From: Takakia lepidozioides
Lineage: Eukaryota; Plantae; Bryophyta
DNA length: 64,000 bases
Reading direction: 5' to 3'
NCBI GenBank assembly: GCA_030704615.1
Contig: CM060733.1
Span: 72,726,001-72,790,000 of the forward strand
Shown here piece by piece: positions 1-64,000 of the stretch (position 1 is its first letter; every line of letters starts with the position of its first letter). The notes beneath the pieces are model-generated. The model worked only from the letters and a program-made list of their open reading frames with translations, searched no databases and was not told where the DNA came from. The position numbers and the translations under genes were made by a program.

Positions 1-1639
1 TCTACAGTCATCCCTGTTGTAGGTCCAACCTGGCCTTCCGCTGCCAAGATACACAGAAATGCAGATGCATGCCATCCGGGCACCATCTCCTCGTCCGTCT
101 CACCATGCCACCGAGCTCCAGTGTCATCTTGTTGGCTCGTGCATGGATTGCGACTCAACCCATCTGCATTTCGATTGACCAAACCCGGTCGATGCACCAC
201 CTGAAAGTCATACTCTTGAAGGATGAGTGCCCACCGTGCAAGCTTCCCCGTAAGCTTGTCTGACTCCATCAACCACTTGAGTGGTTGGTGATCCGTGACA
301 AGGGTGAAGAGATTGCCGTATAAATAGCACCTGAAGTGTGCCACGGCCCACACTGCAGCTAAGCATTCTCCCTCATATGAGCTATACTTAGACTCTGCAG
401 CATTGTTGAGCGGCTAGCATAAGCCACTACGAACTCTCTTCCCTCATCATCCACCTGTGTGAGCACTGCTCCAAGCCCCAGCATGCTCCAATCTGTATGC
501 AGCTGAAAAGGACGCCCCCTGATAGGTCGTCTCAAGATGGGCGCCGAGGTCAACCTCGCCTTGAGCTCTTGAAAAGCTTGTTCTTGCTCATCTGCCCACT
601 GCCACTCCTGGTCCACCTTGGTCAGCTTGGTTAGAGCCTTTGCAATGGCACTAAATCCCTTAACAAACCGTCTGTAATAGTTTGCTAACCCCATGAAAGC
701 TCGAACTCGGCTCACATCCGTGGGGCGTGGAACCTGTGCAATGGACTCTACCTTAGTCTGCTGTACCCCCAATCCTCCAGGATATATCATGTGACCCAGA
801 TACTCAATCTGGTTGTGGAAAAACTTGCACTTGCCCGGATGTAACTTCAATCCGTGCGTCCTCAAGCGCTCAAATACCCCTTGAAGGTGTCTCTCATGCT
901 CCTCCACCGTAGCACTAAAGATGATGATGTCATCTATGTAGCACCGAGCAAACTCCACCCCTGCTAGAATCCTGTCCATGACTCTTTGAAACTCAGCGGG
1001 AGCGTTTTTAAGCCCAAATGGTAAGAACCGCCACTGGTATAGGCAATCCTTCCCGTGCTCATTGATCCCCCAGAATGCCGTCTTTTGCTTATCCGCCTCC
1101 TTGATCGGCAACTGGTGATATCCGGATCGTAAATCCAACGTGCTAAAGACCTTGGAATGCCCAATGGCATCAAAGATCTCCTCTGGTGTTGGCATGGCAT
1201 ACCTATCGGACTTGGTCTGACGATTTACAGGCCGGTAATCACCGCACATACGTCTCTCCGTCCAATTGCCATAGACATCCTTCTTGGCTGGCATCACTGT
1301 GGCTGAAGCATACTCTCCACCAGAGAGCTCCACCAAACCTGCCTCCCAGAGATCTTGAGTCCTCATCTGAATCAAAGACCTCTCCATGTCACTGTATCTA
1401 TAGGGTCTCCGAAAGATTGGCGTGTCAGTGGCCAACTCAATACGGATCTCTTGACCCTTCAGTGCTCCCAAGTCCTTCAAACTGAAGGCAAAGCAATTCC
1501 TGTAAGCCCTCAGGAACCGCCGTATACGTCGTCTCTCTCCTCCGGTGACAATGGGTCCAATATCAGGCTCCCAATTGTCCTCCGTAACTGCAACCTTAAG
1601 TCCAGTGGGCTTAGAGGTAGAGGACGCGTCCCGTGGTTG
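1..1639 (-). CDS. pol: Pol: reverse transcriptase and RNase H (one -1 frameshift near 410; integrase lies beyond the window)
   Basis: FAFSLKDLG, RMCGDYRPVN, LDLRSGYHQ, LPFGLKNAP, YIDD, LHTDWS..GLGAVL, VAYASRS. Restoring one A at ~410 gives NNAAESKYSSYEGECLAAVWAV..TDHQPLKWL..KLARWALILQEYDF. Confidence 0.95.
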
Positions 1640-3172
1640 CTATGCTGCAACCTCTTGAGCAGTACCCCCTTCCTGCTCAGTCAATGACAAGGCCTCATCC
1701 TGCCCCATCATCTCATCATTGAGAACCTCCTCATCCCGAGAAGAATCCCCAACCTCATCCATCACAGCTGCCTTCGCTGCCAACTCCCTCTGAACCTCGA
1801 GCACCTCCCACATGTGCCATGGATGTCTACACCTCGTGGTCCTCACCGGCTCGCCCCCACTCGCTGCCTGTACCGTCTCGGTAGGCAGAGAGACCATCAA
1901 GGGAAGTGCACTCCGCATTCTACGTTGCTCAGCCATAGCCAAGCTGACAATCCAGGTCAAGCAATTGAGATCCATTGCTTGCCCCAACACCTGACGACGT
2001 GATGCGTCAGAAAGGGAAGGCACCGCCGTGGTCCCAGTGGAAAACCCCATAGCCCGCTCTCGCTCGTCGGCATTAGGCTCCACTAACTGCTGCAACTGAG
2101 CATCCCACAGGAGGCCAGGTCCACCATCCCGAAAAGCATGGGATCCTGGGAAGCTGAGCAGTGTAGGTAATGCTGCTCGTGGTTGACCCACTCTGTTGAC
2201 CACTGCCAAAGGTGAACGGTCATCGTGTCTCACACGTTGGGACTGCCTTCCTGTGTCCAAAATGCCATCCACGGTGAGGTGTGCTGGCCGCTGCACCCCA
2301 TCAAATGCACGCTTGAGCAGTGCGGGTGGCATCAAGTTAGTCCACCATAGTCGTGGACGATGAGCCCGTGACCCCACTGCAGCTGCATCCAGCAATACTG
2401 CTGACCCAAGCCACGACCGGACTTGATGCACACTGGCCATCACCCTGGCCCGAGAATCACCCATCAGTGGCACATTCTCCAAGATGTATGCCGGAGATAC
2501 AGCCTGATGAAGCTGCAAGTGGCGCAAAATCCGCACCATCTCCCAAAACAGACCCGTCCTCGAGTCTCGCAATCCATTGCCATGCCCGGCTGATGAATGC
2601 CCTTGGCAGGGCCAACCTGCCACTACCAGATCAATGGAGCCAACCCGCTCCAAATCCTGCGCCCCCAGCAACGAAATGTCTGCTGGCAAGGCCTGCTGAT
2701 ATCCACGAACTGCAGACACCTGCAACAACTCAGGGTGCTGCTGCACCATCTGAGCCACATGGCGCAGTGAGACGCGTCGTGCAGTCTCATCCCTCTCCAC
2801 ATACAGGTAACGCCTTACCCGCACACCTGCCTGTAGCACAGCAGCCAATCCGGTGCTGATCCCGCCAAACAAGTCCAGAAGGCAAATGCCTTCATCCGGC
2901 CGCTGCCACACAAGAGGTGTGGTGTCCAATGGCGACAACTGAGGTGGCCCTGGTGCAATCACCGCACTCTCCTCCTCTCCTGACGGTACAAAAGCTTCTA
3001 CCCAAGCTTGTTGCACCCGTCCATCAGCAGCTTGCTGCAAATCCTTGTTCGTACCCCACAACGGAGTGTGAGCAACCATGGCAGGCAATTCCGCCGTACC
3101 ATGCATGTCATCCTGCTCTGCTGTGGCACATCCTCTGCATGGGCATTGCCTTCCAGCAACTCTCCAGGCCAA
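1640..3172 (-). CDS. DNMT3/DRM-like C5-cytosine DNA methyltransferase domain embedded in pol (core ~1960-2890)
   Basis: Motif I LLDLFGGISTG, II YVERD, IV DLVVAGWPCQ (catalytic PC), VI ILENV, VIII HRPRLWWTN, IX ERERAMGF and X RQVLGQAM, in linear order. Same frame as RT, separated by a single TAG at 1640-1642. Confidence 0.93.
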   Translation of the reverse strand: MAWRVAGRQCPCRGCATAEQDDMHGTAELPAMVAHTPLWGTNKDLQQAADGRVQQAWVEAFVPSGEEESAVIAPGPPQLSPLDTTPLVWQRPDEGICLLDLFGGISTGLAAVLQAGVRVRRYLYVERDETARRVSLRHVAQMVQQHPELLQVSAVRGYQQALPADISLLGAQDLERVGSIDLVVAGWPCQGHSSAGHGNGLRDSRTGLFWEMVRILRHLQLHQAVSPAYILENVPLMGDSRARVMASVHQVRSWLGSAVLLDAAAVGSRAHRPRLWWTNLMPPALLKRAFDGVQRPAHLTVDGILDTGRQSQRVRHDDRSPLAVVNRVGQPRAALPTLLSFPGSHAFRDGGPGLLWDAQLQQLVEPNADERERAMGFSTGTTAVPSLSDASRRQVLGQAMDLNCLTWIVSLAMAEQRRMRSALPLMVSLPTETVQAASGGEPVRTTRCRHPWHMWEVLEVQRELAAKAAVMDEVGDSSRDEEVLNDEMMGQDEALSLTEQEGGTAQEVAA

Positions 3173-4002
3173 CTAACTGCAGCTGTGAAGGCGGCTAGTG
3201 TTGGCATCTTGCCCCGCTGAGCAGCTGCAATACCCCCAATGAATGTCACAGGGAGCTGTGCACGGCGACCATCCCCTGACTGCCATCCAGGCCTGTAGGA
3301 TGCTGACTCCTCCCAGAAATCCAGGGTGAAGCCCATGGGGTATAACACTGCCCCACCAACGAGGACATCGTAAGAGACCGCGTCTGTCACAATGGCCTTG
3401 GCTCGCATCACTGAGCCATCTACAGGATGATCCGGCTGCAGTCTAATAGCCAACTGATGCCGTGTCATGCCGCGAGCCTGCTCTGATCCTCCCAGAGATG
3501 TCTGTATCTGGAAAGGACAAGGCTCCATATCCGCCTCCATGAGGCCCAAACCTGCAATAGCAGCTCTGCCCAACATCAGTGGCTGAGCTCCTGAGTCCAA
3601 CAAGACCCGCAGTGGCCGGTACTTCTTGCCTGCCGGTCCACTCAAAGTGAAAATGCCTCCCTGGTTGTCTAACAAGACAACTCCAGGTGTCACCATGGCG
3701 CGCTCAATGGCTGGCCTAGCTGGCAGCTCCGTCAATCTGGCAGCTGCAGCTTGCCAGGGCGCTGCCGTGGCAGTCTTGACCCTCAAATCCGAGGATCCCT
3801 CTGCCACTACACCTTCCACTAACTCCGCAGAAGATGAAGTGACCTCTCCACTCTCGCAGAGTGTTGCTGCTAGTCTGAACACTGCAGCTGGTCTCACTCC
3901 CGGCGTCGCAATCATGGTTGCCGAGAACAATGGGGCTTGACACACAGAGGTGGCTGCCCCCAATAACACACCGGCCGCACTAGCCTTGGCAGCAGGAGTC
4001 AA
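2998..4002 (-). CDS. Retropepsin-like aspartic protease region of gag-pol
   Basis: VLLDSGAQ active site (~3585-3610) and YDVLVG flap/terminal motif. Lies between gag and DNMT, with single-base frameshifts at both junctions. Confidence 0.85.
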   Translation of the reverse strand: MTPAAKASAAGVLLGAATSVCQAPLFSATMIATPGVRPAAVFRLAATLCESGEVTSSSAELVEGVVAEGSSDLRVKTATAAPWQAAAARLTELPARPAIERAMVTPGVVLLDNQGGIFTLSGPAGKKYRPLRVLLDSGAQPLMLGRAAIAGLGLMEADMEPCPFQIQTSLGGSEQARGMTRHQLAIRLQPDHPVDGSVMRAKAIVTDAVSYDVLVGGAVLYPMGFTLDFWEESASYRPGWQSGDGRRAQLPVTFIGGIAAAQRGKMPTLAAFTAAVSWPGELLEGNAHAEDVPQQSRMTCMVRRNCLPWLLTLRCGVRTRICSKLLMDGCNKLG

Positions 4003-5843
4003 TGCTGCACGTGTAGCTCTCCCAATGGCATAGTAACCTCCGCCTCGGTAACAGTCGGGCGAGAACTAGGTGCCATGGATGGCGTTGACACTGTCTCCGC
4101 CAAGGTGAATGACTGAGGCAGCCTTGCCTGGCGGCTTGCTTCCCCACGTTGTGGATCCAACTCCACCTCTGCACCTCGTGGCTCAGGAACTCGTGTTGCT
4201 CCTCGAGTCACGGCTGCAGCAGACTCCACCTGCTCTAATGGTAGTGCTGCTCCGCACATAAATCCCATTCCGCCCATATCTCCTCCCTCAGGAGCAGGAG
4301 GTGGGCCATCCCGCCTGGGAGCCGGTACCGCCTGAGCTATAGCCATGGCAGCGAGCCTCTGCTCTAGCTGCTGAAGCCGATTGGCCATGCCTTGGTCAAC
4401 ACCCTGACCTCCGCGTCCTTGGCCATGTGGAGGTTGCCCTTGGCCTGCACCTCGTGCCCGACCACCTCGTCCTCTTTGGGCTGGTCCACCTCGCCCCTGG
4501 CCGCCATTGTTCCCTTGGAACTGGCCTGGACGCAACTCAGGATGCAAGTCATAACACTGGGCATCTCCATGCCCATACTTGCCACAATGCCCACACTGCA
4601 ACTGTGCAGGCTGTGCTTGTGCCGGCCTTCTGCCACTCTCTGGGCAATCTCTCTTGACATGGGGTCCTCCACATGTCCAACATATCACCCCTGGTTGCTG
4701 TTGGCCTGCAAAAGATGCCACGGGCCTCTGCACCTGAGGTCCCCTGTAAGCTCCATGGAACTTGGGCTGGGCAACCTTGCCCCCCTGACCACGCTGTTGG
4801 GCAGTCCCTTGTGCTTGTGGGCTGACAGCTGTGCCCCGTACAGGCATGTCCTTACCAAATCCAATTGTAACAACTCGCTCCTCCACCATGTTGAGCTCAA
4901 TCCGCTCAGCCAGCAGAAACACATCTGCTAATGTGGGTTGGGCTGCTTGTAACAGGGTTGCATCTCGCACCCTTCTCTTGAGCTCCTTGTCCAGAATTCC
5001 ATACCAAAACTGGATTGCCTGAGCTTCAGTAACCCCTTGGGTCACACTTATCAAGCGCCTCATACGAGTGTACGCCTCTCGCAGGCTCTCACTGGGTTTG
5101 CGCTGGAAGTCTTGCAAACTTCGCAGCTTCTCTGTCCGTACACCTTGGTAGTTCCTCCGCAACTCCTGGAAGAACTCCACCACCGGGTTGAATCTAGGCA
5201 CATGTGTTGTAGCTGTGGCAGGAGGAGTAGTAGCACCTTCTGAACTGGTACCACCTGCAGAAGTACCAGCACTACCAGCTCCACTACTAGTGCTGGCAGT
5301 GGGAGCTATTGGTACTGATGCAGCTACTGGTCGCGTCATGCCTCGAGTAATGGAGATGTAGTCAGGTGACCAATACATCCTCCACTCCTCAATCTCTGCT
5401 TCATGTCCTCGCCTGAACTCGTGGTAATCGTCCATAGGCGGGCCTTCCAAATGCTGGAACAGTCCCTTCCACGCCATGAATGGGGTGAATAGATGTGGAT
5501 TGCGCATCTGCTGCAAATCACACCAGCTGTCGAACTCCTGGATAAAGTCATCCAACTCGATTGTGCCCACAGCTCCAGAGTACCTACGAGGCCCCTTGGT
5601 AGCTCCATACATCTCCTCCATGTCGTCCCACAACAATGGCGAATGAAAGTGCACACCTGTTGATGAAGCCTCCGAGCCTGTGTCTGACTCTACAGTAATT
5701 GAGGGTGGCGGTGAAGGTGGTCTGAACCGAATACCTCGTCTTGTGAACCCACTCTCACTGTTACTGCCTGTAGCCGTACTCCCCTCAAAACCCTTGGGTA
5801 ACTCCGTAATGACACTCACAATGTGCACCTCCTCCAGTGACAC
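3999..5843 (-). CDS. gag: Gag with two CCHC zinc knuckles
   Basis: Capsid-like FQRKPSESLREAYTRM (Q..ES..Y..RF-type motif), CWTCGGPHVKRDC, CGHCGKYGHGDAQC, and an RGG-rich tail. Confidence 0.9.
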   Translation of the reverse strand: MSLEEVHIVSVITELPKGFEGSTATGSNSESGFTRRGIRFRPPSPPPSITVESDTGSEASSTGVHFHSPLLWDDMEEMYGATKGPRRYSGAVGTIELDDFIQEFDSWCDLQQMRNPHLFTPFMAWKGLFQHLEGPPMDDYHEFRRGHEAEIEEWRMYWSPDYISITRGMTRPVAASVPIAPTASTSSGAGSAGTSAGGTSSEGATTPPATATTHVPRFNPVVEFFQELRRNYQGVRTEKLRSLQDFQRKPSESLREAYTRMRRLISVTQGVTEAQAIQFWYGILDKELKRRVRDATLLQAAQPTLADVFLLAERIELNMVEERVVTIGFGKDMPVRGTAVSPQAQGTAQQRGQGGKVAQPKFHGAYRGPQVQRPVASFAGQQQPGVICWTCGGPHVKRDCPESGRRPAQAQPAQLQCGHCGKYGHGDAQCYDLHPELRPGQFQGNNGGQGRGGPAQRGRGGRARGAGQGQPPHGQGRGGQGVDQGMANRLQQLEQRLAAMAIAQAVPAPRRDGPPPAPEGGDMGGMGFMCGAALPLEQVESAAAVTRGATRVPEPRGAEVELDPQRGEASRQARLPQSFTLAETVSTPSMAPSSRPTVTEAEVTMPLGELHVQH

Positions 5844-6356
5844 TATAAGGCTCTAGTACTAATCTAATAGTGACACGGGTGGGCACCTGTTGCAGTCTAA
5901 AGGGTCATATCCCAGTGGCTCAGGGCACCTGCACCTGCATCCACCGCAAGAACTCATATGGTTGGCTGGTCATCAACCCAGCCTCACCATAGAAGAAACA
6001 CTGGTGGTCTTGCTGGTCATCACTCCAGCCTCACCACCGACAGCATACTCTAGGATTGACCGGTGATCAAATCCGGCCTAATCCCTATGAAAGCAAGCGC
6101 CCACACAAAACCAACATGGCGCACAGTCAAGCATGCAGGTGTTGGGGGGGATCCAAACACAAGAAATCAAAACATCAACACCCCCACACCAAAATCCAGC
6201 TGCAATGCTGATCCTGCAGAATATCCCAGCCCAAAACCCCGGACTGACTGGCCTCCACCAAGAGAGGCTTTGGCAACTACAAGTATAAGGTAATGAAAAT
6301 AGTACAGAGATGGAGGGGAAGAATAGAAGCCCGCCCAAGCAAGATCTAACCCTGAT

Positions 6357-7193
6357 CTATGCTATCAACTTCCAGACTTCTCTCAAAGTACCTCGCTCTG
6401 CTTGATGGTAAGGTGTAGGAGGTATATCTATGTCCAGAAACCTGCCACTAACCTTGTCCCAAGCTACAGTAGCTCGCTCTAACCAACCCTCCTCCTCTTT
6501 CTGCCAGGTAGAGACAAAGCAACACTCTGCTATCTCCCGCTCACTGAACACTAAAGAAAACAAAGGTAGGGTCTGATAGTCTCTCAACTCGAAAGCTTTG
6601 AGACGGTTGCGGGTGTCTTCATTGCGAATGACTGCATCGCCTTCAAACAGAACAAACTTGTCCTCGCTAATGAACCCCCGCTCGTGGTTGCCTTGTGCAG
6701 CGCGTGTCCGACTGCAACACTGTCTAATTGCACAAACTTGTGCAGCTCCTGCTCCTCTGCTCCAGTACACCACGGCCTTGTGGCTGAACACCTTGGTCCC
6801 CGGTGCTGTCTTTGGCTGTGTTCCAAGCCTAGCTTTCACCCACTTTGGTATTTCACCTACAGCTGCAGAACTGCTGGCTCCAACAGAGTTCTGACTGTCC
6901 AAGGCGATATTGAGGCCCTCAATGCCAACTACAGCAGTCTGTTGTCTACTGCTAATGCCTGACTCCCAGTATGCAATCAACTCGTCCAACTGTTCTCCAC
7001 TCAAATCAGTCTGAGTTCCTTGGGAAACATAGATCCTGTCCCCTTGTGTGCACAGGCTAAGAGAAGAGACCTGCCCTTCAATTACATCCTCATTTCCCCC
7101 AGCCATACAGGGAGTACATCCACAGGTTTGTCTCTCATATAGGCCAGCACAGGTTCTAGAAACAGGATTGTGGATATTTCGTGGCACACTCAC
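6357..7193 (-). CDS. Unknown 278-aa ORF upstream of gag (possible accessory ORF0)
   Basis: Uninterrupted ORF on the gag strand with a Cys-rich N-terminus (CAGL..CGCTPC) and a globular-looking C-terminus. No recognisable family. Confidence 0.45.
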   Translation of the reverse strand: MSVPRNIHNPVSRTCAGLYERQTCGCTPCMAGGNEDVIEGQVSSLSLCTQGDRIYVSQGTQTDLSGEQLDELIAYWESGISSRQQTAVVGIEGLNIALDSQNSVGASSSAAVGEIPKWVKARLGTQPKTAPGTKVFSHKAVVYWSRGAGAAQVCAIRQCCSRTRAAQGNHERGFISEDKFVLFEGDAVIRNEDTRNRLKAFELRDYQTLPLFSLVFSEREIAECCFVSTWQKEEEGWLERATVAWDKVSGRFLDIDIPPTPYHQAERGTLREVWKLIA

Positions 7194-7734
7194 ACTCTAA
7201 AAATTCCATAGATTTTTAGCAGAGTCCCCAAAACAGAAACCAGGTTTAGATAGGTAGATTTCCCCTTTCTGTAGGTCCCTGTGCAAATTTGAGGTCAAAC
7301 AGCCTTTGTATGACCAAGTTATGGCAAAAACAGGCTCTGTATAATTTAAATTGGATCAAAGCAAAGCTCCAAATGTATTTCAATAAATACAAGTATTTTT
7401 GGCGTACCCTACATGTTTCATGCGAATACCCGTAATTCCGAGGACGGATCTCTACATATGCAGGAGCTTTAAAACTGGGAGTCGGGGATTTGCTACTGGT
7501 CGGTGTAGGAAAGAAAACTTCGCAGTCTGGTGCCAAGCGTCACGAATACCACTCCAAGCAGCGATGGCCTAATGCCCAAGATCCTGTCTTAACTGCGTGA
7601 TTTGTTCAATCAATGGAGCCCCTTCAAGCAACTGCTTCGGTCGTTTGTACTGATCATGTCTTCTTAGCTAGCCCCCCACCCTGCCCCCTCCCTCTCACAT
7701 TGTGTCAGATGAACACCTTAGCACGGAAGAGGCC

Positions 7735-7960
7735 ATCGAGCAGAATTGACATCACGGTGGACATAGTGGGCCTTGGTGTAATCGTGGATGTACTCCAACC
7801 CCCTCGCTACATCCAAGGCTATCTGCACTCTGCCTGACCACGGTAATGGCCGATGCCCATTTGCAGCAGCGTTATGAAGACGATCGGTGAGAGCTCCCTT
7901 CTCAACCAACTCGTAAACCAGGAACAGACTAGTCTCACCTGCCGAATATCCGATCAACTC
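7735..7960 (-). pseudogene. LysM receptor-like kinase (LYK3-like) kinase-domain fragment
   Basis: [59 protein letters not shown]. Truncated after HRD; no DFG or APE. Confidence 0.75.
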
Positions 7961-10569
7961 CGCCTTCGGTGGAACAACCCAACTCACAAAGAATTCAGAC
8001 CAGTTCCCAACGTATCTGGAGCGACCCTGGAAATTGTATTCTCGCACGGTACATTTGGGAGTAATTGTTAACCCAACTGGCTGGCTTCCTTGGTTGGGTA
8101 CCTTTGCATTCAAGACCCTTTTTTATGCAGAGTATCAAAGCAGGCGGTCTCATGGGGTCTCATACAGGTCCACGCAAATCACCAGTCCAAAGGTGGCCGA
8201 CCACTTTTCAGGCTTCAAACACCTGGCTACCAGGTACATGAATCAATGGGTTTTATACTTCGCTCTGATTTCTTCAATAGCTGATGTCGTAGCTTCCTTT
8301 GTCTGGAATGTCGCTTAGACAATCGTCTTCTGCATCCCTCATGTTGATGCAAAAGATCCGCAAGCTGGAGAATTTTTTTAAGACAAATAAAATAAAATAA
8401 AACCCAATGTGACCAGCAGCAGCCGACAGAGGCTGATAGGTGGCAGACCTCCTACTAGCTCTCCAGCAGCCCGCAGTAGTTTGAACCTTCCACCCTGAGC
8501 CTAGCAGGCATGAAGAAGGGCGGGAATCTTCCAGCTTCCCCGAATGATACACCCGATGCAGTGAAAATCAGAATAATACAAAGCTCTACCCTGTTTCCAC
8601 AAGAAAATCGCAGTGATAGAGACATCCCAGTGAAATGATATTGCTCAAGAGTTGACGCATTACATCACCAATAAGTACAATCGACATCTGCACGCATTGG
8701 CTGATGACGTGCAATCCAACACGATGCCCAGGTAGCAGTTCCGCACACTGTCACCGCCTGCTCTACATTCTCGTGGCCTCACTAGCCCCAATACATGCTT
8801 CTACTTGTGCTCGACTCGGTGATTTCAGATGCCACTAGTACTTGGACCGGCCCCCATGGTGAAGATTGAACCTGCTCGACCTTCAGTGTCCGGCAATGCA
8901 CCGGTTAACCTATATTACGGGAAGCAATACCTTCTTTCAACAATATGGGCTTCTCAGTTCAGCCCCTTCCAACAACCTTGTACAAAGCAAAGCATTCTGT
9001 TCTCGACAGATATATATATGGATTACATAATTCTCCACTTCACCAGCTCTCAAACAAGCTTTGAAACAAAAACAAGTATACTAGTGCTAACTAAAAACTC
9101 ACATCTAGCACTGACAATGCAAGCTCATCTCTCTCGAGTGATAAACAAAGCTAAAAAGGACATACACTTCCAACACAAGAAATATGAAATCCATCGCTAT
9201 CACTCATTGAAACTGAAGTCGAGCCAGGGGCACCCCAAGCTATGGGGACTCCACCCCACAACAACCTGTATCCCTACATAAGCACACTAAAACCTAAACA
9301 CATGCAGGAGCTCGGTCGCGCAGGCTCAACTCGAGAGAGATGAGCCGCGCGACTGCCGCTCTCGTGAAGATAAGACAGACCAGGTGTCAAACTAAACTTG
9401 ACACCTGATTTAACACTTGACCTAAATCCAAGTGTTAAATACAAATAACTAGTTTTATTCTAGCTGTTTTCACACTGTGCTTATTTAACTTGACACAATA
9501 TCTGAGTAAGCCAATTTATCAGACATTTATCAGTAGATGAAACTGTGAAGGCAGGATTCCTCCTCACCTGGTTTTTGGTCTTGGATGAATGGACACCGGA
9601 TGTATCTTGGATGAACTGCTACGTTAATACAACTAAGATGAGCTAGTACAGCTAAGGGTATTAATATAAACTTGTCTTTTCTAAACAGCTAGTTTCTTTG
9701 GATTAGATTAGGATAACAGGCCGAGCTGGCACTGTTTTATGGTTCGCCAATGTATGATGGCCATTTGGGCCTAGATTCTAGTACTACTTAAGCTAGTGCG
9801 CGAACGCAAGCTGGGTGGTGGATTTGATCTCAGATTGTGTACTTTGGATGTGCTGGATGGTGTAGTTGGTGTGCTATTGATGTGTGATGAAAAATGTTGT
9901 TTCGTTAAGTCCTCTGGTGTAGATTCCATCCTTTTGGTTAAGCAAGTCTACTCACTATATCCCCTCGTTTTAGCCATTCCCGGTAGAGGAAGGGAATAAC
10001 CCCTTGGCGCCGGAATCTTGGTGGAGATGCGGAGTAACTAAAATCGTACCCACGACGGATGATACTAATCATTTCAGGTGATTGTCTGTGACAGGAAGAA
10101 TAAGGTACAATCGCCAAGGGTGCAATGGCGGCACGCTTTCAGCACTTTGTTTTTGCGAGCTCGTTTCTAACTTACACAAACATGTGAGGAAAGTGGTTGC
10201 AGAAAGCTATGGTGACTCCAGGCCCCCGGATCAACGTTCGCCTTTTTCCCCTTCGCGATGAGTGTGTGCGGCGAGGCTCGTTAGAGAGCCCTTTCAACTT
10301 TTCGCTTATGTTCTCGTTTTTGAGCCACAGTAGTAACTACTTTGGCTGCTTCTTCCGCAGCCTCCGCTTCAAACTTAGCAACCCAAAAATTTGAGGCGGT
10401 GTCAAGCTCGATTTCCTCTCTCTACCACGGCTCGTTTTTGTCAAATGCAGTGTGCCTGCAAATGTCTTCGCTCAAGCGCACTTGGAGCTCGTGAATGAAT
10501 GTTAACTCAAAATTGAGATCAGGAGTTATCTCAACTAGAATCGACTCGGAGTTAGATGATGACCGGCGA

Positions 10570-11760
10570 CGAGGTGGGTTGGGCTCAAGAACCACCTACC
10601 CGTGAAGTGTGTCGCTAAGCTTGGCGAAGGGTCAACGGAGGGAACTCCTCAAGCTATCTTAAACTACCAACAAACATAGGTCCAACTCATACACTCGTAG
10701 GGCAAAAGTCATTTGTGTCCTCTACGGAATCTACTCCTATCTATTTGCCTTCCAAGACTTACTTATTATCGTTAATACAGCTTCATCCCGGAGCTTTTAA
10801 GTCCCCGACAGGTTCTCTTTGCCTGACGGTTTCCGGAGGACTGGCAAAGCGTTAAGGACAAGCTGCTTAGGTCTGGGTTGCTTCACAATCACGCTTCCCC
10901 GGATCGCACTTGTGTGCAAAGGGGACGCCTACATTCCCGCTATCCGAAGGGGAGAGCACACCCTAGCCTAGAATGAAAACTCTTAACCTGAACAATATCC
11001 CACTTCCTTGCTAATTTCTAGAGCCCTCGGCTATTTTCTAGCAATAGCATTCAATAGAGAAGATGGGAAAAATACTATCCTAGGCAAGCTCTTGAACTTA
11101 GAAAATAGAGATAAAAACCCTAGATTTAATTACCTCTATCCCTATTTTCTGGTAATTTTTCTAAGCAGAAAACCCCTTTAAAATCAATTACTAAATCTGG
11201 AAACTCAATAATTCTAGAAAAATAGGCATTAGGTAGGAATTCATCTAAGCTTTCCAATGACCCATGGCTTGGCCTCTAGATAATTCTCTCTCATTGCCCA
11301 AAAACCACTATCAAGATGTGGGAACCGTAGGGAATTGGCCTAATAGGTCCAAACAATCCCCTAAGCCCTTAAAACATAGCCCCTAGCCTCTAGGTCCTAC
11401 GTTCAAACCCCCCAGAGCTAAACTGGCTTTTCAATCATTCTAATTTCCACCCGAGCCGCTAAGGAGACGACATAACAAAGCTCCCTCAATCGACAAGGAC
11501 AAAAACCATTCAAAAAGTATTTTCCTACCTAAGACCCCCCCTTAAGCTATTATCCGCTGGTCCGTCCTAGCCCTTTTACCCGCTGGTCGCAGACCCGTGC
11601 AGAGCAGCGTGGCAAGGCGCCGTTGGACGAGGTGACGGACCGCTGGTCGCAGCCGCACGGATAAAGCGACGGACCGCTGGGTAAAGCCAGGAAGATCATA
11701 AGTGGCAAGGACGGCCTACCCCCTCCCCCCGCGTGGCTGCTGTCAAGCAGCTTGGGGGCT
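10570..11760. repeat. Degenerate LTR-like repeat, related in inverted orientation to 53240-54520
   Basis: GGGTTGGGCTCAAGAACC at ~10576 is the reverse complement of ~54483-54500. Both regions contain ACGGACCGCTGGGTAAA and similar purine/pyrimidine tracts. Confidence 0.45.
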
Positions 11761-14019
11761 GGGTGGTCAACGCATCGAGTTCCGCGGGGCCTGCAGCCCG
11801 CTTGAAACCAATAGCCAGCTCCTGGCTATTGCCATGGTATCCCCTTTATGGCGCCTCACTTTTGGGAACCCCATCTTGAATCCATGGTCTTTTGCCTTCA
11901 CCTAAAAAAAACAAGAAAATAAACCCCAAGCTAACCCCAAAGGAGCTAGCCTAACCTTCCCAAGGGTTAGCTATGGTCCTCCATAGCTTAACCAAGCTAA
12001 GGAGGCCATATTAGATCTGATTTTTGATCTGTAAATTAGTTATGCATGAAAAATAAATTTCCAGCGACTAAATAAACTTGAAAAAAACATCAAAACTTTG
12101 CTAGCTCTTCCACCTTGCTCCTCTCCTATGGGGGGTGATATGCTTAACAAAGAGACAAATGGATGGCAAGTCTAGATGGCTTAGTGCACACTAAGCTACA
12201 CTCATATGCTCCAAATGAAATGAAACAAAAACAAAAAAAGGATTCCCACTAAGCTTTATGCAAGCATCTACCCAATATTAGTGGGTTAGCTTCCCTTGCA
12301 TGTCTAGTTAGCTTCACACACAAAAATAAGGCCTAGTGGCCAATAAAAAAGAAAACCCACACCTCACTTAGAGATCCCACGGCATGGTTAGCTCTCTAGG
12401 GGTTAGATCTTTCCACTCTCAAGCCAAAAGACAAAATGTCATAGATAACTCCTTGGGCCTCTTGGCCATTAAGGAGGGCTGAGTCTTCATCTCTTTCCTA
12501 AGCTCCCACCACCCTTGGTTAGTAGGACCAAGCTAAGGTTAGATACAAGCTTTCAACAACAATGGACAAGCAAGAAGACACAAAGTGCAACACACATGGA
12601 CAAGGGCTAGGACTCTCTTCTCTCCACTCAAAGGGCTTCACTTGACTAAGTGGGCTACCAAAACTTGAAGGGAAGGGGTAGTGCTCACCTCTTCTATGGG
12701 GTTTGCTGCTCCTACCTCCTCTTCACGCATCAAGGGCTCACCACACTCTCAGATGACAAAACCACTCCGCTTTTTGGGGAAAATGCTCTTTTTTTTTCAC
12801 ATAAAATGGCTCTTGGCCCTTACACACTAGGTCCTAGGATCTCCCTAGCACACTAGATGCTTCATCCAAGCTTGCCTAAAACAACTAGGCTAAGCTTTAA
12901 GCCAACAAGCAATCTAGGACTTCACTTCAAAAAACAAGATACTAAGGCTAAGCAAGCTCTTCAAGCTAGTTCTCTAAAAAACTCACTAACAAGAAACTAT
13001 AAGCAAAAAAACAAGAATGAAGTGGTGAGCAAGCTCACCTCCTAATCTACTTATACTAGAAATACTATAAAAAAGGAAGGGATGACATCCAAAATCCTTG
13101 GATGGAATAGGCAATCAACCACTTTTTGGTTGGTAGGTGGAAAATATCATTCAACCAGTTGGTTGGGGGCGGTGCTACTTCTTGTGGACCCAAAAATCCC
13201 ATCAAAATGAATTTCTCTTGGTCATGGTCGCCCAAAAACCTCAAAAATAGTGAATTATTGCTAACTTTCTCCAAAATTCTTGAAACTTGGCCACAAACTC
13301 CCTTATGGTATGCTTGAAACACCCACAAATCTTCAAGTTCATGTGATGCAACCATCAACCATAAAAAATAAACAAGCGCCATTTGCAAGTGAAAACTATG
13401 TTTCAACGTGTAGCATTATTTTTTGGCTGGGAAACGATCGATGCCAGGGGCTGAAACTCCTTCCACATCATCTAATCTCCCTTTTAACCACATCATAAAA
13501 ATCCCTCCACAAACAGCACTTGATTCTGGCTTCGTCCTGTGCGCTGAATGTACTTACCACAGCAAAATCCCAGTCAGCCGCTACCATTTAATAAAACCTC
13601 TTTAGGATTTTTTGTAGGAGACCAAGACTCCTTGGAAGCTCCTTAAATTTAAATCATACCAAAAGGTGGAATTGTCCTCCTGGGAAAAAGAGATCACTGC
13701 CGGTAGTCTACTACATGCCGCACTGCAGTGTCTGTTTTGCATGAATGAACTAAAACACAGGGGAACCCATGCTTGATCCCTGTCACCAACTTATCTGAGC
13801 ATGAAAATGAAATCGTATCATGAGCATGTGTGCTCCGCGCCTCCAGCGTCCTCATGAACTGCATTGAAGCAAAATGAATTTTTTTATTTGGAATTGCGAG
13901 ACTGTTGTCAACCGTGTCGTTGAAAGAATAATCCAGTGGGTAGTTTGTTATTGAGGTCAAGCTCTCCTAAATTGCCTCTGCTTGAATAGCGATCGGATGT
14001 TGATGTGGGGAACAGACAG

Positions 14020-14276
14020 ACCGTTGCCTGCAGTCGTTTTAATCGGCCCCTAGATGTTCGAACGGTCGACTGGAATCGCACGTCCTGCTGCTCCCTTGCA
14101 AGTACCCTAGTTATATAAACTCCTGACTTTTTCATTCTGAGAAGGATGAATGACGGGCCAGACAGGGGAAAACCCTGCGCAACCCTAATGTCTTTCTTTT
14201 TGCACTGCGAGAGCGCGCGCGATGGCGGCTTGGGAAGAGCGATGGTGCTCGTGCTGCAGATACCTTGAGCTGCCAA
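14020..14276 (-). CDS. Possible first exon of a host gene with a transit-peptide-like N-terminus
   Basis: MAAQGICSTSTIALPKPPSRALSQCKK is Ser/Thr/Ala/basic-rich and acid-poor. TATAAA on the minus strand near 14520. Downstream exons not identified. Confidence 0.3.
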
Positions 14277-14677
14277 TCCTTGAGTGTTTATGGCTCCTGT
14301 GAGCGCTGCCTAGGCGGGCTCTTTAAGGCGATGGCGGTGGCTTAGAGATGAGGGAAGATTCACTGTCTCAGTTGTCTGTTTTTTTGCTGCACAAGGGAAC
14401 TGCGACAGTGATGGTGGAGGTACCACCTGCATGCTTATGGCGTTTCCCTAGGAGCCCTCCTCTGGATCTTTGATGAATGGCGGCGTCTTGGTAGAACAAG
14501 GAAGTCTCTCTCCCTCCCTTTATAAACCCTACCTTTTGAGACCAAGCTCTTTTTTCTTGTGCTTGGCTTCATGGACGTTGCAGACCTCTTCCATTTGTGG
14601 GCCATACCAGTAGCTGTGTCAATGTTTCGCTGTTTCTGATACAAATGGTCATGTTTTTCGCTGTCTGTGTACAATTC

Positions 14678-14785
14678 GAGGTTTACTATTTCATGAGCAG
14701 AAACCATGAGCCATGAGCCATGAGCCGCATGAGCCGCATGAGCGGTGAGCCGAAGTCTAAGATACGCGGATTTCATGAGCGGACT
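14678..14785 (+). repeat. Left TIR with subterminal CATGAGC heptamer repeats
   Basis: CTATTTCATGAGC followed by tandem (C)CATGAGC(CG) units. Confidence 0.85.
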
Positions 14786-15528
14786 CCTCCAAATTTGGAA
14801 ATGCGGCAGATTAAACAAGTATTAAAATAATAGTTTTTTATTTGACCTTGCCGTTTTTGGACGTTCCAGATCATGTAATGCGGCGAAGATATGTCGTCAG
14901 TAACAAGTCCGCTCATGGTTTTATAGATCCGCTCATGGAAATAAGTGACCGTGCAACGGGAAATCCAGTATACCACTGCAAAAGGACGTCGCATACTGGC
15001 CTGTATAGAGTATTCCGCGGTTTTACATGCCTTAACATTGGAATGAAGCTGACCCTTTTGCCGCGATTGAACCAATGGAGTCTGCACCAATACAGTCTGC
15101 AGTACTTCACAATTCTGTCTTCTTCGGGTATTCGGCGGGAAAGGTTTGCAACTGAACTGGGAAATAGGGTGCCGCATTAGGGTTCGCACGTGCGAAATTT
15201 CGGAGCGGTTTGGTGTTGGCGAAGGCCGCCTCTGGGGGTACCTACGACGATACTTGGAAATTCGGCGCCGCATTTCCTTGTCGGAGGTCGAATGAGGAGA
15301 GCAAGTTTTCGGAAAGCAGAAAAACATGAACCCTCCAACATACAAAAATACATGCACGTGGAAACAAGTGAACGATATAGTAATATCTTAGTTCGATCAA
15401 AACAGGTTACTGGTAGGCAAGACATATGTCGGACCTTTGTGTGGCCAGAGTCTGAGGTACTGGCAGCAGTACAGTTCTACTATCCGAAAAGGATGGGCGT
15501 ACCATTGTATGTGGACCGCAAGCCAAGC

Positions 15529-18500
15529 TCACTGGTCCCCTGGATCCATATTCAGAAGAGTGTGAACCTCCTGGGGGCTCAACCCTGGTGCATGTATGAA
15601 GTGATGAGTTGTGGAATTACAACGGAGTCTCTTTAGGTACACGTAGTACAAATGCTTGCAAGGGCAGTATGATGCCCCTTGTTCGCCATGATCTGGAAGT
15701 CGGTGCAATTGCAGGTGGGTAATTCTGAAATGGTGATGGTGTACACCTCATTGCGAATAGCTAAGCCCGCCGTGGCCATCTGATACACACGCCCGAATCC
15801 TGGTGGGGGCACTTCTGTCGAGCTCTGGATTGTACAGTTCATCCGAAGTGCATTCCCCATCCTTGTCTCGTTCACTTTTGAGGGAGGTCGCCGCCTCTTC
15901 GGTTTCCCCCAACGGTGTGTAGGATGCTTAGAGCTGTCGTGTCCCATTGTTCTTGCTCTCACAGGGGTCGGTGGTGGAGGCTGTGGAAGCGGAAATGGTT
16001 GTCTGGGGACGTCAGTGCGCTGCACCATCCGAAATCCTGCGGCGGTAAGGGCGTCGGCCTCAACCTGACTCAGATCGCAGCCTGGTTCCACCGGCCACAC
16101 TGGGGGAGCCTCTGGCATTGTCTGTATGCCGTACTTGGGCTTTCCATACACGCAAGTCATAATGTCGTGCCTGCAGAACCAGAACTGGGTGGTTGTCGCC
16201 TCCGCAAACTTTGCATGGACAAATCTTCCTGTAAAAGTAGGAGCAGGGACAGCCCCATCTGGATTCCTCCTTATCATCTCTAAACAACGTTGCCGTGTAT
16301 CCACACGAATTGCGGAACACCTTCCTCGAAACGACGGCTTTGTGCGAGCAATTCTCCACTGTGAGGCAGACACAGTCGTCTCCACAATGGCTTGGCCATA
16401 CTGCATAACAGCGGGCGGAATGTGGGGCAAGGGAGCGGTGGGAATTTGTTGCACGAAATCCCCGGTTGAAGGCGACGGCGATCTGGAATTTCTTGGGCTT
16501 CCACTGCTGGAAGACACATTGTGCGGCAACATGACGGGACCTCGAGGTGCTGTCCGAATGTTCCTGTCGGATCTCCAGGAATCCTCTTCGCACCCGGGTT
16601 CCTCTTCAATCCTCCGCCTGACAGGGCGAGTCCGGACGTCCCCTCTAGGTGTTCACCTCTGCGGTGCAGAGGCGTCCCTTTGATCTTCTCTCGCAATGCT
16701 GTCGCCCATTTCACTGGATTCTTGGACCTCGAAGCTGTTCGTACCAACAATTCCTCCCTGTCCGGCCCAAAGCCCCATTGTTTGCCGCTCAGGAACTTGT
16801 AGTACGTGGCTTGCTGCATGATTGCTCTGTCGATGTCCTCCGTTGTGGCCGTCACTACGTCCACCAGATGTGCGGCAGAAGACGCTCGCCAGGAGGAGTG
16901 GACCGATTCTGCCATATTCGTGTTCGGCATGTCCGTGTCGGAATCCAAGCACCGCTCCTAGAAGGACACAAACAACGGTGAGGGACCAATCGAAATGTCC
17001 GTAACAGAAAGACAAATGAACGAAATTGACAGCAGCCTACCTCCCGTATGTACTGTCCGAACTGTCGATACCGAAAATGCCACCACCCCAACCAGCTGTG
17101 CAATGCTCCCAGATTGGTTGTCTCCACTGCACCTGACGTGTTCCACCAAGCCTCGATGATAGCAAACTTAACCTCCGCGTCATCAAATGTGGGTGCATCC
17201 TTCCACGCCGTACAAAGGACACGGTGTTCAGCCTGGAATGAGCTAGCAACAAATTTGGTAGTGTAGTGGGATAGACTCTGCATCCAATGGAATCCACAGG
17301 ATCTCTCTTTCCCCTCCATTGGAACATTGGGGTCCTCACCGTACACACGCCGCACCGCTGCCCCGTTGGCCTGAGCGTTGTCTGCCATGAATCCCCTGAA
17401 ATTGGGCTCTGGCAATCCCGCCCTTGCCATCTGCTGGTTTATGCCCTCCCACAGATGCATCTCGGACTGTGTGTCCTCCCCTTTCATCTCGCAGATTGCA
17501 ATCGTCATGAGCCTCTTGGAGTGATAGTCATAAACATGCGCACCCATAGTCACCCACTGATGGTTTGTAATTCGCTTGATGTGATCAAACATCACCCAAG
17601 CATTCGACAAGTTTCCAGTTGTCATGCGAGTGACCAAGTCGACTCCACTCCCAGGCCCACACGTCGACATTTTGAAAATGTAACAACGATCGGATTCGCT
17701 GCCTTGCCCTGGAAACCTGCTACCTTGGATGTAGTCATATCCAGTCATTCGTTTCACCTCCAGGATTGAGTACATGTCCGACCCCCTGCCGAACTCCTGC
17801 TTGCAAGATACGATGTGATTCCGCACATTCGGACTACAAACGTGCGAGACGGACTCCAAGAGGTCACGCATCTCGTCTTCGGTCAAGGGCTCTCGGTCGG
17901 AACCATCTTCAGACATGATTTTGCCAAGAGCAATCTTGTGGGCTGCCTTCAGCTGAATCTGCTTTGGTCTGGCTCCGGGGCTCAATTTCACCTCCTCTTT
18001 TATGATGTCGTGTGCTTCCTGCACAGCCTCACGCATGTTGCCTCTCGCCAAGGGGTGGCAGTGGACCCCAACGTGTATGCAAGCTCTAGTCAAGTCCGGG
18101 AGCAAATGGATTACGTAATATTGCTTGGCTCTGCACATGGACATGCACGTCGGTGGTTCTTTGCAATGTGCACACTTGAAAGAACCCGCAGGAGCTTGGC
18201 TGGAGACAATGAATGGATGATGCGTTGTGCCAGTCCAATCCGTCTCGTTTCTCCGCCCTCCTTTGGAGAGAAAGTGGAAGCAGGTGGGATTGAGGCACCT
18301 CAGCTTCCCCGCACAGAGGACATATCGTACACGAACACCATCAGCAATTTTCGTGCTACCGGTCTTCGTCACACACCAGGGGTGTCCGTCATGCTTTCGA
18401 TCCATGTCTGTTAACATCCCGGAGGCTTCTTTGACGAAGAAACAGGTGGAAACTCGAAGATGACATTGCCATCGACTTCGGGAGGCAGAAACGTTACCTT

Positions 18501-19130
18501 TCTGACTGGGAATTTGGCATAGTCAAGAGCAGCCAGCTCGGAGCGAGAACCATCGAGGTGATGTTGTCGTAGGAGCTGCACAATGGACCGGGTTGGAGTT
18601 ATGCTCGAGGGCACATGCGTAGCACCTACAGAGATGTCCATGCCGGATTTGAACGACCGTGTGGAGGACATGGGTACCTCAATGCAATCATCTTCCTCGT
18701 CGGAAATGTCGAATACGTCCACACGAGAAGCTATGGAGGGTCTTGACGGTCCAGGTCGGGAATGATTATCGTTGCATACCTCTCTGTTGGCAGTGGCCGC
18801 CTCTCGGTTTCCGGACTCCTTTGTGGATGGTGTGGGCAGCGACTGATTCGGAAAGGGAATGGGCATTCCCACAGCTCGGTACAGGATGGTGTCTGACGGG
18901 GGAACGTGCCATTCGATTCCGCAACCTCCGTCGTTACCTAGCACGACAATGGTCTCGTCAACCTGTCCAGGAACATCCTTCCTTTCTTCTTCCAAATAAA
19001 CTGTGCCCGGTTTGAGCTTGAATTTGGAACAAAGGTAAGTTTCAGTCACTCTGCAAAGTCCTCCCTCGTTTGGGATCCAGGCTCTCCCAAGTTGCGGAGG
19101 ACAGCAAACTATAGCGTAGGAATTCGGAGC
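15529..19130 (-). CDS. MULE transposase: GCM/WRKY-like Zn domain, DDE core, C-terminal SWIM finger (intron near 16970-17040; a few 1-bp frameshifts; start approximate)
   Basis: CAGKLRC..C..CAHC..C..HCHP; MFDHIKR; FMADNAQA; SCGFHW (CxxH); TNMAESVHS (catalytic E); YTITISELPTCNCTDF..PCKHLYYV. Confidence 0.88.
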
Positions 19131-19563
19131 CATCGAACACCGCACGGAGTTGGCAAGTGCGAGGTTCAGTATAGCGAGAGACCAAGGCTCACAGGCACCA
19201 TCTAAGTGGATCTGCGGAGTCCATCGACAATTGGAAGTCGCACATTGAAGTGGAAAGTATTGTTTCAAGCTACATGCATGAAGGTGGGAGGTTTGATTCC
19301 ATAGCCAGTGAGTAGGACAATGATGGCCGATTCGGCGACGAAATAACATCTCCTGACAAGTTTCTCCTGAGGGTGGATCCAGCAGTATTCTCGGTGCAGA
19401 CAGGAACGTTCGCACTGACAAGTGCCAGGACTGCTGGTTAAAACGGTCAGACAACCAAGTTGTGCTCATCAAGACTGGCCGCAATTGTGTTGTTTCGGAA
19501 CAATGCAACCCATTGAGGTTCCAGATTTCCCGTCACGAGTGATTCTGTCGATTGCTGGTGGAC

Positions 19564-21300
19564 GGAAATACGGCGCCGCATTTCCGTATTGCATCTTGGT
19601 CATGCAACAGAGCGACGGAAATGCGGCACCGAGTTTCCGTCCGGGGGAAACCTTTATACTCTCCAGAACGGAAATGCGGTAACGCATTTCCATCCAGCAA
19701 GCACGGTATGTGAAGGTGGAACGGAAATGCGGTACCGCATTTCCGTTCTGATTCAGATTTATGAACAACGGGAACAGAAATGCGGCACCGCATTTCCGTC
19801 CGAGTCGCACTTTTCGACATTCCAGAACGGGAATGCGGCGCCGCATTTCCATTTTGTATCTGATGCATGGAGTTGAGGGATAGAAATGCTGCAGCACATT
19901 TCCGTCCTTAAAAGACATTCATACTCTCGAGAACGGAAATGCGGTACCGCATTTTCATTCAACAAGCACGGTATGTGAAGGTGGAACGGAAATGCGGTAC
20001 CGCATTTCCGTTCTGATTGAGAATTATGAACAACGGGAACAGAAATGCGGCACCGCATTTCCGTCAAGTCGCACTTTTCGACATTCCATAAAGGAAATGC
20101 GGCGCCGCATTTCCATTTTGTATCTGATGCCTGGAGCCGAGTAAGATTCCGACAGCTTCATACAGCGCAATTCGACGGTTGAGACATTCACACTATCCAG
20201 AACGGAAATGCGGCACCGCATTTCCGTTCTGACTGAAAATCGTGAACTCTGAACTGAAATGCGGCACCGTATTTCCATCCGAGTCGCACCTACCATCATT
20301 CCAGAACGGAAATGCGGTACCGCATTTCCGTTCTGACTGAAAATCGTGAACCATCGGAACTGAAATGCGGCAACGTATTTCCATCCGAGTCGCACCTACC
20401 ATCATTCCAGAACGGAAATGCGGTACCGCATTTCCGTTCTGACTGAAAATCGTGAACCATCGGAACTGAAATGCGGCAGCGCATTTCCATCCGAGTCGCA
20501 CCTCCCAACATTCCAGAACGGAATGTATTAGATTTAAAAGGGAAATGCGGCACCGCATTTCCGTTCTGATGAAATATCCTGAAACATCGGAATTGAAATG
20601 CGGTACCGCATTTCCGTCGGAGTCCCACCATCCGACATTCCAAAAACGGAAACGCGGTACCGCATTTCCGTTGTATGTGAGGCATGGAGCTGTGGAACGA
20701 AAATGCGGGAAGGCATTTCCGCCAGCGTCGGACGTTAATACTCTACAGAACGGAAATGCGGTACCGCATTTCCATCTGACTGAAAATCGTGCGCAACGGT
20801 ACAGAAATGCGGCACCGGCATTTCCGTTCGGAGTCCACCCTTCCGACATTCTCGAACGGAAATGCGGCGCCGCATTTCCGTTTTGTATATTCGGCCTGGA
20901 GCTGTGCTACGGAAATGTGTTGCCGCATTTCCATCCATGTGAGTCCTTACAACCTTTCCAGACCGGAAATGCGACACCGCATTTCTGTCCAGGGGACCTC
21001 TATACTTTCCGAACGGAAATGTGGCACGGCATTTCCATTCACAACTAACGTATGTGAAGGGAACGGAAATGCGGCGCCGCAATTTCCCTTCTGAATCTCA
21101 TACATGGAGATGTGGGACGGAAAATGCGGCACCGTATTTCCGTTCAACAACTAAGGTATGTGAAGGTGGTGGAAACGGAAATGCGGTGCCGCATTTTCTT
21201 CCAAAAAGTACGGATGTGTAGCTTCGGAAATGCGGGCGCCGCATTCGCATTCTCGCTCCAACTCATCATCAGACGCTGGGACGGAAATGCCTTGAAATGT
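19564..21300. repeat. Array of ~30 copies of a 22-bp palindrome GGAAATGCGG-NN-CCGCATTTCC at a ~53-bp period
   Basis: Starts at 19564, 19617, 19670, 19723, 19776, 19829, 19882, 19935, 19988, 20041 and onward. The ~31-bp spacers are much more variable than the motif. Higher-order 265-bp and 106-bp duplications are present. Confidence 0.95.
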
Positions 21301-22082
21301 GAACACGTGGAGCAACGGAATTGCTGCACATGTCGGCACTCTATCTGACTGAAGGGCATGAGGCGGCGCGCCTGACCGTTGGATAATGATGTTTGCTTTT
21401 CCGACGGCAGCGTACCCTCAACGATTCGAATTTCGTAATGACGCAAACTCCACGAGGAGACACTTTCGTCCAACCTTTCGAACCCAAGTGGTGCATCACC
21501 CCGCGTTTCATCTACTTTTGTCGTGTCTCCTCAGTCACCCCTCTCGCGCCCTTTCCATCTGCACTCTTTGCCCCTTTTCCCTCTCTCTGTTCTTCTTATG
21601 CGCGAACCTGAGAGGGGGGAGTTCGTGCACCAGACAGGAGACCTCGTCGCAAGCTCCGAAATTATACTTCGGACGTAGGCCAATGCCGAAGGGGAGAAGC
21701 AGATGCGTCTACAGGAGGAGATTGCCATCCTCCGAGCAGCAGGCCACTCAGGCAACCCAGCACCAGTGAGAGCTCCATGCGATCGGGCTTGCGCAGCTGA
21801 ATCGAGCACCGACCCCCCATTTTGCTTCTGTAATTCTTAGACTGAAATGCTAGGGAGACTTGAATGCAGAACATGTTTGCATGCCTACAGAAAGGTGGAC
21901 GTGCTGGAGGGATCGCAGGAATCCGAAGAGCCGCAGGAAGAGTCCGAGGACTAGCTGCAGCACGTACACCCCCCCCGATCCCCGAGCGCGGGTATTCCTG
22001 CCGGGCCTACCCCTCTGCGATTCAAAGACGCGTCTTCGAAGGGCAAGTTCAAAGTCTCAAGATCGACTCGCGTTCTTCGATC

Positions 22083-25000
22083 ATGGAGAATCGCCAGCAG
22101 GGGTCGGGCCCTTCTCCAGCAAAGTCGAAGAAGAAGCAGCCCGTCCCTCTACTGGCTTCTGAACCGGCTCAGGCCGATTCACCCCCCCCAACGCGAATGA
22201 AGCAGCAGGGTAGAAGACAGATTCTATTGCAGCAGACACCTTCACCTGCAAGGATGAGGAAGCAGAAGGCAATCAGGGCGACGGGCGAACAATCTCCCGC
22301 AAAACCGCTTCCACGAGCTGAAGCTCAGTTCCTGGAGGATTTCCCGCCTGCAGATGTTGGGGCCGACTCTGCTGCAGCGAAGGCAATGGGATCGACCGTT
22401 GATCTCGATTTGGTACCGGAGGAGGGTGCTGCGCCGCTGAACGTTCGCAGGCAGACCTCACCACCGATGAGCTAGCAGGCCCGGAGGAGGCCTCTGCAAT
22501 GGCAGAATTGCCCGCACACAGGCCCCAGAGTGCAGCTCCAGTTGAGGATGCTCCAGCTGCTCAGCCACTACCGCCACACCGACCTAGACATGTCTCCGGA
22601 GGATTTCAAAAGTGCAGCGGATAAAATGTTGGAGGAGACACACAGTAGCATTGGCAGAGTTCTGGGCAGCAGGGTATTCCAGCGGACTCTTCGAATCCCA
22701 CTCTGTCGCATGGTCTCCCTTCCCATCGTCAGGCAGGCCCTTCCCGGAGATGTGGATAAGCTCAAGTTCGCATTTCGAGAAGGGTACCGTCTGGGATCGG
22801 CAGCGTTTTACGTTTCCATAGAGAATGAGGACGGCGAAACCGTGGACCCACTGCCGATGAATTGTCAACGTGGGATACCCACTGGCACACTCGCAACCAC
22901 GAATTCGAGGCGACGCTGAAGGGTGATCCCGACTTCGGCCATATGTCGGGAAAATGTTCTTTGTGTGGGACGGGAATCACCGACTTCTCGCCTGGTGGGA
23001 GTACATCAAGCAGAACCATGCCAAGCACATTGGCTGGCATTACATGGTGGAGTGTGTCATCCTCAAGGTGAAGGCGGCAGACTCCTCCCTGCTCAAGAAT
23101 GCCATGGCGGACCTCAACTCGTAAGATACTCATACCCTCCCTAGCACATTCGAAATGCGGTGCCGCATTTCGGTTTCCATTCTGGTTTGATTTCCGTGCT
23201 TCCGTGTACTGAACTGGAGAGTGTGCCTTGCAGGGTCACTGAGAATGCGTACGTGCATACCCACATGGCACATATGCTGTACAGGGTGAGGAAAACTGGT
23301 CTTACTGATCCGCAGATGTTTGCGGAAATGCTGGAGCCGAGCTCATTCAGAAAGCCGTTGCAAAAACAGACCGGACATGGTATCGTCTCACTATGGATGG
23401 AATGGTGGAGGTGATATACGAAGTAAGTCGTGCTCCAATTTCCCTCTGCTCATCCTTCCCCAATTTCCAGTAATGTTTCCACATGAATCGAATGTAACGC
23501 TTCTGCATGTTTTTGTTGGCAGTCAAACATCAAGCTGGATTTGGCCCATGCCAAACGCTTCTTCATGGAAAGTGAGGGGCAGGTCAAAACGTTGCAGTCA
23601 TTGACTGAGCACTTGAAGGAAGCCGGTGTCAAGTCCAGAACCAAATACAAGTCAAAGCTTGTGAAGCTGGTGGCAATTGCAGATCCGGCACTTGGAAAGG
23701 ACTTCATCCCCGAGATTGCAAAACACTATTCTCGGGCCATGCAGCCGACCATGCAATTGGAGAAACTGCATCACCTCTCAACGGCATGTGTGGAGGCGAA
23801 AGAGAAGGTGAGGTTTCAATGCACTGAATTTCCTTCCTAGCAATAGCCACTCTCTTCCAGCCACTGACATTGGATCGGAAATGGCAGACACGGTGGCTGT
23901 CGATCTGGAATGCATCCGAGAGCATAAGGACAATGTGGTCTTTTCCACTGGAAGTTTCCGACCCTGCAGTGGATGTGTGGCTCAACCGTATGACTTGGTG
24001 GTTCCAGGTAATTCAAGGTACTTCCCCAGATTTGCTTTTCTGACATGAATTCCCTGAACTGCTACGTGACAATGCATTTGGGAATGGCAGGTAATGTCGA
24101 ATGCGAAGGAGCAAGTCGTAATGCACACAAATTCGTTCGGCTTGTACGTCAAATGGGATGGAACACAGACATTGGAAGACTACGTGACACGTTTCAGATG
24201 TGCGTACAAGGACAACCTTTTCGCCAGAGAGCTACAGACAGCAAGAAGGAGCGTGGAGTTTACACATCAGGAGGGAGCGGGGAAAGCTGCAATGCGAATT
24301 GTTTACAGGTGAAGCACAGCTGCCCTTGTATGCGAAGCCTGGTTACGAGGTTTGTCTCGGAAATGCGGCACCGCATTCGCATTTTATGTTTTCGGTGGCA
24401 CTCTGCCAGTAGGTTGGTCTCAACTTTTGCTCACGCATGCTGACTGCCTTGCAGGTATATGAAATACGTGCTCCTTCAGACAGGGGCCCTGGCTCAAGAG
24501 CCCCCGTTCTTCATGGCTTGGACCGTGGCGGGCCCAAGCTGTGTCTACACACCCGAGATGCAGAAACAATGGCATCCCGCGCATCTCGTTGGATGCCCGT
24601 GGTACCTGGACATGTCTGGCGGTATTGTTGACGAGTCTGAGAAAGATCTGCACGCCTTGGCAGAAGAGAAGAGAAAAAACGTGTCCCTGCTGGGCCAAAG
24701 TCGGCAAAGGAATCTGCTGCTCTGGAAGAATCCAGAAAGGCAGCTGAGATGGCACAAAAGACGGTGGATGCAGCTGTGCAGGCCCAACAGAAGGGGTCGA
24801 AGAAGAGGACTCGCCAGCAAGGAGCAGCTGTTGTGACACCCGCCAAAACGAAGAAGCAGAAACAGCCTGTTCAGGAAGAGGGTGAGGAAGAGGACTCCGA
24901 TGGAGACTTTGCAACCAGCCCACCCCCCCAAACGCAGGCTGCCTCCCCTGTGCCCACCGTTGTCACGAGAGGCACGAGAACTGGCTCGGCAAAGAAGGCA

Positions 25001-26804
25001 CTCTTCAACCCCCCAGGGGGGCACCCTTTCGAGCCGGTGGAAATGAAGAGGCCGAAAGTGGCTCCCGAAACTGTAGTCCAGTGTGTAAATGAGAGTTTCT
25101 TGGCGGCTTTGGATGGACGGGCAGCCAAGTTGGCATACATGAAGACCATGGAGGGTCTGAAGGGCAGAGCACTGAAGAAGGCGACTGCCGAAGAGCCTTC
25201 CGACACCCCAGGATTTCAGAATATGGTCTCGTTCTTTGAGAGGGTGTGTGCAGACAAGGATTGTAGGAGGGGCGGAAATGCCACCGAGTGGTCTTGCGAT
25301 ATGATCATCTTGGATATTCCGGACGGAGAGCCTGTGGAAGGACTGCAAGCTTTGCCATCTTGGAACAGGTACTCGGAGGACTTTTGGAAGAAAGGATTCG
25401 GGCTTGCCCGCATGGTGTTGGACGACAGAGGCTGTGTGGTTGTCCTGGCGAGCAGAGGAAAAAACACTCAGACAGGAATTGCGAAGTGGACCCGCAAGAG
25501 CGCCGTCCCGATTCTGAAAAAGAAGTGGACGTGCATCAACACACTGGGCCTTCGGTCGGAAGGGAAGAAGGTGATTACGACACTGGCACTCGTCCATTCA
25601 TTTGCTTGGGTGCTTTCAAATGCGGTGCCGCATTCGGTTTCTAATCGTTTTCCCCCTGTGTATGCAGACGAAGCAGTTCGATGCATACTGCTTTGTGAAG
25701 GAAAACTCCACCTTTGCTTTCCGGAAGGAGGGAGGAAAGGTTGACCCGAACTGCGACCCACTCGATTACGACGTTCTGTTCAACAACGTTCCCAAGGAAC
25801 TTCTCCCTCATAGCCTCACTTCAACGGAACCCCTGCGGTACTCACGGACTCGGAGCCCTGCCTTCATTCAGACAATTATGGAGACATGCACAGACGTGGA
25901 GGGCACAGTGCTGGACCTCATCTGTGGGACAGGTATGCAGAATCTTGATCTCTGCTGTTCTGCAAATTCTCGTTAGGATGTAGTTCGCAACATCTGAAGC
26001 GCCATGTGGTAATGTGTGGATGGCATTGTAACAGGTGCCTCAATGTGGGCTGGGCGGTTTTCCGACCGGCACCTCTTTGCCTACGAGGAGGATTCATCCG
26101 TGTGGGGATCCCATCTGGAGGGGCTGCAACGGAATGTGAAGGCTCCCGACAGAGCGGAAGTCTCCTCGGATTCGTCGGAGTCCGAGGAAGACACAGTGGA
26201 CATTGATGCAGAGGAGAACCCGGAATACGAGTGAGTGCAAACATTGTAAGTTTGCAAAGCCTTCTGGGTCATTTATGTCAAAGGAATTTCCCGACTGTGG
26301 TTCTCATTAGTCTCGTTGATGATTGTCATGTGCAGGATTGCAGGGTCCGGGTCGAAACATGTAGGGCCTACACTTCCTGCCAGGAAGAATGTCCCGTTCT
26401 TTGCGAGGGCCGACTTCATGACGAGCCCGGTGAGGGACTACTCCCTTCCTAGTTATGCAGCTAAACTCGCAAATACAGCGATTAGAAGAAGTGAGAATCC
26501 CAGTAAAGTAGAGCAGATTTTGGAGAGGGCTAGGGAGGACAGAAGGATAAGGAAAGAGTTGGCAGCAGCTCAGACAGGTAGACGGGTACGAAAGTACATA
26601 TGTGATTCAGCGGATGAGAGCGACGCAGACAGGGAGGAAGACGACCCAACGGAGGTGAGATGGACAGTTCCGCAAGGGGAAGATGGGATTTTCGAAAGCC
26701 TGGCCAACGAGCAGTCCGCTGGAGATGAGAGAGGCACTGAGGGGGTGGAGGAGGAGCAGGACAGTCTAGAACAGGATGAGGATTCCGATGATTTTCAAGA
26801 TTAA
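22083..26804 (+). CDS. Multi-exon TE gene: ParB/Srx-like N-terminal domain, unknown middle region, beta-class N4/N6 DNA methyltransferase-like domain, acidic tail
   Basis: FVWDGNHRLLAW (DGNHR at 22969-22983). DMIILDIPDG..ARMVLDDRGCVVV (25298-25445, DPPY-equivalent). RSPAFIQTIMETCTDVEGTVLDLICGTG|ASMWAG..RHLFAYEED (motifs X-I-II). GT-AG introns at ~23121, 23423, 23808, 24008, 24309, 25570, 25933 and 26230. Homologs elsewhere in the window share intron positions. Confidence 0.75.
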
Positions 26805-26940
26805 TAGAATTTTAATGAAGTCTCTGTAAATGTAAATTCTCTTCCACAGTATATAAAGAAAATTCTGCCCGACATTCGTGACCCCTCTCCAGTGTGCATT
26901 CCAGCCACACAATCGCCCAAACCAGGACGCTCCCAAAATC

Positions 26941-27705
26941 AGAAATGGGTCAGGGCATTTCCAAAATTTGGCAACTCTAAGAACCTCTTTTGGAAATGCG
27001 GCACCGCATTTCCAAAACAGGGGAGGGACTAATTTTTCCATTTCAATGTTGGCATAGTAAAAAGTAATCTGAACTGGAATGCGGTGCCGCATTTCCAAAA
27101 TTTCCTTTGTCCACACGCCAGTTTTGGCCTCTCCCGCTCATTGCATGGATGCCACCACGCTTACAGAGGTCGAACAAGGAGGTCGAACAAGGAGGCCGAC
27201 ATGGCGGGATTGAAAATGCGGTGCCGCATTTCCATATTGGGGATGGTCGTTGTTCGAACTGGAGGCCCATCAGCAAAAATTGGCACCGCATTCCATTGTA
27301 AAAAAAAAGTCGATGACGGACATGGAAATGCGGCGCCGCATTTCCAGAACGGACATCGCAATTTGTCCATTTGCAGACCCTCTCTCGGAAATGCGGTAAC
27401 GCATTCCATCGCGCTGGTCGGAAATAGGTGCACTTTTCGAAGTGTTGGACGGAAATGCGGCACCGCATTCCCTTGTCCAAAAAGAAGTTTCCATTGCCAC
27501 GCTGGAAATGCGTCGCCGCATTTGCAATGCCAACCTCGTTTTCTGATCAATTTATAGACCCGTGTTGGTATTTCGTGTACCTGGACGGAAATGATGCACC
27601 GCATTTCGATGTCCGACATGGAAATGCGGTGCCGCATTTCGATCCCGACATGGAAATGCGGCGCCGCATTTCGATGCCGACATGGAAATGCGGTGCCGCA
27701 TTTCA
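26941..27705. repeat. Second cluster (~13 copies) of the family-A palindrome, downstream of the ParB-MTase gene
   Basis: Copies at 26941, 26992, 27075, 27212, 27274, 27324, 27387, 27451, 27504, 27587, 27620, 27652 and 27684. Confidence 0.9.
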
Positions 27706-28218
27706 ATGTCTGACATGGCGTTACTCTGGTATATTCTTGACACATGACTCACATACCGGTTACTCTGCTTTATTCAACGACAGACAAATTGTAGAAATGA
27801 GACATCAAATTGTAAACAGTGGGCCAAATCGAGAGTTATTCAACACAATGAAACACAGTCATACAGAAGTGAGGTACATTCCAGGGCACACTCCAGGGCA
27901 CATTTAAATTTCCCCCGTACAGGATCCTGGACCGATGAAGATTGGCTGCTGCATGAATGTAGCCGTTTCAGTTTCCTACCCTGCCATGCAAACTATGGGC
28001 ACTCACTGCCAGTTGGGCCGATAGCCACTGGACACGACGAAGTCCATCCCCTCTTCGATGTAAATGCGGCGCCGAATTTCCATCCGGGGGGATGGACTTC
28101 GGTGGCAGATCTCAAACTATAACTTGTTGATGAGAAAGATGTATGGCTTCATCCACCGCTGCCGTGATGAACACGTTCCACCTCCGTCGGTGGGTACGTG
28201 TGACCCAGATGCTCCATT

Positions 28219-28893
28219 TTGGAGGCCGGACTGCTCTTCCGCTTCGTATCTTTTCCAAAATCTAAGGGCTTCGTAGCTGTCCGCAAGGTCATCGGCATCC
28301 AAGTCGTCCTCAGGTCCTCCTTTGCAAGGATGCCGTGCTTCCGGAACCGGGACGACTGCCCCTTTGGAGGCATCGATTATGCAATGTATTCGGCCACATC
28401 GGGAGACATTGTTATCTGGTACACAGATTACAGAGAAGATACTGGTTCGATTGTGGAAACATTGGTGGCTTTTGAGTATATCGTAGGCCACTACGCCTTC
28501 GAGCGGGGTGACGATCTTGGTCTGAGGAGTCCGTGGCTCCTGCGCATCCTCGATTCCGATTTTCCCAGCTACGACGGTCACCCATGCAGAAGAAGGCGCA
28601 CTGCTATGCTGTTGCGGTGGAACTGCTGCCACTGGACGTGGGTGGACTCCATCGGAGAGACCTATTCTCCTCGAGGAGTGCGCTCCTCTTCTCCATTGTA
28701 TGGGGACATTCGCATTGGTGTGGACGACGAAAACGTGAAGATTTCCATATTCGATGGTGGTATGATTGAAGGGCAGGACATTGTGGTGAACATCACTAGG
28801 GGCGGTACAACGGCTGCAATCGACTTTACATGGAGGAGCCCCATGACTCATGAGCTAGTTCTGAGAGCAGTCGAAGTCCCATTGACAACGTGA
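28219..28893 (+). CDS. Third MULE ORF, unknown protein (start uncertain)
   Basis: 224-aa ORF followed by AATAAA (~28977). Its C-terminus DGGMIEGQDIVVNITRGGTTAAIDFTWR is conserved in a diverged copy at ~30520-30605. Confidence 0.55.
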   Translation: MEAGLLFRFVSFPKSKGFVAVRKVIGIQVVLRSSFARMPCFRNRDDCPFGGIDYAMYSATSGDIVIWYTDYREDTGSIVETLVAFEYIVGHYAFERGDDLGLRSPWLLRILDSDFPSYDGHPCRRRRTAMLLRWNCCHWTWVDSIGETYSPRGVRSSSPLYGDIRIGVDDENVKISIFDGGMIEGQDIVVNITRGGTTAAIDFTWRSPMTHELVLRAVEVPLTT

Positions 28894-29269
28894 CTTGTAT
28901 TCAGTAGGCACAGGGCTCAAGATTTGATGGCACAATCAGCACAGTAGACGTGCTTCAAATGCAATTCATGTGGATCAATAAAAACCTCATTGTGCCCTCT
29001 TTTTATTATATTCTGTGTCCATCGTTCCGCGAATGCGTCATTGCTCATTTCGTTTGGGATTGGGAGTGTGGGTGGATTTTGCAAATGGCTGGTAAGCTGA
29101 AATGGGCCCCCATTGTACAGAGCAGTACCACCCTACCATTCGCGAAACATTGCCTTTCAATATATAATTCTAAATAACATTGCCGAACCTCCTTCATCGG
29201 GAGGTCCTTCTCCCCCTATGACCGTGGCACCCTAAACCCTATTCCCGCGGACACTCATTTCCGGAAAAT

Positions 29270-29356
29270 AGTGCTGCTCATGTTTTTTTCCACACTTACG
29301 ACTCTGCTCATGGCTCATGCCGCTCATGGCTCATGGCTCATGAAATAGCAGCCCCC
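29270..29356 (-). repeat. Right TIR with subterminal GCTCATG repeats
   Basis: Tandem GCTCATG units ending GCTCATGAAATAGCAGCCCCC, directly followed by the TSD. Confidence 0.88.
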
Positions 29357-29414
29357 TGTACAATTCGGTTCTCTTGACTCAAAAACACTCAAAAAAACAA
29401 TTCGCGCATTTTTT

Positions 29415-29490
29415 AATGCACCTACATATATGACGACCAATGGGGAACACTCGTCCCGAGGGTGAAAGAACCCTGAATCACTGGTTTGAC
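29415..29490. repeat. Dispersed ~75-bp repeat, with an inverted copy at 52320-52395
   Basis: ATGCACCTACATATATGACGACCAATGGGGAACACTCGTCCCGAGGGTGAAAGAA matches the reverse complement of ~52338-52393 with few mismatches. Confidence 0.8.
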
Positions 29491-30460
29491 AACCCTCTAA
29501 ATATGTACACACATTACTAAAACATGATCGACTTTACCATTGACCTAGACCTTTTATCTGGCTCAAACTGGAAGCTAGCAAAAAAATAAAACTCTGGACC
29601 TGCAGACTCTCCACTCATGGGGGGTTCTTCTCTCTGGTCTTGTAGTTCGTCTGACTATGACAGTATCCTAGTGATCCCTGCGAATTCACTCTTTTCTTTT
29701 GTGCTCTCTCATTCATTAAGAGGATAACTATGACCGAGTTTTGTTCAAGAACTAATGTGCTTCTCACTAACCTTGACACCAACAACTCTGATTATATAAC
29801 ATAAGGTCCTAGCTACTTGCTAGAATGGAAAACTTTGGCGTTATATAGGAATCACTATGTCCCTCGCCTCACAAGATAATTTTTTTTTAAAACCCATCCA
29901 CTCTCTCTCTTCGGAGAGAGTTCGAGTCCTAGATAAAAAACTTTTCAAAACCGCCATTCTCCCCCACCGAACTGGGTTTGAATTCCTAAGACTGCGTAGA
30001 TAGAGAAGCGAAGCTCCGGGTTGACCGGCTCATACAGCAACCGCGCCAACAAAACCGAGCTTTAACAACAAAGCATCACCTATGATGCGTTCACGATGGA
30101 CCTAAACATAATACTTTCATGATGAAGCCTACGATAGATACTTTCACCATGGAGCTCAAATGGTACATTAAAACATACTAGATGTATTACTCTTTTATAG
30201 AAACCTCACCTTATCCAGCAGATGGAGATCAAGGAGGAAGAGAATTTAACTCAACTACTCTCATGATAAAAACTGTGTACTTCTTGTACTTCAATACTGG
30301 CAAAAATTGTAAAACTCACTTAGAAGTTCTACGAAAGCAAAATTGCCTTCCTACTTGGAAGAGCTATAAAAGAAAAAGAAGGAGAGCTGGCCTCTTAGTG
30401 CTTTTCAACTCCCTGAGAATTCTCTGGTGAGGATAGAAGACTATTACGATTTCACGCGGG

Positions 30461-30780
30461 GTGACAGTCTATCGAGTCCGTGGATTGTGCACATCGTTGA
30501 CCTCGATATACCACCCCATTGATGGTGGTTTGATTGAAGGGCATGACATTGTGATCAACTTCACCAAGGGCAACAACAGTGCTGCAATTGTGTTAACCTG
30601 GAGGACCGGAGCCCGATCATTCATGACCTGGTCTTCAGGCCTATCGAAGTTCCGTCTACGTGGTAACTTCCATTGCAAGGGCATAAGGGTTTAGATTCGG
30701 ATGAACCATATGTAGAGTAGACGTGCTTCATGTGAAACACCTTGCTTTATGAATAAAAATTCCCATTGTGCCCTCAGTTA
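30461..30780 (+). pseudogene. 3' fragment of a homolog of the third MULE ORF
   Basis: DGGLIEGHDIVINFTKGNNSAAIVLTWR plus a shared 3' UTR block GTAGACGTGCTTCA...AATAAAAA..CATTGTGCCCTC. Confidence 0.7.
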
Positions 30781-30829
30781 TCTCAAATGTGCACCCTTTG
30801 TTTCATTGTTTTTTAAAGTAGTGGGGTCA

Positions 30830-33800
30830 ATTGTCCAAAGTTTTTGTCCACATCAATGAACAAAATGAAGCAAATGCCGATCATGGAGCCATCACATATG
30901 CGGGCACGGACGGTGAAGTGGACATGTCTGGCATGAAACAACTTTCAATCTTCTACGAGTTGTCATATTGGGCGATACATATTCCACAAAAAAACCGTCA
31001 ATATCCCTATGCATGCATGTAATATTGCACATTTGGTATGCGTTGCATTGTCACTTTCACGTCAAAAAATTCGTGTAAGTATTTGTGGGTGGGGATATAT
31101 GTAGGACTTGAAGATTCCCCATCTTCTAGATCCCATGCATATTGAGAAGAATGTCTGCCCGTCCCTTTTTCGGGTTCTTCATGGCACGCCGGCAAAGAAT
31201 GGAGTGGCTGCAAAAAGAGATTCTCTCGGCGTTAGAAAGGAGTTTGAGGAGCAAGGTTGCATGCGCCATCTATGGGCCGAACAAAATGCTGTGGACCCAA
31301 AGGGTGTTATACGGTGGAAGTATAGGCGCGCACCTTGGCAATGGACAAAGGAGGAATACAAGAAAGTGATAGCCACCATAAGTGCTGTCCGAACACCAAC
31401 TGGTTATGGGTCATCCCTCCGTACGAAGAAGACGAAGAAGACGGGGTCCATGGTTTGAAGTCTCATGACTACCACAATCTATTGCAAGACATTTTGCCCA
31501 TTGCAGTACGTGGGACATTGACTCCCAAGGTTTGTGAGACAATCTATAGATTGAGAGGCTTGTTCCGGTGGATTTGCTCCAAAGAGTTGGAGGAAGCGGA
31601 TTTTCCATGCATGAAGAAAGAGGCGGCGGAGGTAATGTGTATGTTGGAGATGCACCTTCCTCCCTCCTTCTTTGACATCCAAGTGCACTTGGTAGTGTAC
31701 TTAGTGGAAGAGGCTTCGATTGCCGGCCCCGTTCATTCTCGGTGGATGTACTTCCTTGAGCATTATATGAAGACTTTGAAAGGATTTGTAAGACAAATGG
31801 TGCACCCGGAGGGTAGCATGGCGGAGGGGTATACGTTGCAAGAAGCTATGTTCTATTGCACGGAGTACATGACAAGGGTGGATGAGAAAGCCCCTCGGAT
31901 GTGGAAGGAAGAGATGCACGAACCAATGACATCGTTTTGCCCAAAAAATCGAAGAGGGTAAAATTGCCGATCTTGGTGATTGAGCAAGCGCATAACTTCA
32001 TACTGAAGAACACCCTATCCATACATGAATAGGAGACAAGATACATTAACCTTGTTCAGCAATGAGAGGAGGAGACGCTTGCATGGAGGCGGAACTATCC
32101 AAGGCCGACGAGGAGCGGGCTGCCGGAATGTTCATTCACAAAATTTGCCCATGGAATTGCAGCCTCTAAGTTCATTCCAACAGTGGCTTCGGACTTCAGT
32201 TTATGACGTCGTTGCTCAAGGAGAGGTGGTTTCAGATTTGGTGCAAGACATTGCAAAGGGCCCCTCTCAATTCGCGATCTCATACACGGCGGTTTGGGTT
32301 CATGGTCGTCATTTCCGCATTCGTGCTCTTGACATGAAGCGCAAAACAACCTTTGATTCTGGCTTGTGTGCCACATATTGGCAAGACTCCGTGTGGGGCA
32401 AGGGAGATACACGACCTGCTATGAGCAAACTTGAGTACATTGGAGAGCTTGAGAGCATACTCCAACTTCAGTATACAAAGTACCGGCCTCTTCTCTTCAA
32501 GGGAAGGTGGTTCCAGCCACATCTTGTGGGGCCCTCCGCAACACTAGTGCAAGATGATTGTGGTTTCATGCACGTCAATGCAGATAGGCTCAACCCTACT
32601 CATCGTCCCTCCGATGAGCCTTTTTCACGGCCTTCAGACATGGAGCAAGTTTTCTTCTCTGATGACAAAACGAGAAGGGGGAATTGGAAGGTGGTTGTGC
32701 ATGCTCAGCCAAGAGGAAGACGTATCTATCATGGTCTCGGATCTCCATGGGGTGAGGCAATTGCGGTGGATGGAAAGACTGATCATAATGATGCTGATGA
32801 TGGAGGTTGGGTAGAGGGGATAGAAGAGGATGATGACGCCCCCAGAGAATGCATCCCGGACACTATATGATGAAGCTCCAGAAGATATGGATGTTCGAGA
32901 AGAAGATGAAGACACGACCATTGACAACGAGGTGGAGGATGATTCGGAGGTGCCTTTTGAGGGTCGGGCCATTTACGACGATGACTCCGATGACCAAGAA
33001 GATTTGCAGCTTGATGAGGATGAAGAAACTCCGAATGATGATGTTCAAGTTGATTAGACACAAAATCAAAGCTACATAATAATTCTCGCATCGAACTGTA
33101 CCCATCCCTTCGATTGATTGTACATGTACATGCATATTGTAGCTTATTTCTATTATTGGTCAAATATGGCTGTGGCTGGTAGTCTTTCAAGAAAGAAGGC
33201 AGAGGCAATGAATATGTTGGAGCAACACATACAGATGTGGTATCAAGAGAATTATCAAAATGAATGTCACAATCTACAAGAAGGTCCACAACAACAAGCT
33301 AAACCATAAAGAAAAACAAACACCCTATCCCAGTACCATATGGTTAAAAAAAAAAAAAAAAAAAAAACCCCCAAAGACCCTAAACCTAAACCTAGAAAGC
33401 CCTGCCGTCGCTTCCTGCGACCCCCACGCGTCGTAAACTGCGACGCATTTATAGGATATATGAGGCCGGGGGTTACAAACGGCGACGGCAAGCCGTCGCA
33501 GGATGCGACCTATTTTTTTTTGTTTTGAAAGAATTGGGCAACCCCTATTTGCGACGAGCGGCCGTCGCCAATGTTTTTTGCCATTCATGCCACCATGTGA
33601 CGGCCTGGCGTCGCCAACAAGGGTTGCGATGAAAGAAAGGGCAAGAAAGGGCTGCTTTTTTTTCGCTGGCGACGGCCGGTCGTCACCAGAAAGGCCTGCC
33701 TTCTGCCCTTCGTTGGGGGGGCGACGCTTGGGCGTCGCATGGAAGGGCTGCCTCCTACCCTTCATCCGCCCGTACGACGGCCGGGGCCTGACCCGCGGGG

Positions 33801-33896
33801 TCTGTTTGCGACGGCCGGACGTCGCACGCTCGGTGCCGCGCGGGGCGTGGGGGCGCGGCTGACGTAGCAACCCCCCCCCCCCCATTTGCTGTAGTG
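30830..33896 (+). mobile_element. 3' half of a CACTA/En-Spm transposon (degenerate TnpD-like transposase, DUF4218/DUF4216-type regions)
   Basis: HLLDPMHIEKNV, GLKSHDYH, PPSFFDIQVHL, GPVHSRWMY, HPEGSMAEGY, DEPF..EQVFF..WKVV. Terminal ..GCTGTAGTG (rc CACTAC) ends at 33896. GCGACGGC/GCCGTCGC subterminal repeats at 33400-33830. Confidence 0.9.
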
Positions 33897-34932
33897 TCCA
33901 ACTCCTGCTGTTTCTGCTTCTTCGTCTTCTTTGGAATCACAACTGGAGCGTTTTGCTGGCGGGTCCTCTTCTTGATTCCCTTTTGCGTTTTCTGCAAGGC
34001 CAGATCCAGCGTCTTCTGTGCTATCGGAGCTGTTTTCCGTGATTCTTTGAGAGCAGCAGCCTCCCTTGGCTGCATTGGTCCTAGAGGGGCACGATTCTGC
34101 CGTTTATTGGCCTCCACCTGCATTTCGTCTCGCATGGATCCACAATTCCGCCCAATGTGTCCAAGTACCACGGGTAGTCAACTAGATGCTCAGAATGCCA
34201 GTCTTTCACAATGTCTGCTGTATACATCGAGTCCGGGCCCGGAGTCCTCCAAGCCAGGAAAAACGGGGGCTCCCTTGCCAAAGACCCGCACTTAAGGACG
34301 ACAAATTTGATATACCTGCAATATACTCCACATAGGAAGACAGAATTTGAGCAGAACGAATTCTGGGCTGAGGTTCAATTCCGGTTCAAATGCAGTGTCG
34401 TATTTCAAATTTTGTGACTCGTTTGATGCTGTGACAAATGTGTACATTGTCCGTGCAGTGCACCATCCACAGAAGAAAGTGGAAATGCGGCACCGCATTT
34501 CCCACATGAGTATCAGATGGCAGGTTTTGGCAAACCCACAATTGTGGTGCCGCATTTCCGTTCCATTGTCATAGATGGAAGGGTAAATAGTAATGGGGAC
34601 GAAAATGCGGCACCGTCGTCCCCAATGTCATTAAGGCAAGGTCTCAGGACAGAAACGCGGCGCCGCATTTTGTCCCCAGTGTCATGAAGGCAAGGGTGGA
34701 TGACAAGTGGAACGTCCCAGTGTCATGGAGGCAAGGTAACTAGTAGTGGGGACTGAAATGCGACACCGCATTTCCATCCCCACTGTCATGAAGGCAAGGG
34801 TGGATGACAGGTGGGACGGAAATGCGGTGCCGCACTTCCGTTCCACTGTCATAGACGCAACGGGAAGTGGAAGTGGGGATGGAAATGCGACACCACATCT
34901 CCATCCCCATTGTCATGCGGCACCGCATAAAT
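33897..34932 (-). pseudogene. Fragment of a related ParB-MTase gene (family C): one exon plus a motif-filled intron, cut by the CACTA end
   Basis: EPPFFLAWRTPGPDSMYT..YPWYLDTLGGIVD..AQKTLDLALQKTQKGIKKRTRQQ is homologous to family A 24455-24870. About 8 family-A-type palindromes lie at 34481-34932. Confidence 0.85.
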
Positions 34933-34939
34933 AACATAT

Positions 34940-37520
34940 AGTGACCCCCCGTGCATCTTCTCTCCCTCCAAGGACCAGTTTACTCCAGCTTTCCTTCTGA
35001 AGTTCCTTTCCTTGGAGTATAGAAGTGTCCGAGATTTCTTTTGGCAGATTTAAAAGACAAGAGAGTTTGAGGTCCAACATGGCCCCTATGCATTTGGAAT
35101 TGGCAGACTTCAACACACTTCAATAAGGCCTTTTCTTTTCTGAGGATCTTCCCGGCTCTCTGTCTGGACAGGGTCTGGCTGAGCTTCCTCAAGGCCTGCA
35201 GTTTATAATGAACCTAAGAGTGGGGGAGACATAATGATTCTCTGTCTCCTTCCAGACTCCCACCAGGGCCCTATTGATTTCATGATCTTTTAACATGTCA
35301 GCATTTAATTTAAGTCTCTTCCCCTAACCCGAGAGTCAGTAGCTATGAAACAAATGTGGAGGAGAGCATGGTCGAAGTGAGGTAAAATAAGATCAAGAGG
35401 GATCCTAGTGGACCAAGTAAGCAAAAACGGGGTGTAGTAGAACCTGTCCAATATGGCCAAACAAAGGTCAGGGGGCCTTTGGTCCGGGAGTCTCCTGGGG
35501 CAGGAGTGGCAGCGTCTAAGAGCCCCACAACAAGACAGAGCGAGAGTCCCAAGCGTTCCTCTTGAGGACACAGAGGTCCGAAGAAAACAAGCCAAATCTA
35601 TCAGAGCTATGCTCAACCATATTGAAGTCCCCCCCAATCACCCAGTGTTCAATATCAGAATTATCTAGAAACTTCAGCCTAAGAAACTCCCAAAGCTCTA
35701 TCCTCTCATCAGCTTTGTTCGGGGCGTAGACATTAACAAGACCAACCATACCAATAGAGGGAGAGGGGCATAGAATAATACACTGCAAACGCCCCTGCAT
35801 CTAGGTTTCGTTGGAAACAACAGAAGAGGGAAAGGTCGAAGGCGAGATCAAAATCACTGTACCACCCCTAGAGTTAATGATAAAAGGATTCCAAAAGGCT
35901 GCCGCTGCGGAGATAGAACCACCCATAGCCTCAATTTTGAGTAAATCCAATGTATGTTCTTGCAAGAAAATAATATTGGGGCTATTAATGAACCTGGAAA
36001 TCCCATACCTAATTCTGGCTCTCTTAGGAGTAGAGCTGTGGGACCCACCCCCTACACATTCCAACTACGAAAGGAAAAACTCATGGTGGGGGGGGGGGGG
36101 GGGGGGGTCCTATCCAAAGGGGGGAGAGCTGAGATCCAGGAAAAGCCCGAAGGCGGAGGGAGAGCAGCAGGCAGCTTCAAAAGTGTAACCCTTATGGAAC
36201 CCTCTTGCCTTTCATGACCCAGTTGTATGAACTAACGTTTTTTTGCCCCCACCCAAAGCAAATGAAGGTGAGAGATGATCCTTAACTGATTGCCAAAGAG
36301 AAGAGAGAAACCACCCAGTAAAGGAGATGGGATACTACCTTCCCAACAACAAGGGAGAAGTCTCAAGGATGGGAGAGCGCTGCTATGCACCAAGACCATA
36401 ACACGACGGAAATCAAGGAGGTGAGGTGCAAAAACAAAAAAAGGAGCGTAAGCATGGTGGGACAGGCTTACCGCAGTGGGGGAGTCAACAGTTTCCTCCT
36501 GCGGCATGAATGTGAGCGATGGGTCCGAGGCTGCGAAGGGCAACGACAGAGCTGGTGAAAGGACAGTGGCTGCAATGTCCAGGGGAGCCCGGGAGACCTC
36601 TTTTATCTTGCCCTTTTACCTCTTGGTGACCTCCTCCACCATCTTCTTGCCTTCCTTGAATAACAAGGTACTTTTTGCCAGGATCCATGGGTCACTGACC
36701 CTGCGGGAAAGATCTACCTTGTCAGCCCAAATCCAGTTGTGAGTTCCCATAGTGACAGAGATGTCAACACCAGAAATAATTGGGAACACATGAACAATGA
36801 CCAAATCATAGCTAGTTGCATTGTTCTCAACCAATACCCCTATGTGGTTTAGGTTTTCCATTGTAAGGAGAGCATGAGGGTTGCATGAGGAAAGGATCTC
36901 TTGAGAGAGCTTGAGAGTGAGCTCCTTCTCTTGACCCATCTTGAACTCGAGGGTGTGATCTTCAGAGACCCATGCTGATCTGAACCCCGGCCCCCAGTAC
37001 CATTCGTTAGCAAGAACCTTGTACCCTTGTCGAGGAAAGTGTAAAACATCGGAGTAAAGCAAATTTCGGCCTTCTCCCTGGAATACCCGGATCCTGGAGC
37101 CCAACCATTCAATGGCAAGTTATTGAAGGAATGAAATTGATCCAGAAACGAGACAGCCATGTTGGTAGACCTTGTGTGCAAAACATAATGGCATAGAATC
37201 CCCTGCCCATAGTCAAGCAGAAGTGTCGCTCCAGGCCCCCTTGCAAGGTGCCCCACCACCCATCTTCTAACCCACATCCTGGGCTTGATCTTTCCAGGGA
37301 AATACAGAAGCACGCCTTGTTGGGAAAAAATTTGTGACTGCGAGATAATCTGTCTTTGTTGAGCGCAAGGATTGGTTGCGAGTCTGTAATCGCCACTGCC
37401 GCATCCTCCCAAGGGACCGAGTCCGAGGCAATCGGGGAAGGTGGAGCTGAGTCGATATCTGGGCCTTTGCCCATAATGGAGCCTCCAGAGAGGTTGGTAA
37501 CAACTGGCTTTCGTGCCCAG
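34940..37520 (-). mobile_element. Degenerate L1-like LINE, 5' part (ORF1 region and APE endonuclease); RT absent
   Basis: NIIFLQEH, SRGGTVILIS, LVNVYAPN, WVIGGDFNMVE, LDRFYY and FDH (SDH) across frameshifted ORFs at 35305-36064. Confidence 0.8.
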
Positions 37521-38970
37521 CCACTGTCGCATCCTTTGGTACATGTGAAAGATCCCCCCCTTTTTCCCTTGGAGAATGTTACTCATGAGAAGAATGTAGA
37601 GCAAGAAGATGTGACTCCAGAGAAGATAGAAGCACAGTGCGAGAGGAAGCAAACATGAAGAAGGATCTCTGCAGAGAACAATGCGAGGCAGAAAAATACC
37701 ACGGTAGTTCCAAAGCCAAGAACAGATAGAAGGACTTACTTCGTTTCTACAAATCAGAAAATGATGCAAGATTGAGTGTTGAGTACTTATTGAACACTTA
37801 TTAATTCCGGGCCATTGAGGGGAGCGGGAGCCGACTTTTGACAAGCTGAACAGCTTGCAACAACGCCATTGCTTCCGAAGACGGCTGCTTGTCTGGGCTC
37901 AGAGAGAGAATCGTGGAATTGAAGGTGAAATTTGTAAGTACCTTTAATGGAACTTGCTACCACACAGCGCTGCCATTGCAGAGAAAGGGAGGGAGGGAAG
38001 GGAGGGGACCCGCCATGGGTAAGCTTATAGACAACACTAATTCCTTCAGAAGGACGGAAGGCGTTAAGTCGTTTCTTCAACTGAGCAGATTCCCCAGTAC
38101 GTTGAGCAAGTGGCAATGGGGCTGGGGTGATGAAAGACGAGGAGTCTGTAAGCCCTCAATACATCCAGCAGCTCGTGGAGCTGCTCAGGGATGGACAGAT
38201 ACCAAAAGAGGACGGCGGAAAATTATTACGCTGTACAGAGCTTACGCTTGCTCTGTCCCAACGAGCAGGGGGCAAGAGGGGGATGGAGGGAGAACATGAG
38301 CATCCCCTAGAACGAGGAATGAAGCTTCTAGCAGCTGCTAGAGAAATGACGAGGTAGCCTGAAGGGAGTTTCTAAGTCCCCAACACTCTCTGTTGTAGAT
38401 CAAATTACAATCCTTCTGTTTAGTTGTTGTTGTTGTATTCATAATCAAATTAAATTCTTATCATATCTATCTAGTCATTTGAAGGATTGTAACTGGCATA
38501 AACTTAAATATTAATGATAAATCATTGTCGTTTCCTCATTTAATTTGATCAAATGGGCTCCGTCCCTTTCGCCTCTCATTTTACAATAATAGGGTCATGA
38601 ACGCAAGCGTGCGAGAAGGACGGTGGGCCCGTCGTCTGGACGACGGGCGCCCCCCCACCCGTGGTCGCCCACGCCCGCCGCTACTGCCACGGCTGCCCCT
38701 CCCGGGGTCCGTCCACCGGCCTGTCCGCTGCGGCCGGTCCAGTCCGCGTGTCCGCCCGCCCGCAAGATCTGGGCCGTCCAGGACGAACCCCATCGCAGCC
38801 CTCCAATTTAGGGTCTTATCTCTGCGCCTGCCATCTGCCACCAGCTGTAAACATGGGTCATGTTTCTCCGTGCACGTTCTCCATTGTGTCCTGCGGCGCT
38901 TTCGTTGCAGGTTCTGGAGCGTGTGTTCTGCACTGTACAGGGCATGGACGTAGGAGCGGAAGCCGACGAC

Positions 38971-40428
38971 ATGCAGCAATTTGAGAGCCGGCTTATACGC
39001 CATCTTCGACAAAGTCTGCAAACACCGAAACCAGGACCTTTCAACAATAAGGACATCCATTGGAAGTGTGAAACGCAATATGGGTTTAGGGGGGTGCAAG
39101 TGCGTGTTAAAAAGGCCTGTATACCTTGGGATAAAATTGCGGACTTCGTCCATGGAGAGGAGAGTGTGGAGGACTGCCCCACTCAATATTGGGTACATAT
39201 GCACAGTAAAGTGGACGCTAGAGTGCGGAAAGCTCCCAGAGGGAACACCTTCTTGAGCAGTATCATGTGTGCACCATCCTCATTGTGGTTCAGGGATGTC
39301 ACCGCATTGTTGTTGTGATTTGTATTTGTCTCCGACTGTGGCTTCCATAAGTCCATAGGTTGATATTTTGGCTTTTGAATTCCATTTGATAGGTATCAAT
39401 GCTGCTACGGACCCGACAACAAGCGCACGATCAATGCAACTGTCGAGGATCCAAAACAAAAGCGTGGAGGTCCGGATGTGGGTGCTGGCACTAAACACCC
39501 GCATAAAGGCCCAAGAAGGAAGAAGTCGGACTACGGAGAGTCGTACAAGCGCGGGTGCCTTTGTTGTTTCAAAGTGCAGCAATCTTATCTTGCCCCGGAC
39601 ATTTGTGTCCTCACATACTACAACAACATGGAGCACGTGGATGCCCTAGGGAAACCCTCCCATGGCAAAACCGCAGAGTTCAGGAACACACGGGCAACCT
39701 ACGCACCCCGCATTAGCGAGGAATTGAAAGCCTGGGTCGTTGAGTGTTTGTGCCGAGGCCTCACGTCGCACAAATCATGATGGAACACAAGGAGCATGTC
39801 ATGAACAACACAGGTTTGGGAGATGCATGGACACGTGATGATTTCCTCCTCGAGCAAGATGTCCGCAACCTGGCTGAGAAATGGGCGTGGCAGACGTTCA
39901 AAAAGCATGCCAACGATGCCGACAGCGTCCGCTTGTGGAAAGACCTGAACCCCACATCAGTCTTCTTCTATCGAGAAGAAACATTGGCGCCAACCTTCAA
40001 GCATTACGATGGAGATTTGACATTCACTATTGGCATTCAAATTGAGTGGCAGAAGCAGAGAATGCTTCAATTGGGACATGCGCGTATCGTTGCATGCGAT
40101 GCAACCTTCAGGACAAATCACCACAAGGTACAATTCATCCCTCTTACCCTTTCTGCAAATCAATTGTTCGTAGGATGTTGCACATTGGAACCAACTGACA
40201 TAGTGACATAGTGCATCTGAATAGTTCCCATTGTACACGTTGATGGTTTTCGACGAGTGGCTGAACGGTATACCAGTTGCGTACATCATATCCGCCAGGA
40301 ATAGGACAACAGACCTGGTGCCGTGGATGTCAGCCTTGCGTGACCGACTCCATGCAGATATGCCGACCCGGCGACCCAATGCCTTCATTGTTGATGATGC
40401 GGACGTTGAAATCAACGCTATAAGGTGA
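38971..40428 (+). mobile_element. Truncated, spliced MULE-type transposase of a second, unrelated lineage
   Basis: IPWDKIADFVHGE, YQCCYGP, KRGCLCCF, HVDALG..HG, RDDFL..DVRN, FTIGIQ.EWQ, ACDATF, LYTLMVFD..NGIPVAY, FIVDDA..EINAIR. No C-terminal E or SWIM seen. Confidence 0.82.
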
Positions 40429-41578
40429 GTCTTCCATTCCTCAACAGATACCCATTGTCGAAGTCCTCTGGCATGCAACTGTCGTCATAGTGTGCTTTGG
40501 CAGAGTCTGTGGCAGAGTCGCGTGCGACAGTTCCCTGAGAGACTCGCATGCGCGAGTCTGCTGGCAGACTGGACTCGACCAAGTCGCGTGGGCAAGCCCG
40601 ACTCGCCCGACCAAGTCGCTGGCAGACTCGCCAGGCCGAGTCCGCCAGAAGACTCGCAGGGGCGAGTCTGCTGGCACCCTTCATGGGTCTGCTAGAGATG
40701 AGGAGAAATTGTGGAATGAATACTTTTCTGATCCCAGTCAATGGTGGGACAATTGAGGCAAAAAGGTGAATGCCTATTGGATTAGTACAGAGAGAAACAG
40801 ATGCAATTGAGCATAGGAACTAGTGTGATAAGTTGAGTTGGGTGTCTGCTGGAACAAATCTAGGTTGTCATTGAAATGATGATCAATCATCTTGATGTCG
40901 ATCTTGAAGAATATTGGTCGAGAGTTAATCCATCTGTTGCGGAAATCACCTTGGGGATCTTCGGTAGCTTAATGCATGCGAGTGCAGGGATGATTCAAGT
41001 AGTCAACAGAATATTTGTTGGACATATTTCAACCATGGCTCGTCTCAGGAGGGTTTCTGCTTAGGATGCTAATGGGAATTGCTGGTGGAGTGATTTCTAT
41101 TTGCAATGAGCCAAGAATTATCTTCTTGATCTGATTGTGGGAGGCCAGAACCCATTACTGAGAGATCCGCGCATTGATCTTTTCACATGTGAAATAGTTC
41201 CGTCAGATGTAGGGTAACACATGCCTTTGTGGAGATCACTGAAATGATTTGAAAGATCCACATGACCTGCTTGAGGTTCACTTTCAATGGCCATGTAAGG
41301 CTAAATGTTCAACTACAAAGATATGTATATACCCTATTTCAATCAGTGATTTCACTGGTCATCACATCATTACTGCACAATCCATGAGTGTTTGTCGCAC
41401 CAATCTTCAACTGCTCTACACGTGCTGCTAGGAGGCCTTAAAATGTGTATCCCCACTAGTGCTCAGTTTAGCTTCTGGGCATGGGCTGAAGTGCTTGGGG
41501 ACAAGAGTATCTAGCTCCATGTGTAGGGTGCAGTGCAGTCTATGAAATTGACGTTGTCTCTTTTTTTTGTGGATGGAC

Positions 41579-42020
41579 AGATACAGGGCTGTCACCAGTG
41601 CATACTACAGAGGTGTTGTAGGTGCCTTATTGGTATATGACATTACTAAGAGGCAATCATTCGATCATGTGCAAAGGTGGCTTGAGGAGTTGAAGTCTCA
41701 AGCTGACAGCAATATTGTTATTATGCTGATTGGTAACAAGTCTGATCTTGGCAACTTACGGGCAGTTCCATCACAGGAGGCCAAAGAATATGTAGAGAAA
41801 GAAGGGTTGTTCCTCCTTAAAACTTCAGCTATGGAGGCCACAAATGTTGAGTCCGCTTTTTTCAGTGTACTATCAGAGGTGTACATGATTGTGAGCAGAA
41901 AAACCCTCATTGCTGACGAGACTGTAATGAATGGGAACTCTGCCCTACTATCTGGTACAAAAATGACCTCAACAATGATGGAGGCATGCCTAAGAAACAA
42001 TGATGTTGCACAACATGATA
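41579..42020 (+). pseudogene. RabA4-like (Rab11) GTPase second exon, degenerate; first exon not found
   Basis: AG acceptor then [36 protein letters not shown] is changed to KTSA, and the C-terminal CC motif is out of frame behind a stop. Confidence 0.85.
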
Positions 42021-43188
42021 GTTTTTTCTTTAAGCTTTTTCTTTCAGACAGTATATGGTTTCGACAGTTTTGCTGAATAAGAAGATGATTCCACCCTACG
42101 TAATTGATTAGTGATGGCCACAAGCCAGCCTTTTTGCAGCTGCATAAACAATGATTGCACAAGTCAAACGAGCTATTGACTTGCTCATAGAGTTTTTGTG
42201 AGTGTAGAATGCATTTACTTGCACAATGTATTTGATGGTCAGTTGAGGTAAGGGTATCTCAGTATTATACTACTTGCCCCAACATTTGATACTGCAATTC
42301 CCAGCTAGTGATATCCTAATGCTGATATCAAACCCCATCCACCAGGTTAGTTCTGTGATTTTCTAGGTAACCTCAATAGTAAGAATAATAGAGTAATGAA
42401 AGTTATTTTCTTTCCTCCTCCCCCACCCCGGTTTGGCTGCAAAGCAATTTGTATGTCATGTTCTGGATCGTGGCCTCTCGGATATATTAGTTGAAGATCT
42501 TCAATTGACCAATGTGAGATCCTTATGTACTTTGACCTCAACTTTGAGAGAGAACCAAAACGTAAAATGAGGTAGTCACATGTAAGGTACAGGAGCATTT
42601 GCTAGCAGCAAGGCAAGGATGTATGCATGATCTGTGCAGAGACATGGGAAAGGAAATGGAGGTTGTCAATGTCGGATGTGCGGTTGGCCTGAAGACAACA
42701 TCCATTTTCTGATACAATGTCAAGGGTATTCTCATGTCTAATTGTTGGGCAGCTCACACACAACAGATTGATGCTTGGTGCCCAAAATAATTGCTTACAT
42801 CAAGTTAAGTCCTACTTATACTGGATTGAGCTAAGTCCTGCATTTGCTGTTAATATGTTCTTCTTCTGTTTGGCAGGCCCAACTCATGCACGGCGGGGTT
42901 ATGCTGGTGGTGTTTGGTCACTTGGTTTCCATGACAACATTCCGTAAGACAAACCCTCGCCTGCTGCTAGGGTGCGGGAATATGGTTGCCCTAGAAATAC
43001 AAACAAAATAGGTCCTGCAGACTTGTGGACTTAGAGTCAGATCCTTGAAAATCTCTTGTTCCTGAACGAGATGTGGTGTTGTGGAACGTGATGAATGCAG
43101 GATATGCACATGAGGGGTGCGGGATGAAGGCTTTGACTCGTGATTAGCCGATTGGCATCTCTATTTAAACGGAACTCTGGGTCTCTTA

Positions 43189-46100
43189 GGGGGGGGGGGG
43201 GGTTGCTATTTCATGAGCGGCATGAGCATGAGCGGAAAAAAAAAAAAAAGCATGAGTGGACCATTGTGTGTCCACGGAAATAGGGTTAGGAGGCACGGAA
43301 ATAGGGTCATATTAAGTTGGAATTTGGCACCAGTGGACTCGTCATAGCAAAGAAATGCAACATTTTATTGCAAATTTTGTGGCAAGCCACATCTATACAA
43401 GTGTGTCGTAACTGTCATAGCCGGAATGGGCACTACTCTCCTACACTCTCCGAGGAACTTGCCCCGCCTTCCTCCTCATCCCCCTCATCCCCCCCATCCT
43501 CCGAGCTCTGTGATGCATCAGTTCCACTATGCCTCTCAAAAATTCCGTCCTCTCCTTGGGGGACTGTCCACCTCACCTCCTGGGAATCTTCTGCCTCTTC
43601 TCCCCCACTTTCCTCAGCAGAATCCAAGACAAATCTACGAGCCTGACGGGCTCTAATAGCTGCTGCCTCCTCCCTCGTCTTCATTTTCTTGAGGCTTGCC
43701 TCGTCTAAAATCTGCTGTACACGACTAGGTTCGGAAGACCTCATAATGGACACCGAAGCAAGCCGGGCAGCATAAGTAGGAAGGATGTAGTCCCTTTCTC
43801 GACTAGGCATGAAATCCCCCTTGGCAAAAAAAGGCACGTTCCTCCTGCCCATGAACTGCGGTGTAGACGTCCCTCCTGCAGTACTTGGCATCCTGCAGTA
43901 AGAACAAATCCACTTTAAGAATGTCAATACCAGCAGAAGCCAAAAAGGGTCTTTCAATGAAATAAGAGAGCGAAGGGAGGTGCCTCACGAAATCAGGACG
44001 CAACTTACAATGCGACCACTCACTCGTAAACCGGGGGCTCCTCGGCCTCAATCCCAACTTGTACCTCCCCCTGCTCCTTGTCGGATTCTTCCTCATCCTC
44101 CGAGGATGCCTCTTCCTCTTTCGGCAGACATTCAGCCACTGCAAGTTCGGAGTTGTGGAGGGCAGTATCTGGCTCAAAGGCGAAGACATGCCTGTCGGAC
44201 AATGTCCCTGCCCACATTGAAGCACCTGAGGGACAAAGCGGGCGGTTAGTAGCATGCAGCATGCAATTGCAATCGGGCCAGGGGACAAATTGTGCACGTG
44301 AAGGCTTACTCGTGCCGCATGTGAGTTCAAGAATCCGCCCTTGGACATCCGAGCACGTCTCCATGAGGGTTTGGATGAAAGCAGGGCTCCGGGTCCGGCT
44401 GTACCGCCACGGTTTGCCTGTCTTTGTGTCCTTCGGCATACTGGACTGGGGCACATAGTTGTAGAGGACATCGTAGGTAACAGGGTTCATAGCGGCATCA
44501 ACAAGACGACCGTCGTTGCGGAATTTGAACGTAGACCCTCTCTTCACAAAACAATATGCCTCAAACACCAATGTCTGCACATCCAACAAAAGAGGGATCA
44601 ACTCCAGGGTCTAGTTCAGATACACCACAATATGAAGTGAATGCAATAGATTGATAACTTACACTCTGGCCCTCTGTTCACAACCCCTGCGTATTGATGC
44701 AGAACCATTTTTTGAGGAGGACCGGGGTGACACTTTTCGGTGTCCACCTTACCACAACATTGTCTGTGGTCTTCCCTCTTGTGGCAAGGACCACCATACA
44801 TCCACCGTCATCTAGGAGCATCCCCGCCAGCCCAAACCCGGCTCTCCAGTAGTCCTCACTAAACCTGTTCCAGGTGGGCACACCATCCAGGCCCTCCAGC
44901 AGCTCCCCATCTGGAATATCGAAGAGAATCATATCGCAGGCTCTCTCCACCTCAACCCCCCCCCCCCCCCCCCCCCGAGTGCTCTTGCAATCCGTGCTCA
45001 CAGCCGTGAAGAATTCCATCATGGATTCAAAACCAGGGGTGTCTTTAGGCTCTGTACTGGGAGCCCTCTTCTTGGCTTTCCCCTTCTGCTCCTCCACAGA
45101 CTTGCTGTGTGCCACCTTCTTCGCCCTGGTAGCCAGAGCGTCAAGGAAGCTCTCATTGACACATTGGATGATGGTTGGGGGTTCTAGCTTTGGCCTCTTC
45201 GGAAACGTCACTGCCGAATACCGCCGTGTAGGCTCGCCCTCAAATGCCAACTTCTTGGCAGAGCCAGTCCCAGTCCGAACTGACTTGGGAACCCGGACGA
45301 CCGGTGACTTGGTACCAGCAGCAGTAGTCGCAGGACCTTGCACAAAGTCGTCGTCGGAGTCACTCCCTTGGGGCCCCTCCTGCACCACCTCTGGTGCCCC
45401 GGTGGTTTTCTGTTTTTTGGGGGTTACTGTACTCCCCTATTTCCGTGTCATTTTCTTTTGTCCTTTATTCTTCTCATTCAATTTCTCTTGAATACCTGCC
45501 TGAGCAAGCTCTGCCACTTTCCTAGACTGGGCAAGCGTTCTTGCCTCCTTTGGACCCAGCGGAGGCAGCGGAGCCGGTTTCGTCAAGCCTCAGCATCCAA
45601 CTTCAATTGAAACTCGGATGGGTCGAGCAAGCCGGGCGGACGGTCCACATACCAAGGGCAGTCGCGCAAATGTTCCAGATGCCACTCCTTCACGATAATG
45701 TTAGTGTACATGGAGTCAGCCCCAGGGTTCCTCCATGCGAGGAAGAATGGCGGCTCGAAGGACATATGTCCTTTCTCCAAAAAGGAGAACTTGCAGTACC
45801 TGCATTCAAGAAACACACAGAATGAGGTCCCGGGAACGAGGTAAATTTTAGGGAATGAAAATGACTAGGCCCGGAACTGGAAAAATGGCGCCGAATTTCC
45901 AGTTTTGGTGCCAGCCACCCCAGGGACTTGGCCATTTTCGGGGCCTACAACTGGAAATTCGGCGCCATTTTCCCAGATTGGGGCCGAAAATGGCCAAGTC
46001 CCAGAACTGACTGGGGCCACAGGTTGGGGCCGAAAATGGCTAAGTCCCAGAACTCACTAGGCCCGGAACTGGAAAAATGGCGCCGAATTTCCAGTTGAGG

Positions 46101-46837
46101 TGCCTGCCTCTAAAGGGACTTAACCATTTTTGGGGCCGTGCACTGGAACTTCGGCGCCATTTTCCCTGGTTGGGCCCGAAAATGGCTAAGTCCCAGAACT
46201 GACTGGGCCCGGAACTGGAAAAATGGCGCCGAATTTCCAGTTTCGGTGCCAGCCACCCCAGGGACTTAGCCATTTTCGGGGCCCTGACCTGGAAATTCGG
46301 CGCCATTTTCCCAGGTTGGGGCCGAAAATGGCTAAGTCCCAGAACTGACTGGGCCCGGAACTGGAAAAATGGCGCCGAATTTCTAGTTTTGGTGCCAGCC
46401 ACCCCAGGGACTTCGCCATTTTCGGGGCCCTGAACTGGAAATTCGGCGCCATTTTCCCAGGTTGGGGCCGAGAATGGCTAAGTCCCAGATCTGACTGGGC
46501 CTGCAACTGGAAAAATGGCGCCGAATTTCCAGACTGAGTGCCAGCCCACCCCTGGACAGCCATCCCCCAGGGCCCAATTCGACGCCATTTTTCCAAGGAC
46601 CACAACTAATTTTCATGCGCCACATAAGGCCTCTTACATCCTCGAAATGTTGGGACTAAAAAGAAAGGCACAACGTATGTACCTGTACAGAAGGCGCATT
46701 GCCGCTTTGTCCACGTTCGGCTGGTCGGTGAACTCGTGGCTCCGGCGGGCATGGGGTATCTCTCGAAAGAATAGGTCGGTTTTGTAGAGCAGAAAGTACC
46801 TCGTCACATAGTCGCGTAGGCTCTCTGTGTCGCGCAC
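43189..46837 (-). mobile_element. Right end of a related MULE (family B, inverted) with the 3' part of the ParB-MTase gene (43433-46837)
   Basis: TIR G(n)TTGCTATTTCATGAGC with CATGAGC repeats. Exons KAAMRLLYR|, EPPFFLAW, CDMILFDIPDG, RTRSPAFIQTLMETCSDVQGRILELTCGT|ASMWAG, EVRWTVPQGEDGIFE. Same intron positions as family A. Confidence 0.9.
45860..46595. repeat. 146-bp tandem repeat in the family-B intron; each unit has two opposed copies of GGAAAAATGGCGCCGAATTTCC
   Basis: Unit starts at 46053, 46199, 46345 and 46491. Motif copies at 46217, 46291 and 46363 (74/72-bp spacing). Confidence 0.92.
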
Positions 46838-48439
46838 CTCACTTCGGTAAGCTCCCCCTCAAGTCATAGTTACTCGCTTTGATGCGCGCACCTGACTCCC
46901 AACCTGGCCGCCGGGCCAACTTGGAGCTTCGGCTGCTCACCGGGGCATAACGGTCCCCCTTTGTTCTCCCAAAGAACCCTCCACCGATTTGGAACCAGCG
47001 GGAATTCCCTTTGGTAGTTGGCAGTCCAGAACAGCTCCCCACTCTTTGGTCGCTTTCCGGCTCGCTCGCTTACTCACTAGTTTTTGGTCACCAACGGGCT
47101 TGCACCGTTCTCGGGGTTACTACTCCCTATATAAACTTCTATAGCTGTCCGCGGGGGTTTCACAACCAGCCATGCCATTTTATGGCGAACCACCACGAAA
47201 ACCCTCGACTCCCGGTGATGAGTCGCGGTGAGTCTTGGCCCACTCACCACGGCCCCCATGGACCGTGATGAGTCCCAAGACTCCCCACGACTCCCACCAC
47301 GAGGTCTCCGCCCCCATGGTGAGTCCTATGCCACCCCCACTAAGTCTCGCTAAGCTACCACCACCCCATACCTATCGCTGTCGCTGCCCCCACCACAGGG
47401 GCAGCCCCTCATGTGTCCCGACCCCCTGCCCTCAAGGCAAAGGGCCGCGACACACACCCCTACCAACAGGGAGTCGATGTCCTCATCGACTTGTCCATTT
47501 TGTAGAAACGAACATCCAAGTTGTGGCGTCCCACATCAAGGAGTTTGTTTCCGTACCATGGCGTCCCATGGCAAAGAACCAAACCCCACACTTGACTCTA
47601 CTCTCCACTAGCTAGTTCGGCCGACTTCCTCCAAGTCCCGGCCAAGGGTGGAGCCTCTCCAGCTCCTCCCAGTGCACTCTTCTTGGCCTACTTCAAGGCC
47701 AAGGAACGATCCTCCCCGAGGATCGAATCGCCTTACTGCAACAACATTGCTTGCGACCGCTCATGATGCCGCTTTTGGCATCACCTTGAGCAAGGGTTCC
47801 CTGGAACCCTCTTTGACTAGGAAGATAACCTTGAACCAACCGTGCGCCCCAATCACTACAATTGGGTCCGCCTTGGAATGCTGGCCTGAGGTACGGGAAC
47901 ACGTCGAAGCCGCACTACAACTTCGTCCCGAGGCTACACGATTATAGTACGTGAACGGAAGCACGTAGCTTCCGCGTTAGCCGCACTACAAGGCAACCCC
48001 CTCGGTAGCGCAGTTATAGTACGCGCACGCGCCAGGTGCGCACTAGCACGTGAACTCCCAAAGAAGGCGCAAGTTTCCTTGCCCCTTGGATGAGGGTCAC
48101 CCGATTTCGGCACTACGCAAACACACGATTAACCCAATTTACCTCTCCCACTTTTATAAGCTAGCATGCATTCTACACACTAGCCAACCATATCATGCAT
48201 CACCATTCCAAACAAAATAGGACGCACAACATTTGGAATCCATTTCATTTATAGCACGTTTTGTACAATACAAGTTTTTGCAATCGGATTCCTAAGCTAG
48301 CTAAACCGGGCTAAGCATGCATTTCCTCCCCCACGCTCCAAGGTTGATGTCCCCATCAACGCTTCTTCCGCTTTTGAGGTCGCCCTTCGAAAGCTGCAAC
48401 CGCCTCGGATGCATTTCCCATTTCTGAGGCACGCACGCA

Positions 48440-50125
48440 AGATGGACGTCCAGTGGCTTACGAAAGTAAGAAATTGAATGAAGTGGAGCGACGGTGGCCG
48501 ACGCACGAAAAAGAGATGAAGGCGGTGGTGCACTGTCTTGAGCTTTGGCGCCACTATGTTGGTTCCAACCCGGTGAAGGTGTTCACGGACAATGTCACAG
48601 TGAAGTATTTTGCCACGCAGCCCAAGTTGTCCCCAAAACAACTTAGGTAGCAAGATACTTTGGCGGTGTTCGACGTGGATATCCAGTACAAACCGGGGCG
48701 AGACAACGTGGTGGCTGATGCTTTAAGTAGAAAGCAGCAGCTCTTGTTGGTGTACAAGGGCGAGACGGCGCTCCAAAGGAAGATCCGGAAGGCTTGCCGG
48801 AAGGATGAGCTGGCGAAGTCCGTGATGCAGGACTTGAGGATGGGGGTTAAATCGCAGTTCCACTTGCAAAATGGACTGCTCTGGTATAAGCAAAAGCGTC
48901 TCTACGTGCCGAAGGGAGGGATCAGAGATAGCCTCTTGAGAGAATGCCATGATAGCCCGCTTGCGGGCCACGGCGGAGCCAAGCGCACTGCGGCACTCTT
49001 GAAGAAAGAGTATTTCTGGCCCAAACTGAGGGAGGAGGCAGAGGAGTATATCAAGACATGCACCACATGCCAACAAAACCGGAGCGAGTACAAAAAGCAA
49101 GCGGGGCTGTTACAACCCTTGCCAGTTCCAGAGGGGACTTGGGAAAGCGTCTCGATGGATTTCATGACTGCTATGCCGCTGTCAAAAGGATTCGATGCAA
49201 TCATGGTGGTGGTGGATAGGTTCAGTAAAATGGGCCATTTCATCCCCACCAAGGAGACGGCAACGGCGCAGGAGACAGGGCGACTTTACTTCGCCCACGT
49301 CTTAAATCATCATGGAGTCCCGAAGGATATTGTCTCGAACCGCGATCCAAAGTTTACGAGTAAATTTTGGAAGGCACTTTGGAAGAAGATGGGGACGAGG
49401 CTGAAGATGAGCACCGCCTTCCGACCTACAACCGACGACCAAACAGAAAGAGTGAATTCCGTAGTGAAGCAGATCTTGCGGAATTACGTGTCGGCAGACC
49501 AAACAGACTGGGTGGAATACTTAGACGCGGCAGAGTTCTGTTATAATAACACAGAACACTCCGCAACGGGAGTTTCCCCTTTCGTATTGGTCTATGGAAA
49601 AGCACCTCTGGTGCCGACAAGTTGGGCCGCCCAGGACGTTGAGGAACTGGCAGTAGCGGCGGTACTGGAAGAACACGAGCGTTTGTTGAAGCTCGCAAAG
49701 TACAACATTGCCAAAGCTAGGAAACGGTATGAAAGGCAGGCGAATCGGAAGCGGAGGGAAGTGAAGTTTGAGGCAGGTACAGAGGTCTGGTTGAACATCA
49801 AGAATTTCCGACTACCTCCGGAAGTGAGTCCGAAGTTCATACCTCCGTATGCGGGACCCTTTCGCATTCGGAAGGTTATGAATGGGGATGTGTATGAATT
49901 GGAGCTGCCGGCAAACAGTAAGGTGCACCCAGTATTCCATGTATCTCTTTTGAAGCCTTACTTCAAAGATGAAGCGCGTCCAAATCGGCATCAAGTGTTG
50001 CGTCCGCCACCTATGCTGTTGGATCATGAAAATGAACCCGAGTACGAGGTGGAGGCAATACTTAAGTCGAGGAGGTTCAAGAACCGAGAAACGGAGTATC
50101 TCGTCAAATGGAAGGGCTATCATCA
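48440..50125 (+). mobile_element. pol: Chromovirus (Gypsy) pol fragment: RNase H end, integrase, chromodomain
   Basis: VAYESKKL, HEKEM, FTDN; HDSPLAGH..CTTCQ; SMDF; QTERVN; PYAGPF; VHPVFHVSLLK; EYEVEAIL..EYLVKWKGY. One TAG at 48648; cut off mid-chromodomain. Confidence 0.92.
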
Positions 50126-50776
50126 TGTGGGAACACTAACCCCCATAGTGTCGAATATCTGTGAAGTCTAGCTTCTCTTTCATCACTCATGTCCCATGTC
50201 TTTCATATCTTTAATGAGGCAATAACCAAAACTCTCTTCTGTAGTACCTCTCGTATATACCTGGATTTCTCTCAAGCTTTAATGCACCCCTGGCTATACT
50301 AGAAGTCTCTGTTACCATATAGTCATATGGCAAGCACGTCTGGAAAGCTGTTCTTGGTGTAAGTTCGATCCACATGATATTCTTAGGAATCTAATTCTTT
50401 ACCAGTACCAGTTCTTCATGCATATGAGTGTAAACATTCACTTTCCGTTTCTCCCAGCCTTCAAACTCCACTCATTTAATGGATGGCAACGCTATCACAT
50501 AAACCAGTGTTGGTAACCAACTTGCTCTCCCTCTACAGGCCACTTGATAAATCTTTATCACTCCTTTCTCCAGACCCCACTCAGGATGCATCATGCACTC
50601 TCTTAAGAATGTTTTCTTTGCAACCGTCTGGCAATTCCAAAAACCTCTGAAAGAATTGTTTGGACAATCTTTCTTTCTCAGTTCCACAGGGAATTTGATT
50701 CACATCAAATTCTTTGATTCTCCAACCACCATGATCCCACCAGATGTCTATCACATCTGGTTGTTCTTGACCCAGT

Positions 50777-50794
50777 TCCCCAGTATGGTCGCCA
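50777..50794 (-). promoter_or_regulatory. Primer-binding site (tRNA-Arg-like, Tat/Ogre type)
   Basis: TGGCGACCATACTGGGGA lies 2 nt after an LTR end (..TTGACA at 50797). Confidence 0.7.
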
Positions 50795-50796
50795 AA

Positions 50797-51550
50797 TGTC
50801 AAGTGGCTCTTACTCACCCATCCCTTCGCTATCCGAGGTGGGAACTCCAAGATAGAAGAGTTGGATATCTCTAAGCACTCAGCCCGCTCAGAACAATCAG
50901 TCATGACCTACAACTAGTGTATCATGGAAGTGCTTCTTGTTTGTATTCTTTCTTGCCTTCATGTCAGCGAATTACCTTACTGTTTATATATAAGCATCAA
51001 ATTGCTTCAGCAATCTACCATGTTCCAATCACTCATCCCTTCATTCCACAACTTCACTCAGGTCTCTCTACACAGTGTGAGTATGGAATATGTATCAGAT
51101 TATGATCTATCAAATGTCAGGCCGAAGCCATGGTGTCCCTAGTCTGCTCTACAGTATAACTCTACGGCTTGCATGATTCAAGCATCAACAGTTCGCGACT
51201 CCTCCTTCACTGCGCTCTTCATTCCTCAGCTCCAGATCGTCCCTCTTTTCCCGATGGCCAAGTCGTGATCGTAGTGTCCTCCCTCCATTGCTACTCTGTC
51301 TTTTCTACCTGCAAGCTGTTCTAACTGCCTAACTAATTAACTGTCATCCAGATAGAATACACGTTCTCGCTGCTGATGTCGTTCCCACACAGACGTTCCC
51401 TGCGAATGTTGTGACAGGCTGTGCCCAACTTTGTCGGCTGTGACTGGCTGTGTCGGACTGCTCAGGGCTGTGATTGGCTGTGTTGAGTTGTGTTTTAGTT
51501 TGGGGCACCTGAAGGAAATCTGGGGCACCCATGGCAGGATGGTCCTCGAG
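50797..51550 (-). repeat. 5' LTR of a truncated relative of the Gypsy element at 55862-64000
   Basis: 50810-51400 aligns by eye with 55875-56420 (ACTCACCCATCCCTTCGCTATCCGAGG..GAACAATCAGTCATGACCTACA). Followed on the minus strand by the PBS. Confidence 0.8.
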
Positions 51551-54500
51551 TATCCAATCTTTTTTCATTTAGTTTAGGAACCAAAAGTCATTCCAAGGCT
51601 ATTTTAGTATAGGATCATCAACTTGGGGGGCGGATATGTCGTGAGCGTGAGCTTGAGCGGTTGGTTCGGGTCAGGTTCGGGTCCGGGAATATTATGGGAA
51701 TATTCCAATAACAGAAAGAAAAATATCCTAACAAATATTCGAATATACCAGGAATATCTTATGAGTATCCCAAGAATATGTCAAGAATATCCCAAGAATA
51801 TACAAATATGCCTAGAATATACCAAGATTATTCGAATATGCCAAGAATACCTTTTCTGGCAGTGAGTGTTTGGGTGCATGTTGAATATTTCTGTGGCAAA
51901 TCGACAGTTCCACGCGGAACTGTCCTATGTTTCATTTTCACGGATTCAGCATTTCTTGCATGAATTCGTAGTTCCGCGCGGAACTACGAGCTTCGGGTTT
52001 TACTTACAAGTTAGGTTTGGGTTAGGTTCGGGGGTAAAATTAGGTGGAATCTTCGTCATCATCTAGGGGATTCGAAGCGAGTCCGGTGGGGGAGAATGAC
52101 GGTTTTGAAACGTTTTTTATCTGGGAACTCAAACTCTCTCCGAAGAGGGCGAGTCGGGTGACTGTGAAACTTTTTTTGTCTTTTTATTTTGATTTTTCCA
52201 CTTCTCTCCCAGAAGACTTGAACTCTCTCCGCACAGGAAGAGCCCATGAGAAGCTTCCACTCTTCATCTTTTACGGGAGTCATTGACTCCAAGGGATATC
52301 AGAGATAGTAGGGGGATTTACGAACCAGAGATCCTGGATTCTTTCACACTCGGGACGAGTGTTCCCCATTGGTCGCCATATATGTAGATGCATAAATGGG
52401 TACAATTTTATTTTCGGATCGTTTTTTATCCTTAGCTAGGCAGTTTCGGCATTGTACTGCCAAATTATCACAAGTTGTTAGTTGTTTGGGAACCGCTGGT
52501 GAAGCACTTAGGAATTAGATTAAGTCTGAGACGAGCATCGAGTGGCACTCTGGCGTCAAAACAACAGTAGGAAAGCTGCAAAGACAGCATAGTAGGCTAC
52601 CAATTCGGTACAACTAGCGAGCCATGCCATCGAGCCATTAGAGCATCCCAAGCTCACATTGCTCCTAAGGTTGATAAACCACTTACCTTACTTTGCAAGC
52701 TTGATGTTTACTTTTGCTATTCTATGAGAATTTGCAAGACAAGTCCATGAGAGTCTGTCTTTTATATGTGAAAAACTAACCCTCTAAGGAAAGATGAGAG
52801 CTTAGTTGAGAGAGAAAAGTTTATTTGTTTAAGGAGCAGGGACTCCATTGTTGGTTGAGTAATATGACGTGGTACATTTGTAAAGGAGAAGGAAACTTCC
52901 TTAAGGGCTAAGAGTGAGAAGGCCTCTTAGGTTGGCTATACTCACTCACTAACCCCCCTAAAAAGACAGGGAAAATCTTAGAAGTATGGGGTGGGGTTTT
53001 GTTTTTTTGTTTTTTGTAGTTTATTCCCATTATGAGGCGCCATTGAGGCCCGCTCAAGCAGGGATAGAGTCGCCATAAGCTTAAGAAGCGAAAGGTCTCT
53101 GTGCGCTGGGCCCCCGCAGCCACGCGCCATGGCGCTGAGAATGCAGGGCCTGCGTTGACTGTTGTACTTGAGGAAAGGACATACACGCACGGCAAAGCAG
53201 CAGCGTGGGGGGGGGGGGGGGCTGAGCGCCCCGCACCTAGGACCGCTGGGCGGCCGCGATTGGCGGCGGACTGCTGGACGGCGGAGTAGACATACACTGG
53301 ACGGACCGCTGGGTAAACCGCACGTGCGGCCGTGCCTGCGCATGCCTCGCCACGTGTCCAGGGAGCTTTTACCCAGTGGACGCCCCCACGGGGGGTTTGT
53401 TTAAGGGGGTTTTTTGAACCCTTCTCTATTGTTTATTGGGGATAGCCCCTTAGCTTTGATTTTTGTTGTGTCAACAGATTTAATGTTGGGAAAAATCCGA
53501 GAGTCGGGGAGGAGATAGCCTAGAGAGCGGCCTCTCTTTAGGATGGGGCCTCTGAGAGTGAGGATTCCCGAACCCCGAGCTACACACCGAGATAGCGGCG
53601 GAGAGATTTTGGGTACAAACTAATCTATCCTAGTTTTTAGGCTACAGTAGTGAATAGTGTAAGGGAGAAGGGTAGGGGATGACTTATTCTAAGGTAGGAA
53701 AGCGCTCTTGCTCCCTTATTTAATTATATCCTATAAGCGCCTAGAGGGAGAAAAGGCTGGGCCCACCAAGGAGGGTAGGTTGAGGCAGCGCCTCGCACGT
53801 TTTGGCTGGTGGATGAACCGCGATTTCATCCGCCTTCATTTTTTCATCTGTCAGGCAGGGGCAGTGGTTCCCCCCCCGTGTGGGAACGGTTCCTCGGAGT
53901 TCCCACAGATCATGTGCGTTCTCAGGGCATTCCCCGTGGCCCCTGCAGGTAATTCCTGGATCCCTGGAATCTGGAGCAGATTCTCTGCTCAGTTGTATTT
54001 TTTATGATTGTTCCATTTATTTATTTATTTCTGGTTATTTGTTTGGAAGGAAAATAAGAGAAATTGGCTTGTAGCCTTGGAGTTGATTTAAACCCTTCAA
54101 TCCCTACATTTGGGAAGTTCGGAAGGGGTTTTTGGCCCGTCCTGAGATGTGCTTGAACTCAATCACCCAGGAATCGGAGGGGCATTGGGGAAGGGAGGAT
54201 CTCCCTTGCTCTCTAAACCTGATAGGTGCTTTGTGAAGGGACGAAGGGAAGTCCCGGCTATAAGCGGCTCGGGGGTTTAGGCTTGTAGGACTTAGTAATA
54301 AAAAAAGACTTGGAGGGCAATTAAAAAACTAAAAATACATAAAAAGACTGTAGGAACTAGAAATGCAACCTTACCCTGTGAAGTAAAAATTGTATTTTCT
54401 TTGCTGGTATAATTAGAATTGTTTGAAGATCCCCGCCACTAGCATTGCCACGGACCCCTGCACGAACCACAGTCGGGTGGGCGGTTCTTGAGCCCAACCC

Positions 54501-54661
54501 ATTCCGCTACACACCTCGACCCCTCCTAGCTAGTATGCCGTCACCCTGACCGCGCGCATCCTGGGCTCGTCACTGACACGCACTTTGTATTGCATTATGT
54601 TGGGGAGGAGGAAAAATAATTTTCTCTTTGCTACCACAGTGAGAAGCTGGCCATTGGTTTT

Positions 54662-55130
54662 GTGTCTAGAGACAAAGATCAAATGATTCGGGAAAGGGTG
54701 ACACCCAATCAGGTTACATTTGTCGGTGTTCTGAAGGCTTGTGCCAGATTGACAGGTCTGGAGAAGGGCAAACAGGTCCATGCTGACACCTTGAAAGCTG
54801 GAATTGAGCCAGATATCATTCTGGACACTGCCTTGGTCGACATGTATGCCAAATGTGGCAGCATAATAATGCACGTCAAGTGTTTGACAATATGTGTCAA
54901 CGAAATGTGGTCTCATGAAATGCAATGATCACAGGATATGCCCACTATGGGAGTGGTAGGAAGGCTTTGGAGGTCTATGAGCAATTGATGAAAGAAGGGG
55001 TAACCCGGACAAGGTCACATTTGTCTGTGTTCTCAATGTTTGTGCCAACTTGGCAACTCTGGAGAAGGGCAAAGAGGTCCATACTGACATTAAGAATGCT
55101 GGAATTGTGCCAGGTATCTTCCTAGAGAAT
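54662..55130 (+). pseudogene. PLS-class pentatricopeptide repeat gene fragment, frameshifted
   Basis: VTPNQVTFVGVLKAC..LEKGKQVH..TALVDMYAKCGS, then NAMITGYAHYG.GRKALEVYEQLMKEGV. Ends where the MULE TIR begins. Confidence 0.85.
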
Positions 55131-55135
55131 ACCAT

Positions 55136-55861
55136 GGGGGGGCTCCTATTTCATGAGCGGCATGAGCATGAGCGGAAAAAAAAAAGCATGAGCGGACCAT
55201 TGTGTGTCCACGGAAATAGGGTTAGGAGGCACGGAAATAGGGTCATGTGAAGTTGGAATGTGGCACCAGTGGACTCGTCATAGCAATGAAATGCAACATT
55301 TTATTGCAAGGCGAAGGCGAACACATGCCTGTCGGACAACGTCCCTGCCCACATTGAAGCACCTGAGGGACAAAGCGGGTGGTTAGTAGCATGCGACATG
55401 CAATTGCAATCGGGCCAGGGGACAAAATGTGCACGTGAAGGCTTACCCGTGCCGCATGTGAGGTCAAGAATCCGCCCTTGGACATCCGAGCACGTCTCCA
55501 TGAGGGTTTGGATGAAAGCAGGGCTCCGGGTCCGGCTGTACAGCCACGGTTTGCCTGTCTTTGTGTCCTTCGGCATACTGGATTGGGGCACATAGTTGTA
55601 GAGGACATCGTAGGTAACAGGGTCCACAGCGGCATCAACAAGACGATCGTCATTGCGGAACTTGAACGTAGACCCTCTCTTCACAAAACAATATGCCTCA
55701 AACACCAATGTCTGCACATCCAATAAAAGAGGGATCCACTCCAGGGTCTAGCTTAGATACACCACAATATGAAGTGAATGCAATAGATTGATAACTTACA
55801 CTCTGGCCCTCTGTTCGCAACCCCTGCGTATTGATGCAGAACCATTTTTTGAGGAGGACCG
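55136..55861 (-). mobile_element. Internally deleted family-B MULE end, interrupted by a Gypsy LTR
   Basis: 55136-55309 matches 43195-43373, then jumps to the equivalent of ~44177 and follows it to ~44724. Confidence 0.9.
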
Positions 55862-56853
55862 TGTCGCGCGGCTTTTACTCACCCATCCCTTCGCTATCCG
55901 AGGCGGAAACTCCAAGATAGAAGAGTTGGAAATCTCTAAGTACTCAGCCCGCGCAGAACAATCAGTCATGACCTACAGCTAGTGTATCATGGGGGTGTTT
56001 CCTATTTGTTTCCCTTTTCGCATTCATCTTAGCTACCTTACCATTGATAATTACGTATTAGTTTCCTTCACTCCTCCATTCAATCCACAGCTTCACTCAG
56101 ATCTCTCTACACAGTGTGATTGTATCGTATAAATATCAGATTATGATTTATCAGGTATCAGGCCGAAGCCATTGTATCTCTATTCTCCTCTACAATATCC
56201 CTACGGCTTTGCATCTAACAAGCATCTACTAATCCTCCTTCATCGTGCTCTCCGATCTCCGCTTCCGCCTGACTCCCAAGTCCTCCCCGAATAATGATCT
56301 CATCATAATCCCCGTTCTTCCCTTTATCCTCCTATCCGCGGTTCTAACCGTTTCCCTCTCTAACCGTCGTATGTGAACTAACATGTTCCCTTCTCTGGTG
56401 TTGTTCCCCACAGTCGTTCCCTGTCCTACTCTTCGTTCCCTATTATCGTGACAGCTGTGTCAAGCGGTGACTGGCTGTGTTTGGCTGTGTCGGGCTGTGA
56501 CTGGCTGTGTGGCTATGCCGGGCTGTGACTGGCTGTGTGGGCTGTGTCTGCTGTGACGACTGTGACGGGCTGTGTGGGCTGTGTGGGCTGTGACGGCTGT
56601 GACGGGCTGTGTTGGCTGTGACGGCTGTGTGGGCTGTGTGGGCTGTGACGGCTGTGTCGGGCTGTGTGGGCTGTGTCGGCTGTGTGGGCTGTGACGGCTG
56701 TGACGGGCTGTGACGGCTGTGTGGGCTGTGTAACCCCCTTCTACAGTGCTCTGCTGTCACCCCTAAGGTTCCTGTTTGTCTCAGTCTGTGCAAAAATTAA
56801 GGGTACCCTACAGATCCCGTATAAGTGTCTAAGTCCCCTACAGTCCTCTAACA
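55862..56853 (-). repeat. 3' LTR (~990 bp, TGT...ACA) containing a GGCTGTG minisatellite (56450-56730)
   Basis: Begins TGTTAG directly after the PPT and ends GCGACA exactly where the family-B sequence resumes. Confidence 0.85.
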
Positions 56854-56871
56854 TTACCCCTTCCCCCCTCA
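56854..56871 (-). promoter_or_regulatory. Polypurine tract
   Basis: GAGGGGGGAAGGGGTAA between the ORF stop (56892) and the LTR start. Confidence 0.85.
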
Positions 56872-56891
56872 AAAAGCCGTGTCCTCACGGT

Positions 56892-59800
56892 TTACTGTTT
56901 TCGAGTAGCAAACCTTTGTGAGTGATCACTTTGACGTTGAGAGTTTCGTGGTGGGCTGTGTGTACGAGCCCGAGGTCTGTCTCTGGTTGATGGAGATGGT
57001 TGATTACTACCTGGATAAGTGAGGCCTTCTGGAGGCTGATATCGAGGTAATCTTTCCGGCAGAGGAGATCCCCTTTGTTTCTTCGCTTCCATCTGAATTG
57101 TATAGTCTTCTCCCATGTCAAAAGAATTTTGTGAAGAACCAGTTGTATCAGAATCGTCATCGCCTCTTAGGTGTTTTAATTTTCGAACTTTTTGTGGAAT
57201 CATCTGGGGCATACAATGCTGTCCTACCATGTCTGGAAGTTTGCATTTTACAACCTGGTGCAACCGTTGAACAGCAAAATTGGTGTAGACACTGAGCTCC
57301 TTGTCTGTCCAAATGAGTGGGGTACCAATTACTGGTGCCGCGTGCAAGTATTTCCATGCGATATGTCCCTTATAGAAAATGTCATCAAGTCCGAATTTCT
57401 GTGTTGACAAATTGTTGCAGGCTGCTTGAAACCATGAACGAATTTGAGAATCCTTCTGTATCATAACTTTTGGGTCATATAGGTACATATGAGGTGGCAC
57501 CGAAGGTAATACCCAATGATCTCCACTGGAGTAACTTTGAAAGCGTGCTTGCATCTTTTGTTGCTCAATGTGGTAACGTATCAGAAAACAAGCAGCGTAG
57601 TATAGCCCGCACCCCATGACAATACTTGCTATCTCCTTGGTCTTGGTATAAATGAGTCCATGTACAACCTGGAAAGCAACCAATTCCCTCAACATTGTAC
57701 CTGCCTCGTGCCAGTATTGTGCAAAGTGATGATCTTCAATATGTCGATTGTTTGGAAGAACTTTAGTCCTGGTTGCCACTGGCAGCCAAATACGCATGAT
57801 TTGGTAGTAATGTGCGAATGACTGCGGAGGACTAAATTCTTTCCAAGCCAAATCCAACATGAATGGAATTTGGTTGAAGGGCATAATCATAGCCCTACTG
57901 TACTCCCTGGCAGCTGGAGTTTTAGGTGGGTTAAAAGCTGCATTGCCCCATACCTCCGGCTGTGGTGGCTGTGGTGTGGTTGTAGTAACCACAGGTTCAG
58001 TTACTGGTACACTGACCTGTTGTGGTGGTGGTGGTAGTGGTTCCTGTACCATTGGCATCTCTTGCACCTCCTGTGAAGACTGAAAAGCCAGAGTTCTGGC
58101 TTTCAAATAAGAAGCCATTAGCTGTTCCCGAGGGATATAGACTCTTTGGTCGATGTTTGAAGTGAGGTCTTCCACTTGAGTCTGGAGTCCGTCTACATCC
58201 TCTTGTAACTCTGCTATCCTACTATAGACATTGTCTATAGTAGTTGTGGCAATGTTCTGCACCTGCAGTCTAAGCTCATTCATCTCGCTTTGGGTGAGCT
58301 TCCGTGGGGCTTTGCCTTCTACTGGCCCTTGTGCTAGCCAGACCTGCATAAGGCTGTTATCCACCAAGCTGCTTGTGGTTCCCCTGAGAGTTTGCTCCTC
58401 TCTTAGCTTATACAATTCCAACTGCTGTTGTAAATCCTTCATGCGCTTCGCCTGTGGCTCAACCAATTGCGCATAGGCAACAAGTAGATTATTGGCTTCT
58501 TTCGAAGCCTTGTTACTGATTGAGATTTCATTTCTATTGGCCACGATGTTTTGTTGCAACTCCACGATGTATTTCTCATTCTCAGCTTCCATCTGCCTGT
58601 ATTGCTTGAGAGTATCTTCATTGCGACAGATTGTATTCTTCATATCGACAATGAGCTTCATGTGCTCCGCATTCTCTTCTTCTGCCTTCGTACATTTTTC
58701 CGCTTGACTGTTTATTTCTTTTGTTGATTGGTCAAGCATAGTTGTAATTGTAGCGCATTGTATTGCCATCCTGTTATGCACTCTTTGCAACTCCGTATGT
58801 AGTGCATTCAGTTCTTGCAACTTGCTTTCATGCTGCACCTGCATTTGGTATAGCTGTTGCTTATGTGCTTCGTGCAACTGGTCTTGCGCGAGGCCTGCCT
58901 CAATCAATTGTTGCTTGGCTAATTGCAAAGCCATTTCTGTATTGGCCAAGTCCTGCTTCATCTTGAGAGTGACCTCTTCATCGACCTTGTTTGCACACTC
59001 AGTGGCAAGTCGAGCCTCAAACTCCTTCCTGAGTTCTTCTTTCAAGGCTGTCAATTGGGTAATTGGAACATGGGTTTTGACATAAGTCCCCAACAAATTA
59101 AGTGTCCTGCCTATGGAACTCATCAGCATTTCCTGTTGAGGGTCATCATGGTGAGGTTGCTGCTGTTCCTCCCGATCTTCAACAGTATGATGTCTCACTA
59201 ACCATTCAGACCATTGTCCCACCGGATTTTCTTCCTGAACTACTTCATTCATGACCGGTGCTACAGTGTCATGGCCTTCTGCCTGTGGTACCTCCAACAC
59301 AGATGTGTGCATTATATGCACCTCAGGATTTCCTTTGGGCAACTGTTGCACCTCTGGGATTTCTGTCTCCTTTACCAGACCAGAATATTCATAGAGAAGG
59401 TCCCCTTTCTCTATTTCTGCCACTATCTGCTCTGTAGTTGGAATCTCTATCCCTTCACTTTCCAAATCAATTATTTCGGTTTGAGCTGCATGGATAACTT
59501 GTGACCTTGTGACAAGTCGTTCAAGTGGCTGTGTTGGTTGTGATGCAGAAGTAACTTCTTCCTCCCTCTCTGAAGGTCCTGCTTCCAGTAATAACATTCT
59601 TTTGTGCTGCTGTGCCCCTTCCTGGTTATGAGCTTGGGAAACATTATCATGCGGAATCCGTGAAGCCAGTGGATCCGCCACTACAGTCTTTCCCCTTCTC
59701 TGCCTCTTAGTCTCTGGTTGTGCTGCTAGTCCACCCTCACTGTGTGAAGAGCCTTGCTCTTCCATTGCAGTTGTTTCTGGCTCAAACACTCCCATTTCCT

Positions 59801-62800
59801 TCCTTTCTTGTGCATTAAGTATGCCCGAACTAAGGATTATTTGAGCAATGATTGGGCCAGACACTATGATAGGAGATTTTGCGGTAGTACTTTGTAATCT
59901 TTTCATCTCCTCTACCAGTGCGTTGTACATTATGTCCGCCCATAGTACCTCTTGTCCCTTCAAGCCTTTGAGGATTTCCTCTGTGAAGGATTTGCTCAAA
60001 TATTGTTGGTTCTGTTTCAGGGCAATCAGAACGTTCAATACTTGGCTTATGTCTTTTAACCCTGGGTACACAGCTTTGGTACAAGCATAACCCTGAGTTT
60101 TAAAGAAACTCCCTTCTTGGAATAAATCCCCTATTTGCAGTCTTTCCCTGTGTTCTTCCACATACACATGACCTGCTGGCAATTGAAACAATTGCTGGAG
60201 GTATAGGGGAGTAATCATTAATTCAACTCCCTTCACCGTTGTTGTTCCTGTCTTTGGCTCAAAGTTCTGCAAAAATTGTAACATGTACTGTCTATGGTGT
60301 AGTGTCCAATCCTTGCTTTGCAATCCTTCCAATCTCAGCTCCTTCAGTATCTTTGTCGCCTGTGGGGTAGCCATCGTTTGTTTCTGCAGAATGGTGGTGC
60401 TCTTCACCCTGATTTCCTCCATTCCTCTCACTCTCTTCATCTTAGACTCACCGAACTGCTTTGGCTGTAACAACTGCAGGAGTGCCTGTAGTGCACAAAG
60501 CAGAAACGTATGGTTGCCGCAGAAAGCTATGGGTAACTTCTTGTAAGCCTGCGGGGCTTGCAAGCATTGTTCAAGAGAAAAGCTCTGCTCTTTCGTTTCG
60601 TGTCTCTGCCACTGCGTAAGTAATATTGCGAGCGTAATGTCTGTTAGTTCCTCCATAGTTTCCAAGTTATAGCATTTATGGCCTGTCCTGTCGAGACGCC
60701 CGTTACTCTGAACGACGCCGCCTCTTGCGCTCAATTTCCCTCCATTTTCTTGATCATTTTTCTGGTTTTCTATTGGCTGTGGCCGCTGTGACTGGATTTT
60801 AACTTTTATCTTCTTTAGTGGACTTTCCCTGTTGGATAGTCCACTAGGATCACACATGCGACATGAATTCGGCTTTTCTGTACTTGCCGTTCGTTCTGTT
60901 TCCCTTTTTCCGTAATCATTAATGGGTCCGCCTTTCATCCCTTTTGACGGCCGTTCTTGTCCTCTTTCTTTTTGACACCTGTCCTTGCACTTCATTCTCT
61001 GCTGTGTGTCGCACCCTGACCTCCACGTGTCTATTTTTAAATTAATTTCCGTTTCTTCTTCCTTCAGCCATTTTACTGAAGTTTTTATGTGTCCACTTGT
61101 CACTGATTCTATGGATCGTGTAACTTTAGTAGGCTGTCTTGAGCTGTGATAGGCTGTGTTGCACTGTGGTAAGCTGTGATAGGCTGTGACACGCTGCGGT
61201 AGGTTGTGATAGGCTGTGTCACGCCTTGCTGGGTTGTAGTTGGCTGTGTCACGTCGTGACGGGCTGTGATAGGCTGTGTCACGTCGTGACGGGCTGTGGT
61301 AGGCTGTGTTACGCCTTGCTGGGCTGTGGTTGGCTGTGTCACGTCGTGATGGGCTGTGATAGGCTGTGTCACGCCTTGATGGGCTGTGATAGGCTGTGTC
61401 ACGTTTGTTTTGCCCACCCCGGTCATATATACTGGGCCTAGCGACAAGTGTTCCATACTCCGTTCGTAACACTGGTGCAGCCCGTGACTGCTCTTGCGGT
61501 TCAACATGCAAATCATGTTGCAGGGGTTTGTCATGGATACCACTGTACCCCTTCAACTTATTTGCATTGACTCTTCCCAGCATTTCCTTGTTAATGGTTT
61601 GTAACATGGCTGTGTTGTTATCATACATCTTTTGTATGACATAAGGTCCTTTCCATGGTGATTTAAGCTTAGAAGCTTGAATCTTTCCTTTCTTCTGCAA
61701 CCATAAAACCAAATCCCCCGTCTTAAAAGTCTTTAATTTGCCTTTATCAAACTGTTCCTTTCGCTTCATCTGAATTCTGGTCATATTATCAGCTGCATCA
61801 GCACGTACTTCTTCCACATGGTATAATTCATGTTTCCTGACCTTGATGGAGTCTTGCAATTCCATTCTTTTTCCCCACTCTGTTCTCATGGTAGGTAACA
61901 GGAATTCCACTGGAAGTAAGGCTTCCATACCATAAACTAATTGGAATGGTGTATACTTAGTGGTGACTTTATATGAAGTCCTGTATGACCACAAAGCTGT
62001 CAGCAGCTTTGTATCCCAATCCGTTCTGTTTGCATTGACTATCTTAGCCAAGATAGTACATAGTATTTTGTTGGTAGCCTCTGCCTGTCCATTACCCTGT
62101 GGGTAATATGTTGTACTCTTTCTATGCACAATCATAAACTCTTTAGTCAATAACTCAATGGTCTCATTCATGAAGTGACTTCCTTGATCACTGATAAATT
62201 CTAAGGGACATCCAAATCGTGTAAGTATGTTCTCGTACAGGAACCTTGCTGTGGACTTGGCTGTGTTGTCCCTCAAAGCTTTAGCTTCCACCCACTTTGT
62301 AGTATAATCAGTGGCTGTAATTATGTACCTGTTTCGTGTATTCTTGGATGGTGGATTAATTGGTCCAACAAAGTCTAGTCCCCATTTCTGAAATGGTTCC
62401 GTAGGCATTGTAGGATGCAAGGCCATTCTTCCAGATCTCTGCAAAGGTCCTAGCCTCTGACATTCATCACACTTCTGACAATACTCATGTACATCTTTGA
62501 ACAACGTAGGCCACCAGTATCCTGCGAGTAGTATCTTTCTACTGGTAGTCTCTTCTCCAAAATGACCTCCAGCCACTCCTTTATGAACTTCCTCCAAGAC
62601 TTTATTTACTTCATGGTGGTACAAGCATCGTTTTAGTACTCCATCAGGTCCTAACTTATACATTCTGCTTCCTACCATAGTATAAGGTAAAGCTCTGATA
62701 GCAATTCTTTTCCTTTGCTCCTTACCATAACTAGGTGGGCACTGACCATGAGCAAGGTAGTATCTGATTGGCCATTGCCAATCTAACCATTCATCTGCAC

Positions 62801-64000
62801 TTCCTTGCACCTCCATTACAAATAAACTCGCATCAGGTAACTGATCGTCCACTCCTGTGGCGGCCTCTCCTGTTGTTAGTCGTGACAAATGATCTGCCAC
62901 AAGATGCAAACGGCCAGGCTTGTAAATAACCTCGAACTCAAACTCATGCAAGATTATTAACCACCTCGCTATCCTTCCACTTATCAAAGGTTTGTTCACC
63001 AGATATATCAGAGCCTGGTGATCCACATAAAACATAAACTTTCTTCCCAATAGGTAATGCCTGAATTTCTTCACTGCATAGATCATTGCCAATGCTTCTC
63101 TTTCCGTTGTGCTATAGTTCCTCTCAGCACTGTTCATCAACCGGCTAGCATAGTACACAGGTGAATCTATATTCCCTGTAACATTCTGGGCTAACACCGC
63201 TCCCAATGCTTCTCCTGATGCATCGCAGTGAACATGAAATACTACATGCCAGTGAGGGTTAATCAGCACAGGTGTAGTTGTTACTGACAGTGTAAGTTCC
63301 TCAAACGCCTGTTGACATTCAGCTGTCCATGCAAACACTGCATCTTTCTTCAGAAGCTTGCTCAATGGTGCTGCTATTTGTGCATACCTTTTGACAAATC
63401 TTCTGTAATAACTGGTTTGCCCAAGGAATCTCCTTAAACTCTTAACATTCACTGGTGGTGGAGAGACTTTAATGGACTCTGTCTTCCTGGGATCCACAAG
63501 AAGTCCCTTCTTACACACTATGTGTCCCAGAAGCACCCCTGAGTTCACACAGAAAGTACACTTCTCTGGATTCAAGCCCAGACCTCTCATCCTGCATCTG
63601 GCCAGGCATAACTCCAATTTATGCAAGTGCTCATTCTTAGAGCTGTACACACTGAAATCATCCAAAAACACCTGCATGAAATCATCCAGATACTCTTGAA
63701 AAGATTCACTTATCACTCTCTGAAAGGTCGCTGGTGCATTACAAAGTCCAAAGGGCATGACTTTGTATGCATAAGCCCCCCAGTCTGTGATGAAAGCTGT
63801 TTTCCCTTGGTCTTCTTCTGCCACTTGCACTTGATTATAACCACTGAAGCCATCCATGAATGAGTACATCTCATGGCCTGCCACAGTGTCTAATACTGCT
63901 TCTGTGAATGGCAAAGGGAAAGGATCTTTCTTCGTACAAGCATTCAGCTTCTTATAGTTCACACATACTCTTAGTTTGCCATTCTTCTTGGGAACTATAA
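56892..64000 (-). CDS. pol: Non-chromo (Tat/Athila-like) Gypsy pol: RT, RNase H and integrase fused in frame to a ~1500-aa extension (5' end outside the window)
   Basis: DPFPLPF, DGFSGYNQ, MPFGLCNAP, FLDD, HCDAS, TEREAL, H..GGH..CDECQ, WGLDF, SDQG, GQAE, WKGPY. No stop for at least 2356 codons. Confidence 0.95.
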   Translation of the reverse strand, partial: IVPKKNGKLRVCVNYKKLNACTKKDPFPLPFTEAVLDTVAGHEMYSFMDGFSGYNQVQVAEEDQGKTAFITDWGAYAYKVMPFGLCNAPATFQRVISESFQEYLDDFMQVFLDDFSVYSSKNEHLHKLELCLARCRMRGLGLNPEKCTFCVNSGVLLGHIVCKKGLLVDPRKTESIKVSPPPVNVKSLRRFLGQTSYYRRFVKRYAQIAAPLSKLLKKDAVFAWTAECQQAFEELTLSVTTTPVLINPHWHVVFHVHCDASGEALGAVLAQNVTGNIDSPVYYASRLMNSAERNYSTTEREALAMIYAVKKFRHYLLGRKFMFYVDHQALIYLVNKPLISGRIARWLIILHEFEFEVIYKPGRLHLVADHLSRLTTGEAATGVDDQLPDASLFVMEVQGSADEWLDWQWPIRYYLAHGQCPPSYGKEQRKRIAIRALPYTMVGSRMYKLGPDGVLKRCLYHHEVNKVLEEVHKGVAGGHFGEETTSRKILLAGYWWPTLFKDVHEYCQKCDECQRLGPLQRSGRMALHPTMPTEPFQKWGLDFVGPINPPSKNTRNRYIITATDYTTKWVEAKALRDNTAKSTARFLYENILTRFGCPLEFISDQGSHFMNETIELLTKEFMIVHRKSTTYYPQGNGQAEATNKILCTILAKIVNANRTDWDTKLLTALWSYRTSYKVTTKYTPFQLVYGMEALLPVEFLLPTMRTEWGKRMELQDSIKVRKHELYHVEEVRADAADNMTRIQMKRKEQFDKGKLKTFKTGDLVLWLQKKGKIQASKLKSPWKGPYVIQKMYDNNTAMLQTINKEMLGRVNANKLKGYSGIHDKPLQHDLHVEPQEQSRAAPVLRTEYGTLVARPSIYDRGGQNKRDTAYHSPSRRDTAYHSPSRRDTANHSPARRNTAYHSPSRRDTAYHSPSRRDTANYNPARRDTAYHNLPQRVTAYHSLPQCNTAYHSSRQPTKVTRSIESVTSGHIKTSVKWLKEEETEINLKIDTWRSGCDTQQRMKCKDRCQKERGQERPSKGMKGGPINDYGKRETERTASTEKPNSCRMCDPSGLSNRESPLKKIKVKIQSQRPQPIENQKNDQENGGKLSARGGVVQSNGRLDRTGHKCYNLETMEELTDITLAILLTQWQRHETKEQSFSLEQCLQAPQAYKKLPIAFCGNHTFLLCALQALLQLLQPKQFGESKMKRVRGMEEIRVKSTTILQKQTMATPQATKILKELRLEGLQSKDWTLHHRQYMLQFLQNFEPKTGTTTVKGVELMITPLYLQQLFQLPAGHVYVEEHRERLQIGDLFQEGSFFKTQGYACTKAVYPGLKDISQVLNVLIALKQNQQYLSKSFTEEILKGLKGQEVLWADIMYNALVEEMKRLQSTTAKSPIIVSGPIIAQIILSSGILNAQERKEMGVFEPETTAMEEQGSSHSEGGLAAQPETKRQRRGKTVVADPLASRIPHDNVSQAHNQEGAQQHKRMLLLEAGPSEREEEVTSASQPTQPLERLVTRSQVIHAAQTEIIDLESEGIEIPTTEQIVAEIEKGDLLYEYSGLVKETEIPEVQQLPKGNPEVHIMHTSVLEVPQAEGHDTVAPVMNEVVQEENPVGQWSEWLVRHHTVEDREEQQQPHHDDPQQEMLMSSIGRTLNLLGTYVKTHVPITQLTALKEELRKEFEARLATECANKVDEEVTLKMKQDLANTEMALQLAKQQLIEAGLAQDQLHEAHKQQLYQMQVQHESKLQELNALHTELQRVHNRMAIQCATITTMLDQSTKEINSQAEKCTKAEEENAEHMKLIVDMKNTICRNEDTLKQYRQMEAENEKYIVELQQNIVANRNEISISNKASKEANNLLVAYAQLVEPQAKRMKDLQQQLELYKLREEQTLRGTTSSLVDNSLMQVWLAQGPVEGKAPRKLTQSEMNELRLQVQNIATTTIDNVYSRIAELQEDVDGLQTQVEDLTSNIDQRVYIPREQLMASYLKARTLAFQSSQEVQEMPMVQEPLPPPPQQVSVPVTEPVVTTTTPQPPQPEVWGNAAFNPPKTPAAREYSRAMIMPFNQIPFMLDLAWKEFSPPQSFAHYYQIMRIWLPVATRTKVLPNNRHIEDHHFAQYWHEAGTMLRELVAFQVVHGLIYTKTKEIASIVMGCGLYYAACFLIRYHIEQQKMQARFQSYSSGDHWVLPSVPPHMYLYDPKVMIQKDSQIRSWFQAACNNLSTQKFGLDDIFYKGHIAWKYLHAAPVIGTPLIWTDKELSVYTNFAVQRLHQVVKCKLPDMVGQHCMPQMIPQKVRKLKHLRGDDDSDTTGSSQNSFDMGEDYTIQMEAKKQRGSPLPERLPRYQPPEGLTYPGSNQPSPSTRDRPRARTHSPPRNSQRQSDHSQRFATRKQ
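61130..61400 (-). repeat. 30-bp coding minisatellite (RRDTAYHSPS-type repeats) after the integrase
   Basis: About 9 units of GGGCTGTGATAGGCTGTGTCACG...; shares the GGCTGTG core with the LTR minisatellite. Confidence 0.9.

Follow-up and report, generated by a model that had tools for sequence, protein, structure and literature searches.

A DNMT3-like methyltransferase domain in an abundant Gypsy retrotransposon family of bryophytes, and the conserved stop codon that follows it

Earlier descriptions of retrotransposons carrying a DNA methyltransferase (DNMT) concern dinoflagellates and a single charophyte. The stretch of DNA analysed here (the window) spans 64,000 nucleotides of Takakia lepidozioides and contains, at one end, a methyltransferase reading frame amid retrotransposon genes. 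The locus raises the questions of whether such a domain is a stable component of a land-plant element, at which level the enzyme would be made relative to reverse transcriptase (RT), and what its substrate may be.

Organization of the window copy and identity of the domain

The element lies on the minus strand of positions 1-5852, in the order gag, protease, DNMT, RT-RNase H and the rest of RNase H. The features of this region and of the adjacent upstream ORF are as follows.

6360..7196, minus strand: upstream ORF, member of a family of 200-236 aa proteins without a name (ORF list and homologs)
3999..5852, minus strand: gag ORF (ORF list; weak PF03732 match, E 0.0018; 53% to residues 1-490 of Marchantia P0001)
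2998..4065, minus strand: linker and aspartic protease, with an LLDSGA motif at 3603-3586
1640..3172, minus strand: DNMT3-like C5 cytosine methyltransferase ORF (Pfam and PDB searches, structure model, alignment)
1634..1642, minus strand: in-frame stop, TAG CAA CCA (UAG-CAR-YYA; sequence and conservation in relatives)
359..1639, minus strand: RT and the beginning of RNase H, sharing the frame of the DNMT (YIDD at 940-929; Pfam)
3..413, minus strand: remainder of RNase H, past a frameshift break near 407

The gag ORF has its first methionine at 5621, carries two zinc knuckles (4682-4644 and 4595-4554) and terminates at a frameshift break near 4020. The protease ORF, which has a break of its own near 3122, gave no Pfam match; its relatives bear PF13650. 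Within the DNMT ORF, a catalytic domain (approximately 1937-2902) is followed by an acidic linker. The first methionine of the RT ORF occurs only at codon 85. As a result of the three breaks, gag, protease and DNMT are in three different frames and RNase H is split; many other copies aligned at these positions lack the breaks. The element extends past the edge of the window, beyond which lie the integrase, the PHD finger and the right repeats, and its left end was searched for in 5850-9000 and not found. The Gypsy domain set (Gag, protease, RT, RNase H and integrase) with an intronless Dnmt3 is thus seen up to RNase H in the window, and its integrase and PHD portions are known from relatives. 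The window copy is a broken member of a Gypsy retrotransposon family that carries a DNMT3-like domain. The stretch is present in runs of four studies under one organism label. The family is very abundant, as evidenced by the 64,949 contig records of one sequencing run that align to 6.6 kb, a summed contig depth that is not equivalent to copy number. None of the data sets recorded as RNA contains the stretch; one run, guessed to be RNA but possibly DNA, covers positions 1-2014 of the window.

The DNMT ORF comprises 510 codons with zero internal stops, is intronless and matches PF00145 (E 4e-13). Six motifs are recognizable: motif I (DLFGG, 2875-2863), motif IV (GWPC, Cys at 2608), motif VI (ENV, Glu at 2479), motif VIII (RxR, 2359/2353), motif IX and motif X (GQAMD at 1984). 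The first-pass annotation had described an intact, intronless methyltransferase with all main catalytic motifs, located between protease and RT. The description is accurate for the ORF, which is flanked by the DSG motif of the protease on one side and the YIDD of RT on the other, but "intact" does not apply to the broken copy of the element.

The same annotation had labelled the domain DNMT3/DRM-like, and only the first half of this label was retained. The motifs follow one another in unpermuted order (I at residue 100, IV at 189, VI at 232 and X at 397). DRM identity was rejected, as the circular permutation (VI-X before I-V) is lacking and the DRM2 match is confined to query residues 94-219. 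A PDB profile search based on 39 relatives ranked DNMT3A first (E 4e-27), followed by DNMT3B (1e-24), DRM2 (4e-13), DNMT2 (7e-12) and M.HhaI (3e-10), a ranking by similarity and fold and not by a tree; a single-sequence search likewise placed DNMT3A first. DNMT3A was also the top hit (TM 0.74/0.84) in a fold comparison of a structure model built from 39 sequences (pLDDT 93.8). By sequence profile and modelled fold, the domain is a C5 cytosine methyltransferase of the DNMT3 type.

Fold and motifs resemble those of host DNMT3A/B and bryophyte DNMT3. In contrast to these enzymes, the element domain, at 22% identity, features neither PWWP/ADD domains nor introns and has a different catalytic-loop sequence. 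Since the loop that follows the PC dipeptide is unlike that of DNMT3A, a preference for CG should not be assumed. Catalytic residues are highly conserved in an alignment of 139 rows, made up of the window, 15 chosen loci and 123 proteins that align over 270 residues or more. The catalytic Cys occurs in 135 of these rows, the Glu of motif VI in 137, and the two arginines of motif VIII in 132 and 130, respectively.

The upstream ORF, located on the same strand approximately 500 bp upstream of gag, consists of 279 codons (249 residues from the first Met). It has 23 homologs, the best of which measure 200-236 residues (best E 1e-39); Pfam, PDB, viral and fold searches gave it no match (best Z 4.5). 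The ORF is absent from the 80 metagenome loci described below, and the region in which it lies is repetitive at least to 6600. It could belong to the element as an additional ORF, or to another repeat.

Elsewhere in the window, several gene fragments are found among repeats: a receptor-like kinase fragment (7718-8122, minus strand), a RABA4-type GTPase (Rab) exon (41552-42076, plus strand) and a broken PPR gene fragment (54500-55100, plus strand). Of the neighbouring fragments cited in the first-pass annotation, the kinase exon is confirmed as a kinase by Pfam, while the PPR piece falls below the Pfam cut-off and is broken. Named matches of the Rab exon (69-74%) come from ferns, Riccia, gymnosperms and angiosperms; the first by E-value is fish Rab11B (59%). 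The exon thus does not single out the class of the host. A second Gypsy element (56892-63998, minus strand) has an open frame of 2368 codons encoding RT, RNase H and integrase, to which approximately 1500 residues without a Pfam match are fused in frame after the integrase; this tail features a tandem repeat with a unit of 10 residues and a long stretch that resembles a coiled coil. A fragment with chromovirus-type RNase H, integrase and chromodomain maps to 48378-50171 (plus strand), and DUF4218 and DUF4216 pieces, which we take to be a CACTA-type transposase, to 31326-32870 (plus strand). Two diverged copies of one unnamed ORF set without a Pfam match occupy opposite strands (24641-26804 and 43433-45436), and arrays of repeated motifs are found around 20190-21050 and 27030-27910.

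Hosts, element ends and selection

Homolog searches retrieved 129 proteins of nearly the same length and 72 longer ones. Those with a species name come from Marchantia (up to 74% across the entire domain), Calypogeia (75%), Riccia and four Sphagnum species; algal homologs are more divergent (Klebsormidium KFL_017580010, 36%; Chromochloris, 34%). Ferns, lycophytes and seed plants are absent from the named homologs; transposon ORFs are often masked in annotations. A search of IMG/VR returned only phage methyltransferases (27-42% identity) and no such element.

In the DNMT tree, the window sequence falls within a clade (support 1.0) in which all named members are bryophytes, and the Klebsormidium protein is on a separate branch; deep nodes are weak in this tree, which was midpoint-rooted with host DNMT3 left out. 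The RT tree returns the same main groups. Two domain orders are observed: the protease-DNMT-RT order of the window and, in a distant group with Chromochloris among its members, an RT-RNase H-DNMT-integrase order. The latter is a large group (P0038-P0068, RT-RH-DNMT-IN-PHD), many members of which have PE instead of the PC-adjacent P, or H in ENV variants; its sequences suggest that the family may reach chlorophytes with another domain order.

A metagenome scan identified at least 311 relatives, the best 80 of which (L001-L080) were kept. All 80 fetched loci carry the DNMT domain, and RT lies behind it in 59/59 loci with a readable junction. The one-off capture envisaged in the first-pass annotation, in which other copies would lack the domain, is not what these loci look like. 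Nor does the contig appear to be algal or a contaminant, as close relatives are located on chromosome-scale liverwort and Sphagnum contigs. Three groups of loci are relevant here. Group B sits beside Sphagnum proteins in the tree, and group C contributes four junctions. Group D (L043-L080, for instance L049:5634-14948) is a second DNMT-Gypsy lineage from the same metagenome assemblies as group B; the two are approximately 40% identical and have the same split repeats and palindrome, group D being without the stop between DNMT and RT.

The ends of the element were examined in relatives. Five complete ones (L036, L041, L047, L049 and L056) have repeats arranged as A-coding-B-A-B, and the four of these examined feature 4-bp target duplications and TG...CA ends. 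The integrase of the relatives is of the rve type and has a C-terminal PHD finger. At the B-A junction, 12 loci, drawn from groups B, C and D, have a CA-NN-TG sequence embedded in a short palindrome. Our guess is that this palindrome could reflect an integrase that cuts circular cDNA. The A-B-A-coding-B arrangement, also expected from a circle cut at either palindrome, occurs in 0/42 loci with repeat hits, which weakens the simple circle-cut idea. The Phygy lineage has an NCGN target duplication (PMC6317226); NCGN was found in 0/4 target duplications of the relatives, and the element was not filed under Phygy.

Selection was estimated by the Nei-Gojobori method in 14 pairs, 3 of which were saturated and gave undefined values. 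Five unsaturated group C and D pairs gave a dN/dS of 0.09-0.13 for the DNMT, similar to that of RT (0.06-0.13). The window gave 0.08 against L012 and 0.23 against L032, both near saturation. Values are higher among close, decayed copies (DNMT 0.30-0.74, RT 0.17-0.62), including those within group B (DNMT 0.37-0.74, RT 0.43-0.62). The DNMT domain is under purifying selection, with a between-lineage dN/dS of approximately 0.1, far from the value near 1 that the first-pass annotation had named as refuting its reading. Its suggestion that the phenomenon extends to land plants is borne out: given the liverwort and Sphagnum relatives, the 80/80 loci and this dN/dS, a land-plant Gypsy stably carries a DNMT3 domain. 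CpG depletion was considered as an element-specific mark and rejected, the observed/expected ratio being 0.51 versus 0.40 in another Gypsy of the window.

The stop between DNMT and RT

The DNMT ORF is closed by a TAG (1640-1642) that is in frame with RT and directly followed by CAA CCA. The shared frame noted in the first-pass annotation was therefore correct, but the TAG breaks the continuity of the two ORFs. Because the stop is conserved, ORF1 consists of Gag, protease and DNMT, and the domain is at the end of the Gag-protease ORF rather than inside the pol polyprotein, where it had been placed.

Junctions could be read in 59/80 metagenome loci. In group B (26 loci, from which 3 duplicates were removed, although some of the remainder may still represent the same locus), 22 of 23 distinct junctions keep the stop (15 TAG and 7 TAA). 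Behind it, 21 loci have CAA CCC, which matches five of six consensus positions; the full CAR-YYA is found in 0/23. All four group C junctions feature TAG and a full CAR-YYA (CAG TTA or CAA TCA), and the four differ only at degenerate places, though the linker protein is unrelated. None of the 29 group D loci has a stop followed by CAR-YY: 14 are open, 8 have scattered stops and 7 are shifted. DNMT and RT share one ORF in group D and in P0031, P0033, P0034 and P0128, unlike in the window and in groups B and C. The three stop-bearing lineages share ancestry and are not fully independent.

Among host copies in four runs, no variant at positions 1634-1644 reaches the 2% threshold, while 1632, 1633, 1645 and 1646 vary. 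The stop is also retained in a copy from a second organism that has 21 differences in 167 bases. By comparison, 7 stop triplets out of 4,662 in the window, and 71 out of 34,652 in the loci, have CAR-YYA behind them. In L022, a single stop is present from gag to the end of PHD. The first Met behind the stop ranges from codon 3 to codon 117, so that no restart codon is shared. Most long near relatives terminate 94-165 residues past motif X, without RT. Six RNA folds of the region behind the stop, computed without shuffle controls, made no shared structure evident. The Klebsormidium protein and two relatives (P0182, P0170 and P0163) all end 27 residues after motif X; accordingly, the Klebsormidium lineage may likewise have a stop after its DNMT.

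A stop in a CAR-YYA context is reportedly found in soybean SIRE1. Readthrough is described for TMV, of which CAR-YYA is the consensus, and for MuLV gag-pol and SIRE1 (PMC2194720). The window element resembles these systems in having an in-frame stop directly followed by CAR-YYA. Here, however, the stop sits after Gag, protease and DNMT, leaving an epigenetic enzyme on the abundant side of a predicted readthrough site. Judged by sequence, a TMV-type readthrough signal (stop plus CAR-YYA, with the downstream ORF in frame) is present in the window and throughout group C, and at five of six places in group B. A Gag-PROT first ORF is already known among plant LTR elements (PMC6317226). We consider it quite probable that pol is made by readthrough of the conserved stop.

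Proposed role, alternatives and relation to known elements

If the stop is leaky, most ribosomes would terminate after the DNMT and yield Gag-PR-DNMT, and a minority would continue into RT-RH-IN-PHD. A stop in this position makes packaging in bulk more plausible, and the DNMT is reasonably likely to be freed by the protease and packaged with Gag. Inside the particle, it would mark cytosines of the new cDNA, a substrate to which we give an even chance. The likely benefit would be a new copy that is marked like host heterochromatin on arrival and thereby hidden from surveillance or damped in its own activity. Packaging and cDNA methylation were put forward for the algal elements (PMC5890265, section 11). 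As a whole, the reading of a high-copy bryophyte Gypsy whose ORF1 (Gag-protease-DNMT3) ends at a leaky stop, and whose enzyme acts at the Gag level to methylate new cDNA, is the one we favour, with some reserve. The family works without the stop too, as indicated by group D.

The alternatives are not all mutually exclusive. The DNMT might act on host chromatin rather than on cDNA, together with the PHD finger that the integrase carries; its targets would be insertion sites, genomic copies of the element itself or competing elements. Expression in bulk would exceed the need of one cDNA per particle, the relatives' integrase does end in a PHD finger, and DNMT3 serves de novo methylation in bryophytes (PMC10952607). 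This appears rather unlikely, as the DNMT bears no targeting domain, its fusion downstream of Gag and protease suggests a place in the particle, and the Klebsormidium methylome is ordinary despite such elements (PMC5890265, sections 9 and 11).

It is unlikely that pol derives from a spliced or internally started RNA, an arrangement that would still leave the DNMT linked to Gag. Introns do join DNMT to RT in three Marchantia gene models, but the junction is skipped at a different place in each. Group B has an ATG two codons past the stop and an imperfect hexamer, but this ATG is missing from the window, L022 and L059. There is a precedent in Candida Tca2, whose leaky-looking in-frame stop is not read through in yeast (PMC2194720); against it, the DNMT-RT frame and CAR-YY are maintained in the present family across saturated dS.

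A role in binding or in RNA methylation, instead of DNA methylation, is improbable given that all catalytic residues are retained in approximately 95% of the 139 rows and that the domain is nearer to DNMT3 than to DNMT2 (E 4e-27 vs 7e-12), even though the Klebsormidium domain was inactive in yeast, a result its authors call inconclusive, and RNA methylation was raised by them for other elements (PMC5890265). Lastly, one-off capture, contamination by an alga or a nonsense mutation confined to a dead copy, with which the broken window copy would agree, can practically be dismissed: domain and stop are family-wide, relatives lie on contigs of chromosome scale from Marchantia, Calypogeia, Riccia and Sphagnum, and the Rab exon of the window has land-plant RABA4-type matches.

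The closest known system is KnitGypsy-Dnmt3 of Klebsormidium nitens (de Mendoza et al. 2018, PMC5890265). In both cases a Gypsy element bears a Dnmt3-type domain that is intronless, unrearranged and under purifying selection, and both combine DIRS-like split repeats with Gypsy domains (PMC5890265, section 9), the repeats being known here from relatives only. They differ in that the present family has land-plant hosts, forms a separate well-supported DNMT clade and has a conserved stop between DNMT and RT, whereas in KnitGypsy-Dnmt3 the DNMT shares an ORF with RT and RNase H (PMC5890265, supplement file 1). SymbioDIRS-Dnmt3, which methylates CG de novo in yeast, and SymbioLINE-Dnmt, in which the DNMT is in an ORF upstream of RT, are also retrotransposon-borne DNMTs (PMC5890265). 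These Symbiodinium elements belong to other classes (tyrosine recombinase and LINE); the bryophyte family has an rve integrase, PHD and 4-bp target duplications.

A 2026 preprint (10.64898/2026.05.21.726589) names such elements "Gypsy-DNMT3" of streptophytes, a word that could include land plants. In the full-text literature searched (figures, bioRxiv supplements and subscription papers being outside its scope), elements of this kind are named only in PMC5890265 and in this preprint, and the portions covered of the two describe neither land-plant members nor a readthrough site. The portions covered of PMC12885004, 10.1101/363937, 10.1101/2021.11.30.470311, PMC8557442, 10.1101/2022.06.16.496473, PMC10952607 and PMC11244446 make no mention of land-plant members or a readthrough-type junction, and those of PMC6317226 contain nothing on methyltransferase, PHD or readthrough. 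The element is best described as a land-plant, apparently leaky-stop form of the known Gypsy-DNMT3 kind, of which the land-plant members and the junction are new as far as the searched literature goes.

Many "DNA methylase" gene models of bryophyte genomes are transposon ORFs. With members of the family in Sphagnum and in liverworts, Marchantia among them, the question of the role of the enzyme can be asked in a genetic model plant. The leaky-type stop predicts that the enzyme is made at the level of Gag and not of RT, and sister lineages without the stop offer a natural comparison. In a wider scenario, which we offer as tentative, a green-lineage Gypsy would have kept DNMT3 from algae into liverworts and mosses, one branch would have made it a Gag-level particle protein by way of a leaky stop, and copies would be methylated before insertion; the split ends with CA-NN-TG would suggest an integrase that cuts circular cDNA. 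If this is true, Marchantia, a tractable model with many copies, could owe some of its de novo methylation to such elements.
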